A program made the translations under genes and the position numbers. This document shows, in pieces, positions 1 to 64,000 of a stretch of 64,000 nucleotides of DNA (positions are counted from its first letter, which is position 1; each line of letters opens with the position of its first letter). The notes beneath the pieces were generated by a model. It was given only the letters and a program-made list of their open reading frames with translations, was not told the origin of the DNA and made no database searches. Source of the stretch: Escherichia coli (GTDB lineage Bacteria; Pseudomonadota; Gammaproteobacteria; Enterobacterales; Enterobacteriaceae). The stretch lies in the NCBI RefSeq assembly GCF_030384885.1, contig NZ_CP128613.1; one strand, 5' to 3'.

Positions 1-8937: not shown

Positions 8938-10362
8938 TTAATGTTTAACCATGACGTGGCGGACGACGGTGTAATCCTCCAACCCATAAAGTGACATATC
9001 CTTGCCGTAACCAGAAAGTTTCTGTCCACCGTGCGGCATTTCACTTACCAGCATGAAATGGGTATTGACCCAGGTACAACCATATTGCAGCCGTGCGCTG
9101 ACACGATGCGCCCTGCCCACATCTTTAGTCCATACCGAAGATGCAAGTCCGTACTGGCTGTCATTCGCCCAGTTCACCACCTGTTCTTCATTGTCAAAGG
9201 CCGTCACGCTCACCACCGGACCAAATACCTCTTTTTGCACGATGGCATCGTCCTGTAACGCGCCAGCCAGCAGCGTAGGCGCGTAGTAATAACCATTACC
9301 CTTGCGCTTTTCACCACCGGTGATCACTTTGATGTGCCCTGTCTCTTTCGCCTCTTCTACCGCCTTGCTGACACGTTCGAGATGCGCCAGCGAGCTTAAA
9401 GGTCCAAGCTCCGTAGACTCGTCATCCGGTGCACCAGATTTTAACGTTGCCACAGCAGCACCAAGTTTTTCCACCAGCGTATCGTAAATACCTTTTTGCG
9501 CGTAGATCCGACAAGCCGCAGTACAATCCTGTCCGGCATTGTAATAGCCAAAAGTACGTACACCTTCGACCACCGATTCAATATCCGCATCATCAAAAAC
9601 TATCACTGGCGCTTTGCCACCAAGTTCCATATGAGTACGCTTTATGGACGGCGCGGTATGGCTGATGATGTGTTCCCCAGTGGCGATAGAGCCCGTCAGC
9701 GACACCATCCGCACTTTGGGATGTCCGGTCAGCGGATCGCCCACTGTTTTGCCTCTGCCAAACAGCACATTAATCACGCCAGCCGGGAAGATATCTTTCG
9801 CCAGTTCAGCCAGCTTCAACGCTGTCAGCGGCGTAATTTCTGATGGTTTAAGCACTACGCAGTTCCCTGCCGCCAGCGCCGGAGCCAGTTTCCACGCGGC
9901 CATCATCAGCGGATAATTCCACGGTGCGATAGAAGCCACGACCCCCAACGGATCCCGACGGATCATTGAAGTATGACCTTCAAGGTATTCGCCGGCCGCC
10001 AGACCATTGAGGCAGCGCGCCGCCCCGGCGAAAAAGCGAAAGACATCGACAATCGCCGGAATTTCATCATTGAACGCACTATGCAGCGGTTTGCCACAAT
10101 TACGGGACTCCAGTTCGGCAAAAACCTGACCATTTTCTTCAATAACATCGGCCAGTTTCAGCAGGCATTCCGCACGCGCTTTCGGCGTGGTTTGCCCCCA
10201 TTCGGCAAATGCTGCATCTGCCGCGCGAACAGCAGCATCCACCTGCTCTGCGGATGCCTCGGCAATCTCCAGTAAAACGTCCCCCGTTGCCGGATTATAG
10301 ACAGGCTGTTTTTCCCCTTCGCCGCTAACCAGTTCTCCGTTAATCAGTAACTTATGTTGCAT
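8938..10362 (-). CDS. patD: Gamma-aminobutyraldehyde dehydrogenase PatD (YdcW)
   Basis: 474-aa aldehyde dehydrogenase with catalytic Cys/Glu context; N-terminus [27 protein letters not shown] matches PatD. Confidence 0.9.
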
Positions 10363-10383
10363 AGCATATTCCTGTATCAGTGG

Positions 10384-11178
10384 TTATTGACCATTGTCGC
10401 CTTCGCGGGTTAGCCACCAGGCCCCCAGGATCGGCAAGGTTGTTACCAACATAACCAGCAGTGCCACCACGTTGGTTACCGGTACATCACGTGGTCGCCC
10501 AAGCTGATTGAGCAACCACAACGGTAACGTTCGTTCATGACCTGCCGTAAAAGTCGTCACGATGATTTCATCGAACGACAAAGCAAACGCCAGCATTCCT
10601 CCTGCCAGTAGCGCCGAACTGAGATTCGGCAACACCACGTAGCGGAAGGTTTGCCAGCCATTGGCCCCAAGATCCATTGACGCCTCAACCAGACTCCAGG
10701 AGGTACGGCGAAAACGGGCGATGACATTGTTAAACACCACCACTACGCAAAAAGTCGCATGACCGACCACGATGGTGAAAAATCCCGGCTCCAGATTGAT
10801 GGTTTTAAAAGCAGTTAATAGCGCCAGACCAGTGACAATGCCCGGCAGCGCAATGGGCAGCAGCAATAGCAATGAAATGGCGCTTTTACCGAAAAAGTCC
10901 CGACGCCACAGCGCAGTAGCGGCCAGTGTCCCTAATACCAGCGCAATTAATGTCGCCAGCGCCGCCACTTTAAGTGACAGTGTCACGGCTTCAAGAATAT
11001 CACTACGCTGTGCTGCCACGCTAAACCAGCGCAGCGTCAGGCCTTGCGGTGGAAAACTAAACGCCGCATCTTCAGTGTTAAACGCATAGGCGGCGATAAT
11101 CAGGATGGGAAAATGTAGGAAAACCACGCCGCCCCAGGCCGCCAGTTTGAGGAGAAACGGTGCGCGTTCAGAGTGCAT
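10384..11178 (-). CDS. ydcV: ABC transporter permease YdcV (polyamine-type)
   Basis: 264-aa polytopic membrane ORF with a permease EAA-like loop; operon position after ydcU. Confidence 0.85.
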
Positions 11179-12109
11179 CGAACGCTCCCAGACGTTTCAC
11201 GAACGCCAGGTACAGTGCGATGAGAACAATCGGCACCAGGGTGAATGCCGCCGCCATCGGCATATTGCCAATCGCCCCCTGCTGGGAATAAACCATATTG
11301 CCGATAAAATATCCTGGAGGGCCAACCAGCTGCGGAACGATAAAATCGCCCAGTGTGAGTGAAAAGGTAAAGATAGAGCCAGCGGCAATACCCGGGATTG
11401 CCAGCGGCAGCACCACATAGCGAAAGGTTTGCCGTGGACGCGCGCCAAGATCAGCCGACGCCTGCAACAGTGACGGCGGCAAACGCTCAAGCGCCGCCTG
11501 CACGGGCAGGATCATGAACGGCAGCCAGATATAAAGAAACACGAGAAAGCGTCCCAGCCCGGAAGTTGACAACGTGTTACCGCCCACCGCGGGTAATGTA
11601 AGGAACGCTGTCAGCAGTGGTTCCAGCCCCAGATGTTGTAAAAACCACTGCGCCACGCCATCTTTTGCCAGCAATAATGTCCAGGCATAAGCTTTAACAA
11701 TGTAGCTTGCCCACATTGGCAGCATCACCGCAATATAGAAGAACGCTTTCATTTTCCCGCTGGTATAGCGCGCCATATACCACGCCATCGGAAAAGCCAG
11801 AATGGCGCTGGCGATAGTGACAGCCACAGCCATGGTTAGCGTGCGGAGGATGATGTCGTAATTCGCCGGATTAAACAGCGCGCGGATATTCGCCAGCGTC
11901 AGTTCTGGCGTTACCGACATGGTGAAATCGTCAAAGGTATAAAAGCCCTGCCATAACAACGTCAGGAGTGAACCAAAATAGACAATGCCAAACCACATCA
12001 GCGGACCAAGCAGCAGCAAAAACAGCCCCAGTCCCGGTTTCCGCCAGAAGAAACCTGACACCTTACCCAATCCTGGGCGCGCAGGTGATTGCAATACGTT
12101 CATCGCCAT
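11168..12109 (-). CDS. ydcU: ABC transporter permease YdcU
   Basis: 313-aa polytopic membrane ORF; overlaps ydcV by 11 nt and abuts ydcT. Confidence 0.85.
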
Positions 12110-13123
12110 TCACCTCTCCTCAACCAGCGGCACCATCACATCGCGCGACCAGGAAACCATCACCTGTTGTCCGGGCGTGAGCGTGGCAGGCAGTTCTTCG
12201 CCTGTCATATTGGCCTGACTTACCAGCAGTTTTTCACCGCCATTCAGTCTCAGTTCAAAACGGGTCGCCGCGCCCTGATACTGCACCGCCTGGATCGTGC
12301 CATTAACTTGCACTTCGCCGGGGGTGTTGAGGCGGATATGTTCCGGTCTCAGGGCAAAACTGCCTATCATGCCGCAAAGATTATCGGCCATTAGCGGCTC
12401 AAAAACGTTGGATGTCCCGACGAATCCAGCAACAAACGGCGTGCGCGGGCGCATATAGAGGTCACGCGGTGAATCAACCTGCTCAATGCGACCGTTATTG
12501 AATACCGCAACACGATCGGACATCGATAATGCCTCGCCCTGATCGTGGGTGACGAAAATAAAGGTGATGCCAAGAGACTGTTGCAGCTTTTTCAGCTCAA
12601 GTTGCATCTGCTCACGCAGCTTGAGATCCAGCGCGCCGAGCGGTTCATCCAACAGCAATACGCGCGGCTCATTCACCAATGCTCTGGCGATAGCAACCCG
12701 CTGGCGCTGACCACCAGAAAGTTGTGACGGTTTACGTTGCTGTACAAACCCCAACGCCACTTTCTCCAGCGCCTCTTGCGCCATTACGTGTCGCTGTTTT
12801 TTATCCACCCCTTTGACCATCAGCCCATAGGCCACGTTGTCAAGAATCGACATATGCGGAAATAGCGCGTAGTCTTGGAAGACGGTATTCACGTCCCGCT
12901 CCCACGGCGGCAGATTGCTGGCGGGTTTACCAAAGATAGATATAGTCCCGCCGGAAAGCTGTTCGAATCCAGCAATCAGGCGCAGGCAGGTGGTTTTGCC
13001 GGAGCCAGACGGCCCCAGCATTGAGAAAAACTCACCATCTTTTATCGCAATACTGACACCATCTACCGCGCGCACATCACCATACAGTCGCGATACGTTG
13101 TCAAACTCCACTGCGTACGTCAT
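12110..13123 (-). CDS. ydcT: ABC transporter ATP-binding protein YdcT (PotA-like)
   Basis: Walker A GPSGSGKTT, ABC signature LSGGQRQRVAIARAL and Walker B LLLDEP in a 337-aa ORF. Confidence 0.9.
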   Translation of the reverse strand: MTYAVEFDNVSRLYGDVRAVDGVSIAIKDGEFFSMLGPSGSGKTTCLRLIAGFEQLSGGTISIFGKPASNLPPWERDVNTVFQDYALFPHMSILDNVAYGLMVKGVDKKQRHVMAQEALEKVALGFVQQRKPSQLSGGQRQRVAIARALVNEPRVLLLDEPLGALDLKLREQMQLELKKLQQSLGITFIFVTHDQGEALSMSDRVAVFNNGRIEQVDSPRDLYMRPRTPFVAGFVGTSNVFEPLMADNLCGMIGSFALRPEHIRLNTPGEVQVNGTIQAVQYQGAATRFELRLNGGEKLLVSQANMTGEELPATLTPGQQVMVSWSRDVMVPLVEER

Positions 13124-13140
13124 AAAACACCCCAGCGAAG

Positions 13141-14286
13141 TTAGCGGCCGCCCATAATGGCAATATAATCCTGCGTCCAGCGACTGTAGGGAACAAACTT
13201 GCCCCCTTCTGCTATAGGCGTTTTCCAGAAGGCGATTTTATCGAAATAGTTAAAACCGTTTGTTTCACAACCTTTTTCGCCTAATAACGGACTGGCTTTA
13301 CACCCTTCCGGCACTACCGGTAACGAGCCAAACCAGGCCGCCACATCGCCCTGCACTTTTGGCGTTAATGACCAGTTCATCCATTTGTAGGCGCAAACCG
13401 GATGTTTCGCTTCGCTATGTAGCATGGTGGTGTCAGCCCAACCGGTAACGCCCTCCTTCGGGAAAACGGTAGCGACAGGCTGGCCTTCGGCTTTCAGGGC
13501 GTTGGCCTGATAGGGCCATGCACTGGAAGCAACCACACCCTCGTTTTTGAAATCGCTCATTTGCACGGTAGTGTCATGCCAGTAGCGATGGATCAAACTA
13601 TGTTGATCGCGCAGCACTTTCAGCACCGCCTGGTACTGTTCTTCGGTGAGTTGATACGGATCGCTGATGCCCAACTGCGGCTGAGTGGCTTTAACGAACA
13701 ACGCAGCATCCGCAATATAAATAGGGCCATCATAAGCCTGAACGCGGCCTTTATTGCTCTTACCGTCCGGCAGATTCTGCGCAACAAAAACCACTTGCCA
13801 GCTATCCGGCGGCGTCGGGAAGGTTTTCGTGTTGTACATCAGCAGGTTCGGCCCCCATTGGTAAGGAGTGCCGTAAACTTTGCCGCCAACGTTAAACCAG
13901 TCGCCTTTAACCACGCGCGGATCGAGCGCTTTCCAGTTGGGAATCAATGCGGTATTAATCGGCTGCACGCGTTTACCCATAATCAGGCGCAGCGAGGCAT
14001 CGCCGGACGCCGTAACCAGATCGTAACCCCCTTTGGTCATCAGACTGACCATTTCATCGGACGTCGCGGCGGTTTTTACATTCACCGCGCAACCTGTCTC
14101 TTTTTCGAATTGCGTTACCCAGTCGTATTGTTTATCGGTTTGTCCGCGTTCGATGTATCCCGGCCAGGCGATAATATCCAGTCGCCCTTCCGGTTTATCT
14201 AAATTGGTAGGCGGTTCGGCGGCGTGAGCGGTCATTATTATCATGGTGAGCGCACACAGGCTGCTGCGGGCAAATGTCTTGCTCAT
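13141..14286 (-). CDS. ydcS: Periplasmic polyamine-binding protein YdcS
   Basis: 381-aa ORF with signal peptide (MSKTFARSSLCALTMIIMTAHA) and PotD/PotF-like fold; first gene of the ydcSTUV-patD operon. Confidence 0.88.
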   Translation of the reverse strand: MSKTFARSSLCALTMIIMTAHAAEPPTNLDKPEGRLDIIAWPGYIERGQTDKQYDWVTQFEKETGCAVNVKTAATSDEMVSLMTKGGYDLVTASGDASLRLIMGKRVQPINTALIPNWKALDPRVVKGDWFNVGGKVYGTPYQWGPNLLMYNTKTFPTPPDSWQVVFVAQNLPDGKSNKGRVQAYDGPIYIADAALFVKATQPQLGISDPYQLTEEQYQAVLKVLRDQHSLIHRYWHDTTVQMSDFKNEGVVASSAWPYQANALKAEGQPVATVFPKEGVTGWADTTMLHSEAKHPVCAYKWMNWSLTPKVQGDVAAWFGSLPVVPEGCKASPLLGEKGCETNGFNYFDKIAFWKTPIAEGGKFVPYSRWTQDYIAIMGGR

Positions 14287-14530
14287 AAGGTCTTACTCCT
14301 GTCGTAATTAATTGTTCAGCCGCCGTGCCGTAAAAATATCTCCTTGTTTAACCATAGACGGCGGCTTGCAGGCACACCTTCGCCCCTGAGAAAATTTAAT
14401 CAGGTTGTGAGCTACCGCGCATTATGCCGTCTGTGAGATTATCTTCTGGAGTATAGACAAGGGGTTAGGAAATATGACTGCTATTCGAAATTCATATTAC
14501 CCAACCTAAGAGGAATTAAATTAAACGCTA

Positions 14531-15937
14531 TTACAGCCGTTCTTGAATAAGTTTGCCTAATTGTTTAACCGCCTGTTCTTCGCGCTCGCCCCACTGCCAT
14601 GCAGTATTAAAACGAAAAAAACGTGACCAGTTTGCACCGGTAGAAAACATTTTACCCGGCGCAATACTGATATGATGCGTCAGTGCTGCCAGGCTTAATT
14701 CGCCCGCATCTAACGGCGCGGGGAGTTCCAGCCAGAGAAAATAACCGCTGTCATTATGATGAATTTTCACTTCCGCAGGCAGATAACGCAGCAGTGCCTG
14801 CCAGGCACGTTGTTTACGTTCCGCAAGCTGGCGACGCAGGCGACGAAGATGGGCGTCGTATCGGCGCGTGGAAAGATAATCCACCAGCGCAAGCTGCATC
14901 GGTGAACTGGTCGAAAGCGTACTCATCAATTGCAAGCGTTGAATTTTACGTGCATGTTTTCCGGCGGCGACCCAACCAATACGAAAACCTGGCACCAGAC
15001 ATTTCGAAAACGAAGAGCAATGCAAAACGCCATCGTGGCGATCCCACGCTTTCGCAGGCAGCGGTTTTTCCCGTCCAAAATAAAGTTCGCTGTACACGTC
15101 ATCTTCAATCAGCGTTACGTTGTACTGATTGAGCAACGCTACCAGTTGTTCTTTTTTCTGCTGCGTTAAGGTAAAACCGAGTGGATTCTGGCTATTAGTC
15201 ATCAGCCAGCACGCTTTCACCGGATACTCCTGCAACGCCAGTTCCAGCGCCTGAAGATCGATCCCTTCGTTAACGTCCGTCGCCACCGATAACGCCTTCA
15301 GCCGTAACCGCTCCAGCGCCTGCAACGCGCCGTAGAAACAAGGATTCTCTACTATCACCCAATCGCCTGGTTCCGTTACCGCTTGTAAACTGAGGTTTAA
15401 TGCCTCTAACGCCCCGGCGGTAATGACAATTTCATCAGGAGAAATAGTGATGCCCTGTAAGGCATAGCGACGAGCAATAGCCTGACGCAGTTCTGCGTTT
15501 CCTGGCGGTAAGTTTTCAATCACGCTCATCGCCGTGGCGGTTTTGCTTACCTGCGCCAGCGAGCGGTTTAGTTGTTGGAGGGGGAAAAGTCGCGGGTCGG
15601 GAAAGGCCGAGGCAAACGGAACTACCGACGGATCGCGACTGGCCTGCAACATATCAAAAATATAGGTGTTGATATCGACTGCTTCATCTCGAGTGACTGG
15701 AATGACTGGCGCTTTCGGCATTTTTATTGCCTGTGGCGCAACGTAATAACCCGACTGCGGTCGCGCGATAATATGTCCCTGACTTTCGAGCAACTGATAG
15801 GCATGGCTGACGGTCATAAAGCTCATGCCAGAAAGCGCCACCTGGTCACGCAACGAAGGCAAACGATCTCCGGGTTGCCAGATCCCCGACGCAATCTGCT
15901 CGCGTAATTGTTCTGCAAGCTGCTGGTATTTTTTCAT
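14531..15937 (-). CDS. ydcR: MocR-family regulator YdcR (GntR HTH fused to aminotransferase-like PLP domain)
   Basis: 468-aa ORF with an N-terminal GntR-type HTH and a class-I aminotransferase-like C-terminal domain. Confidence 0.85.
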   Translation of the reverse strand: MKKYQQLAEQLREQIASGIWQPGDRLPSLRDQVALSGMSFMTVSHAYQLLESQGHIIARPQSGYYVAPQAIKMPKAPVIPVTRDEAVDINTYIFDMLQASRDPSVVPFASAFPDPRLFPLQQLNRSLAQVSKTATAMSVIENLPPGNAELRQAIARRYALQGITISPDEIVITAGALEALNLSLQAVTEPGDWVIVENPCFYGALQALERLRLKALSVATDVNEGIDLQALELALQEYPVKACWLMTNSQNPLGFTLTQQKKEQLVALLNQYNVTLIEDDVYSELYFGREKPLPAKAWDRHDGVLHCSSFSKCLVPGFRIGWVAAGKHARKIQRLQLMSTLSTSSPMQLALVDYLSTRRYDAHLRRLRRQLAERKQRAWQALLRYLPAEVKIHHNDSGYFLWLELPAPLDAGELSLAALTHHISIAPGKMFSTGANWSRFFRFNTAWQWGEREEQAVKQLGKLIQERL

Positions 15938-16015
15938 TATCGAATCGTTATTATGTGCAGGTGATTCGGCAGTCTATATCAGTTGTTAAAAATGACAACT
16001 TTTCATTAACTGTTA

Positions 16016-16255
<240 letters not shown>

Positions 16256-16430
16256 TTACCTCCGTGTGTAATGTGCTCGAAAATAGCACTAAATCGCCGC
16301 AACGGCAGAATGCAATGCAAAATCAGGAAGGAAGATTCCAGAATTTCTTTGCGCTAATTTGCAAAACTGAATAATAACCTCAAGAAACGATCGGCATCAT
16401 AGCGGCAAAAGGTCAGAAAAAGGTGGCGAG

Positions 16431-16661
16431 ATGTTTTCGAAGGCGTTATCGGTTGTCTTATTAACGTGTGCACTGTTCTCAGGACAACTCATGGCAGGGC
16501 ACAAAGGACATGAATTTATGTGGGTAAAGAATGTGGATCATCAGCTGCGTCATGAAGCGGACAGCGATGAATTGCGTGCTGTGGCGGAAGAGTCGGCGGA
16601 AGGTTTGCGCGAGCATTTTTACTGGCAAAAATCGCGCAAACCAGAAGCGGGACAGCGTTGA
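16431..16661 (+). CDS. yncJ: Small secreted protein YncJ (DUF2554)
   Basis: 76-aa ORF with signal peptide (MFSKALSVVLLTCALFSGQLMA); length and position match YncJ. Confidence 0.85.
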   Translation: MFSKALSVVLLTCALFSGQLMAGHKGHEFMWVKNVDHQLRHEADSDELRAVAEESAEGLREHFYWQKSRKPEAGQR

Positions 16662-16669
16662 GTCATTTG

Positions 16670-16705
16670 TTGCCGGATGCGGCATAACGCCTTACCCGGC
16701 CGACA
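16670..16705. repeat. REP (repetitive extragenic palindromic) element
   Basis: tgccggatgcggcataacgccttacccggcc closely matches the E. coli REP consensus GCCGGATGCGGCGTAAACGCCTTATCCGGC; lies between convergent yncJ and ydcP. Confidence 0.75.
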
Positions 16706-16752
16706 AGATCATGCAGATTCAATAAGTTGTGAGTAACCAGAAAACTGGCGTT

Positions 16753-18714
16753 TTACCCTTTTCGCTTCGGCAATGTTTTCAGCAGCTCATCCGGACTAAC
16801 GGATGCCACTACGCTTCCCGGTAACGGCATTTTCAGTATGTGATTTTTGATTTTGCCAATGACGTGCATCTCACATGGGCGACAATCGAACTTTAGCGTT
16901 AATACTTCATCGCCATTAACCAGTTGCATTGGCGTCGCCTTCCAGCTTTTGATGTTACCTTTTGCCTGTTTCGGACACAGATTGAAGGCAAAGCGCAGAC
17001 AATGCTTGGTGATCATTACCGGCACTTCCCCCTTCTCTTCATGCGCTTCATACGCCGCATCAATCAGTTGCACACCATAGCGATGATAAAATTCACGCGC
17101 TTTGTGGTTGTAAACGTTCGCGAGGAAACTCAAATGCGTTTGCGGATAAACCGGCGCAGGGTCAGCAACCGGTTTACGACTGCCGCGCTGATAACTGGCA
17201 AGACGCGCAGCATCCAGCATTTCGGCGGCCTCACGGCGGAACTGATTTAACAGACTGTTCGGTACAAACAGCGCACCAGGCAAATTAATTTGCACATCGC
17301 GGGCGTAATAGAGGGTTTGCCCCAGCTTAGCCAGACCATCTTTCAGGTTATTAAGCGCTTTTTCGGCGTTATTAGCTTCGTCGAATTGTCCATCCAGCGT
17401 ATGCGTGACGCTGACGCCCTCTTCACTGGTCAGGGTCAGAATCAGTTGTTCCTGCCAGCCGCCCAGTTCAATGTCTACCGCTACGCGACGTTCGCTGGAT
17501 GTTTTGGTCAACGCCTGCTGCCAGTTATGGTCCAGATTACGATTAAGCGGATGATGCGGACGAATTTTATGCAAATCCGCAGGCATCTCATTTGGCCAGA
17601 CGCGGTACTGATTTTGCCCGGTTTTTTCGACTGTATTGGCGCGAAAGCCAACCACTTCACGTTTAATCATCACATTCAGACCATCGCCATTTGCTAACGG
17701 CTCGGTGACGGCAACATCGAGATGATCCTTCGCCACTTTTAATACTTCACCGACCGGCAGGCCGATAAACTTGGGGGAGTCGAACGCGCCGATATCCCCT
17801 TTACGGGCGTTAACAAAGTAGTCGGTACTGCCACGATGGAAGGTTTTTTCCGTCGACGGTACGAAGAAATGCTCGGTACGACCGGATGAAGCACGCGCCA
17901 GATCGCCACGTTCATCAATAATGGCGTCCAGCATTTGGCGATAATGCGCGGTGATATTCTTCACGTAGCTCATATCTTTGTAACGCCCTTCAATCTTGAA
18001 GGAGCGCACGCCAGCATCAATCAGCGCGCCAAGGTTAGCAGTCTGATCGTTATCTTTCATCGACAGCAGATGTTTTTCATAGGAAACCACCCGCCCCTGA
18101 TCGTCTTTCAATGTGTATGGCAAACGGCATGCCTGCGAGCAATCGCCACGGTTGGCGCTACGCCCTGTTTGCGCATGAGAAATGTAGCACTGACCAGAAT
18201 AGGCCACGCACAATGCACCATGAATAAAGAATTCAATGGTCGCGTCCGTGGCCTGGTGAATCGCGCGGATCTGCTCAAGATTCAGCTCTCGCGCCAGCAC
18301 AATCTGCGTAAAGCCAACATCAGAGAGGAACTTCGCTTTTTCTACTGTGCGAATATCGCACTGCGTACTGGCGTGCAGTTCAATCGGCGGAATATCAAGT
18401 TCCAGAATCCCCATATCCTGAACAATCAGCGCATCGACGCCGGTCTGGTAGAGGTCGGTAATCAGCCGTTGCGCAGGGTCCAGCTCATCATCATGCAAAA
18501 TGGTGTTAAGCGTGACGAAAATTTTTGCACCATAACGATGGGCAAACGGCACCAGTTCGGCAATATCTTTCAGGCTATTACTGGCATTATGACGGGCACC
18601 AAAACCAGGGCCGCCGATATAAACAGCATCGGCACCGTGCAAAATAGCTTCGCGGGCAATGGCGGCATCGCGTGCCGGGCTTAACAGTTCAAGTCGATGA
18701 GAAGATACGGTCAC
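16753..18714 (-). CDS. ydcP: Peptidase U32-family protein YdcP (RlhA, 23S rRNA 5-hydroxycytidine synthase)
   Basis: ORF 16753-18756; U32 collagenase-like sequence. GTG at 18712-18714 gives the remembered 653 aa; the first ATG would give 667 aa. Confidence 0.85.
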   Translation of the reverse strand: MTVSSHRLELLSPARDAAIAREAILHGADAVYIGGPGFGARHNASNSLKDIAELVPFAHRYGAKIFVTLNTILHDDELDPAQRLITDLYQTGVDALIVQDMGILELDIPPIELHASTQCDIRTVEKAKFLSDVGFTQIVLARELNLEQIRAIHQATDATIEFFIHGALCVAYSGQCYISHAQTGRSANRGDCSQACRLPYTLKDDQGRVVSYEKHLLSMKDNDQTANLGALIDAGVRSFKIEGRYKDMSYVKNITAHYRQMLDAIIDERGDLARASSGRTEHFFVPSTEKTFHRGSTDYFVNARKGDIGAFDSPKFIGLPVGEVLKVAKDHLDVAVTEPLANGDGLNVMIKREVVGFRANTVEKTGQNQYRVWPNEMPADLHKIRPHHPLNRNLDHNWQQALTKTSSERRVAVDIELGGWQEQLILTLTSEEGVSVTHTLDGQFDEANNAEKALNNLKDGLAKLGQTLYYARDVQINLPGALFVPNSLLNQFRREAAEMLDAARLASYQRGSRKPVADPAPVYPQTHLSFLANVYNHKAREFYHRYGVQLIDAAYEAHEEKGEVPVMITKHCLRFAFNLCPKQAKGNIKSWKATPMQLVNGDEVLTLKFDCRPCEMHVIGKIKNHILKMPLPGSVVASVSPDELLKTLPKRKG

Positions 18715-18786
18715 ATTCTTATCCAGTAGCTGAAAAATGGCGGCTATTTTAGCCACAAGCGCGACGTTGCGAAATAGTTTTCCCGC

Positions 18787-19323
18787 TTAACTGCGTGGGT
18801 AATGGATGAGGGAATGAAAATGTACGATTTGCTCCCCACCATTACGATAGACATGCGTAACGTCTGCAGCAAATCGAGCGCCTTTTCCACAATTAAGGCT
18901 CTGCCATTCACCATCAACGCACAGATCAAGTTGCCCATCAATGACGACAACATGTTCGATTACTCCCTTCTCATGGGGCGTCGATTCACTTATTGCACCG
19001 GGAGCCATCTGAATTGAGAAGTGTTCAAAGCAGAGTTGCGGATCATAAGGAAACAGCGAAGTGATCACCATCGCCTGCTGTTGCGGATCATAAACTGAAG
19101 GCGTAGCGGACTGCGGCGGAGAAATAAATGTCGAAAATGGCACATTCAACCCGGTGGCAATTTTCCATAATGTCGCGACCGTCGGGCTGGACTCATTACG
19201 TTCAATCTGCCCTAACATCGCTTTAGAAACCCCCGTCGCTTCTGCCAGTCGCGAAAGACTCCAGCCGCGCTGCTGACGTAGTTGTTTAAGTGTGGTGGAT
19301 AAAAAGCGAGTGAGATTTTCCAT
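18787..19323 (-). CDS. sutR: XRE-family HTH plus cupin regulator SutR (YdcN)
   Basis: 178-aa ORF with N-terminal HTH (LSRLAEATGVSKAMLGQIERNESSPT) and C-terminal cupin domain. Confidence 0.88.
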   Translation of the reverse strand: MENLTRFLSTTLKQLRQQRGWSLSRLAEATGVSKAMLGQIERNESSPTVATLWKIATGLNVPFSTFISPPQSATPSVYDPQQQAMVITSLFPYDPQLCFEHFSIQMAPGAISESTPHEKGVIEHVVVIDGQLDLCVDGEWQSLNCGKGARFAADVTHVYRNGGEQIVHFHSLIHYPRS

Positions 19324-19414
19324 GTGACTCCTCCGGCAAAGCGGAAGTTTATCACTTGTGCGTTATAACGGACAAATGCTACGGTACCTGTACGCTATAA
19401 CGCACGAGGTGACC

Positions 19415-20587
19415 ATGCGTCTGTTTTCTATTCCTCCACCCACGCTACTGGCGGGGTTTCTGGCGGTATTAATTGGCTACGCCAGTTCAGCGGCAATAAT
19501 CTGGCAAGCAGCGATTGTCGCCGGAGCCACCACTGCACAAATCTCTGGCTGGATGACGGCGCTGGGGCTGGCAATGGGCGTCAGTACGCTGGCTCTGACA
19601 TTATGGTATCGCGTACCTGTTCTCACTGCATGGTCAACGCCGGGCGCAGCTTTGCTGGTTACCGGATTGCAGGGACTGACACTTAACCAAGCCATCGGTG
19701 TTTTTATTGTCACCAACGCGTTAATAGTCCTCTGTGGTGTGACGGGATTATTCGCCCGTTTGATGCGTATTATTCCGCACTCGCTGGCAGCGGCGATGCT
19801 GGCCGGAATTTTGTTACGCTTTGGTTTACAGGCGTTTGCAAGTCTGGATGGTCAGTTTACGTTATGCGGTAGTATGTTGCTGGCGTGGCTGGCGACAAAA
19901 ACTTTTGCGCCGCGTTATGCGGTAATTGCGGCGATGATAGTTGGCATCGTAATCGTTATTTTACAAGGTGACGTTGTCACAGGGGATATTGCCTTTAAAC
20001 CCGTTCTCCCCGCTTATATTGCCCCTGAATTTTCGTTTGCTCACAGTCTGAGCGTTGCACTCCCCCTTTTTCTGGTGACGATGGCATCGCAAAACGCACC
20101 GGGTATTGCGGCAATGAAAGCGGCCGGGTATTCGGCTCCTGTTTCGCCGTTGATTGTATTTACTGGATTGCTGGCGCTGGTATTTTCCCCTTTCGGGGTT
20201 TATTCCGTCGGTATTGCTGCAATCACCGCAGCTATTTGTCAAAGCCCGGAAGCGCATCCGGATAAAGATCAACGTTGGCTGGCAGCTGCCGTTGCAGGCA
20301 TTTTTTATTTGCTCGCAGGTCTTTTTGGTAGTGCTATTACCGGGATGATGGCTGCCCTGCCCGTAAGTTGGATCCAGATGCTGGCAGGTCTGGCGCTGTT
20401 AAGTACCATTGGCGGCAGTTTGTATCAGGCGCTGCATAATGAGCGTGAGCGAGACGCGGCGGTGGTGGCATTTCTGGTAACGGCAAGTGGATTGACGCTG
20501 GTCGGGATTGGTTCTGCGTTCTGGGGATTAATTGCCGGAGGCGTTTGTTACGTGGTGTTGAATTTAATCGCTGACAGAAACCGATAA
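19415..20587 (+). CDS. ydcO: BenE-family inner membrane transporter YdcO
   Basis: ORF 19358-20587; start at MRLFSIPPPT (ATG 19415) gives ~390 aa; highly hydrophobic polytopic protein. Confidence 0.85.
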   Translation: MRLFSIPPPTLLAGFLAVLIGYASSAAIIWQAAIVAGATTAQISGWMTALGLAMGVSTLALTLWYRVPVLTAWSTPGAALLVTGLQGLTLNQAIGVFIVTNALIVLCGVTGLFARLMRIIPHSLAAAMLAGILLRFGLQAFASLDGQFTLCGSMLLAWLATKTFAPRYAVIAAMIVGIVIVILQGDVVTGDIAFKPVLPAYIAPEFSFAHSLSVALPLFLVTMASQNAPGIAAMKAAGYSAPVSPLIVFTGLLALVFSPFGVYSVGIAAITAAICQSPEAHPDKDQRWLAAAVAGIFYLLAGLFGSAITGMMAALPVSWIQMLAGLALLSTIGGSLYQALHNERERDAAVVAFLVTASGLTLVGIGSAFWGLIAGGVCYVVLNLIADRNR

Positions 20588-20589
20588 TA

Positions 20590-20620
20590 AAAAGCGCCAT
20601 CTTACGATGGCGCGGCTGGA
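20590..20620. terminator. Bidirectional hairpin terminator between convergent ydcO and ydcL
   Basis: gcgccatc-ttac-gatggcgc stem-loop, with a T-run on the minus strand (ttttattatc). Confidence 0.6.
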
Positions 20621-20621
20621 A

Positions 20622-21290
20622 TTACTTTTTGTTAACGTCAAACATAGTGGCATCGGTCGCCATGTCATCAATAACTTGCTTAATATTCTCGAAAGCCATT
20701 GGCGTACTTTCATTATTCAGGTCTTTACCTTCGCCCTGACGAACGACTTTGATAACCGGTTTATTAGTAGCTGCATCAATCAGCTCACCTTCAAAATACA
20801 GGCGAGTATCCATGGTACGGTGGCCCGTCGCCATTTGCGTCCCCGCGACCACTAATGCGACAGGAACCACTTCATAGAATTGCAGCCCTTCTTTGCTGGT
20901 ATCTACACCGGTAATGGCCCCACGGAAAATCAGACTACGCGGCCCAGCGGTGGTAACCAGTGGTTTACGCTGCGCAATCGCTTCTTTCATTTCGGTGTTG
21001 GTATAACTCAAAATTTTATCCAGAACTTTCTGCCCTACCTGGGTAGATGGTTTCGGTACCGGATAATAAGTGATTGGGTTCCAGACGATGCTGTCATATT
21101 TACTTTGATCAAAACTCGGGTCTACCCAACGTAAAACAGGTTTACCTGTTGCTGAGGTTGTTTCTTTTAAATCAGAGTAATTGTTTAAAAAACCAGAATA
21201 TTTATCTGGCTGGGTGATTTTAGAGGCACAACCAGACAGAGCCAACAAGCCGCATAAAGCTGCAACTTTCGCAATTGATGTGGTACGCAT
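20622..21290 (-). CDS. ydcL: Lipoprotein YdcL (DUF3313)
   Basis: 222-aa ORF with lipobox (LALSGCASK). Confidence 0.85.
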   Translation of the reverse strand: MRTTSIAKVAALCGLLALSGCASKITQPDKYSGFLNNYSDLKETTSATGKPVLRWVDPSFDQSKYDSIVWNPITYYPVPKPSTQVGQKVLDKILSYTNTEMKEAIAQRKPLVTTAGPRSLIFRGAITGVDTSKEGLQFYEVVPVALVVAGTQMATGHRTMDTRLYFEGELIDAATNKPVIKVVRQGEGKDLNNESTPMAFENIKQVIDDMATDATMFDVNKK

Positions 21291-21592
21291 GAATAGTTTC
21301 CTGAGATGATTATATTACTTTCTAAGTTATAGCAAAAAGCACCGCTTCGTGTTGTGGCAAAAAAAGTGTTGGTGAAAATAAATTTTTCAGCCCCTTTTCA
21401 GACGACATAGTCAATGCCGAAAAAGGGGCTAAGTCAATCATCAGTAGTTAAATTTCAGTAAGTTAAGCTGCTAAAAAACTTCGACTACTGTGATTAATTT
21501 CACATCCATTCGATAAAAAATATGCTTACCGAAAAGAAGAACAGTAGACCATCTCAGCGTGGGGAATTTTCACGCGCCTTGTTCTTACCAGG

Positions 21593-22186
21593 TTATTTTT
21601 TACGTGCCAGCATCGTGGCGAAACGCAGTTTAATCCGATTACCGTTGGCATCGGTGCGGTGCAACTCACCGACGTCTTCATTGTATTTCACCATCTCCCA
21701 GCCTTCGTAATATCGACGTAATTCTCCTTCTTTGAAGGCAAACGGGAAGCCGACGGTACATGGATAATCAGCGGTATCCATCGCCGCCACAATCAGGTTG
21801 TAACCACCAGGTTTAGTGCAACGTTGCATATTGGCAATAAGCCCAGGGATGGTTTTATCCTCAAGGAACATCAGCACCACAGTCGAAAGAATAAAATCGT
21901 ACTGCCCATCAAATGTGAAGTTATTCAGATCAACAACCCGGGTGTGTAAATTATCCAGATTTTCAATGGATTTAATCCGCTCGACGTTGGCGATACTCAT
22001 GGCATTTTTATCCCATGCGTCAACTTCATAACCATTGGCTGCCAGGTAAAGACTGTTACGACCATTGCCACAGCCCAGATCCAGCGTTTTACCGGCTTTA
22101 ACCACTTTCACCGCTTCCAGTACTTCAGAGTGTGTGCGGGTTAATTCATATTTTTCAGTAAAATAGTTTTCGTCACGGATGATCAT
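21593..22186 (-). CDS. tehB: Tellurite methyltransferase TehB (SAM-dependent)
   Basis: 197-aa ORF with SAM-binding motif ([15 protein letters not shown]); overlaps the tehA stop by 4 nt. Confidence 0.92.
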
Positions 22187-23175
22187 TCTTTGTCCTCAGC
22201 TTTCATTAAAACAGCGCGCTCTGTTTTGATTAACAATTTCCCCTGCATCAGAAGCGCGAAAGTACGGATAAGCAGTATTGCTATTATAAAATTGGTAAAG
22301 ATAAACAGCGGCACCGCCAGGGTATGGAAAAATCCATTATTGCTGCCACTCCCCAAATGCAAACCGGTGGTTGCCAGTGCGGAAACGCCGAACGAGAAAC
22401 TCCAGAATGAAGCATTAAATGGTTGGGAGAGATACCATGGCATCAGACGTAGCATAAACAGCAGTTGCAGCAGTCCATAACCGAAAAGCATTTTTGCCAG
22501 CGTGTCCCCCTCGCCGCCGTTGACGCTTAGCCAGGCACTACAGGCCACCAGCGCAGGAGCGAGCTGAATGCCGAGTGATGTCCGCAATGCCGTGGGTAAC
22601 TCTCCCGAACTGCGCAGACGCTGAAGGATCACCGGTTCCAGACTTAACCATGAGAAAACGCCTGCGCCTAAAAACACCAGACCGGCGTCGGTGTAGCCCA
22701 ATGCACCACAGGCCATTGCGCTGATAAAGTTGTTGGCAACTGTCGGCAGATACAGTCCAGGCGTGGTAGCTTCTTCAGGATGAGATCCGCGCCATAATCC
22801 CGCAGTTTGCCAGGCGGCATAAGCCAACTGAACCACGACACCAAAACTGAACAGGCATACCGCCAGTGGGCGAAACCACGGAACAAAACCAATCGCCACC
22901 AGCATCGTCGTTGCCGGAAACAAACTCACAAAACTGCTCATCACTGGATGGCGCACTTCCGCCAGCACGCTATGCGGAAAGCGTATGAGTCGGGTAATAA
23001 ATGCGCTAGTCAATAATCCCCAGATGATCATCGCCAGAATCACTAGCCCATCCCCTAACCAGTGGCTGACCTGCCAAACCTGGCTGGCATAGCGCCAGGC
23101 AAATCCCATCCCTATCGTCCCCAACACAATACCAAAGTAGCCTGCCGGCAAATTGAGCACTTTATCGCTCTGCAT
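22183..23175 (-). CDS. tehA: Tellurite resistance / dicarboxylate-type anion channel TehA
   Basis: ORF 22183-23283; start at [19 protein letters not shown] gives 330 aa; polytopic membrane protein. Confidence 0.9.
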
Positions 23176-23298
23176 CTTCTTACTCATTTTGTTTAATTTA
23201 TAAAGTATATTTGAAATACATTTTATGGAATTTTCTCGAGCATAGCCAGAGCCGCAGAATTTGCTACGGTTATAGTAAGTCACCTGTGGGAAAACGCT

Positions 23299-24278
23299 AT
23301 GCGCAAATATCGTCTAAGTGAAGAACAGCGAGCCTTTAGTTATCAGGATGATGGCACTAAAAAAAGTGTGTTATTATGGCAAATTATCGCCATGAGCGAT
23401 TTTAACGATGTGATAGCAGGAACCGCTGGCGGCTGGATCGATCGCGAAACGGTGTTAGCACAGGAAGGAAATTGCTGGATTTACGACCAGAATGCTATTG
23501 CGTTCGGCGGAACGGTGATTTCCGGTAATACGCGTATCACCGGCACCAGCGTCCTTTGGGGAGAGGTTTACGCAACGGATAACGTCTGGATCGATAATAG
23601 TGAAGTCAGTCAGGGTGCATATATAAGTGACAGTGTCACCATTCGTGACTCATTAGTTTGCGGTCAATGTAGAATATTTGGTCACGCTTAATTGATCAAC
23701 ATTCTATGATCGTCGCCGCGCAAGGCTTAACCTCCGACCATCAACTCCTGCTACAAATTTATGATCGCGCAAGGGTTAGCGCCTCGCGTATTGTCCACCA
23801 GGCACAAATTTATGGCGATGCCGTCGTCCGGTATGCTTTTATTGAACATCGCGCCGAAGTTTTTGATTTTGCCAGTATTGAAGGTAATGAAGAGAACAAC
23901 GTCTGGCTATGCGATTGCGCTAAAGTCTACGGTCACGCGCAGGTGAAAGCTGGCATAGAAGAAGATGCCATTCCGACAATTCATTACAGTTCGCAGGTAG
24001 CGGAATATGCCATTGTGGAAGGTAATTGTGTGTTAAAACATCATGTCTTGATTGGCGGAAAGGCAGTGGTACGTGGCGGACCGATTCTGCTCGACGAACA
24101 CGTTGTAATACAAGGTGAGAGCCGTATTACAGGTGCGGTGATAATTGAAAACCATGTGGAGTTGACCGACCACGCCGTCGTTGAAGCCTTTGATGGCGAC
24201 ACGGTTCATGTCCGTGGTCCAAAAGTCATTAACGGCGAAGAGCTCATTACGCGAACGCCGCTGGCAGGGTTATTGTGA
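23299..24278 (+). pseudogene. ydcK: ydcK, hexapeptide-repeat protein disrupted by a 1-bp frameshift
   Basis: Two adjacent ORFs (23299-23691 frame 1; 23706-24278 frame 3). Frame 1 ends ...CRIFGHA-TAA; frame 3 reads [14 protein letters not shown]... straight through the junction. The sequence gcttaattg would read G H A L I D Q if one more T were present. Combined span 980 nt, one short of a 981-nt (326 aa + stop) gene. Confidence 0.6.
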
Positions 24279-24809
24279 ATCGATAATACGCGCGTATAAG
24301 TTCACATCATCATAGGCATCATTCAGAAACTCAGCCTGTTTCAGGCAACCTTCAAGGATAAAACCATTGCGCAAAGCGACCTGGTTGCTTTGCGCATTAT
24401 CCACCCGACATTTGATCACGAAGCGTCTAAGTTCACCAGACTGAGCGTAATGATGAATCAATGCCTGCAGCGCCTGAGAAATGATCCCCTGCCCCTGATG
24501 AGATTCGTCCAGCCAGTAGCCGATTTCAGCGGTTTTATTCAGTGGTTCAATACGATTAAACGAGATAACGCCGATAAGTTCATCTTCTTTGAAAATCATG
24601 AACATTTTGGCATAGCCGCGTTGATGCAACATTACATTGCCCTGCACCGTTTTTCGCGTGTCCTCTTCACTTTGAACAAACTGCGGCCAGTTTAGCGACT
24701 GCTGTAACCAGGTTCTATTTTTACAGATTAACTGATAAAGAGGTGTGACATGACTTTCTGCAACAGCATGTAATTCAAGTGATTCACTTACTTTTATCGT
24801 TTCAGCCAT
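24270..24809 (-). CDS. rimL: Ribosomal-protein L7/L12 serine N-acetyltransferase RimL (GNAT)
   Basis: ORF 24270-24824; start at [16 protein letters not shown]... gives 179 aa; GNAT fold motifs. Confidence 0.88.
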
Positions 24810-24871
24810 CTTATCTCCAGTCAATCCATGCAGTTGTTAAAAAAGCCGCCTGGCTGGCGGCTTAGGAAAGT

Positions 24872-25096
24872 TTACACCTCTTTGACGCTCTCCTGCTGCA
24901 GGATTTTGAGCATCTCATCTTTTAACTGTAGCTTTTGTTTTTTCATGCGGACCACTTCCGCATTGTACCCTCGACCGTCGGAACCTTCCTTTCTGGCAAT
25001 TTCATGATCAAGTTTATTGTGTTTATCGAACAAGGACATAAAGCGAGGATTTTCGTTTTTCAGACGGGATATTAAATCTCGGTATTCTGGAAACAT
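24872..25096 (-). CDS. ydcH: DUF465-family small protein YdcH
   Basis: ORF 24872-25102; start MFPEYRDLISRLKNENPRF gives 74 aa. Confidence 0.85.
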   Translation of the reverse strand: MFPEYRDLISRLKNENPRFMSLFDKHNKLDHEIARKEGSDGRGYNAEVVRMKKQKLQLKDEMLKILQQESVKEV

Positions 25097-25235
25097 ACGC
25101 ACTCCCTGTTAGTGGCTGACAAGGTGTATCTGAAATACACACTATCAGATTACTCATTTAACTTAGGGAAAAATGCGAGCGGGATCGTGTTTAACCAGAC
25201 GGCACCTCCCGAAGAAGGTGCCGAAGAAAAAACGA

Positions 25236-26891
25236 TTAACTCATCACGCGGTCGTCAACATACTGACGTTTATCCGGCGCTGGCGGGAAATACTGATACA
25301 GCCATGTTTCACTGATAGCGTCGCCCTGACAACGCAGATACATCCGCATATCGACCGGATCAGTGGAGTCCGAAGTCGGATACCAGTCAAACTGAATACG
25401 ATAACCATCAATGGGTTCAATATAGAGAATTTCGATTTGCTTCGCTTCCCCACTGGAAAGCGTAATCACCGGCTCAATGCCTTTTGGTGCGGCAGCTTTC
25501 AGATCACCACCAACGAAATCGACGGCAAAACGACGCGCCCATTTTTCGGGATAGTGTTCACCAGGCGCCCAACCTTCCGGGAAACCGCCCATGCCGGTAC
25601 GCGTTGCCATAACGCGCGCTAATGGGCAATGAACAGGCGGTTGCGCACTCCAGTACAGACGATACTGGAATGCAAACTCATCACCCGCTTTTACAGCTTT
25701 TTCTGGCTGCCAGAAGCAGACAATGTTATCCAGCGTTTCGCCCGTTGTTGGGATTTCCATCAGGCCGATGGTGCCCTTACCCCACTTGTTACGCGGTTCC
25801 ACCCACAGACTTGGGCGTTTGTTATACCAGCCCATAATGTCCTGATAATGAGAGAAATCACGATCCAGTTGCAATAAACCAAACCCTTTCGGGTTGTTGT
25901 CGGTGTAAGCATTGAACTGCAATTTTTGCGGATTATTCAGCGGACGGCAAATCCACTCGCCGTTGCCCCGCCACATGGACAGACGATCAGAGTCATGGAT
26001 TTGCGGATGAATGGTGTCGCACATCCGACGTTCATTAGTGCCGCAGCTGAACATGCTGGTCATCGGCGCAATGCCCAGCTGTTTAATGTCTTTGCGCGCA
26101 TACAGGTGATTTTCCACATCCATAATCACCTGACTTTTCTCACAATGGATAGTGAACTTATAGGCACCAGTAATGCTGGCGCTATCGAGCAACGCATAAA
26201 CGGTAAAGGTGGTTGCCCCCGGTTTTACCGTATCAAACCAGAAGGCGGTAAAGTCGGGGAACTCTTCTTTACTGTCGGTGTAAGTGTCGATCGCCAGGCC
26301 GCGAGCCGACAAACCGTATTGATATGTATCATCAACCGCGCGGAAATAACTCGCACCGAGGAATGATACGACATCACGGCGCGCCAGTTCGGGGGCTTTA
26401 AACACGCGAAAACCGGCAAAACCGAGATCGCTTTGCCCTTCTAATTGTTTGGTATCAACACCCGCATCGTTGTATTTGAACAACTCCGGGCGAAAGTGAA
26501 TTTCACGCGCCAGATGTGTTGCGGGATCAACAGAGAACATACGAACGCGGCGACGGAATCCCATTCCCATATGGAAGAACTGAGCGTCCAGTTGACGGTT
26601 CTCAACGTTATGCCAGAGCGATTTTTCGGCGTCGTATTGAATACTGTTATAAGCCTGCGGCGTCATTGTCGCCAGAGTGTCAGGTAACGGACGCGGCGCA
26701 CCACGCCACGCGGTTTGCGCTAAGTCGTGCGCCATTGACTGTAGAATGGAGAAGTCAAAACGCTGGGTTTGCCCGTCGGCAATATCAGAATCTGCCGCGA
26801 ATGCCGCCTGAGAAAAAAGAGAAGCAATGCCGCTGGTACCGCACACGGCGGCCATAGCCATTGAACCTTTAATAAATCGTCTACGATCCAT
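25236..26891 (-). CDS. opgD: Glucans biosynthesis protein D (OpgD/MdoD), Tat-exported
   Basis: 551-aa ORF; twin-arginine signal [32 protein letters not shown]; MdoG/MdoD family. Confidence 0.92.
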
Positions 26892-27115
26892 ACCTGAAAG
26901 TGAGTCCTTCTGGTGTTGTGAATGGTCCCGCGCTGGTCGTTTTCAGCGGCAAGAAAGTGCTTATTTATGACCGCTCACTCTAGACAATATTTATTAATAA
27001 TCCAATTGTTGAACTCAGAGAATATGCATTAATCGGCACTTTTTTTATGTCGATGGGATGAGCCTGATTCATTTGTAAAATCAGGCAAATTTTTGCAAAG
27101 GCAGATAGTCAAAAT

Positions 27116-28459
27116 TTAAAGCAAACCACAGCGGCGTTTACTGCGTTCTTCCGCTTCCTGATAAAGCTGGAACTCATCAAAAACTGGGCAGCCCAACGCC
27201 TGCTCAAATGCTTCGCGGCTGGCATTACCGTGACTGCGTGCCTGCGTTTCATTACCCAGATTTGACTGGAAGATCCCCGCAGCGCTAACAGGCAAAAAAT
27301 CTTCATAAGTAATGGGTTGTGCCACTACCCAACCACGTTCAATTAAGGGTTGTGGATCGTCTCCGGGATGAATCGCCTGACGATGCGCCTCACCTGAAGG
27401 CGTCAAACGATATCGGAACCATGCCAACCCTTGCTGACGCATTAAAAACTCACTGTCAGGAAAAGTGCGGAAGGTTTCCTGTAAATGCATTTGATGAGTG
27501 AGATTATCCTGCCCGGTTCCAGCGTTCCGCAGAAGATCATCATACAGTTGTCGTCCTTTCGGCGTTAATGCCACGCCACGCTGCTCTATTTCACCAAAGC
27601 GCGCGGTATGCGTTCCATGTTTCTGCCCCGCAAACAACACCGCCTCTTCCAGGGCTTTAAAGCTGGTCTGGCGAAGTAAAATCGGTACCTCGCGGCGCGG
27701 CGGCCCTTCGATCAGAATTTTGGGTTCAATTCCGCATTCAGGCATCATCGACTGCACCCGGTCAATATCCAGCGTGCGTGGCGTCAGGTGGTTGATATGG
27801 CATCCAGGAAAACAGACCACATCAGCAATCAGCCGATGTTCGTTATGCAAGGCGCGATAGGTTACTTCATCCACCGTTGCTGACTGGTGCCAGCGAAACG
27901 TTTCCAGGGCTTCCTGCACAAACTCCTGTGCCTGTGTTTCGTTAAAACCGCCCCGCTGCTCATACTCCTCTAACAGTTGTCGACAACGTGGGGTGAAGAT
28001 ATCGCGCTGACGCAGAATCTCCGCCGCTTTCTGGCGCAAAAATTCGTTCTCGATAAGCTCAAGACGGAGTAATGAGGTAAAAACGCGGAAGGGATTACGC
28101 GCCAGAGAAGCATCATCAATGGGCCGAAATGCTGTGGAATGTACCGGCACGCCCGCCTGCGAGAGATCGTAATAGCTCACCGGGTACATCCCCATAATGG
28201 CAAACATCCGCCGAAGAGTAGCAAGCTCTTGTGCAGTCCCAACGCGAATTGCCCCATGACGTTCAACATTCAGTCGCGCCAGCTCGTCTGCATTTACCAT
28301 TTTTTCGTGCAGTTGAGGATTGTTTTCCAGCACAGCCAGATTCACATCAGCTACCAGTTCCAGCAGCGTGCCGTACTGCGGAACTTCTTGCTGGTACATG
28401 GCTGACATTGCCTGCGAAAACTGTTCCCGAATCTCATCCGCCGTGATGCTGTTCGCCAT
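27116..28459 (-). CDS. ydcJ: DUF1338-family protein YdcJ (HglS-like putative 2-oxoadipate dioxygenase/decarboxylase)
   Basis: 447-aa ORF; length and sequence match remembered YdcJ. Confidence 0.85.
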   Translation of the reverse strand: MANSITADEIREQFSQAMSAMYQQEVPQYGTLLELVADVNLAVLENNPQLHEKMVNADELARLNVERHGAIRVGTAQELATLRRMFAIMGMYPVSYYDLSQAGVPVHSTAFRPIDDASLARNPFRVFTSLLRLELIENEFLRQKAAEILRQRDIFTPRCRQLLEEYEQRGGFNETQAQEFVQEALETFRWHQSATVDEVTYRALHNEHRLIADVVCFPGCHINHLTPRTLDIDRVQSMMPECGIEPKILIEGPPRREVPILLRQTSFKALEEAVLFAGQKHGTHTARFGEIEQRGVALTPKGRQLYDDLLRNAGTGQDNLTHQMHLQETFRTFPDSEFLMRQQGLAWFRYRLTPSGEAHRQAIHPGDDPQPLIERGWVVAQPITYEDFLPVSAAGIFQSNLGNETQARSHGNASREAFEQALGCPVFDEFQLYQEAEERSKRRCGLL

Positions 28460-28675
28460 AATGTCTGCCTCCAGTGGTCAGTAATCTGGAGTGTAGGTAA
28501 CCACATTCACTCTGGCGGGAAGAATTTACAAACTGTGATCTCGCCGCGAAAACATCAATATTATCCATTTTGCTGTAACACAATTGCTTTAATTGTTAAT
28601 AATATTTTGCAATCAAGTTATCATAATCAAACAACTTCACTTGTCAGCGACACCGCTTCGTTTTTAACATCGCTT

Positions 28676-29599
28676 ATGGAAAAAAATAGTCTGTTTAGTC
28701 AGCGCATCCGTTTGCGCCACCTTCATACATTCGTAGCTGTTGCACAACAAGGAACTTTGGGGCGCGCAGCTGAAACCCTTAATTTGAGTCAACCTGCGCT
28801 CTCCAAGACATTGAATGAACTAGAGCAATTGACAGGTGCTCGCTTGTTTGAGCGTGGTCGTCAGGGGGCGCAACTTACCTTACCCGGCGAACAATTTTTA
28901 ACACATGCAGTCAGAGTTCTTGACGCTATTAACACTGCCGGACAGTCGCTTCATCGTAAAGAAGGTCTTAACAATGATGTCGTCAGGGTAGGTGCATTAC
29001 CTACCGCGGCGCTGGGAATATTACCTTCAGTTATAGGTCAGTTTCATCAGCAACAAAAAGAGACGACCTTGCAAGTTGCGACAATGAGTAACCCTATGAT
29101 TCTGGCGGGTTTGAAGACCGGCGAAATCGATATCGGCATTGGTCGGATGTCAGATCCTGAACTGATGACCGGGCTTAATTATGAACTGCTGTTTCTTGAA
29201 TCGCTGAAGCTGGTCGTCCGCCCTAATCACCCGCTACTTCAGGAGAACGTAACGCTAAGCCGGGTGCTGGAATGGCCGGTTGTTGTATCACCAGAAGGCA
29301 CTGCGCCACGCCAGCATTCAGATGCATTAGTGCAGAGCCAGGGCTGTAAAATTCCTTCGGGCTGTATCGAAACGCTGTCTGCTTCGCTATCTCGTCAACT
29401 TACGGTTGAATACGACTACGTGTGGTTTGTCCCTTCTGGCGCTGTAAAAGACGACCTGCGTCATGCCACGCTGGTGGCCCTGCCTGTTCCGGGGCATGGT
29501 GCAGGCGAACCGATCGGAATATTGACCCGCGTAGATGCGACGTTCTCTTCCGGTTGCCAATTGATGATTAACGCTATTCGAAAATCAATGCCGTTCTGA
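28676..29599 (+). CDS. ydcI: LysR-family transcriptional regulator YdcI
   Basis: ORF 28535-29599; start at MEKNSLFSQRIRLRHLHTFVAVAQQG (ATG 28676) gives 307 aa; LysR HTH plus substrate-binding domain. Confidence 0.88.
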   Translation: MEKNSLFSQRIRLRHLHTFVAVAQQGTLGRAAETLNLSQPALSKTLNELEQLTGARLFERGRQGAQLTLPGEQFLTHAVRVLDAINTAGQSLHRKEGLNNDVVRVGALPTAALGILPSVIGQFHQQQKETTLQVATMSNPMILAGLKTGEIDIGIGRMSDPELMTGLNYELLFLESLKLVVRPNHPLLQENVTLSRVLEWPVVVSPEGTAPRQHSDALVQSQGCKIPSGCIETLSASLSRQLTVEYDYVWFVPSGAVKDDLRHATLVALPVPGHGAGEPIGILTRVDATFSSGCQLMINAIRKSMPF

Positions 29600-29604
29600 A
29601 AAGT

Positions 29605-29635
29605 AAGGGATCTTTCGATCCCTTCTTTGATATTT
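29605..29635. terminator. Bidirectional terminator between convergent ydcI and trg
   Basis: gggatc-tttc-gatccc hairpin followed by ttctttgatatttt. Confidence 0.6.
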
Positions 29636-31276
29636 TCACGCTGTTGCGAAACTAACAGACTCACCAGCTCCGCGTGGTTCTGCCAACACAGAATGTTTGT
29701 TCAGGCGGAAAACGTCTACCGCCTCAGTTAATCGTGCAGCCTGTTCTTCAAGGGATAGCGCCGCCGCAGAAGCCTCTTCTACCAGAGAAGCATTCTGTTG
29801 CGTCACCTTATCCATTTCGGAAATCGCCTGGCTCACCTGCGTTATGCCTCTACTTTGTTCATCCGAGGCGGCGGCAATCTCCTGCATGATATGTGTGACA
29901 CTCGCGACGGCATCAACAATCGTGCTCATGGTTTTCCCTGCCGTTGCCACTTCAACCGACCCCAGGTCAATTAACCTGACTGATTCACTGATCAAGCCTT
30001 CAATCTCTTTCGCCGCCTGGGCGCTGCGACTTGCGAGTGTCCGTACTTCGCTGGCGACAACGGCAAATCCACGTCCTTGCTCACCCGCTCGCGCGGCTTC
30101 AACGGCAGCATTCAGCGCCAGAATATTTGTCTGGAAAGCAATGCTGTTGATGACGGCAGTGATCTCGGAAATTTTCTTTGAACTCGTGGAGATTGCGCCC
30201 ATCGTTCTAACTACACCGGAAACCGTCTCCCCGCCATCGCTGGCTTTAATGGAGGCCTCTTGCGCCAGTTTGCTGGCATGATGCGCGTTATCCGCATTCT
30301 GTTTCACCGTCGCAGTGAGTTGCTCCATGCTAGCGGCAGTTTGTTCGATTGCCGCCGCTTGTTCTTCGGTGCGAGATGAAAGGTCCGCATTGCCAGCGGA
30401 AATTTCGCTGGTGCCACGATAAATCTCTTCCGTGCCCTGTCGAACGGTCCCTACTGTCATCCCCAGTGAATGCTGCATTTGCTGTAAATGACGACTTAAG
30501 CGACCGATTTCATTACGACCTGCCGGATCATCATTCATCGTCAGATCGCCACTGGCGATTTTTTCAATCCGTTGTGCGGCATGTTGCAATGGACGAATGA
30601 CGATCCGACGTAGCACCATAAATGTTATCAGCGTCATGACCACGGCAAGCACAAACGCGCCAATCATAAACATCACACCCAGGCGGGTACGCTGATGGGC
30701 CTGTTCCGCCAATTGGTTGGCTCTGGTGCTACGTATCTTAACGGCTTTGTTCAAAATATCGGTATAAGCATTATCCAGCGGTCGGATCTGCTCACTTTCA
30801 TGATTAATAATCGCTTCAAACATGCCATTTTTGGCATATTTCAACATAGGTTGCATACCCGTGATATAAGCCTGAAAGCGTTGATTTAATTCAGTGTCGA
30901 GGGCTTCATCAGCAGGTGTTTTCACCGGCCGACTCCGGTAAGCCCGATAACCTTGCTGCGACTGTTTAATCTCCGATTCGGCTTGCGCAATATTTCGCTT
31001 CATTGCTTCCATTTCCGCAATACGACTCGCCGCCCCGGCCTGAATCATATTGATCCGGGCCGAACGCAAAAAATCTGAGCTGTTCGCTAACCCGGTCCGA
31101 ATCTCAATCTCCGCAGTCACATCACGCTGATCGCGATCGGCCTGCCAGAGGAAATAGCCAGCCAGGGCTGAACTCAAGGCAAACAGAAGTAAGATACCGC
31201 CAAGAATGCAGGCAAATAACGGAACCAGCCTGATGTGATGCAAAAAACCTAATCGCTGTGAGGGAGTTGTATTCAT
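29636..31276 (-). CDS. trg: Methyl-accepting chemotaxis protein III (ribose/galactose sensor)
   Basis: 546-aa ORF with two TM segments, HAMP and the conserved MCP signalling domain with methylation-site heptads. Confidence 0.92.
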
Positions 31277-31315
31277 TACCGTTGTCTCTCTTCCAGGTTT
31301 ACTCCTGATAGAAAG

Positions 31316-31342
31316 TCATCGGCATTTGACGGTAATTACTTA
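31316..31342 (-). promoter_or_regulatory. Candidate sigma-28 (FliA) promoter for trg
   Basis: Minus strand reads TAAGTAAT-N11-GCCGATGA against the class III flagellar consensus TAAAGTTT-N11-GCCGATAA, about 40 nt upstream of the trg start. Confidence 0.4.
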
Positions 31343-31558
31343 CGACTAAAAACCTCTTTGCGTCACATTTTTACAACAATTATTGCAGAGAAGATTAATG
31401 CCATTGGATTGAAGAAAGTGAGGAATGGTTAAACTGGCTAACCCGAATGACGAAAAATTCTGGAAAACAGCACGCTATTTCGTGAAGTGATTATTTTCGT
31501 CCCTAAGGAAACCTCATAGGATGCCTGCGGGTGCCCTTACTGCCCCCCTTTTTACGCT

Positions 31559-31732
31559 TCAGTTAGTGCATATTTTTTTCGATGCACTAATAGAACCATC
31601 ATTACAGACAAATTTGCCGCCTGCTGTACAGTGAGAGATCCCCCCTTTCGAACCAGAGCAGGGTTTGCGCCCGGCATCGGCATAAAAGGAAACAAGCGCT
31701 CCCATAACCAAGATAAGTGCCAATTTTTTCAT
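31559..31732 (-). CDS. ydcA: 57-aa secreted cysteine-containing small protein YdcA
   Basis: Not in ORF track. ATG at 31732; [57 protein letters not shown] then TGA; signal peptide plus 4 Cys. Confidence 0.7.
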
Positions 31733-31902
31733 ATAACCTCCATGGTTTATCGAATCTTATGTTCGATTTGAACGTTATACGCTGGTTTATTTTGATACCG
31801 TTGATGAGATCAAAGATCGGGTGAATTGATTAAAGATAAGCCAGATGGACATATGGACAAGGATTATGGTTTTATTTGTCATACAAATAAATATAATAGG
31901 CG

Positions 31903-31967
31903 CTTCCGATGTAGGCCCGTACTTTTCGCCTGTACCGCGGGTCGGTTTTAGTACAGGCGTTTTCTTT
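31903..31967 (+). ncRNA. rydC: sRNA RydC (Hfq-dependent)
   Basis: cttccgatgtaggcccgtacttttcgcctgtaccgcgggtcggttttagtacaggcgttttcttt matches the remembered ~64-nt RydC, including the cgcctgtac/gtacaggcg terminator stem plus U-run. TATAAT at 31892-31897, about 6 nt upstream, with a TTTTAT-like -35. Confidence 0.65.
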
Positions 31968-31976
31968 AAAGATCCT

Positions 31977-32507
31977 TCAGGAACGTTTACGCGGCATCAT
32001 GCGTAGAAGTGTGTTGTCCTTCCAGAAATAGTGGTGTGCCAGTGCAGCCGCAGCGTGCAACCCGATGACAAAATATCCCAGATTCGCCAGCGTCTCATGC
32101 CACCACTTTAAGCTATCAACCCGTTCGAAATTGGCCTCTGCTGCATAAGGCATTGTCATACCAAACGCAAACCACGGGTTGCCCCGGTTATACATCATCA
32201 CCAAACCAATCACTGGCAGCGCAATAAACAGGAGATAAATCACCAAATGTCCCAAATGTGCCAGTCCCGTCATCATCGGTTTTGGTTTAGGTACAATCGG
32301 CGGAGTTGGGTATTTAAGCCTTAACAAAAGACGAACAACCATCAGCACGAGAATTGTGATGCCACAGGAAACATGAATCATGTTGATGAGCGGCCGATCG
32401 CTACGTGGGAAGAAACCACGAAACTCCATTGCGCAATACGCTGCGATAACCAGCAAAAAGACCAGCCAGTGAATGCCGATTTGTAACCTTGAATATTTAC
32501 TTTCCAT
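31977..32507 (-). CDS. cybB: Cytochrome b561
   Basis: ORF 31977-32543; start MESKYSRLQIGIHWLVFLL gives 176 aa; four TM helices with conserved His haem ligands. Confidence 0.9.
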   Translation of the reverse strand: MESKYSRLQIGIHWLVFLLVIAAYCAMEFRGFFPRSDRPLINMIHVSCGITILVLMVVRLLLRLKYPTPPIVPKPKPMMTGLAHLGHLVIYLLFIALPVIGLVMMYNRGNPWFAFGMTMPYAAEANFERVDSLKWWHETLANLGYFVIGLHAAAALAHHYFWKDNTLLRMMPRKRS

Positions 32508-32695
32508 AACATTTCCTGCTTTAACATAATTTTCCGTTAACATAACGAGCTTTTCTTAAAATTTCATTAAATATTGTTCACCCGTTTTCAGTACGTTACG
32601 TTTCACGGCAAGAATGTAGATTGCCCATCCCGCCATCCTGGTCTAAGCCTGGAAAGGATCAATTTTCATCCGAACGTTCCTGACAGGAGAAGACC

Positions 32696-33697
32696 ATGAG
32701 TAAAGTTGGTATTAACGGTTTTGGTCGTATCGGTCGACTGGTGTTGCGTCGATTACTTGAAGTCAAAAGCAACATAGACATTGTCGCTATTAATGATCTC
32801 ACTTCCCCAAAAATTCTCGCCTACCTGCTGAAACATGATTCAAACTACGGACCGTTCCCCTGGAGCGTTGATTTTACGGAAGATTCACTTATCGTTGATG
32901 GAAAAAGTATCGCGGTTTACGCCGAAAAAGAGGCTAAAAATATTCCATGGAAAGCGAAAGGCGCAGAAATCATTGTCGAATGTACTGGCTTTTATACCTC
33001 CGCCGAGAAATCGCAGGCGCACCTTGATGCTGGTGCGAAGAAGGTGTTGATTTCCGCCCCTGCCGGTGAAATGAAAACCATCGTTTATAACGTCAATGAC
33101 GACACACTGGATGGCAACGACACCATTGTTTCCGTGGCGTCATGCACCACTAACTGTCTTGCACCGATGGCCAAAGCCTTGCACGACAGTTTCGGAATAG
33201 AAGTCGGCACGATGACGACCATTCATGCCTATACTGGCACCCAGTCACTGGTGGATGGCCCGCGAGGTAAAGATCTACGCGCTTCACGTGCAGCGGCAGA
33301 AAATATCATTCCCCACACTACAGGCGCGGCAAAAGCCATTGGTCTGGTGATCCCAGAACTGAGCGGCAAACTGAAAGGTCATGCGCAACGCGTACCCGTG
33401 AAAACAGGTTCGGTGACTGAACTGGTGTCTATTCTTGGAAAAAAAGTGACTGCCGAAGAGGTGAACAACGCGCTTAAAAACGCGACAAACAATAACGAGT
33501 CATTTGGTTATACCGATGAAGAAATAGTCTCTTCTGATATCATTGGCAGCCATTTCGGGTCGGTGTTTGATGCCACGCAAACCGAAATTACCGCCGTGGG
33601 CGATTTACAACTGGTGAAAACGGTCGCCTGGTATGATAACGAATATGGCTTCGTCACGCAGCTTATTCGCACCCTCGAAAAATTCGCTAAACTCTGA
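32696..33697 (+). CDS. gapC: Glyceraldehyde-3-phosphate dehydrogenase GapC, intact 333-aa reading frame
   Basis: N-terminal NAD-binding motif INGFGRIGR and active site SCTTNCLAP; uninterrupted ORF. Confidence 0.9.
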
Positions 33698-33703
33698 CGA
33701 GCA

Positions 33704-33735
33704 AAGGCGGAGGGAAAAGCCTCCGCCTCTTTCAC
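33704..33735. terminator. Bidirectional terminator between convergent gapC and aldA
   Basis: ggcggagg-gaaaagc-ctccgcc hairpin followed by tctttcactc. Confidence 0.6.
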
Positions 33736-33738
33736 TCA

Positions 33739-35178
33739 TTACGACTGTAAATAAACCACCTGGGTCTGCAGGTATTCATGCAAGCCATGTTTGCCATCTG
33801 CGCCGCCAATACCGGATTTACGCCATCCGGCGTGGAATCCTTGCATAGCTTCGAAGTTTTCACGGTTGATGTAAGTTTCACCAAACTTCAGCCCTTTAAT
33901 AGCTTTCATCGCGACGTTCAGATTTTGGGTATAGAGTGATGAGGTCAGGCCGTAATCACTGTCATTAGCCATTGCGATAGCCTCTTCCAGCGTGTCAAAT
34001 GCGACCACTGGCAGCACCGGGCCAAAGGTTTCCTCGTGCATAATCGACATTTCCTGACGAACATCCAGCAGCAAAGTCGGCGGATAATAATATCCTTTCC
34101 CCTCAACCGCTTTGCCCCCCAACGCTACCCTCGCCCCCTCTTCGACTGCGCGCGCCACTTTTTGCTCGACCCTTTCCAGCGCCGCGGCGTTAATCAACGG
34201 CCCCATCGCAATGTCGTTGCGTTCAGCGGGGTTACCAAATTGAACCGCCTGCATCGCTTCACCCAGCCGATTGACGAACTGATCATAAATGCCTTTCTGT
34301 ACATAAACACGTTCTGCACAGTTACACACTTGCCCACTATTAATGACGCGTGAATCAACGATGGCTTTGACTGCCAGTTCAAGATCGGCATCGTCCATTA
34401 CGATAGCTGGTGCTTTACCACCCAATTCCAGACACACTTTTGTGATATTTTTTGCTGCAGTCGCCATGATCTTTTCACCTGCAGAGACGCTGCCTGTCAT
34501 ACTGACCATTGCGACCTTTGGGTTACCCGCCAGTTCTTGCCCAACGGTTTCACCACGCCCCAGCACAAGGTTAAACACACCGCGTGGAAGGCCTATTTCA
34601 TCGACAATTTTGGCAAAAGCAATCGCATTGTTTGGCGTAAATTCACTGGGTTTAATGACGATGGTATTACCGGTCAAAAGAGCGGGAGCCATTTTGCGGG
34701 CAATGAGGAAGAACGGGAAGTTCCACGGCAGAATGCCGGTAGTCACGCCAAGCGCACGTTTAAAGAGAAGAATATTTTCTCCTGGACGATCGCTTTGAAT
34801 AATCTCACCTTCGTAACGCCGCGCCCACTCTGCCATGTAATCGATATAATCCGCAGTAAATGCCACCTCAACTTCGGCCAGCTGCTGGATCTTGCCCCCT
34901 TCTTCAACAATCAGCGCACTGATTTCACTGGCGCGTTCGCGGATCCCGGCGGCGATTTTGCGCAACCAACTGGCGCGTTCAATGGCAGGCAATGCTTCCC
35001 ATTCTGGCTGCGCGCGCTCTGCGGCGTCGATTGCTTTGCGAGCATCTTCAGCCTGACCATCGGGAATGCGGGAAATCACCGCCTCTGTTGCGGGGTTAAC
35101 CACATCAATCCATGCGTCTCCACGCCAGGTAACAAACTGTCCATCGATATACATAGGATGTTGAACGGGTACTGACAT
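33739..35178 (-). CDS. aldA: Lactaldehyde dehydrogenase AldA
   Basis: 479-aa aldehyde dehydrogenase; N-terminus MSVPVQHPMYIDGQFVTWRGDAWIDVVNPATEAVISRIPDGQAED. Confidence 0.92.
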   Translation of the reverse strand: MSVPVQHPMYIDGQFVTWRGDAWIDVVNPATEAVISRIPDGQAEDARKAIDAAERAQPEWEALPAIERASWLRKIAAGIRERASEISALIVEEGGKIQQLAEVEVAFTADYIDYMAEWARRYEGEIIQSDRPGENILLFKRALGVTTGILPWNFPFFLIARKMAPALLTGNTIVIKPSEFTPNNAIAFAKIVDEIGLPRGVFNLVLGRGETVGQELAGNPKVAMVSMTGSVSAGEKIMATAAKNITKVCLELGGKAPAIVMDDADLELAVKAIVDSRVINSGQVCNCAERVYVQKGIYDQFVNRLGEAMQAVQFGNPAERNDIAMGPLINAAALERVEQKVARAVEEGARVALGGKAVEGKGYYYPPTLLLDVRQEMSIMHEETFGPVLPVVAFDTLEEAIAMANDSDYGLTSSLYTQNLNVAMKAIKGLKFGETYINRENFEAMQGFHAGWRKSGIGGADGKHGLHEYLQTQVVYLQS

Positions 35179-35371
35179 GGGAGACTCCTGTGATTAATGT
35201 GTGTATTTGGTAAATTATTTGTTAATTAATATCAATCATCATAGAGACAGCATCTTGAAAGGACAAATCTGTGAAGAGCTTCATAAAAAGAAGGGTAAAA
35301 GGAATAAAAGGCAGAAAAAAAAGTAAGGAGTCATGCCCGTTTGCAAACAGTTATTCTCAAACGGGCAATTT

Positions 35372-36172
35372 TCAACGTAGCGAACGACTTTCCATCGCCT
35401 CGATAAGCACAGCATCGTGTTTCAGCGTTTGCCATGCCTGGGTGACTTCTGCAGGAAAATCAACGTGAACGATAAAATCTCGCCCACGGGGACCATAGCC
35501 ATCACTATCATCGCGTAAACGTGGCAGCTCGCCAGTGAGTAGTGAGAGATAACGCTCAACCGGCCATAATCCTTCTAACTGGTTAATAAAGATTACACTG
35601 TCTTCGTTGTTTCCTAGCTGAGGAACGAATCCGGGATAACTTAACCAGCGAGGTGCATCTGGATTGTCCCCGGTCATACGGCGGAACGTCGCCATCGTGC
35701 GCCGCTGCATGGTGGGGTCCTGAACAACGATAGCCGTATGAACTCTTTCTACGGCCTGATTCAATAGCGCGATGCTAAAGCGTGCGTTTTCACCGCAGTT
35801 TGTTGACTGGTCTTCAATCCAGATTTTTTCATGCGGAATGTGCCAGAACTGATGAGCGATATCCGCCAGGATGGTAGCTTCTGCTCTGCCAGTGGTGCGG
35901 ATAGTGTTGTAGTGCGGATGCTGTGCGATGGCGCTATACAAAAAAGTTGTCGAGTGACCGATACCACCACTAATCAGTAGAGGAATTTGCTGATCGCGGG
36001 CAATCTTACATGCCGCATCGATAGTCGGTATAACCGCATTGCCTGCAAGGATCACGCAATCGGCCTGATACGGCACCTCACCGGAGAAATCATCCTGCGC
36101 CAGCCACTGACCGATAACATTTATGGCATCTATGGTTGCCGGCGAAAGCGTCGGAAACGGGGTAATGTTCAT
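35372..36172 (-). CDS. ydcF: DUF218-domain protein YdcF
   Basis: 266-aa ORF; length and sequence match remembered YdcF. Confidence 0.85.
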
Positions 36173-36389
36173 GGTTCCTCCTTATCGTTCCCTTAAGAAT
36201 ACTGCGTGAGATAATAATGAGAAGCGGAGCACTCTGAAAGGAGGAAGTCGTATTTCCTTAACCGCCACTCCGCAAGCCTGACATATCTTTTAAGGAAATG
36301 CTGTAGATAAACATTATTCATCTTGCAGCAGAGAATTGTATTTTTCTGAATTCCTGAATTTTTGCCCTTACCGTTTTAGAATTAATAAA

Positions 36390-36425
36390 AAACCCGGCGC
36401 TAAATGCTTACCGGGTTTTAGATTT
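36390..36425 (-). terminator. Intrinsic terminator downstream of hrpA
   Basis: Minus strand reads aaaacccggtaagcatttagcgccgggtttttt (hairpin plus U-run) directly after the hrpA stop. Confidence 0.65.
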
Positions 36426-36443
36426 ATCAGGCAAATAGCAGCG

Positions 36444-39400
36444 TTAACCGCTAATCTGCTCCATCGCCTGTAGAATACGCTTATCTGAAATCGGATAAGG
36501 TGTACCGAGTTGTTGGGCAAAATAGCTGACGCGCAACTCCTCTATCATCCAGCGTATCTCTTTCACGTCTTCATCCTCACGACGTGCAGGCGGCAGTTTG
36601 TTGATCCATTGCTGCCACGCCTGCTGGACGTTTTCAACTTTCAGCATCTGAGCACGGTCACGGTGCGGGTCAACCGCCAGTTTTTCCAGACGCTTTTCAA
36701 TCGCCTGCAAATAACGCAGCGTGTCGCCCAGGCGTTTGAAGCCATTACCAGTGACAAAACCGCGATACACCAGCCCACTCATCTGCGCTTTAATGTCAGA
36801 AAGCCCCAGCGCCATGGTCATATCCACCCGCCCTTTCAGGCGTTTGTTGATATTGAACACCGCCGTAAGGATTTGCTCTACCTGCTTCGCAATATCCACC
36901 ACCGTGTCGTTCAGTTCAGCGCGGACTTTTTCATGAAGCGCAGCAAAGCCCTCTTCCGTCCAGACCGGGCCGCCCGCCTCATCAATCAACTTATCAACAC
37001 CGCAGGAGATGCAGTCGTCAATGAGATCCAGCACTTTACCGTACGGGTTAAAGTAGAGACCAAGCTTCGCTTTGTTCGGCAGTTTCTCATGCAGATATTT
37101 AATTGGCGACGGAATATTCAGCAGCAGCAAGCGACGCAAACCACGCCACATAGCCTGCTGTTGTTCCTGCGGGTTATCAAAAAGCTTAATCGCTACGCTG
37201 TCACGCTCATCCACCAGCGCAGGCCAGGCCTTCACTTTGTAGTTGCCACGTTTCTGCTCGTAGTGATCCGGTAAATTACCGAAGCTCCAGATATGTAACC
37301 CGCTTTGCTCAATACCATCATCGGCAACGGCGGAAAGCGTTTCCTGCACTTTGCCTTTCAGGGCGTCTTTCAGATCCTGTAATGAGCGCCCTTCTTTTAG
37401 CTTCTTATTTTTGTCATCCACCACACGGAAGGTGATTTTCAGGTGATCGGGCACCTGATCCCAGTGCCAGTCTTCGCGGTCAACGGTAACGCCGGTCATC
37501 CGCCGTAGCTCGCGCTCAAGGCTGTCGAGCAACGGCAGTTCCAGCGGCGTGACGCGACCTAAAAACGCTTCGGCGTAGTTTGGCGCGGGCACAAAATTAC
37601 GCCGTACCGGTTTCGGCAACGATTTGATTAGAGCAATCACCAGTTCACGGCGCAGGCCGGGGATCTGCCACTCAAACCCGCTTTCCTCAACCTGGTTAAG
37701 TAATGGCAGCGGAATATGCACGGTCACACCGTCAGCATCCGCCCCCGGCTCAAACTGATAGCTTAAACGCAGCTTGAGATTGCCCTGATGCCAGAAGTTC
37801 GGGTAATCCAGCTTGCTGATTTTTTCCGCCCCTTCTTTGATCAACATGCTCTTTTCAAAGTTGAGCAAATCAGGTGTTTCGCGGCTGACTTTTTTCCACC
37901 AACTATCAAAGTGACGTGCAGAGATCACATCATGGCTGATGCGCTGGTCGTAAAACTCAAACAACGTTTCGTCATCCACCAGAATATCGCGGCGACGTGA
38001 TTTGTGTTCCAGTTCTTCCACTTCTGCCCGTAGTTTCAGGTTTTCACGGAAGAATGCGTGACGCGTCTGCCAGTCACCTTCCACCAGCGCGTGGCGAATA
38101 AAAAGTTCACGACACAGCGCCGGATCAATCTGGCTGTAGTTGACCTTACGCGCAGCAACAATCGGCAACCCGTAAACGGTGACTTTTTCAGTTGCCATCA
38201 CCGCGCCCTGCGCCCGTTCCCAGTGCGGTTCGCTGTAGGAGCGTTTAATCAAATGCTGGGCAACTGGCTCTACCCATTCTGGATCGATGCGTGCCGCAAT
38301 GCGCCCCCACAGGCGGCTGGTTTCTACCAGTTCCGCCACCATTGCCCATTTCGGCGGCTTCTTGAATAAACCAGAACCGGGGAAGATGGAGAAACGCGCG
38401 TTACGTGCGCCGGTATATTCCTGTTTATCGGCATCTTTCATCCCGATATGCGAAAGCAAACCGGTCAGTAAGGCGATGTGAATTTCGCGATACTCCGCCG
38501 GTTCGCTGTTAACCGGAATGCCAAGTTCTTTCACCACCTGGCGCAACTGGGTGTAGATGTCCTGCCATTCGCGCACGCGCAGATAGTTAAGGTAATCGGT
38601 ACGGCAAAGGCGACGGAAGGCGTTTGAAGAGAGCGCCTTTTGCTGCTCGCCGAGATAATTCCACAGATTTACAAACGCCAGGAAGTCGGATTCTTTATCG
38701 TGGAAGCGACGATGTTTTTCGTCCGATGCCTGCTGCTTGTCCATTGGCCGCTCACGCGGGTCCTGAATAGAGAGCGCGGAAGTGATAATCATCGCCTCAC
38801 GCACGCAGCCATGTTTCTGCGCTTCCAGCACCATTCGCGCCAGACGAGGATCGACTGGCAGTTGCGAGAGCTGGCGACCGAGCGGCGTCAGTTTATAGGC
38901 GCTGGCCTGTTCATCAGTGGTGATCGCGCCCAGCTCTTCGAGCAGACGCACGCCATCCTGGATATTGCGTTTATCCGGCGCTTCTACAAACGGGAACGCA
39001 GCGATATCGCCCAGCCCCAGCGCGGTCATCTGCAAAATAACCGAGGCCAGGTTGGTACGCAGAATCTCCGGATCGGTAAACTCCGGGCGCGAGAGGAAAT
39101 CGTCTTCGGAATAAAGACGAATGCAGATCCCTTCTGACACACGACCACAGCGGCCTTTACGCTGATTAGCTGAAGCCTGCGAAATGGGCTCAATCGGCAA
39201 ACGCTGCACTTTGGTGCGATAGCTGTAGCGGCTGATACGCGCCGTACCTGGGTCGATAACGTATTTAATCCCCGGCACGGTCAGCGACGTTTCCGCGACG
39301 TTAGTCGCCAGCACAATGCGCCGTCCGCTGTGCGACTGGAAGACGCGGTTCTGCTCGCTGTTCGAAAGCCGTGCATAAAGCGGAAGAATTTCCGTATGGC

Positions 39401-40346
39401 GTAAGTTCAGCTTGTTCAGCGCATCGGCGGTATCGCGAATTTCTCGCTCGCCGCTCATAAAAATCAGAATGTCGCCGGGGCTTTCCTGGCTCAGTTCGTC
39501 TACGGCGTCAAAAATCGCCTGCAACTGGTCGCGCTCGGTGTCATCAGCTTCTTCAACAATCGGGCGATAGCGCACCTCCACCGGATAGGTACGACCGGAG
39601 ACTTCGATAATCGGCGCATTATTAAAGTGGCGCGAAAAGCGTTCCGGGTCGATAGTCGCGGAAGTGATAATGATTTTTAGGTCAGGACGCCGCGGCAGCA
39701 ACTCTTTCAAATAACCGAGGAGAAAATCGATATTCAGGCTACGTTCGTGCGCTTCGTCAATAATGATAGTGTCGTACTGCATCAGCAGGCGGTCTTGCTG
39801 GATCTCTGCCAGCAGGATACCGTCGGTCATCAGTTTGACCATCGTGTTATCACTGACGTGATCGCTGAATCGGACTTTATACCCGATGCAACCGCCCGGC
39901 TCCGTTTTCAGCTCTTCCGCGATCCGGTTCGCCACCGTTCGTGCCGCCAGACGACGCGGCTGGGTATGGCCGATCAGCCCTTTAATCCCGCGCCCCAGCT
40001 CCATACAGATTTTCGGTAGCTGAGTCGTTTTACCGGAACCCGTTTCCCCGGCGACGATCACCACCTGGTGATCACGGATTGCTTCGAGAATGTCCTGCTT
40101 TTTCTGACTAACCGGCAAATTGTCTGGATAAGTGATTTCCGGTCGTGCTGCTTCACGCAGCAGGACTTTCCCTGCCGCCTGGTCAATCTCTTTCGCCATC
40201 TCCTGGAAAATGGCCTGTTGTGCATCAGGATTTTTAACCTTCTTCACACCATGCAGACGGCGGGAAAAACGCAGTCTGTCACGCAGCATCAGCGAATCCA
40301 ACCGTTGCTGCAAGGCCGTAAAGGTCAATTTTTGTTGTTCTGTCAT
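36444..40346 (-). CDS. hrpA: ATP-dependent RNA helicase HrpA (DEAH-box)
   Basis: 1300-aa ORF with Walker A GETGSGKTT, DEAH motif (IIIDEAHERS) and helicase C-terminal and OB-fold regions. Confidence 0.93.
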   Translation of the reverse strand: MTEQQKLTFTALQQRLDSLMLRDRLRFSRRLHGVKKVKNPDAQQAIFQEMAKEIDQAAGKVLLREAARPEITYPDNLPVSQKKQDILEAIRDHQVVIVAGETGSGKTTQLPKICMELGRGIKGLIGHTQPRRLAARTVANRIAEELKTEPGGCIGYKVRFSDHVSDNTMVKLMTDGILLAEIQQDRLLMQYDTIIIDEAHERSLNIDFLLGYLKELLPRRPDLKIIITSATIDPERFSRHFNNAPIIEVSGRTYPVEVRYRPIVEEADDTERDQLQAIFDAVDELSQESPGDILIFMSGEREIRDTADALNKLNLRHTEILPLYARLSNSEQNRVFQSHSGRRIVLATNVAETSLTVPGIKYVIDPGTARISRYSYRTKVQRLPIEPISQASANQRKGRCGRVSEGICIRLYSEDDFLSRPEFTDPEILRTNLASVILQMTALGLGDIAAFPFVEAPDKRNIQDGVRLLEELGAITTDEQASAYKLTPLGRQLSQLPVDPRLARMVLEAQKHGCVREAMIITSALSIQDPRERPMDKQQASDEKHRRFHDKESDFLAFVNLWNYLGEQQKALSSNAFRRLCRTDYLNYLRVREWQDIYTQLRQVVKELGIPVNSEPAEYREIHIALLTGLLSHIGMKDADKQEYTGARNARFSIFPGSGLFKKPPKWAMVAELVETSRLWGRIAARIDPEWVEPVAQHLIKRSYSEPHWERAQGAVMATEKVTVYGLPIVAARKVNYSQIDPALCRELFIRHALVEGDWQTRHAFFRENLKLRAEVEELEHKSRRRDILVDDETLFEFYDQRISHDVISARHFDSWWKKVSRETPDLLNFEKSMLIKEGAEKISKLDYPNFWHQGNLKLRLSYQFEPGADADGVTVHIPLPLLNQVEESGFEWQIPGLRRELVIALIKSLPKPVRRNFVPAPNYAEAFLGRVTPLELPLLDSLERELRRMTGVTVDREDWHWDQVPDHLKITFRVVDDKNKKLKEGRSLQDLKDALKGKVQETLSAVADDGIEQSGLHIWSFGNLPDHYEQKRGNYKVKAWPALVDERDSVAIKLFDNPQEQQQAMWRGLRRLLLLNIPSPIKYLHEKLPNKAKLGLYFNPYGKVLDLIDDCISCGVDKLIDEAGGPVWTEEGFAALHEKVRAELNDTVVDIAKQVEQILTAVFNINKRLKGRVDMTMALGLSDIKAQMSGLVYRGFVTGNGFKRLGDTLRYLQAIEKRLEKLAVDPHRDRAQMLKVENVQQAWQQWINKLPPARREDEDVKEIRWMIEELRVSYFAQQLGTPYPISDKRILQAMEQISG

Positions 40347-40537
40347 AACGTTAGTGGGCAGCAGGCTGCCTGATTAATTTTCTTTTAAATGATAGATATA
40401 GAGTACCACATCGCGGCTTTCTATGCGTTGTTCAATAAATTCGAACATAGGCTTCGATTTATTGCGCTATCTCTGTGGCAGGATTGTGAATAAAGTGTCA
40501 ACAAGCAACGGGGCATCGCCCATTCAAACATCTATAA

Positions 40538-41152
<615 letters not shown>

Positions 41153-41205
41153 CCGGACACTATTTTGATGTGGACTGTAGATATTCAGTCCACATCTCAA
41201 TCCAC

Positions 41206-44269
<3,064 letters not shown>

Positions 44270-44284
44270 TTTCTCTATTTTCCT

Positions 44285-45181
44285 TCAGTAACAGCAGTAG
44301 CGAATAAAATAAAAAAATACCGGAGCGGTGAAAATTAATGAGTCAATCCTGTCAAGGAGTCCGCCATGTCCTGGTAATAGTTTTCCGCTATCTTTAACAC
44401 CAATATCTCGTTTGATGGCTGACATCACTACATCGCCGCAAAAACCACTAATACCAATTAACAAACCCGCTAATAATGCCTGTAATGTATCTAGCGGTGT
44501 CAGCAACGGTCCAATAATCAGTGACGCAATCATGGTGGTGATTACGCCGCCCATCAGACCTTCCAATGTTTTTCCCGGGCTGACTTTAGGGACCACTTTT
44601 CTTCTGCCGCAGGATTTTCCCCATAAATACTGTGCAATATCGTTTGACTCGGTTAATGCCAAAAGAAATAACACCAGTAACGCCCCGCCCTGGATATTTG
44701 TGGTTGGCAACATTAATAACCAGGCGGCATGACTCAAGGCGAAAACGGTCATTATCCAGCCCCAAAAAATGGCGCTCACGGTATGCAGAAAACCGGAGGG
44801 GTCACCCACAAAAACTCGCCAGGTGGCTAATATCAGAAACCCAGCCAAAGGTATAAATAACAGAAACAGCTCAAAGCAATTAAAACCGATAAGCAAATAG
44901 TTAAGAGGAATAACCCAATATAACCAACGCGGAAAATGTACGAATACAAGCGTACAATATTCTTTCAATGCCATAAAACTTATCAGCGCAAAAAACGTCA
45001 ATGTCATCAAGCGTGGACCTGAAATCACTAGTGAAAAACAAATAACGATGCTCCACCAGGTACGAATACGTAATGTAACTTCATCTCCTTTTCTCTCCGG
45101 TAACCGCCATACCAGAAAACGGTTTATCAGCGTTGCTAAAATTAACAACACGAAAAGTATTGCCAGAGATTTTTCCAGCAT
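44285..45181 (-). CDS. ynbB: YnbB, CDP-diglyceride synthase (CdsA)-family membrane protein
   Basis: 298-aa polytopic ORF with a CdsA-like C-terminal signature region (...KRDIGVKDSGKLLPGHGGLLDRIDS...). Confidence 0.82.
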   Translation of the reverse strand: MLEKSLAILFVLLILATLINRFLVWRLPERKGDEVTLRIRTWWSIVICFSLVISGPRLMTLTFFALISFMALKEYCTLVFVHFPRWLYWVIPLNYLLIGFNCFELFLLFIPLAGFLILATWRVFVGDPSGFLHTVSAIFWGWIMTVFALSHAAWLLMLPTTNIQGGALLVLFLLALTESNDIAQYLWGKSCGRRKVVPKVSPGKTLEGLMGGVITTMIASLIIGPLLTPLDTLQALLAGLLIGISGFCGDVVMSAIKRDIGVKDSGKLLPGHGGLLDRIDSLIFTAPVFFYFIRYCCY

Positions 45182-45786
45182 TACTTTTCAGCGCTCATAA
45201 GGAGCACGCTTCGACAACGATTAATCGCAGTCCAGAGAAGCAGAATTGAAGCAATGCTCCATAAAAGATTATTCCATTGCATCCACTGGGGATAAATGGC
45301 AACGGCCAGCCCCCACAAACCAAATATTAACGCACGATCGCTTTTGCCAAATGGACCGGCATAACTGCGAATACCGTTAATCGTCTGCGCGAGTAAACCG
45401 CAAAACTCAGTCAATATGGTGCAAAATAACATGAGTATTACGAGTGATGCGTTACTTTCCGGTAAAAATAAAAACGGTAAATAAAGCGCAATATCGGAAA
45501 TAACATCGCCAGTTTCATTCAAAATCGCCCCCAGACGTGTTTGCTGATTGCACTCACGCGCCATCATGCCATCCAGCGCATTGAGTGCCATACGGACAAA
45601 AAGCACGATGGGCAATAGCAAAAAGAGGATGGGTCGTGCCACCAACATCAACAGCAATCCGATAAGAAGAGAAAGCGCCAGTGCCGCAAGAGTGATGTGA
45701 TTCGCTGTAACGTGGTGCTTATAAAGCCAAAACATCGTCGGCCTTAACAGCGACTGAAAGAGCGGTTTTATCTGGTAGAGCGTCAT
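45181..45786 (-). CDS. ynbA: YnbA, CDP-alcohol phosphatidyltransferase-family membrane protein
   Basis: ORF 45181-45792; CDP-OH phosphatidyltransferase region (ALDGMMARECNQQTRLGAILNETGDVISD); start at MTLYQIKPL gives 201 aa; stop shares 1 nt with the ynbB start. Confidence 0.82.
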   Translation of the reverse strand: MTLYQIKPLFQSLLRPTMFWLYKHHVTANHITLAALALSLLIGLLLMLVARPILFLLLPIVLFVRMALNALDGMMARECNQQTRLGAILNETGDVISDIALYLPFLFLPESNASLVILMLFCTILTEFCGLLAQTINGIRSYAGPFGKSDRALIFGLWGLAVAIYPQWMQWNNLLWSIASILLLWTAINRCRSVLLMSAEK

Positions 45787-45956
45787 TATCAATCCTTGAT
45801 AATTCGGTTTGCGCTATGGTGCATCAATTCCCCTGACGGAGATATCGCAACACGCCGCTTCATTAAAAATTCAGAATATATCAAGGTATTGGGGACTCAC
45901 TGCCAGGAATGATTATCCCCAATTAATCAAATGGTTAAGAAAAATTACGTTGTGGA

Positions 45957-48263
45957 TCAATACAACTCATCAAGTTTTCTCATCGCTTGTTCCCGTATTG
46001 CGCGCGTCTTACCGTTAAGCGCCAGCTGGCGAACTAAATCCAGTTCAGGGTTAACAAGCTCTAACGCCAGCAAAGGATCACGTTTCAGCCTCGCCTTTAA
46101 TACATCAACTGGAAAACGGGGATTATTCATCGCCACAATCCACCACTCGGGATCAATTTCTGCCGCCAGTACTGCAGGCGGTGTGTGGCGGTTGTTAAGT
46201 GCGCCGAACTTGAAAAATGTGAGATTGCTTTTCGCCAGTGTACTCCACCATATACGATCCGGTTGTTTTGCCAGTACATCCAGTTGTGCTAACGCATCGG
46301 GGTCGAGTGCATAATAAACACGTAACGCTTCGTTAACCTGCGCACGGGAACTGTTTTCCTGCCTCAGAAAAAACTTCGCCCAAATATCATTGCGTGGCGT
46401 GTTTTGCTGTAATTCCTTGAGAACAACAGCGGGTAAATTATCCCAACTAATTAATGCACTCTCTAAAAAGTCCCAGTCGTCCGAACGTATCAGAGAGGTG
46501 GCATTTAATAGCATCTGGTCATCAACTTCACCGTAGCTGATAAGCTCAGACAAAATCATATCAGCGCTGGTTTCATATGCATCTGAGTCTGCTTTGGGAT
46601 TATTTTTCCGATGCGATAAAGCACGTTGCCAAATTTTTTGTTTCATCGACGTGCTCAGATACTGATTTTTCGCCAGATTACTCCAACCCTCAGGATCGTT
46701 GAAACGTGTCAATAACCGTTGTAGAGCAGCGTCAGAGTGAATTTCCTGCATATCCCGACAGCAAAAGTAGGCAGGGGATTTTTTCTCCATCCTTTTAACA
46801 AAATTAAACTGTAAGTTATCTGGCAATGCTAAAAATAACACACGTATTAGATCATCGTCATTCTCGAATTTTTGGTATAAATATACTGCAACTTTGTCAC
46901 TCTCTTGTGGCGTCATCCGCAACAATTGACCATGGTGTTTCATCTCTGCCAGCTTTGACGCTAAGCTTGTGACAACATCGTTTGATGAATCGTTCGCCAA
47001 CTGCATTGCCTGATTGTAGGTGAGTTGTCCTCCAGCACCGACCTGACGAATAGAGGGATCATCACTGCGGATATAGCCATCAATAATGGATTCGGGCAAT
47101 AACCACGCATCTTTATAAAGCTCCTGAATGATCATATCCCAATCTCTTTTCGCCAGAGTCATGACGATATCCAGAGGGAGATTTTCACGTAGCGCAAGAT
47201 TCAACGGACCGACACCATCAGGTAGATGACTCATTCGCGTCATTATTTCGACAGAGAGCGGTTCACGGTCGAGCAACCCCAGAACAACAGGCTGGTAACC
47301 CAATTGCTGATCGGTCAACTCCAGAATCTCATTGTCAGGCATATATCTCGCCATACTTTCAATCGTTTGTCCATCATTGCTATTAATAAGTTGTTTGCGT
47401 AGGTTAGCTGAAATTCCTTTAATCCTTGGGAGAGTTCGCATTATGGCAAGATCAAATGTCGCAATATCTCGTCCTTCAAATGCAGCAACGTTGCCTTCAT
47501 CCAGCATTTGCAATTCCTGCACTAACTCAGGAGAAGGCTTAGGGCGAAACAGCGCTTCTTTTTTCATCAGACTACAGATATTCCCTGCCATGCGAATATT
47601 GCTTCGCTTAAAAATTTCTTTCAGAGCATCTTCATCATTTATTAGACCCCAATAATATGCATCAGGATTTATTATCATCAGCGCTTTTTTGACATTTTCA
47701 GTGTCATTTTTGTCACTCGCACGGACCATGAATTCACTATTTGTCGAAGACGCAACAACAGGTGCAATTATGTCATTGATAAATATCCCTCGCGCATTAA
47801 TACTCCCCTTAATCGTAGACGGATTATCGTAATATGAGTCGATAAATACCAGTCCACTTGCATTTATCGAACCGGTAATTAACAGTGGTGAATCCGTAAC
47901 TATATTCGTTGCCGTCACGTTACCGAGAATAACCCATGGATTAGAAAGAGATAAAGTGGAAATATTACCTTTGACTGTCAAATTGCCAAGAACAATCAAT
48001 TTTTGATTACTCTCTATATTACCGTCTACCACTAAATCGCCACGATGCACTTTCCAGTCCGATGCAGATAAACCGAAGGGGACAAGGTTCACGCTACTGT
48101 TGATAGCTTGTTCAACTTGTTGTTTATCTTCAGCGGTAGCCGCAGAAAAAAATGGTTCAATATCAACTGCATTTGCAACACATCGAAGGTCCGCCTGTAC
48201 TGGAAGACTCAGCATAAACAGGGGAAGTAAACCTATCCAGCTGCAAATCCTGGGCTTAAACAT
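45957..48263 (-). CDS. ydbD: Large uncharacterised secreted protein YdbD
   Basis: ORF 45957-48269 (770 aa from the first ATG; about 768 aa if the start is MFKPRICSWIGLLPLFMLSLPVQA); signal peptide; somewhat AT-rich. Confidence 0.75.
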   Translation of the reverse strand: MFKPRICSWIGLLPLFMLSLPVQADLRCVANAVDIEPFFSAATAEDKQQVEQAINSSVNLVPFGLSASDWKVHRGDLVVDGNIESNQKLIVLGNLTVKGNISTLSLSNPWVILGNVTATNIVTDSPLLITGSINASGLVFIDSYYDNPSTIKGSINARGIFINDIIAPVVASSTNSEFMVRASDKNDTENVKKALMIINPDAYYWGLINDEDALKEIFKRSNIRMAGNICSLMKKEALFRPKPSPELVQELQMLDEGNVAAFEGRDIATFDLAIMRTLPRIKGISANLRKQLINSNDGQTIESMARYMPDNEILELTDQQLGYQPVVLGLLDREPLSVEIMTRMSHLPDGVGPLNLALRENLPLDIVMTLAKRDWDMIIQELYKDAWLLPESIIDGYIRSDDPSIRQVGAGGQLTYNQAMQLANDSSNDVVTSLASKLAEMKHHGQLLRMTPQESDKVAVYLYQKFENDDDLIRVLFLALPDNLQFNFVKRMEKKSPAYFCCRDMQEIHSDAALQRLLTRFNDPEGWSNLAKNQYLSTSMKQKIWQRALSHRKNNPKADSDAYETSADMILSELISYGEVDDQMLLNATSLIRSDDWDFLESALISWDNLPAVVLKELQQNTPRNDIWAKFFLRQENSSRAQVNEALRVYYALDPDALAQLDVLAKQPDRIWWSTLAKSNLTFFKFGALNNRHTPPAVLAAEIDPEWWIVAMNNPRFPVDVLKARLKRDPLLALELVNPELDLVRQLALNGKTRAIREQAMRKLDELY

Positions 48264-48326
48264 ATGCACTCCATGCCATTAAAAAAGAAACAAAAGGGAA
48301 ATGCATCTTTCCCTTTTGTATATTCG

Positions 48327-49187
48327 TTATTCTCGCGAAATACCGTCCAACGTAGACAACACGTCCGCAGAAAGATGCAATTTTTCTGCGGCCATATTCT
48401 CCCGTAAATGAGCAACAGAAGACGTTCCTGGGATCAGCAAAATATTCGGTGAACGTTGTAACAGCCACGCCAGCGCCACCTGCATTGGTGTTGCACCCAG
48501 GCTCGCAGCAACATCGGAAAGCGTGGAGGATTGCAGCGGCGTAAAGCCCCCGAGCGGAAAGAACGGCACGTAGGCAATGCCGTCACGAGCCAAAGCATCA
48601 ATCATTGCGTCATCAGCACGATGAGCAATGTTGTATTCGTTCTGCACACAGACGATTTCGGTAATCTTACGCGCCTCTGCAACCTGCGTCGTTGTTACAT
48701 TGCTCAGGCCAATATGTTTTACCAGGCCTTGTTGTTGCATCTCTGCCAGCACGGTCAGGCTGGCTTCAATCGATCCTTCCGCTGGGCCATGACCATCCCC
48801 CATCATAACGCGCAGGTTAACCACATCCAGTACGTCCAGCCCGAGATTACGTAGATTATCGTGCACCGCTTTTTGCAGCTCTGCCGGAGAAAATGCGGGC
48901 AACCAGGATGCGTTCTCTCCACGCCGCGCACCAATTTTAGTGACAATTGTCAGATCGTCAGAGTAAGGATAAAGCGCTTCGCGGATAATCTGATTGGTGA
49001 CGTGCGGACCATAAAAGTCACTGGTATCAATGTGATTGACGCCCAATGCTAGCGCCTCGCGCAGAACGGTTATAGCGACGTGGCGATCTCTGGGCGGGCC
49101 GAAAACCCCAGGACCTGCCAGTTGCATCGCGCCATAACCAAGACGGTTAACGGATTTTGTACCGAGAGTAAATGTGTTGCTGCTCAT
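48327..49187 (-). CDS. ydbC: Aldo/keto reductase YdbC
   Basis: 286-aa ORF with AKR-family motifs. Confidence 0.88.
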   Translation of the reverse strand: MSSNTFTLGTKSVNRLGYGAMQLAGPGVFGPPRDRHVAITVLREALALGVNHIDTSDFYGPHVTNQIIREALYPYSDDLTIVTKIGARRGENASWLPAFSPAELQKAVHDNLRNLGLDVLDVVNLRVMMGDGHGPAEGSIEASLTVLAEMQQQGLVKHIGLSNVTTTQVAEARKITEIVCVQNEYNIAHRADDAMIDALARDGIAYVPFFPLGGFTPLQSSTLSDVAASLGATPMQVALAWLLQRSPNILLIPGTSSVAHLRENMAAEKLHLSADVLSTLDGISRE

Positions 49188-49340
49188 CGCACCCTGCCCT
49201 GTAATAAAACGGATTAAGAAAAATCAGTATAGAAACGAAAAGAGTTAAATAATGCGAAGGCGTAAACAAGATTACTGGATGAGTTCCTCTATTGTCCTGA
49301 AAAACACCAAAACAAAACGCGTCAAGCGCCGCATCCGGCA

Positions 49341-49378
49341 ATAAAAAACCGCAACCTGTATCAGCGTTGCGGTTTATG
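49341..49378 (-). terminator. Intrinsic terminator downstream of ydbA, flanked by a REP-like half-site
   Basis: Minus strand hairpin ccgcaacgctgatacaggttgcgg followed by tttttt; the adjacent gcgccgcatccggc (49327-49339) resembles a REP half. Confidence 0.6.
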
Positions 49379-49394
49379 CATCACATACTAAAAA

Positions 49395-52300
49395 TTAGAA
49401 CGTTTTCTTGAAGTTCAGCATCACACCTTTATCGCTGATACCATCCTCTTTCCAGTGGTAAGCATCCAGATTCAGCGAGCTCTCTTTGCTGCTGTACTTC
49501 ACGCCGACGCTTGCCAGGCTGTTGATACCGCCGCCCTTTTGCCCATCATCGACATTAAAGTGCTGGCTGCCTGCGCCTGCCAGGCTTGCCGTGCGCTGGC
49601 TCTTCGTGTAGCTCAGGTTTGGCCCACCTTCCAGCGTGGCGTTCGCACTCCAGCCGTCTTTGCCTGCGTAGTCCAGCTTCAGCCCAACGATGCTGTCCAC
49701 CGCCGTTTCGCTGCCGCTGTTCATACTCAGGTTAAAGTCTCCGGCATTACGCTCCTGATAACCGCCTTCCAGCGTGTGACGCAGTTTCACACTCGCATAT
49801 GGCGTGATTTTCAGCCCTTCGCGCGGTTCAAAGGTTTTCGCCCCTTCGCTGCGGAACTCCAGGTACTGCTGTTTCACATTCGTGTCTGCCGTCTTACTGA
49901 TGTCGCCGTAAGCCACCGAACGGCTGCTGTCCAGTTGGTGGATATCGTAACGCAGCGCGTTATTCCAGCTCATACCGTTGTCAAAGGACATCTGATGCTT
50001 CAGGCCAAAGAACTGGCTGTAGCCGCCTGTAACACCGTTATCACCCGCTTTCTGCGCACCGTCGCCGTCCAGACGGGCGATACCGTACTCCAGGCTCATG
50101 GTCTGGTTTTCGCTCAGGTCGAGGGTTTTGCGCAGCGCCAGCATGTCGTACTCGGTATTATTCCCCAGCTCTGCACGCGGATCGCCTTTCGCCACCACGT
50201 TAAATGCCAGACCGTTGCCCATCTTCGGTGCGGCGTCTGCCAGCATACTAAAGCGATTGCTTAACACACGCGCTTCGCGGAATACCGTGGTCGCCTGGCT
50301 ACCGCTAATTTGCTTAAGTGCGCTGTTCAGCTCTGCAGTGGTGCCGACGTTCAGACTGGTATACAGCTCATTGTTGGTGTAACCCGCATCCAGCGCTTTT
50401 GCCACGTCATTCACTGAGGCATCCGTCGCCACATCGGTGTAGGCTTTTTTGCTCATGGTCACGTCAACGTTGCCGCTGGCGTCGGTACTGCCTGTCGCCT
50501 GCCAGACAACAGATGTCGAAGTGATCGCTTGCGCATCGGTCAGGTTGCTGCCTTGCACCACATCATCAAAGCTGACGGTTTTGTCCACCGTTCCCGCCGC
50601 AAAAGCGGTGTTGATCTCCACGCCATTCATACTGGCGTTATTGACCATCAGCTTACCGGCGCTACCGTCGGCGTTCGTCCCCACCACGTAACCATTGAGG
50701 TTGTTCATGCCATCGTTGCGGCTAACGGAAGAAGAATGGCTGCCGTCGTATGGCGTAATGGTGGGTTCTTCCGGCGCGGTAAAGTCGACATAGTGTACTT
50801 CCGTACCGTCTCCCCCTTCGCCACTGCCCTCTATCGGCGTGCCAGATTGTTTAATCAATCCGGAACCATTCACGTTGTCGTCAATATAAACAGTGCCGTT
50901 GTTAACAATATGACCATTGCTCCCGAGCTTGCTGAAGGCGAAGGAGTTATTGGCGTAGATATTAATCGTACCGTTGTTTTCAACCACACCATCCGCTTTG
51001 GCGTCCGATGCTAATTGCATCCCAATCATGCCTGTTTGTGTCGTGCCTTCGCTGCCGACATTGATGGTGCCATTGTTAACCATTTTTGCGCTGCCGTGCG
51101 CATTCATGGCGATGGTATTATTTTTATCAATATTGATAGTGCCATCGTTAATTGCCCGGCTACCGGCGTTATTATTTGACGTCGTAACCTGGCCGTTAAT
51201 CACACCTGTCGTACCGTTATACAATGTATGCCCATTACCGCCGGTAGCGATATCAGCATCCCCATTCACTGTACCCCAGTTGTTGAAATGCCCAGCCCAA
51301 AGTCCGTTATCAAGAAGATCGACAACACCACCGTCCAGGTTATTGAAGGTCGCGTTTTTATCAACCGAACCACTATGAACCGTTCCTGCGTTATTGAATG
51401 TGGCTGCGGCAGAAAAATTCACTTTATTGACCGTTCCACCCGCTTCGTTATTCATCACGGCAGAAGCAGAGGCTCCCTTCCATGCTGTTACCGTCCCGGC
51501 GTTATAAAACGTACTGGCCCATTGTTCAACAGTGTTGATAGTGCCGGAGTTGTTGATAACAGAACCCGCAACGGTTGTACCTACTTGCCCGGTCACTACA
51601 CCTTCGTTAGTAAACACGCCGCCATCCACAGAAACGGTTTTTGTCGTGCCCTGGTTGGTGTATTCCCCACCCGTTGCAATATCAACCTCGTTTATACTGC
51701 CCGTGGTTTCATTGACCAGATGACCAAAGTCAGCCACGGTGACAGGCCCTCCGGTTACGGTACCCGCGTTGGTTACCAGGGTTTCAGCGGTCGCTATCAT
51801 ATCAGTAGAACCACCGGATGAAGACAGGTTAAGCGTCTCCCCCTCGGCCGTAATGATATCGCCGTTTCTCCAGCTTAATGAAACGAACCCATCAGTCGGG
51901 TTATAGGCGTTACTGTCCTGGCATATACCAAAAGTACAGATGGTTCCGTAATTAACGATAGTCCCGCTGCCATCGTTATAGAATGCCTGCCCGTTTTCAG
52001 CATTGATATTGATGATGCCCGTCTGGTCATTAACTGCGGTACCGCCACTATAAACTGCCATACCAACGAGTTTATTCGCCCCCAGGCTGCCATCAAAGTT
52101 CTCATTCTTCTCGAGGTTGATGGTACCCTGATTAACCACCGTATTATCGGTACCGTATGCTGCCATCCCAGCACCTGCATTATAGATAGTGATAGTACCT
52201 GACTGCTGGTTAAGCGCGGTAGCATTTTGCCTTGCGCCACCATAACTGTCCGTTCCTACCGCCATGCCGACACCATAATTTTTTGCATTGCTGCTGCCGA

Positions 52301-54932
52301 TATCGTTGCGTAAGGTGGTGGTATCGTTTTCATCTACCCAGATCGTATCCAGGGTAATCTGGCCTGCATTTGTTACAGTCGAATGATTAATCGCCAGCAT
52401 ACCGACATTACCCCGGCCATACATATCAATAACGCCATTCGCACCATTTAGCGCTGAACCATTATCCTGAGCAGTCATGCCCGTCATACTAACAACGCCA
52501 CTATTAAAAACCGTGGGATCGCTCAATGACAAAGCATTGAACATATTCAAAACGCTATACTGTTCCATCACTTTAGCCGTAATGGTACCGTTATTCACCG
52601 CCGTCCCACCTTCGGAGCTAAAGAAGGCTTTATTACCGGATTCCGGCGATACATCAATTGCGGATGAGTAATCATATTGCTCAAGTAAAACATTACCGTT
52701 ATTCGTTGCAACGGAACCCGTACCCGATATATTGGTAAACCCCATATTCCAGAGCTCAACAAACCCGTTATTGATAACTTGTGACCCTGAACTGACGCTA
52801 AGTATTTCTGATGGGTTATTGCCATAATGCGCGTAAACGTCAATATCCTTCATACTGAAGGTCGCATCCTCCGTGATTTCAAGAAAAGCATTATTGCTTA
52901 CCTGAATAATATTTGCATAGCCCAGCGGAAATTGACCGCTGACTGAGGAGTCTCCTCCCAGATAAACCGACGAATGACCATCAACCTTAATGAGCGGAAT
53001 ATCACCATAGCCCGTACGACTTGCGGCTGGGACTGAACCATCCGTCATAGCCGATGCTTCACCGAAAAGTTGAATACCCCCCCGTAAGGTAACGCTATTT
53101 TCATCCCCTGAAATCACCAACCCACTGATGTTTTCTTGGCTACCATTGACAGTACTATAGGTGTGATGCGCAAGTTCGCTATCAACCTTCAATGTTAACT
53201 GACCATCCAGCGTCAGGTCATTATTGTTACCCGAAACACGAATACCTACGGAAGAATCGAAAAAGTGTTCTGCTGCATTATCAGTCGTCTGATCTTTATC
53301 CACCATAATATTACCGGTAATTTCAACTTCATTGCCATCACCGGCCACATTTACCCCTGTAGCAACACTGCCAGTCACATTAAGCTCATTCGTTGCCAGC
53401 GTCATGGTGTTATTATTTCCAGACACATCCAGACCGGTTGAATAATCCCCAACATCCATACGGCCAGCCAGAGAAATTTCGCCCCCATCTCCAACAACGC
53501 GAATCCCGGTACTGGCATTTCTGGCAGTGATATCCCCCACATTGATAAGAGTAGAATGATTACCCTCAATCAGAATCCCTGTCGCATTGGCCTCTGAACT
53601 ACCATTACTGACGGAAATATCCCCCCTGTTAATGAACGTCGACGCATCACCACTGAGAGAAACACCCAGCGAATTTTCATCCACGACCGTTATATTGCCT
53701 TTGTTGCTGACGATCGCGCCATTACCCTCAACATCAATACCCCGAGCAGCATTGCTAACGTATAAATCCCCTTCCTGTATAACCGTCGCATTATTACCAA
53801 CGATTTTGCTGCCCGTTGAATTTTGCCCATCAACCGTCATATGTCCTTTATTATCGGTCCTGACATCATTACCGATAATAAGGGCCCCTGTTCCACCATT
53901 ATTGACGGTGGAGTCGCCAGTGTTATTTAAGATTGTACGATCGCCATTAACGATAACCGCCGTGCCAGCATCGACCACCGTCTGACCGTTATTATTAATG
54001 GTTATATTATCGCCGGTCAGGATACCGACCACCGAATCTTCACCGACAGCCTCTGTTTTACCCTCGTTTGTCAGCGCAATGTTGTCACCATTAATCATCA
54101 TCACTGTACCGCCATTCAGGGCCGTGTTGCCGCCCTGGTCAGTGATAATTGCATCATTAACGGTAATTATTCTGCCCGTTGTTCCATCAGACACGACGCT
54201 GGCTAACTGTGTGACGTGGAGTTTACCTTCGTCATCATAGCGCCATTCCGTATCACCAGTGGTACTCACTCCACTAAAGATGGCGGTATGAGTCTCTTCA
54301 TGGTTTTCCCACTCAGTCACAATGGTTTTTCGGCCATCTTTTGCCGTCAGCGTGTAGCTACCATCTTCATTTTGGGTATAAGTGAACGTCGCCCCGCGAA
54401 TCTTCAAGGTTTGCGCGTCCTTGTCCCATGTCACATTGTTTTCAAAGACAACGGGTTCTGTTCTCGGGGGGTCAACATCATCATCGCTATTGTCGGGTGG
54501 AGTAACATCACCGCCTTTATCTGGGGGGGTAACATCATCGGCGTTATCTGGCTTTACAGGTATATCTGAATCTTCATCACTGGGAAGGGGTGGCGGTAGA
54601 GAGCCATTATCATCTGGCGGTATGGGCTGGGAAAAAGAAGAGTGAGCAGAATGATCATTGTCATGAGACAATTCAATCACTGCGAGTGTTGCCAGTACCG
54701 CCGTGGCACCTAATGCCAGTAACGAGCTGAAACCATTATTTGTAACAACAGCACATTTTTCTGGCACTGTTTTCAACTTCATTGACGGTCGGGCGTGCCC
54801 TTCTGACTGACATGTCATTTGAGAGCTTCTGCGCATACTGTCTGCACTCTCGCCTTCTGTTATTTCCGCCCCCCAGCTTTGGCCACTTAACGCTATAGCG
54901 ATACACGCTGATAATAACGTTTTCTTTTGCAT
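49395..54932 (-). CDS. ydbA: Autotransporter YdbA, uninterrupted 1845-aa reading frame (beta-helical passenger plus C-terminal beta-barrel translocator)
   Basis: Signal peptide; Pro/Asp-rich N-terminal repeats; long Gly/Asn/Thr-rich degenerate repeats typical of beta-helix passengers; C-terminus ends ...MLNFKKTF (terminal aromatic) as in autotransporter barrels. One continuous ORF, no IS sequences inside. Confidence 0.85.
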   Translation of the reverse strand: MQKKTLLSACIAIALSGQSWGAEITEGESADSMRRSSQMTCQSEGHARPSMKLKTVPEKCAVVTNNGFSSLLALGATAVLATLAVIELSHDNDHSAHSSFSQPIPPDDNGSLPPPLPSDEDSDIPVKPDNADDVTPPDKGGDVTPPDNSDDDVDPPRTEPVVFENNVTWDKDAQTLKIRGATFTYTQNEDGSYTLTAKDGRKTIVTEWENHEETHTAIFSGVSTTGDTEWRYDDEGKLHVTQLASVVSDGTTGRIITVNDAIITDQGGNTALNGGTVMMINGDNIALTNEGKTEAVGEDSVVGILTGDNITINNNGQTVVDAGTAVIVNGDRTILNNTGDSTVNNGGTGALIIGNDVRTDNKGHMTVDGQNSTGSKIVGNNATVIQEGDLYVSNAARGIDVEGNGAIVSNKGNITVVDENSLGVSLSGDASTFINRGDISVSNGSSEANATGILIEGNHSTLINVGDITARNASTGIRVVGDGGEISLAGRMDVGDYSTGLDVSGNNNTMTLATNELNVTGSVATGVNVAGDGNEVEITGNIMVDKDQTTDNAAEHFFDSSVGIRVSGNNNDLTLDGQLTLKVDSELAHHTYSTVNGSQENISGLVISGDENSVTLRGGIQLFGEASAMTDGSVPAASRTGYGDIPLIKVDGHSSVYLGGDSSVSGQFPLGYANIIQVSNNAFLEITEDATFSMKDIDVYAHYGNNPSEILSVSSGSQVINNGFVELWNMGFTNISGTGSVATNNGNVLLEQYDYSSAIDVSPESGNKAFFSSEGGTAVNNGTITAKVMEQYSVLNMFNALSLSDPTVFNSGVVSMTGMTAQDNGSALNGANGVIDMYGRGNVGMLAINHSTVTNAGQITLDTIWVDENDTTTLRNDIGSSNAKNYGVGMAVGTDSYGGARQNATALNQQSGTITIYNAGAGMAAYGTDNTVVNQGTINLEKNENFDGSLGANKLVGMAVYSGGTAVNDQTGIININAENGQAFYNDGSGTIVNYGTICTFGICQDSNAYNPTDGFVSLSWRNGDIITAEGETLNLSSSGGSTDMIATAETLVTNAGTVTGGPVTVADFGHLVNETTGSINEVDIATGGEYTNQGTTKTVSVDGGVFTNEGVVTGQVGTTVAGSVINNSGTINTVEQWASTFYNAGTVTAWKGASASAVMNNEAGGTVNKVNFSAAATFNNAGTVHSGSVDKNATFNNLDGGVVDLLDNGLWAGHFNNWGTVNGDADIATGGNGHTLYNGTTGVINGQVTTSNNNAGSRAINDGTINIDKNNTIAMNAHGSAKMVNNGTINVGSEGTTQTGMIGMQLASDAKADGVVENNGTINIYANNSFAFSKLGSNGHIVNNGTVYIDDNVNGSGLIKQSGTPIEGSGEGGDGTEVHYVDFTAPEEPTITPYDGSHSSSVSRNDGMNNLNGYVVGTNADGSAGKLMVNNASMNGVEINTAFAAGTVDKTVSFDDVVQGSNLTDAQAITSTSVVWQATGSTDASGNVDVTMSKKAYTDVATDASVNDVAKALDAGYTNNELYTSLNVGTTAELNSALKQISGSQATTVFREARVLSNRFSMLADAAPKMGNGLAFNVVAKGDPRAELGNNTEYDMLALRKTLDLSENQTMSLEYGIARLDGDGAQKAGDNGVTGGYSQFFGLKHQMSFDNGMSWNNALRYDIHQLDSSRSVAYGDISKTADTNVKQQYLEFRSEGAKTFEPREGLKITPYASVKLRHTLEGGYQERNAGDFNLSMNSGSETAVDSIVGLKLDYAGKDGWSANATLEGGPNLSYTKSQRTASLAGAGSQHFNVDDGQKGGGINSLASVGVKYSSKESSLNLDAYHWKEDGISDKGVMLNFKKTF

Positions 54933-55578
54933 GAGAAATCCTTTTCAATGAATGACATTTCAAATAATAAAATATGAGTAACAGATAAGAAATAGCCACA
55001 GGCTGTGTCATGATTTAATGTCTGCTCTTGAAATTTTATTTAGCAATCCCAGAACATTCAACTTAATTAGTATTTCGAAACCTCAATGCAGACACATAAA
55101 AAACAAATTATTCGATTACTTAGGCTATTTGTTGCATTAATACACATCCTCTAACAATAATCAGACAAAAAGCAATGTCAGCGTCAAATTGGGTAGCTGA
55201 TTCATATTACTGATCACTCCGTAAATTCATTCATCGTGAAAATATTAACATTTAAACCATGTTCCATTTAATCAACCCACTGAAAATCTGGAGGTTATCT
55301 ACTGCGGTTTGTTGTTGACTGCCCCTGATAGGATTACCAGGCGTTGACAGAAGATGAGGCTTGCAAGATGCTAAAAACAATGTGGTGTTACAAGCAATCC
55401 CATAAACCTCGTAACTTCACTTAAATGAGCGATGCCGTCCATATTTGGGTTGACTATAAAAATCCTTAATATTGAGGTTGATGATGATATTCATGATGGC
55501 GTTGGAAAAATAGGACACCCATAAAATATCTATACAGCCTTTAAATTAAATCATTGAAATATCGCTGTTGCATAGTGC

Positions 55579-55905
55579 TTATTTTTGCAACCATTTTCCG
55601 TTAATTCCCTGCACATATTCCCCCGGTTTGGCCCGAGCTACAAGCTTTTGTCCGGCAAGCTTCGCGATATCATCTACCGATACATTATTTTGCTTTGCCA
55701 GTTGTTGATAACTCACTTTACGTGCGGCATTAATCTCGGTTACTAATTTCTCTGTTTCAGCATCCGTTTTCAACGCAACCAAATAACCATAAAATGTTTC
55801 ACCTACCCGCCCCTGAGTTCTGGCTTCATCCAGAGTCAATGCCATTACATTGCTGCTTACCAGCCCAACAAGAAACGCACAAAGAAGTAATGTTTTCTTC
55901 ATCAT
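55579..55905 (-). CDS. ydbL: YdbL (DUF1318) periplasmic protein
   Basis: ORF 55579-55983; start at MKKTLLLCAFLVGLVSSNVMA gives 108 aa with signal peptide. Confidence 0.82.
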   Translation of the reverse strand: MMKKTLLLCAFLVGLVSSNVMALTLDEARTQGRVGETFYGYLVALKTDAETEKLVTEINAARKVSYQQLAKQNNVSVDDIAKLAGQKLVARAKPGEYVQGINGKWLQK

Positions 55906-55909
55906 CGCC

Positions 55910-56095
55910 TCAGAAAAGATCGCTACGAGTTTCAAGCAGCTCTTCGACATCTTTGTCTGCCTTGATGATGATCTCATGCTCAATTTTAACGTTCATATTG
56001 ATAGTGATCGGTTCCTTAGGTGCAGCGACTTCAATGCGAGGCGTACAGCCAACCAGCATAAAAGATGACGTCAACGCAGCCAGTAAAATTTTCAT
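55910..56095 (-). CDS. ynbE: Small lipoprotein YnbE
   Basis: 61-aa ORF with lipobox (MLVGCT); overlaps the ydbH stop by 4 nt. Confidence 0.82.
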   Translation of the reverse strand: MKILLAALTSSFMLVGCTPRIEVAAPKEPITINMNVKIEHEIIIKADKDVEELLETRSDLF

Positions 56096-58731
56096 TGTTT
56101 TTCCTCACACCTTTTTCCTTGCGGACAGCCATTTTCCGGCAGACGCGCGTTCTGCTCCAACCATGCCTGGAGATTATCGCCAAAGCGTAAACTGCGCCAC
56201 AGGGTAAAAATATTCTCTTCATGATGGTAATTAAGGTTTACCGTACCACTTTTACCGTCGACGCGACTGGTACCTGTAATATTGGCCTGCATGGTTAACA
56301 CACCGAGATTATCTAAATTAATTTTTGTCGATGAACGGCTAATTTCCATATAGCGCAACCAGTTAATCGCAGAACCCGCGGTCATATTGTCTTTCACCAC
56401 CGCATCTGCGGTGTCTTTATCCAGCCGCAAGGTCATTGGTCCGCTATTTGCCAGCCAGCCGTCTTTAACTATCCATTTTTCATTGTTCAGCCATAAAGGC
56501 AATGCCCCACTAAATGCCCCGGACATGGCGAATTGTTTCGGATTGACGGCGCTAACCAGTTCGCTGGATGAGAGATTATTCAGCCGCAACAGCGCCGGGT
56601 CATGTTGCGGCATGCGTAATTGTTTCATCAGCACGTTACCGCCTAACACATCGACGCTAACATCGGTCAACAACAATGGTTCGTCTTCACTCCACGGATA
56701 ACGCCCTTGCAAATCAGCCGTAATATTTTTCGCTGTCACAAGATTAATCACTTCGGCAATTCGCAACGTAACGGGGCCGCGAGTCCCCAGATGCCAGGCT
56801 CCATCGGCAAAACGGAAAGGCAGGACAAAATCGACACCGTTAACCTGATTATCTGGCATCCAGGCACTACCGCCTTTCAACACACCGTGCCCTCCCGCGC
56901 GGAATCCTTGTTCAGGCGCAGCAGAAAATGCGACCTGGGCATACAGTTCGCCATCGCGTAAGTTCATCTTCCAGTCGGGTGGCACCAGCGGCTGGAATAC
57001 GGTCAGTGATTGTTTAGGCCACCAGGCGTTACCGCGCAGACGAATACCGTCCCAGCGACCATTTACCCGAACCGGGCCAATCTCACCAGCATGTAAATCG
57101 CCTTTAAAGAGGAAATACGTCGGATCGCGTCCATCGACGCTAAATTTTAAGGTTGATGGCGGTAACACACTGCCACCCGTGAACAGCGTTTGCCCGGCGT
57201 CCAGTGACAGCGCGCCGCTAAAGGAGGGATGCTGTGCGTCACGTACCCAGACGACGGGCTTGTCGAGAATTAATCGCGGCTTTTCTACCGTCATCGTACC
57301 GTATTGTAACTGGTCGAAACCGGTTGAGAGATCGGTCAGCGTAATCGTGCTGTCATGCCACTCACCTTTTCCTGCGACATCCCAGGTGGCATTCATCGGT
57401 GTAAAACTCCCTTTTCCCCAGTAGCGCCACTGCCAGCGGCCAGCGTCAGGGAGAAAATCATTCGCCAGCCCATCCATATGCAGTACGAAATCGCCCAGTT
57501 CATTTTCATGCGCCTGCAAAATGGCCTGCAAACGCCCGTCAACACCACGTTGGGTGACTTTTACACCCGCTAAAGGCCAGCGGATTTCATCGATGTCCAG
57601 CGAATCGATGACTCTTCCCTTCGAACGTAATAACGCGCCTGGCTCAAAGGCCAGCGTTGGGTCAGTCAGACTTCCGCTTAGCTGCGCAGGTAAACGGGCA
57701 TATAAAATGAGGTCCGCCTGTTTCGCTTCACCGGTCAGTTGCAAAGGCAGCTGGCTGTTATCCATACTTAATTTTCCTGGGCCAAAATTTAGCACCGCGT
57801 TGCCCTTACCCGCTTGCCCCTGGGTCAGCACACTCAGTCGTCCGCTGACCAGAGCGTTCTCAAGCCCTGCCTGCCAGTTGTCGACTTTGACACCCAGTCG
57901 TCCACTCAAAGGAAAACCTGCATACGGCCAGCTCCAGCGACCATCGCTTACGGTCAATTGTTGGCGAGTAATTTGCCACGGCAGATCGAGCAACGGATCG
58001 CCGTTATCCCGTGCCAGCACAATCAATTGCCCGCTATTTTCCTGCCAGTCCAGCTCGGCATCCACCAGTGAAGGCTCCTGCGGCAAGTTTAACGTCGCAG
58101 TAGCATGACCACTTACAGGAAGTCCATCCGGCACTAGCGGCATAGTAAATTCCCCCACCAGTTTAACTGGCGGCTGATTTTCAAACGCGACGACATCCAG
58201 TTCGCTGACTGTAAGTTGTTGCCCTTTCAGCTGGCCTTGAAATTTAACTTTTTCGCCCTGATAACGCAGTTGCTGGATATCGGAGTTTAATGCGAGAGAG
58301 AGTTTTCCCTGCCATTCCTGCCAGGGAGAAAAAATCAGTTTATCGATATTGATCCAGGTGTTAGGCAACATGGCCTGCCACTGCGCGAGGGTTTTTGGAG
58401 CGGCTGGCGATTGCTCCGTCTGCGGCAATTTCGCCAGACAAGCAGAGTCAAGTTCTACCGTGCCGACGTTCAATAACCAGCGGCTGGGATGAGAAAGGCT
58501 GGCGTTTGTGATATGTGCAAGCTGACAATCGCCCACCAGATAACGGAGATCGGGAATGATTAAACCTTTACGCGTAATGCGTGGGCTTTCATCTAATGCA
58601 ATACGTGTCCCGAGCGGTAGCCAGATGCCCGCCAGCGTGGGAACCCACAAGCCGAGCGTCATCAGCAGCGTCAACGGCACAAGAATAATCAGTAATAACA
58701 GCGCGAGAACGGCTTTATATTTACCCAGCAT
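56092..58731 (-). CDS. ydbH: AsmA/TamB-like envelope protein YdbH
   Basis: 879-aa ORF with N-terminal membrane anchor (MLGKYKAVLALLLLIILVPLTLLMTLGLW); AsmA-like family by established knowledge. Confidence 0.88.
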   Translation of the reverse strand: MLGKYKAVLALLLLIILVPLTLLMTLGLWVPTLAGIWLPLGTRIALDESPRITRKGLIIPDLRYLVGDCQLAHITNASLSHPSRWLLNVGTVELDSACLAKLPQTEQSPAAPKTLAQWQAMLPNTWINIDKLIFSPWQEWQGKLSLALNSDIQQLRYQGEKVKFQGQLKGQQLTVSELDVVAFENQPPVKLVGEFTMPLVPDGLPVSGHATATLNLPQEPSLVDAELDWQENSGQLIVLARDNGDPLLDLPWQITRQQLTVSDGRWSWPYAGFPLSGRLGVKVDNWQAGLENALVSGRLSVLTQGQAGKGNAVLNFGPGKLSMDNSQLPLQLTGEAKQADLILYARLPAQLSGSLTDPTLAFEPGALLRSKGRVIDSLDIDEIRWPLAGVKVTQRGVDGRLQAILQAHENELGDFVLHMDGLANDFLPDAGRWQWRYWGKGSFTPMNATWDVAGKGEWHDSTITLTDLSTGFDQLQYGTMTVEKPRLILDKPVVWVRDAQHPSFSGALSLDAGQTLFTGGSVLPPSTLKFSVDGRDPTYFLFKGDLHAGEIGPVRVNGRWDGIRLRGNAWWPKQSLTVFQPLVPPDWKMNLRDGELYAQVAFSAAPEQGFRAGGHGVLKGGSAWMPDNQVNGVDFVLPFRFADGAWHLGTRGPVTLRIAEVINLVTAKNITADLQGRYPWSEDEPLLLTDVSVDVLGGNVLMKQLRMPQHDPALLRLNNLSSSELVSAVNPKQFAMSGAFSGALPLWLNNEKWIVKDGWLANSGPMTLRLDKDTADAVVKDNMTAGSAINWLRYMEISRSSTKINLDNLGVLTMQANITGTSRVDGKSGTVNLNYHHEENIFTLWRSLRFGDNLQAWLEQNARLPENGCPQGKRCEEKQ

Positions 58732-58938
58732 GGGTAGTTAATATCCTGATTTAGCGAAAAATTAAGCATTCAATACGGGTATTGTGGCATGTTTAACCGT
58801 TCAGTTGAAGGTTGCGCCTACACTAAGCATAGTTGTTGATGAATTTTTCAATATCGCCATAGCTTTCAATTATATTTGAAATTTTGTAAAATATTTTTAG
58901 TAGCTTAAATGTGATTCAACATCACTGGAGAAAGTCTT

Positions 58939-59928
58939 ATGAAACTCGCCGTTTATAGCACAAAACAGTACGACAAGAAGTACCTGCAACAGGTGAACGA
59001 GTCCTTTGGCTTTGAGCTGGAATTTTTTGACTTTCTGCTGACGGAAAAAACCGCCAAAACCGCCAATGGCTGCGAAGCGGTATGCATTTTCGTAAACGAT
59101 GACGGCAGCCGCCCGGTGCTGGAAGAACTGAAAAAGCACGGCGTTAAATATATCGCCCTGCGCTGTGCCGGTTTCAATAACGTCGACCTTGACGCAGCAA
59201 AAGAACTGGGGCTGAAAGTAGTCCGTGTTCCAGCCTATGATCCAGAAGCTGTTGCTGAACACGCCATCGGTATGATGATGACGCTGAACCGCCGTATCCA
59301 TCGCGCATATCAGCGTACGCGTGACGCCAACTTCTCTCTGGAAGGTCTGACCGGCTTTACCATGTATGGCAAAACGGCAGGCGTTATCGGTACTGGTAAA
59401 ATCGGTGTGGCGATGCTGCGCATTCTCAAAGGTTTTGGTATGCGTCTGCTGGCGTTCGATCCGTATCCAAGTGCGGCGGCGCTGGAACTCGGTGTGGAGT
59501 ATGTCGATCTGCCAACCCTGTTGTCTGAATCAGACGTTATCTCTCTGCACTGCCCGCTGACACCGGAAAACTACCATCTGTTGAACGAAGCCGCCTTCGA
59601 TCAGATGAAAAATGGCGTGATGATCGTCAATACCAGTCGCGGTGCATTGATTGATTCTCAGGCGGCAATTGAAGCGCTGAAAAATCAGAAAATTGGTTCG
59701 TTGGGTATGGACGTGTATGAAAACGAACGCGATCTGTTCTTTGAAGATAAATCCAACGACGTAATCCAGGATGACGTATTCCGTCGTCTGTCTGCCTGCC
59801 ACAACGTGCTGTTTACCGGGCACCAGGCATTCCTGACAGCAGAAGCTCTGACCAGTATTTCTCAGACTACGCTGCAAAACTTAAGCAATCTGGAAAAAGG
59901 CGAAACCTGCCCGAACGAACTGGTTTAA
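58939..59928 (+). CDS. ldhA: Fermentative D-lactate dehydrogenase (NAD-dependent)
   Basis: 329-aa D-2-hydroxyacid dehydrogenase with NAD-binding GVIGTGKIG; N-terminus MKLAVYSTKQYDKKYLQQVNESFGFELEFFDF. Confidence 0.93.
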   Translation: MKLAVYSTKQYDKKYLQQVNESFGFELEFFDFLLTEKTAKTANGCEAVCIFVNDDGSRPVLEELKKHGVKYIALRCAGFNNVDLDAAKELGLKVVRVPAYDPEAVAEHAIGMMMTLNRRIHRAYQRTRDANFSLEGLTGFTMYGKTAGVIGTGKIGVAMLRILKGFGMRLLAFDPYPSAAALELGVEYVDLPTLLSESDVISLHCPLTPENYHLLNEAAFDQMKNGVMIVNTSRGALIDSQAAIEALKNQKIGSLGMDVYENERDLFFEDKSNDVIQDDVFRRLSACHNVLFTGHQAFLTAEALTSISQTTLQNLSNLEKGETCPNELV

Positions 59929-59933
59929 TCTTG

Positions 59934-59965
59934 CCGCTCCCCTGTACGCCAGGGGAGCTTATTCA
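59934..59965 (+). terminator. Intrinsic terminator downstream of ldhA
   Basis: gctcccctg-tacgc-caggggagc hairpin followed by ttattc. Confidence 0.6.
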
Positions 59966-60038
59966 GATAATCCCCAAAGATATTTCATCCTCTATTCTTA
60001 AAATATTCCTCAGTCAGAAACCGTAATTGAGAACCACA

Positions 60039-60461
60039 ATGAAGAAAGTAGCCGCGCTTGTTGCGCTAAGCCTGCTGATGGCGGGATGTGTAAGTAATGA
60101 CAAAATTGCTGTAACCCCAGAACAGCTACAGCATCATCGCTTTGTGCTGGAAAGCGTAAACGGTAAGCCCGTGACCAGCGATAAAAACCCGCCAGAAATC
60201 AGCTTTGGTGAAAAGATGATGATTTCCGGCAGCATGTGTAACCGCTTTAGCGGTGAAGGCAAACTGTCTAATGGTGAACTGACAGCCAAAGGGCTGGCAA
60301 TGACCCGTATGATGTGCGCTAACCCACAGCTTAATGAACTCGATAACACCATTAGCGAAATGCTGAAAGAAGGTGCACAAGTGGATCTGACCGCGAACCA
60401 GTTAACGCTGGCGACCGCGAAACAGACATTAACTTATAAGCTGGCGGATTTAATGAATTAA
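60039..60461 (+). CDS. hslJ: Heat-shock lipoprotein HslJ
   Basis: ORF 60027-60461; start MKKVAALVALSLLMAGC (lipobox) gives 140 aa. Confidence 0.88.
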   Translation: MKKVAALVALSLLMAGCVSNDKIAVTPEQLQHHRFVLESVNGKPVTSDKNPPEISFGEKMMISGSMCNRFSGEGKLSNGELTAKGLAMTRMMCANPQLNELDNTISEMLKEGAQVDLTANQLTLATAKQTLTYKLADLMN

Positions 60462-60724
60462 TAGCTGCCACAGCTCCCGGCGGCAAGTGACTGTTCGCTA
60501 CAGCGTTTGCCGTTGGGTAATGCACACATCCCAATCGCCGTACCATCCAGTTGACGGGCAACAGAAAGCGAACCGCCGATCATTGCACAATTTGCTTCTC
60601 CACTACTGGACATCGACGCTTTTAAACCTGGCGCTACGTGCGCCGCAGTCGCCTGCTGAACAGGTTCACTACTACACGCCGACAATAATAAAGCGGCACA
60701 CCCTACCCAAAACGCTGCTCGCAT
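60458..60724 (-). CDS. ydbJ: DUF333 lipoprotein YdbJ
   Basis: 88-aa ORF with lipobox (LLLSACSS); convergent with hslJ, stops overlap by 4 nt. Confidence 0.82.
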   Translation of the reverse strand: MRAAFWVGCAALLLSACSSEPVQQATAAHVAPGLKASMSSSGEANCAMIGGSLSVARQLDGTAIGMCALPNGKRCSEQSLAAGSCGSY

Positions 60725-60997
60725 CTTTTCTTCCTCTGATCTTCAAGCCAAACGACACCGCCATAAATAATAGGCAGCACAGAGGGCGGCGTCGAGAGCT
60801 GTCCTGCGCGTTGCCCCGCATTTTTACTTTTTTATGGCTATTTTTTTGCCCTCTGTTTGATCAAAACATTCATTACGCTGATGTGGGGGACACAAAAGCG
60901 AAAATGCAGAAGAAAGCCATTTGCTAAAATTGAAAGATAACTACTGGGCGCGCAGCAATTTCGTGCGCCCCTCATTTGCGCAATGTAAGGGTGTCAT

Positions 60998-63900
60998 ATG
61001 ATTACTATTGACGGTAATGGCGCGGTTGCTTCGGTGGCGTTTCGCACCAGTGAAGTTATCGCCATCTACCCTATTACCCCCAGTTCCACGATGGCAGAAC
61101 AGGCTGATGCATGGGCCGGAAACGGCTTGAAAAACGTTTGGGGAGACACACCACGCGTGGTTGAAATGCAGTCGGAAGCGGGTGCTATCGCTACCGTGCA
61201 TGGTGCTTTGCAAACTGGCGCCCTCTCAACATCGTTTACGTCATCGCAGGGTTTGCTGCTGATGATCCCAACGCTGTACAAACTGGCAGGCGAACTGACG
61301 CCGTTTGTCCTGCATGTTGCGGCTCGTACCGTTGCCACACATGCACTCTCTATTTTTGGCGATCATTCCGACGTCATGGCAGTGCGCCAGACGGGTTGCG
61401 CGATGTTGTGTGCAGCAAACGTCCAGGAGGCGCAAGACTTTGCTCTCATTTCGCACATTGCGACGCTGAAAAGTCGCGTGCCATTTATTCATTTCTTTGA
61501 TGGTTTCCGCACGTCCCACGAGATCAATAAAATTGTCCCGCTGGCCGATGACACTATTCTTGAACTGATGCCGCAGGCAGAAATTGATGCTCATCGCGCC
61601 CGTGCACTCAACCCGGAACATCCGGTGATCCGCGGTACGTCCGCCAATCCTGACACTTATTTCCAGTCTCGCGAAGCCACCAACCCATGGTACAACGCAG
61701 TCTATGACCATGTTGAACAGGCGATGAATGATTTCGCTGCCGCGACAGGTCGCCATTATCAGCCCTTTGAGTATTACGGGCATCCACAAGCGGAACGGGT
61801 GATTATCCTGATGGGCTCTGCCATCGGCACCTGTGAAGAAGTGGTTGATGAATTGCTGACCCGAGGCGAAAAAGTGGGCGTGCTAAAAGTTCGTCTGTAC
61901 CGCCCCTTCTCCGCCAAACACTTGCTACAAGCTCTGCCGGGATCCGTACGCAGCGTGGCGGTAGTGGACAGAACCAAAGAACCGGGTGCCCAGGCAGAAC
62001 CGCTCTATCTGGATGTGATGACCACACTGGCTGAAGCCTTTAATAATGGCGAGCGCGAAACCCTGCCCCGTGTCATCGGCGGGCGCTATGGTCTTTCATC
62101 CAAAGAATTTGGCCCGGACTGTGTTCTGGCAGTATTTGCCGAACTCACTGCAGCTAAACCGAAAGCGCGCTTTACGGTTGGTATTTACGATGATGTGACC
62201 AATCTGTCACTGCCGTTGCCGGAAAACACCCTGCCAAACTCGGCGAAACTGGAAGCCTTGTTTTATGGTCTTGGTAGTGATGGCAGCGTTTCCGCGACCA
62301 AAAACAATATCAAGATTATCGGTAATTCCACGCCGTGGTACGCACAGGGCTATTTTGTTTACGACTCCAAAAAGGCGGGCGGCCTGACGGTTTCTCACCT
62401 TCGCGTGAGCGAACAGCCGATTCGTTCCGCTTATCTCATTTCCCAGGCTGATTTTGTTGGCTGCCACCAGTTGCAGTTTATCGATAAATATCAGATGGCT
62501 GAACGTTTAAAACCTGGCGGCATTTTCCTGCTCAACACGCCGTACAGCGCAGATGAAGTATGGTCGCGCTTGCCGCAGGAAGTTCAGGCCGTGTTAAACC
62601 AGAAAAAAGCGCGCTTCTATGTGATTAACGCGGCGAAAATCGCCCGTGAATGTGGCCTGGCGGCCCGTATTAATACCGTCATGCAGATGGCTTTTTTCCA
62701 TCTGACGCAAATTCTGCCTGGCGACAGCGCCCTGGCCGAATTGCAGGGCGCGATTGCCAAAAGCTACAGCAGCAAAGGCCAGGATCTGGTGGAACGCAAC
62801 TGGCAGGCTCTGGCACTGGCGCGTGAATCCGTAGAAGAAGTTCCGCTACAGCCGGTTAATCCGCACAGCGCCAATCGACCGCCTGTGGTTTCCGATGCTG
62901 CTCCTGATTTCGTGAAAACCGTTACCGCTGCGATGCTCGCCGGACTTGGCGATGCTCTCCCCGTTTCGGCGCTGCCGCCAGACGGCACCTGGCCGATGGG
63001 TACCACACGCTGGGAAAAACGCAATATTGCCGAAGAGATCCCCATCTGGAAAGAGGAACTCTGTACTCAATGTAACCACTGCGTCGCCGCTTGCCCACAC
63101 TCAGCTATTCGCGCCAAAGTGGTGCCGCCTGAAGCAATGGAAAATGCCCCTGCCAGCCTGCATTCGCTGGATGTAAAATCGCGTGATATGCGCGGGCAGA
63201 AATATGTCTTGCAGGTAGCTCCGGAAGATTGCACCGGCTGTAACCTGTGCGTCGAAGTTTGCCCGGCGAAAGACCGTCAGGATCCAGAGATCAAAGCTAT
63301 CAATATGATGTCACGTCTGGAACATGTAGAAGAAGAGAAAATCAATTACGACTTCTTCCTAAATTTACCAGAAATCGATCGCAGCAAACTGGAACGTATT
63401 GATATTCGTACATCGCAACTGATTACACCGCTGTTTGAATATTCAGGTGCTTGCTCTGGTTGTGGCGAGACGCCGTATATTAAATTGCTGACTCAGCTCT
63501 ATGGCGATCGGATGTTGATCGCTAACGCTACGGGTTGTTCTTCAATTTATGGTGGTAACCTGCCCTCCACACCATATACCACCGATGCCAACGGTCGTGG
63601 ACCGGCATGGGCGAACTCGCTGTTTGAAGATAACGCCGAATTTGGCCTTGGTTTCCGCCTGACGGTCGATCAACACCGTGTCCGCGTGCTGCGTCTGCTG
63701 GATCAATTTGCCGATAAAATCCCGGCTAAATTACTAACTGCGTTGAAATCAGACGCCACGCCAGAGGTTCGTCGTGAACAGGTTGCAGCTTTACGCCAGC
63801 AACTCAACGATGTTGCTGAAGCACATGAACTGCTGCGTGATGCAGATGCACTGGTGGAAAAATCAATCTGGCTGATTGGTGGCGATGGCTGGGCTTACGA

Positions 63901-64000
63901 TATTGGCTTTGGCGGTCTGGATCATGTATTGAGTCTGACGGAAAACGTCAACATTCTGGTGCTGGATACGCAATGCTATTCCAATACCGGTGGTCAGGCG
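60998..64000 (+). CDS. pfo: Pyruvate:flavodoxin/ferredoxin oxidoreductase Pfo (YdbK), 5' ~1000 codons, runs off window end
   Basis: Not in ORF track (no stop in window). ATG at 60998; MITIDGNGAVASVAFRTSEVIAIYPITPSS...; two 4Fe-4S ferredoxin motifs (CTQCNHCVAACP, CTGCNLCVEVCP) and a TPP-binding region. Confidence 0.9.
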   Translation, partial: MITIDGNGAVASVAFRTSEVIAIYPITPSSTMAEQADAWAGNGLKNVWGDTPRVVEMQSEAGAIATVHGALQTGALSTSFTSSQGLLLMIPTLYKLAGELTPFVLHVAARTVATHALSIFGDHSDVMAVRQTGCAMLCAANVQEAQDFALISHIATLKSRVPFIHFFDGFRTSHEINKIVPLADDTILELMPQAEIDAHRARALNPEHPVIRGTSANPDTYFQSREATNPWYNAVYDHVEQAMNDFAAATGRHYQPFEYYGHPQAERVIILMGSAIGTCEEVVDELLTRGEKVGVLKVRLYRPFSAKHLLQALPGSVRSVAVVDRTKEPGAQAEPLYLDVMTTLAEAFNNGERETLPRVIGGRYGLSSKEFGPDCVLAVFAELTAAKPKARFTVGIYDDVTNLSLPLPENTLPNSAKLEALFYGLGSDGSVSATKNNIKIIGNSTPWYAQGYFVYDSKKAGGLTVSHLRVSEQPIRSAYLISQADFVGCHQLQFIDKYQMAERLKPGGIFLLNTPYSADEVWSRLPQEVQAVLNQKKARFYVINAAKIARECGLAARINTVMQMAFFHLTQILPGDSALAELQGAIAKSYSSKGQDLVERNWQALALARESVEEVPLQPVNPHSANRPPVVSDAAPDFVKTVTAAMLAGLGDALPVSALPPDGTWPMGTTRWEKRNIAEEIPIWKEELCTQCNHCVAACPHSAIRAKVVPPEAMENAPASLHSLDVKSRDMRGQKYVLQVAPEDCTGCNLCVEVCPAKDRQDPEIKAINMMSRLEHVEEEKINYDFFLNLPEIDRSKLERIDIRTSQLITPLFEYSGACSGCGETPYIKLLTQLYGDRMLIANATGCSSIYGGNLPSTPYTTDANGRGPAWANSLFEDNAEFGLGFRLTVDQHRVRVLRLLDQFADKIPAKLLTALKSDATPEVRREQVAALRQQLNDVAEAHELLRDADALVEKSIWLIGGDGWAYDIGFGGLDHVLSLTENVNILVLDTQCYSNTGGQA

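Follow-up and report, generated by a model that had tools for sequence, protein, structure and literature searches.

Organization of the locus

We analysed a 64-kb stretch of Escherichia coli DNA, hereafter the window, with the focus on the intergenic spacer between ydbA and ydbL. In the RefSeq annotation the genes around this spacer follow in the order ydbD, pdxI (ydbC), ydbA, gap, ydbL, ynbE, ydbH, ldhA, hslJ, ydbJ and nifJ. The gap extends from the start of ydbA (54932, minus strand) to the stop of ydbL (55579) and is exactly 646 bp long (54933-55578). Its GC content is 34.4% versus 49.1% for the whole window, which is within the lowest 1.3% of 646-bp windows. The original prediction, that about 650 bp of AT-rich DNA alone lies between the two genes, is thus borne out. 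The features of the region are the following.

48327-49187, minus strand: pdxI (ydbC), RefSeq annotation; the conserved left-hand core neighbour of ydbA
49395-54932, minus strand: ydbA, 5538 bp, 1845 aa, intact; RefSeq 'autotransporter domain-containing protein', a BigA/YdbA-family adhesin
50513-54932, minus strand: hypervariable 5' (passenger-domain) part of ydbA; one divergent haplotype block together with the spacer
54933-55578, no strand: AT-rich spacer, 646 bp; upstream region of ydbA and downstream region of ydbL, presumed to hold a promoter and 5' UTR
55579-55905, minus strand: ydbL (DUF1318), RefSeq annotation and domain match; right-hand boundary of the divergent block
55910-58731, minus strand: ynbE and ydbH, RefSeq annotation; core genes of the ydbH-ynbE-ydbL operon

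The pdxI region is 93-99% identical to O157 and GPEC859, and the ynbE/ydbH region is present in 5414 of 5426 genomes. The spacer is 100% identical to positions 1152708-1153353 of E. coli 2013C-4282 (NZ_CP027579.1), where RefSeq leaves it without annotation. Across the 21 kb compared, the window differs from NZ_CP027579.1 by five substitutions (52422, 53079, 53767, 54781 and 62668), four of them in the passenger region of ydbA. They may stem from a different version of the assembly, from a sister isolate, or from errors in the consensus of a repetitive gene.

Absence of the fea/tynA/paa cluster

In K-12 MG1655 the ydbL-ydbA interval has the same position on the chromosome and the same flanking core genes, but different contents. 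The order there is ydbL, feaR, feaB, tynA, paaZ, paaABCDEFGHIJK, paaX, paaY and ydbA, the last being a pseudogene. From the ydbL stop to the ydbA start 19,185 bp (19.2 kb) are counted, with 17 catabolic and regulatory genes, versus 646 bp and an intact ydbA in the window. The MG1655 annotation agrees with the K-12 order given in the original prediction, with paa, tynA and feaR/feaB between ydbL and ydbA. The literature source for the feaRB-tynA-paaZABCDEFGHIJKXY locus of K-12 is Ferrandez 1998, as cited in PMC4951805.

With eight island proteins as tblastn queries, no fea, tynA or paa homologue is found across the 64-kb window. The sole matches are paralogous aldehyde dehydrogenases at 33-38% identity, and the spacer itself has zero matches to the eight proteins. 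The claim that the cluster is missing at this locus is therefore confirmed. To look for paa genes elsewhere in the genome, as had been proposed along with that claim, we used a chimeric query composed of 979 bp unique to the window haplotype and 480 bp each of paaA and tynA from K-12. By megablast and blastn, paaA and tynA are not found on the chromosome of 2013C-4282 or on the 16 other spacer-bearing chromosomes. Each of these 17 chromosomes has one place that matches the query, namely the unique part itself. This absence refers to two markers on chromosomes, with sensitivity down to about 65-70% identity; on plasmids, just six places match paaA or tynA in the entire collection. Since both markers are absent from the 17 chromosomes, it is a reasonable inference from sequence that the strain has lost phenylacetate and phenylethylamine catabolism and would not grow on phenylacetate or 2-phenylethylamine.

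The absence of the cluster is a common and already published presence/absence polymorphism. Among 5,426 complete E. coli genomes, 3312 carry paaA and/or tynA and about 39% have neither; island-free arrangements are found in about 2100. The paa locus has been described as a heterogeneity region between the core ydbH-ynbE-ydbL and ynbC/ynbD, with ydbA inside the variable region, and partial tynA-paaZABCDE deletions have been reported as well (PMC4951805). tynA was PCR-negative in 28 of 28 O157:H7 isolates, and CFT073 is without a 33-kb area (PMC4640556). The only new detail is the rare (0.3%) divergent haplotype of ydbA and spacer in this strain. We also note that in strains 2 HS-C, EcPNK006 and M23917 the paaA and tynA marker pieces lie less than 1.8 kb apart versus about 4.5 kb usually, which implies that about 2.7 kb around paaZ has been deleted from within the island in these otherwise island-bearing genomes.

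The divergent ydbA allele

The open reading frame at 49395-54932 is the positional orthologue of ydbA. Its N-terminus, MQKKTLLSACIA (signal peptide), aligns with the YdbA start of K-12 and O157. In Pfam, the beta-barrel domain BigA_N (PF25784) is matched at residues 161-241 (2.8e-26) and the sandwich domain BigA_beta (PF25783) at residues 1414-1497 (5e-24). The NCBIfam model auto_BigA (NF033178) aligns with residues 245-1845 at 991.8 bits, under its 3400-bit cutoff. Hence, YdbA of the window shares BigA_N and BigA_beta with Salmonella BigA, but is a family relative rather than a BigA equivalent. No Pfam autotransporter barrel model is matched at E<=0.001, while the RefSeq name is 'autotransporter domain-containing'. 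Over its last ~450 aa the protein has ~95% identity with its O157 counterpart, which is named 'autotransporter outer membrane beta-barrel domain-containing protein'.

The N-terminal part of the protein is much less conserved. Identity to O157 is 57% over the first ~1000 aa (passenger), and identity to K-12 is 39% over the first 240 aa (passenger N-terminus). At the nucleotide level, identity to other haplotypes is 86-89% at the 3' end of ydbA. Further along the gene, similarity to GPEC859 ends at 50512 and similarity to O157 at 51090, with only patches of 67-70% beyond. The GC content is 47.4% in the 5' part versus 55.5% at the 3' end. The 1.9 kb of ydbA beside the spacer (53000-54932) is confined to the 17 genomes that carry the spacer (17/5426). 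On the other side, similarity to every other haplotype picks up again at the stop codon of ydbL; over the 500 bp next to this stop the identity is 95.8% with K-12, 91.8% with GPEC859 and 78.6% with O157, and about 1 kb on it reaches 97-99%. The spacer and most of the ydbA passenger domain thus belong to one divergent haplotype block of roughly 5 kb (about 50.5-55.6 kb).

Within the 17 carriers, the ydbA passenger (50800-54800) is mosaic: its identity to the window, taken per 400 bp, ranges from 68 to 100%, against 98% or more for the spacer. This suggests intragenic recombination in the adhesin gene. Our literature search on ydbA/BigA returned nothing specific on ydbA allelic diversity.

Several further observations concern the genes around the block. 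In the ydbL-ynbE-5' ydbH stretch (55579-56600), the second 500 bp are 86.6% identical to O157:H7, so that these core genes are unusually divergent; the next-best genome overall reaches just 95.8% over 1 kb. A second locally divergent segment of the window is nifJ/ydbK (61000-63500), parts of which are 92.5-95.8% identical to K-12, O157, GPEC859 and even other spacer carriers. Inactivated copies of ydbA are frequent: IS1 interrupts the gene in TUM1586, IS elements do so in K-12, and O157:H7 WS4202 has it as two CDSs, while the copy in the window is intact. In MINF_1D (1-7620 of its locus) and 10034292-3 (1-6918 of its locus), RefSeq names the giant ydbA autotransporter CDS (about 8-8.6 kb) 'EntS/YbdA MFS transporter', which looks like a YdbA/YbdA annotation mix-up.

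Island-free haplotypes

Sampling of genomes across the range of ydbL identity revealed the other arrangements of the locus. The island-free types are listed with the numbers of genomes that carry them.

10034292-3/SK1144 type: truncated paaY and feaR; K-12 locus 2-1481 joined to 19573-20400; 818 genomes
MINF_1D type: K-12 coordinate 1127 joined to 19932, a clean join with paaY through feaR gone (18.8 kb); 474 genomes
O157 type: 413-bp spacer; 375 genomes
GPEC859 type: 425-bp spacer; 142 genomes
TUM1586/IAI39 type: 457-bp spacer; 42-47 genomes
Window type: 646-bp spacer; 17 genomes

The first two types have a K-12-like ydbA 5' end (88-89% identity). As in the window, the cluster is absent from this locus, but in these two types, and not in the window, the K-12 flanks are joined at definable breakpoints, 1481|19573 and 1127|19932. 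The 10034292-3/SK1144 join contains a 7-bp microhomology, GGATAGC, and is an unambiguous 18.1-kb deletion. The motif lies at 7570-7580 of the 10034292-3 locus and at 1475-1481 and 19567-19573 of the K-12 locus. This points to a single illegitimate-recombination event behind the feaR'/paaY' deletion that later spread to the 818 genomes.

In the O157, GPEC859, TUM1586/IAI39 and window types, both the ydbA 5' end and the spacer are deeply divergent, and island remnants are absent. In the O157:H7 type (e.g. WS4202) ydbL adjoins ydbA across a short AT-rich spacer without fea/tynA/paa genes or their remnants, as in the window, and the C-terminal domain of YdbA is ~95% identical. The two differ in that the 413-bp spacer of WS4202 is unalignable with that of the window, the passenger is 57% identical, identity over the 500 bp beginning at the ydbL stop is 78.6%, and ydbA of WS4202 is in two CDSs (13873-19587 of its locus) instead of being intact; this type is found in 375 genomes versus 17. 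The TUM1586/IAI39 type is island-free like the window and is the sole haplotype with any spacer similarity to it (62% over ~320 bp, ydbA-proximal). It has a shorter spacer, an IS1-interrupted ydbA (812-7543 of the TUM1586 locus) and 42-47 carriers.

Loss or insertion of the island

To find outgroups, species-representative genomes were scanned with YdbL as the seed and the loci then compared by blastn and tblastn, in a set without E. fergusonii, E. marmotae, Salmonella, Citrobacter and Klebsiella. The order and orientation of K-12, ydbL-feaR-feaB-tynA-paaZ-paaA, recur in Silvania hatchlandensis and S. confinis. In Yokenella regensburgei and Enterobacteriaceae bacterium 89 we find ydbL-feaR-feaB, and no downstream tynA, paaZ or paaA match is seen. 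Closer to E. coli, ydbL adjoins pdxI in E. albertii (5300-5523 of its locus) and E. whittamii (10324-11021), with neither ydbA nor paa in between. Since these two species lack it, ydbA itself varies in presence across the genus Escherichia. In Escherichia sp. E1V33, ydbL is followed by about 410 bp and then by a ydbA-like start, and the island is absent. The site in Escherichia sp. MOD1-EC7003 (5362-7390 of its locus) has no ydbA or feaR downstream of ydbL; as read from ORF translations, it contains duplicated transposase-like fragments, as well as a 313-aa signal-peptide ORF of unknown type.

These data bear on whether the island was inserted in K-12-like strains, so that the window would represent the ancestral, never-occupied state. 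The island-free E. albertii, E. whittamii and Escherichia sp. E1V33 speak for such an insertion, as does the scar-free haplotype of the window. However, the order ydbL-feaR-feaB(-tynA-paaZ-paaA) is kept in three other genera, and the island of K-12 has a native GC content, 52.0% versus 51.0% in the flank. The K-12 annotation of the island includes no integrase or transposase, a tRNA scan of the window between 44 and 64 kb returned none, and none of the features that mark the attachment site of a mobile island is seen (a tRNA/att target, direct repeats at the flanks, an integrase when the site is occupied). Nor is the spacer of the window the 'empty site' of K-12: MINF_1D joins the K-12 flanks directly, in a sequence unrelated to this spacer. 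We consider the insertion unlikely. The syntenic outgroups, the native GC without integrase or tRNA, the deletion scars elsewhere and the published heterogeneity of the locus make loss more likely than insertion in K-12, and favour an old linkage of the module to ydbL with repeated loss. An island-free ancestral state of Escherichia is nevertheless conceivable, as the nearest sampled outgroups also lack the island.

The 646-bp spacer

The spacer is carried by 17 of 5426 genomes at 98.3-100% identity and without indels. No fragment of it occurs elsewhere in E. coli, even by blastn against the 5,426 genomes, and the plasmid collection gives no blastn match. In a word-7 blastn against all fetched loci a single match appears, to the ydbA-proximal spacer of TUM1586: over its positions 1-316 the spacer shows weak similarity (62%) to the sequence upstream of ydbA in the TUM1586/IAI39 type. 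From its position, the spacer would most probably carry the promoter and 5' UTR of ydbA and the ydbL terminator region, or end of the ydbH-ynbE-ydbL transcript. In the spacer, a promoter scan gave three promoter-like sites versus 3.5 expected, which is the level of chance, and a terminator scan gave no terminator-like site. No counterpart of the 21-aa ORF upstream of ydbA in K-12 is present.

Might the spacer hide a functional element, such as a small RNA, a small protein or a mobile-element remnant, that would account for its extra length? It is 190-270 bp longer than the spacers of other haplotypes (646 bp versus 375-457 bp), and nothing related to its distal half (55249-55578, 37.9% GC) was detected anywhere searched. 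Moreover, it is free of indels in the 17 carriers, among which its identity is 98.3-98.8% versus 94% in the adjacent coding sequence, but the substitutions are so few that there is no power to detect constraint. Against a hidden element, an Rfam scan of 54000-56500 at E<=1 returned nothing above noise, the spacer has no ORF longer than 42 aa, a repeat search for element ends or target duplications gave short chance-level matches only, without terminal inverted or direct repeats beyond chance, and plasmids are unmatched. We regard a hidden element as improbable; the greater length and the distal half without relatives are unexplained but unremarkable. The same Rfam scan listed an archaeal snoRNA match inside ydbA (E=0.39), which is meaningless and was dropped.

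The spacer had also been proposed to mark the insertion or deletion junction of the island, and this part of the original prediction does not hold. In the alignment with K-12, similarity begins exactly at the ydbL stop codon and there is none in the spacer, which is unalignable with the feaR-ydbL and paaY-ydbA intergenic regions of K-12 as well as with the O157 and GPEC859 spacers. Nor is the ydbA 5' end of K-12 matched at the nucleotide level. tblastn with FeaR and PaaY at E up to 10 gives zero matches in 54933-55578. Both K-12 flanks can be recognized around the breakpoint in the MINF_1D and 10034292-3 types, but not in the window, where the left boundary of the divergent segment lies instead about 4.4 kb inside ydbA.

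A recent simple deletion of a K-12-like 19-kb island, with its junction inside the 646 bp, is largely refuted by these results and in our view very improbable. It would account for the missing cluster and the adjacency of ydbL and ydbA, and such events did happen in other E. coli lineages. However, besides the spacer and the lack of feaR/paaY remnants, the adjoining 4.4 kb of ydbA is not K-12-like either (39% amino-acid identity). The same spacer is found in 17 genomes, and because their flanks differ mosaically by 1-7% from the window, this is no recent event in one clone. Nothing speaks for an assembly artefact, with the cluster collapsed or lost in assembly, and its probability is practically negligible: 17 complete genomes, obtained independently in different laboratories, share the structure, and the about 2100 genomes noted above are island-free as well.

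Proposed origin of the window haplotype

With good confidence, we suggest that the spacer is the intergenic DNA that separates ydbL from an intact, rare and highly divergent ydbA allele on a chromosome without feaRB-tynA-paa. In Escherichia the ydbL-pdxI interval is a multi-allelic variable locus, which may be empty (E. albertii, E. whittamii), contain ydbA alone, or contain ydbA together with the 18.8-kb fea/tynA/paa module. The window has one of at least four deeply diverged island-free haplotypes with ydbA alone. The spacer and about 4.4 kb of passenger coding sequence make up one block, the divergence of which fades gradually into the flanks. Such a pattern would fit old alleles that homologous recombination has reshuffled around the gene of a surface protein, with diversifying selection acting on that protein.

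The haplotype of the window has no surviving scar to indicate that it ever carried the island. The absence of the cluster most probably goes back to an old loss, or to an island-free haplotype that was inherited or imported with the divergent ydbA allele, rather than to a recent deletion or to an insertion in K-12. A stronger version, which we find possible but doubtful, is that the ydbL-pdxI locus is an old multi-allelic one in which divergent YdbA alleles persisted or were introgressed from other Escherichia, that the island-free divergent haplotypes, this one included, are an allele class never found together with the paa module, and that the spacer provides allele-specific regulation. The multi-allelic reading is based on the 39-57% identity of the passengers, the unalignable spacers and the divergence that reaches ydbL, ynbE and ydbH.

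Significance

Beyond the description of the strain, the finding matters little. It predicts that a Shiga-toxin-surveillance isolate would be unable to utilize either phenylacetate or 2-phenylethylamine, a trait already known from O157:H7 and from many extraintestinal strains. As a by-product, a population map of the locus is obtained, with at least seven haplotypes, two of which have definable deletion breakpoints, together with a hypervariable intact YdbA adhesin. This map may be of use, albeit modest, in typing or in studies of adhesin diversification.

Follow-up and report, generated by a model that had tools for sequence, protein, structure and literature searches.

The system closest to the locus analyzed here is the ydbH-ynbE-ydbL operon of Escherichia coli K-12 (b1381-b1383), which was the subject of PMC8593681, PMC11126948 and bioRxiv 10.64898/2026.03.16.712125 and is already known, having been characterized in the literature of 2021 to 2026. 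[quoted passage not shown] In 2024, AlphaFold-Multimer models combined with in vivo cross-linking supported a YdbH-YnbE bridge between the two membranes and assigned YdbL the role of a chaperone-like modulator (PMC11126948). The crystal structure of YdbL (PDB 28oj) and its YnbE-binding interface followed in 2026 (bioRxiv 10.64898/2026.03.16.712125). Experiments in K-12 also show that YnbE is needed, that it multimerizes, and that a YnbE peptide binds YdbL.

Other envelope systems share parts of this design. TamB, like YdbH, is a long beta-groove protein, anchored in the inner membrane, whose bridge is complete only with a partner in the outer membrane, and it is functionally redundant with YdbH. 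However, TamB is longer (1,259 versus 879 aa) and its partner is TamA, an Omp85 beta-barrel with which the TamB C-terminus makes up a hybrid barrel, whereas the partner of YdbH is a 44-residue lipoprotein that joins by strand augmentation. YhdP (1,266 aa) is an AsmA-like paralogue and proposed phospholipid conduit that is also redundant with YdbH, yet it is proposed to span the periplasm alone, without dedicated partner genes (PMC11126948). For YdbL, the authors of PMC11126948 draw an analogy to CsgC, a small periplasmic brake on premature amyloid-like polymerization of its partner CsgA; the analogy is functional only, and YdbL binds a helix of YnbE and not the polymerizing strand. Beyond bacteria, the eukaryotic bridge-like lipid transfer proteins VPS13 and ATG2, compared here by description only, have the same repeating beta-groove architecture and bulk flow of lipid between membranes, but they exceed YdbH greatly in size, work at organelle contact sites in the cytosol and use other adaptors. 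AsmA-like proteins have been described as ancestors of proteins of the VPS13/ATG2 type (PMC11126948).

In this study, we analyzed a 64,000-nucleotide stretch of an E. coli genome (the window; assembly GCF_030384885.1, contig NZ_CP128613.1), near the end of which lies a copy of this operon. Its features, in window positions, are as follows.

58732-58938, strand not applicable: divergent intergenic region between ldhA and ydbH, 207 bp, one base different from K-12
56092-58731, minus strand: ydbH coding sequence (open reading frame listing), 879 aa, ATG start; inner-membrane-anchored AsmA-like (repeating beta-groove) protein
58621-58725, minus strand: N-terminal hydrophobic helices of YdbH, residues 3-37, the predicted inner-membrane anchor (hydropathy, and AF2 helices 3-24 and 26-37)
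56092-56095, minus strand: ATGA (read from the sequence), shared by the stop codon of ydbH and the start codon of ynbE, with GAGGAA just before; a signature of translational coupling
55910-56095, minus strand: ynbE coding sequence (open reading frame listing), 61 aa; outer-membrane lipoprotein predicted to extend the YdbH groove
56045-56056, minus strand: YnbE lipobox LVGC (regular-expression match), residues 14-17; predicted lipidation of Cys17, the first mature residue, with Thr at +2
55982-56008, minus strand: YnbE I30-I38 (ITINMNVKI), an alternating hydrophobic/polar strand, the proposed addition to the last YdbH strand
55913-55963, minus strand: YnbE C-terminal helix K45-F61, bound by YdbL and identical to K-12
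55900-55912, minus strand: ynbE-ydbL junction, with a TGA stop, an overlapping GAGG and then ATGATG, which offers two possible starts for ydbL (55905 and 55902)
55579-55905, minus strand: ydbL coding sequence (open reading frame listing), 108 aa when read from the first ATG; DUF1318 protein of the periplasm that modulates YnbE multimerization in a chaperone-like way
55840-55905, minus strand: signal peptide of YdbL (residues 1-22, window numbering), with a hydrophobic core and predicted cleavage VMA|LT

A sequence-only reading of this DNA had described three tightly coupled minus-strand genes, and their limits and lengths are confirmed to the base by the open reading frame listing and the sequence itself. 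The gene names it proposed are borne out by Pfam, by NCBIfam for YdbH and by RefSeq, whose annotation of the essentially identical record NZ_CP027579.1 contains all three genes. The coupling is equally evident: ydbH and ynbE overlap, and the gap from the ynbE stop, which GAGG overlaps, to ydbL is 4 nt or 7 nt depending on which of two adjacent ATGs is used, giving a YdbL of 108 or 107 aa. RefSeq places the ydbL start at the first ATG here; the second is the annotated start in K-12 and in a divergent E. coli haplotype. K-12 has the same gene order, ATGA overlap and divergent ldhA neighbor, and the overlap recurs in the distant relatives L004, L006, L008 and L016. Of 5,426 complete E. coli genomes, 5,409 contain the operon, and in about 7% of E. 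coli genomes its 3' haplotype is strongly divergent.

The spacer between ldhA and ydbH presumably holds the operon promoter, and a consensus sigma-70 scan of it found none. At the other end, a terminator scan found no minus-strand terminator after ydbL, and the 150 nt downstream contained no terminator hairpin (folding z=0.02). No Rfam family matched within the operon, the sole match in the window being RydC at 31903-31966. Plus-strand open reading frames within ydbH (for example 57521-58108, 195 aa) had no support and were set aside as artefacts on the antisense strand of a long gene. A position-by-position comparison had suggested a large mismatch to the best-matching record before position 23,700, which blastn resolved into a 1-nt indel and a coordinate offset of one base. 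Downstream of ydbL, the window carries an intact gene for a 1,845-aa autotransporter of the YdbA/BigA type, where K-12 has feaR-feaB-tynA; the 3' end of the operon coincides in E. coli with a boundary prone to recombination.

YdbH matches PF11739 (YdbH-like) over residues 14-862 of 879 (E=5.9e-292; 972 bits, cut-off 26.3) and the NCBIfam equivalog NF007971 at 1401 bits (cut-off 824). The current Pfam description of PF11739 reads 'Intermembrane phospholipid transport protein YdbH'. The N-terminal anchor previously proposed is well supported, since strong hydrophobicity is confined to the N-terminus, all 19-residue Kyte-Doolittle windows above 1.6 beginning within residues 1-22. In the AF2 model (pLDDT 86.5) the protein is a near-continuous strand meander, 61% strand with ~55 strands, and has helices within residues 3-37 and a C-terminal helix at 841-862. 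Comparison of a 37-sequence YdbH profile with single sequences of TamB and YhdP, a test with a profile on the YdbH side only, gave no significant match (hhalign probabilities 4.9% and 0.3%). Sixteen of the 37 family members match, below threshold, PF05359 (DUF748), which we take to be a member of the AsmA-like clan (best E 2.4e-4). YdbH itself has been assigned to that clan (PMC8593681).

The title of the sequence-only reading speaks of lipoprotein partners, which holds for YnbE only; YdbL, which its text calls periplasmic, is a soluble protein with a signal peptide. YnbE matches PF13617 (YnbE-like lipoprotein; E=3e-16, 59.3 bits, cut-off 25.8), no NCBIfam model passed for it, and Cys17 of its lipobox is invariant among nine homologues, as are I32, N33, V36, H40 and I42 across homologues. 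Lipoproteins sort to the outer membrane when the +2 residue is not Asp. K-12 YnbE localizes to the outer membrane, and proline substitutions in its I30-I38 strand abolish function (PMC11126948). NMR and native MS located the YdbL interface on the YnbE C-terminal helix (bioRxiv 10.64898/2026.03.16.712125). YdbL matches PF07027 (DUF1318; E=3.1e-30, 105 bits, cut-off 27), and its residues 23-108 match PDB 28oj_A, 'Probable chaperone-like protein YdbL' (E=2.4e-48), the crystallized chain aligning from Leu-Thr-Leu right after the predicted cleavage site. NCBIfam returned no passing model for YdbL, and a match to TIGR00486 (15.9 bits, cut-off 130) was noise.

Compared with K-12, ynbE has 100% nucleotide identity and encodes an identical protein. 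ydbH differs at 86 nucleotides, most of the changes being synonymous, and the two YdbH proteins share 98.7% identity; the 11 of 879 residues that differ all lie outside the experimentally tested ones, none falling at T303, G305, G308, G456, W791 or W857. YdbL has six substitutions, and its C-terminus differs (WLQK* in the window, WVRKF* in K-12). Its activity residues are all unchanged (L24, R28, E35, Y40, N58, R61, Y65, L68, I79, K86, L87, R90, W104 and K107), and among the 16 positions mutated in the preprint the single exception is residue 60, Ala in the window and Glu in K-12. An engineered E60A mutant had no detectable defect (bioRxiv 10.64898/2026.03.16.712125), a mutagenesis result with which this natural E60A allele agrees. 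The window's allele is intact and apparently functional, as judged from its sequence.

We consider it very likely that the window carries an intact operon encoding a YdbH-YnbE lipid bridge from the inner to the outer membrane, with YdbL restraining YnbE; the basis within the window is orthology, intact signals, conservation of tested residues and amphipathic YdbH strands. A role in phospholipid transport between the membranes, which the sequence-only reading had put forward, is supported by PMC8593681, PMC11126948 and bioRxiv 10.64898/2026.03.16.712125. In the proposed mechanism, the N-terminal helix of YdbH would fix the protein in the inner membrane, from which it would extend into the periplasm as a long, almost all-beta rod with one hydrophobic face. 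The I30-I38 strand of YnbE would add to the last YdbH strand by beta-strand augmentation, further copies of YnbE would probably be added in the same way, and this addition would complete the bridge. Phospholipids may then slide along it, their acyl chains shielded inside the groove, on a route redundant with YhdP and TamB. Soluble YdbL binds the C-terminal helix of YnbE and limits its runaway, amyloid-like multimerization; the ratio of YdbL to YnbE matters, which fits the tight packing and co-translation of the three genes. That lipid passes through YdbH, in which direction it does so and how many copies of YnbE each bridge contains are what we infer.

A dedicated bridge complex of all three products had also been suggested. 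Of this, the YdbH-YnbE bridge is published, and YdbL is a modulator, not an established structural subunit. That YdbL is nevertheless part of a stable ternary bridge, seated on the YdbH C-terminus, is suggested by AlphaFold-Multimer and MultiFold2 models, which place it there together with YnbE (PMC11126948, bioRxiv 10.64898/2026.03.16.712125), and by the drop in YdbH levels without YdbL (PMC11126948). We regard this arrangement as unlikely: YdbH-YnbE cross-links persist in the absence of YdbL, function does not depend on it, and too much of it kills a yhdP tamB mutant (PMC11126948, bioRxiv 10.64898/2026.03.16.712125). Gene neighborhoods argue in the same direction. Among the sampled YdbH relatives at 24-49% identity, comprising eight distinct loci outside Enterobacteriaceae, ynbE directly follows ydbH in every locus with enough downstream sequence, down to 24% YdbH identity, and the ydbH stop and ynbE start usually overlap. 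In contrast, ydbL lies beside ydbH-ynbE in only one of the eight loci, and the 1.5-4 kb of downstream sequence contain no ydbL in L006, L008/L009, L010 and L011. Across lineages, the linkage of ynbE to ydbH is far tighter than that of ydbL, and the conserved coupling to two tiny partners seen in the sequence-only reading therefore stands for ynbE and not for ydbL.

A different possibility is that YdbH-YnbE acts as a membrane tether, or as a regulator of outer-membrane lipid homeostasis, while lipids take another route and the bridge does no more than hold the membranes together or signal. Passage through YdbH is so far inferred, the modelled bridge is shorter than the periplasm is wide (PMC11126948), and the role of YdbH is minor relative to those of YhdP and TamB (PMC11226057). 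We nonetheless think such a function highly improbable, as YdbH sustains growth as the only one of the three proteins, contact of lipid with the groove has been reported for its paralogues YhdP and TamB, and gain-of-function changes in YdbH include G456V, with a side chain that faces the interior of the tube. Furthermore, the YdbH strands in the window are amphipathic (z=5.2; none of 2,000 shuffles reached the observed value), which is what a one-sided hydrophobic sheet requires and is expected of a lipid-shielding groove. Finally, the legacy name 'DctA-YdbH / Dicarboxylate transport', which some sources still apply to homologues (P0086, P0096, P0103), can be dismissed almost with certainty as a guide to function, given that YdbH has a single N-terminal anchor and a soluble all-beta rod and is not a polytopic transporter, that Pfam now gives the family its phospholipid transport description, and that the genetic data all implicate YdbH in lipid homeostasis of the envelope (PMC11126948, PMC8593681).

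Returning to the lipid bridge, the sampled relatives raise the question of its accessories. In Pasteurellaceae, a gene of the HI_1241 family (PF27206) abuts the ydbH start, upstream of ydbH-ynbE, in five of five sampled loci; it encodes an uncharacterized polytopic inner-membrane protein of ~270 aa with 8-9 predicted helices and no PDB match. The window has no gene of this kind, ldhA lying upstream of ydbH on the other strand. It is a doubtful but conceivable generalization that the conserved core may be ydbH-ynbE only, with accessories that differ by lineage, ydbL in Enterobacteriaceae and some relatives and HI_1241 in Pasteurellaceae. An inner-membrane factor that loads lipids onto AsmA-like proteins has been postulated but not identified (PMC11226057); should HI_1241 prove a genuine partner, it could be such a factor, loading lipids into the bridge.

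Altogether, an intact copy of the operon in another E. coli genome adds nothing new in itself, and the checks the sequence-only reading had proposed, namely AlphaFold-Multimer modelling, synthetic lethality with tamB and yhdP, and physical interaction, had all three been published already. The small additions of this analysis are the E60A allele, the tighter linkage of ynbE than of ydbL, the 3' boundary and the Pasteurellaceae membrane protein. How phospholipids reach the Gram-negative outer membrane was a long-standing question, and since YdbH-YnbE is one of three redundant routes, it matters for envelope biology and antibiotic permeability.

The operon on the minus strand at 55579-58731 very probably encodes a system bridging the inner and outer membranes, made of YdbH and YnbE, with YdbL tuning it. 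A sequence-only reading had placed an envelope operon here, and its limits match exactly three minus-strand ORFs in the ORF listing:

56092-58731, minus strand, ydbH, ORF of 879 aa
55910-56095, minus strand, ynbE, ORF of 61 aa
55579-55905, minus strand, ydbL, ORF of 108 aa

Pfam assigns YdbH to PF11739 (YdbH-like, E=5.9e-292), YnbE to PF13617 (YnbE-like lipoprotein, E=3e-16) and YdbL to PF07027 (DUF1318, E=3.1e-30), such that each protein, when tested, belongs to its family; YdbH also matches the NCBIfam YdbH equivalog. The ydbH stop and ynbE start share an ATGA, just preceded by GAGGAA, and the TGA that ends ynbE overlaps a GAGG, with ATGATG next, which offers two candidate ydbL starts within a frame that is part of a longer mechanical ORF beginning at a TTG further upstream. 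RefSeq uses the first ATG for this strain; since the second is better spaced from the GAGG and is used in the annotation of K-12 and of a divergent E. coli haplotype, the real YdbL product is probably 107 aa, a trivial difference from 108. Searches found no consensus promoter in the 207 bp between ldhA and ydbH, no terminator 3' of ydbL and no Rfam family in the operon region. Strain 2013C-4282 (NZ_CP027579.1) has the region 55400-58950 at 100% identity, and window 1-64000 differs from its record by only a 1-nt indel and seven substitutions; at least 80% of this region is present in 5,409 of 5,426 complete E. coli genomes, annotated there as ydbH, ynbE and ydbL with a divergent ldhA.

This system is already known in detail. 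Ruiz et al. isolated the gain-of-function YdbH changes T303I, G305W, G308C and G456V (PMC8593681). Using AlphaFold-Multimer, genetics and in vivo photo-cross-linking, Kumar et al. 2024 reported that YnbE is located in the outer membrane, is needed for YdbH function, is contacted by YdbH W791 and W857, forms multimers, and loses function when prolines are put into its strand, and that YdbL is not needed for YdbH-YnbE contact yet limits YnbE multimerisation (PMC11126948). De'Ath et al. 2026 presented the YdbL structure at 2.12 A, mapped YdbL binding to the C-terminal helix of YnbE by NMR and native MS, and found that excess YdbL kills a yhdP tamB mutant and that free YdbL is degraded by DegP (bioRxiv 10.64898/2026.03.16.712125). 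The three checks suggested from sequence (structure prediction of the complex, synthetic lethality with tamB/yhdP deletions, and physical interaction of the products) had all been carried out and published.

In our model, YdbH and at least one YnbE would form the bridge from inner to outer membrane, with YnbE assembly tuned by YdbL; we infer that lipid passes through the groove, in which direction it moves and how many YnbE copies take part. A rival explanation is that the proteins act as a tether or regulator without lipid conduction. Hydrophobic windows of YdbH are confined to its N-terminus, and the legacy 'dicarboxylate transport' label for this protein is contradicted by topology. Confidence is high (mean pLDDT 86.5) for an AlphaFold2 model of YdbH based on 37 aligned sequences of 24-87% identity; it has helices at 3-37, then about 55 strands in succession, and closes with a C-terminal helix at 841-862. 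Across the 46 strands of at least 6 residues, hydrophobic/polar alternation far exceeds that of within-strand shuffles (z=5.2, 0 of 2,000 shuffles), as the modelled sheet would require if one face is greasy. YnbE has the lipobox LVGC, with Cys17 and Thr at +2, an alternating strand ITINMNVKI at 30-38 and an acidic C-terminal helix. The YdbL signal peptide has its predicted cleavage site between VMA and LT, and mature YdbL matches PDB 28oj, 'Probable chaperone-like protein YdbL', over its whole length (E=2.4e-48). Wider AsmA-like, repeating beta-groove membership rests on literature and architecture. Our cross-family tests lacked specificity: alignment of YdbH with TamB and YhdP by hhalign was not significant, and DUF748 matches occurred in 16 of 37 YdbH family members, all sub-threshold. 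Whole-rod comparisons are unreliable for long, flexible beta structures, so we do not count these results against membership.

Among representatives at 24-49% identity to YdbH, we read the gene neighbourhoods and looked in the DNA itself for sequence resembling YnbE or YdbL. The ynbE gene lies directly after ydbH in loci L004, L005, L006, L007, L008/L009, L010 and L013, mostly with overlapping stop and start, and 1.25 kb downstream in L011, behind an inserted opposite-strand gene; the L004 sequence stops 46 nt past ynbE and the L012 contig before the ynbE position. We found ydbL only in L013; it was absent from the searched flanks of L006, L008/L009, L010 and L011 and may be encoded elsewhere in those genomes. 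In the YnbE alignment the lipidated Cys and strand motif are invariant, and the C-terminal helix, the YdbL-binding part, drifts in lineages without ydbL. In this small sample, therefore, the conserved core would be the ydbH-ynbE pair, which fits a non-essential YdbL, since ynbE stays and ydbL is mostly absent from the flanks. Neither key paper discusses co-occurrence of the three genes. A stable ternary bridge with YdbL as a member is favoured by multimer models and by the effects of W104/K107, but YdbL is dispensable and toxic in excess, and its linkage is patchy. The sequence-only reading was thus right about the operon and its interpretation, and erred on the role and conservation of YdbL.

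We would expect the window operon to work as in K-12, because ynbE is identical at every nucleotide and the residues known to matter are unchanged. Compared with K-12, ydbH has 86 nucleotide differences but only 11 amino-acid changes, which leave untouched the six positions on which experiments are informative. Identity in ydbL is 92%; the protein has six substitutions and lacks the final residue, and it keeps each of the 14 residues at which mutation impaired YdbL. One substitution replaces E60 by Ala; this residue is predicted to hydrogen-bond with YnbE and shows a large NMR shift, but both E60A and E60D were without defect when tested (bioRxiv 10.64898/2026.03.16.712125).

The operon 3' end is a mosaic boundary within E. 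coli. At 55579-56500, this strain carries rare, unusually diverged alleles of ydbL and of the final ~400 nt of ydbH, where identity to most E. coli genomes is only 90-95%. Between them, ynbE is 100% identical to K-12 and reaches 95% or more in nearly all genomes, so its nucleotide sequence is under much tighter constraint than the flanking parts. A sharply divergent 3'-end haplotype occurs in 375 of 5,414 E. coli genomes (for example OkiPb01695, L018 3670-6822), begins near nt 2200 of ydbH, and has almost no intermediates with the usual one; it looks like an imported segment. Its ynbE shows 81% nucleotide and 90% protein identity and its ydbL 75% and 70%, and the only changes in mature YnbE, E52D and E55K, both fall within the helix that binds YdbL.

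Several other features lie in the window:

49395-54932, minus strand, intact autotransporter gene (1,845 aa; BigA_N and BigA_beta domains, YdbA type)
41206-45786, minus strand, ynbA-ynbB-ynbC-ynbD cluster
31903-31966, plus strand, RydC small RNA (Rfam RF00505, 80 bits)
~32696-33697, plus strand, intact type I glyceraldehyde-3-phosphate dehydrogenase 'gap' (annotation of near-identical record)
~16015-16251, minus strand, truncated hicB antitoxin pseudogene (annotation of near-identical record)

The intact autotransporter gene follows ydbL in the same orientation after 646 bp, a junction present in only 17 of 5,426 complete genomes. In K-12, ydbL is followed by feaR-feaB-tynA and, presumably, the paa cluster beyond, whereas at window 54933-55578 this segment is absent and the ydbA-type gene comes directly next, then pdxI and ydbD; at the breakpoint YdbL ends WLQK* rather than WVRKF* as in K-12. 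In K-12, ydbA is an IS-disrupted pseudogene. Four of the seven substitutions relative to NZ_CP027579.1 fall within the autotransporter gene (52422, 53079, 53767 and 54781), one in a C-run. RydC is the sole Rfam family in the window at gathering threshold. The 'gap' gene lies between cybB and aldA, a position presumably held by the gapC pseudogene in K-12, and no hicA is called beside hicB in the near-identical record's annotation. The ynbA-ynbD cluster, whose products are a CDP-alcohol phosphatidyltransferase, a phosphatidate cytidylyltransferase-like protein, a hydrolase/methyltransferase and a PAP2 phosphatase, resembles a phospholipid-metabolism operon and is poorly characterised. Some 10 kb separate it from the ydbH operon, and its closeness to a phospholipid-transport operon is probably coincidental.

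In Pasteurellaceae-type loci, a PF27206 'HI_1241' gene of ~270 aa abuts the ydbH start, upstream of ydbH-ynbE and with no ydbL nearby:

L005 178-990, HI_1241 gene
L007 167-970, HI_1241 gene
L008 3177-4001, HI_1241 gene
L016 5001-5816, HI_1241 gene
L017 5001-5825, HI_1241 gene

The two genes are 0-12 nt apart or overlap by 1 nt. HI_1241 is an uncharacterised polytopic membrane protein with 8-9 predicted helices; its AF2 model consists of helices only, with high confidence (pLDDT 86.9, pTM 0.88), and has no significant match in the PDB. We detected 98 homologues, all with PF27206, unnamed or loosely labelled DMT/EamA-like, and every one with a source name is from Pasteurellaceae; no mention of HI_1241 was found in the literature searched. 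The adjacency may be merely conserved synteny, which alone could explain it, since every example is from a single family. It is also possible that HI_1241 is a lineage-specific inner-membrane partner of YdbH-YnbE, and this linkage, which lies outside the window, is the only forward-looking item of our analysis.
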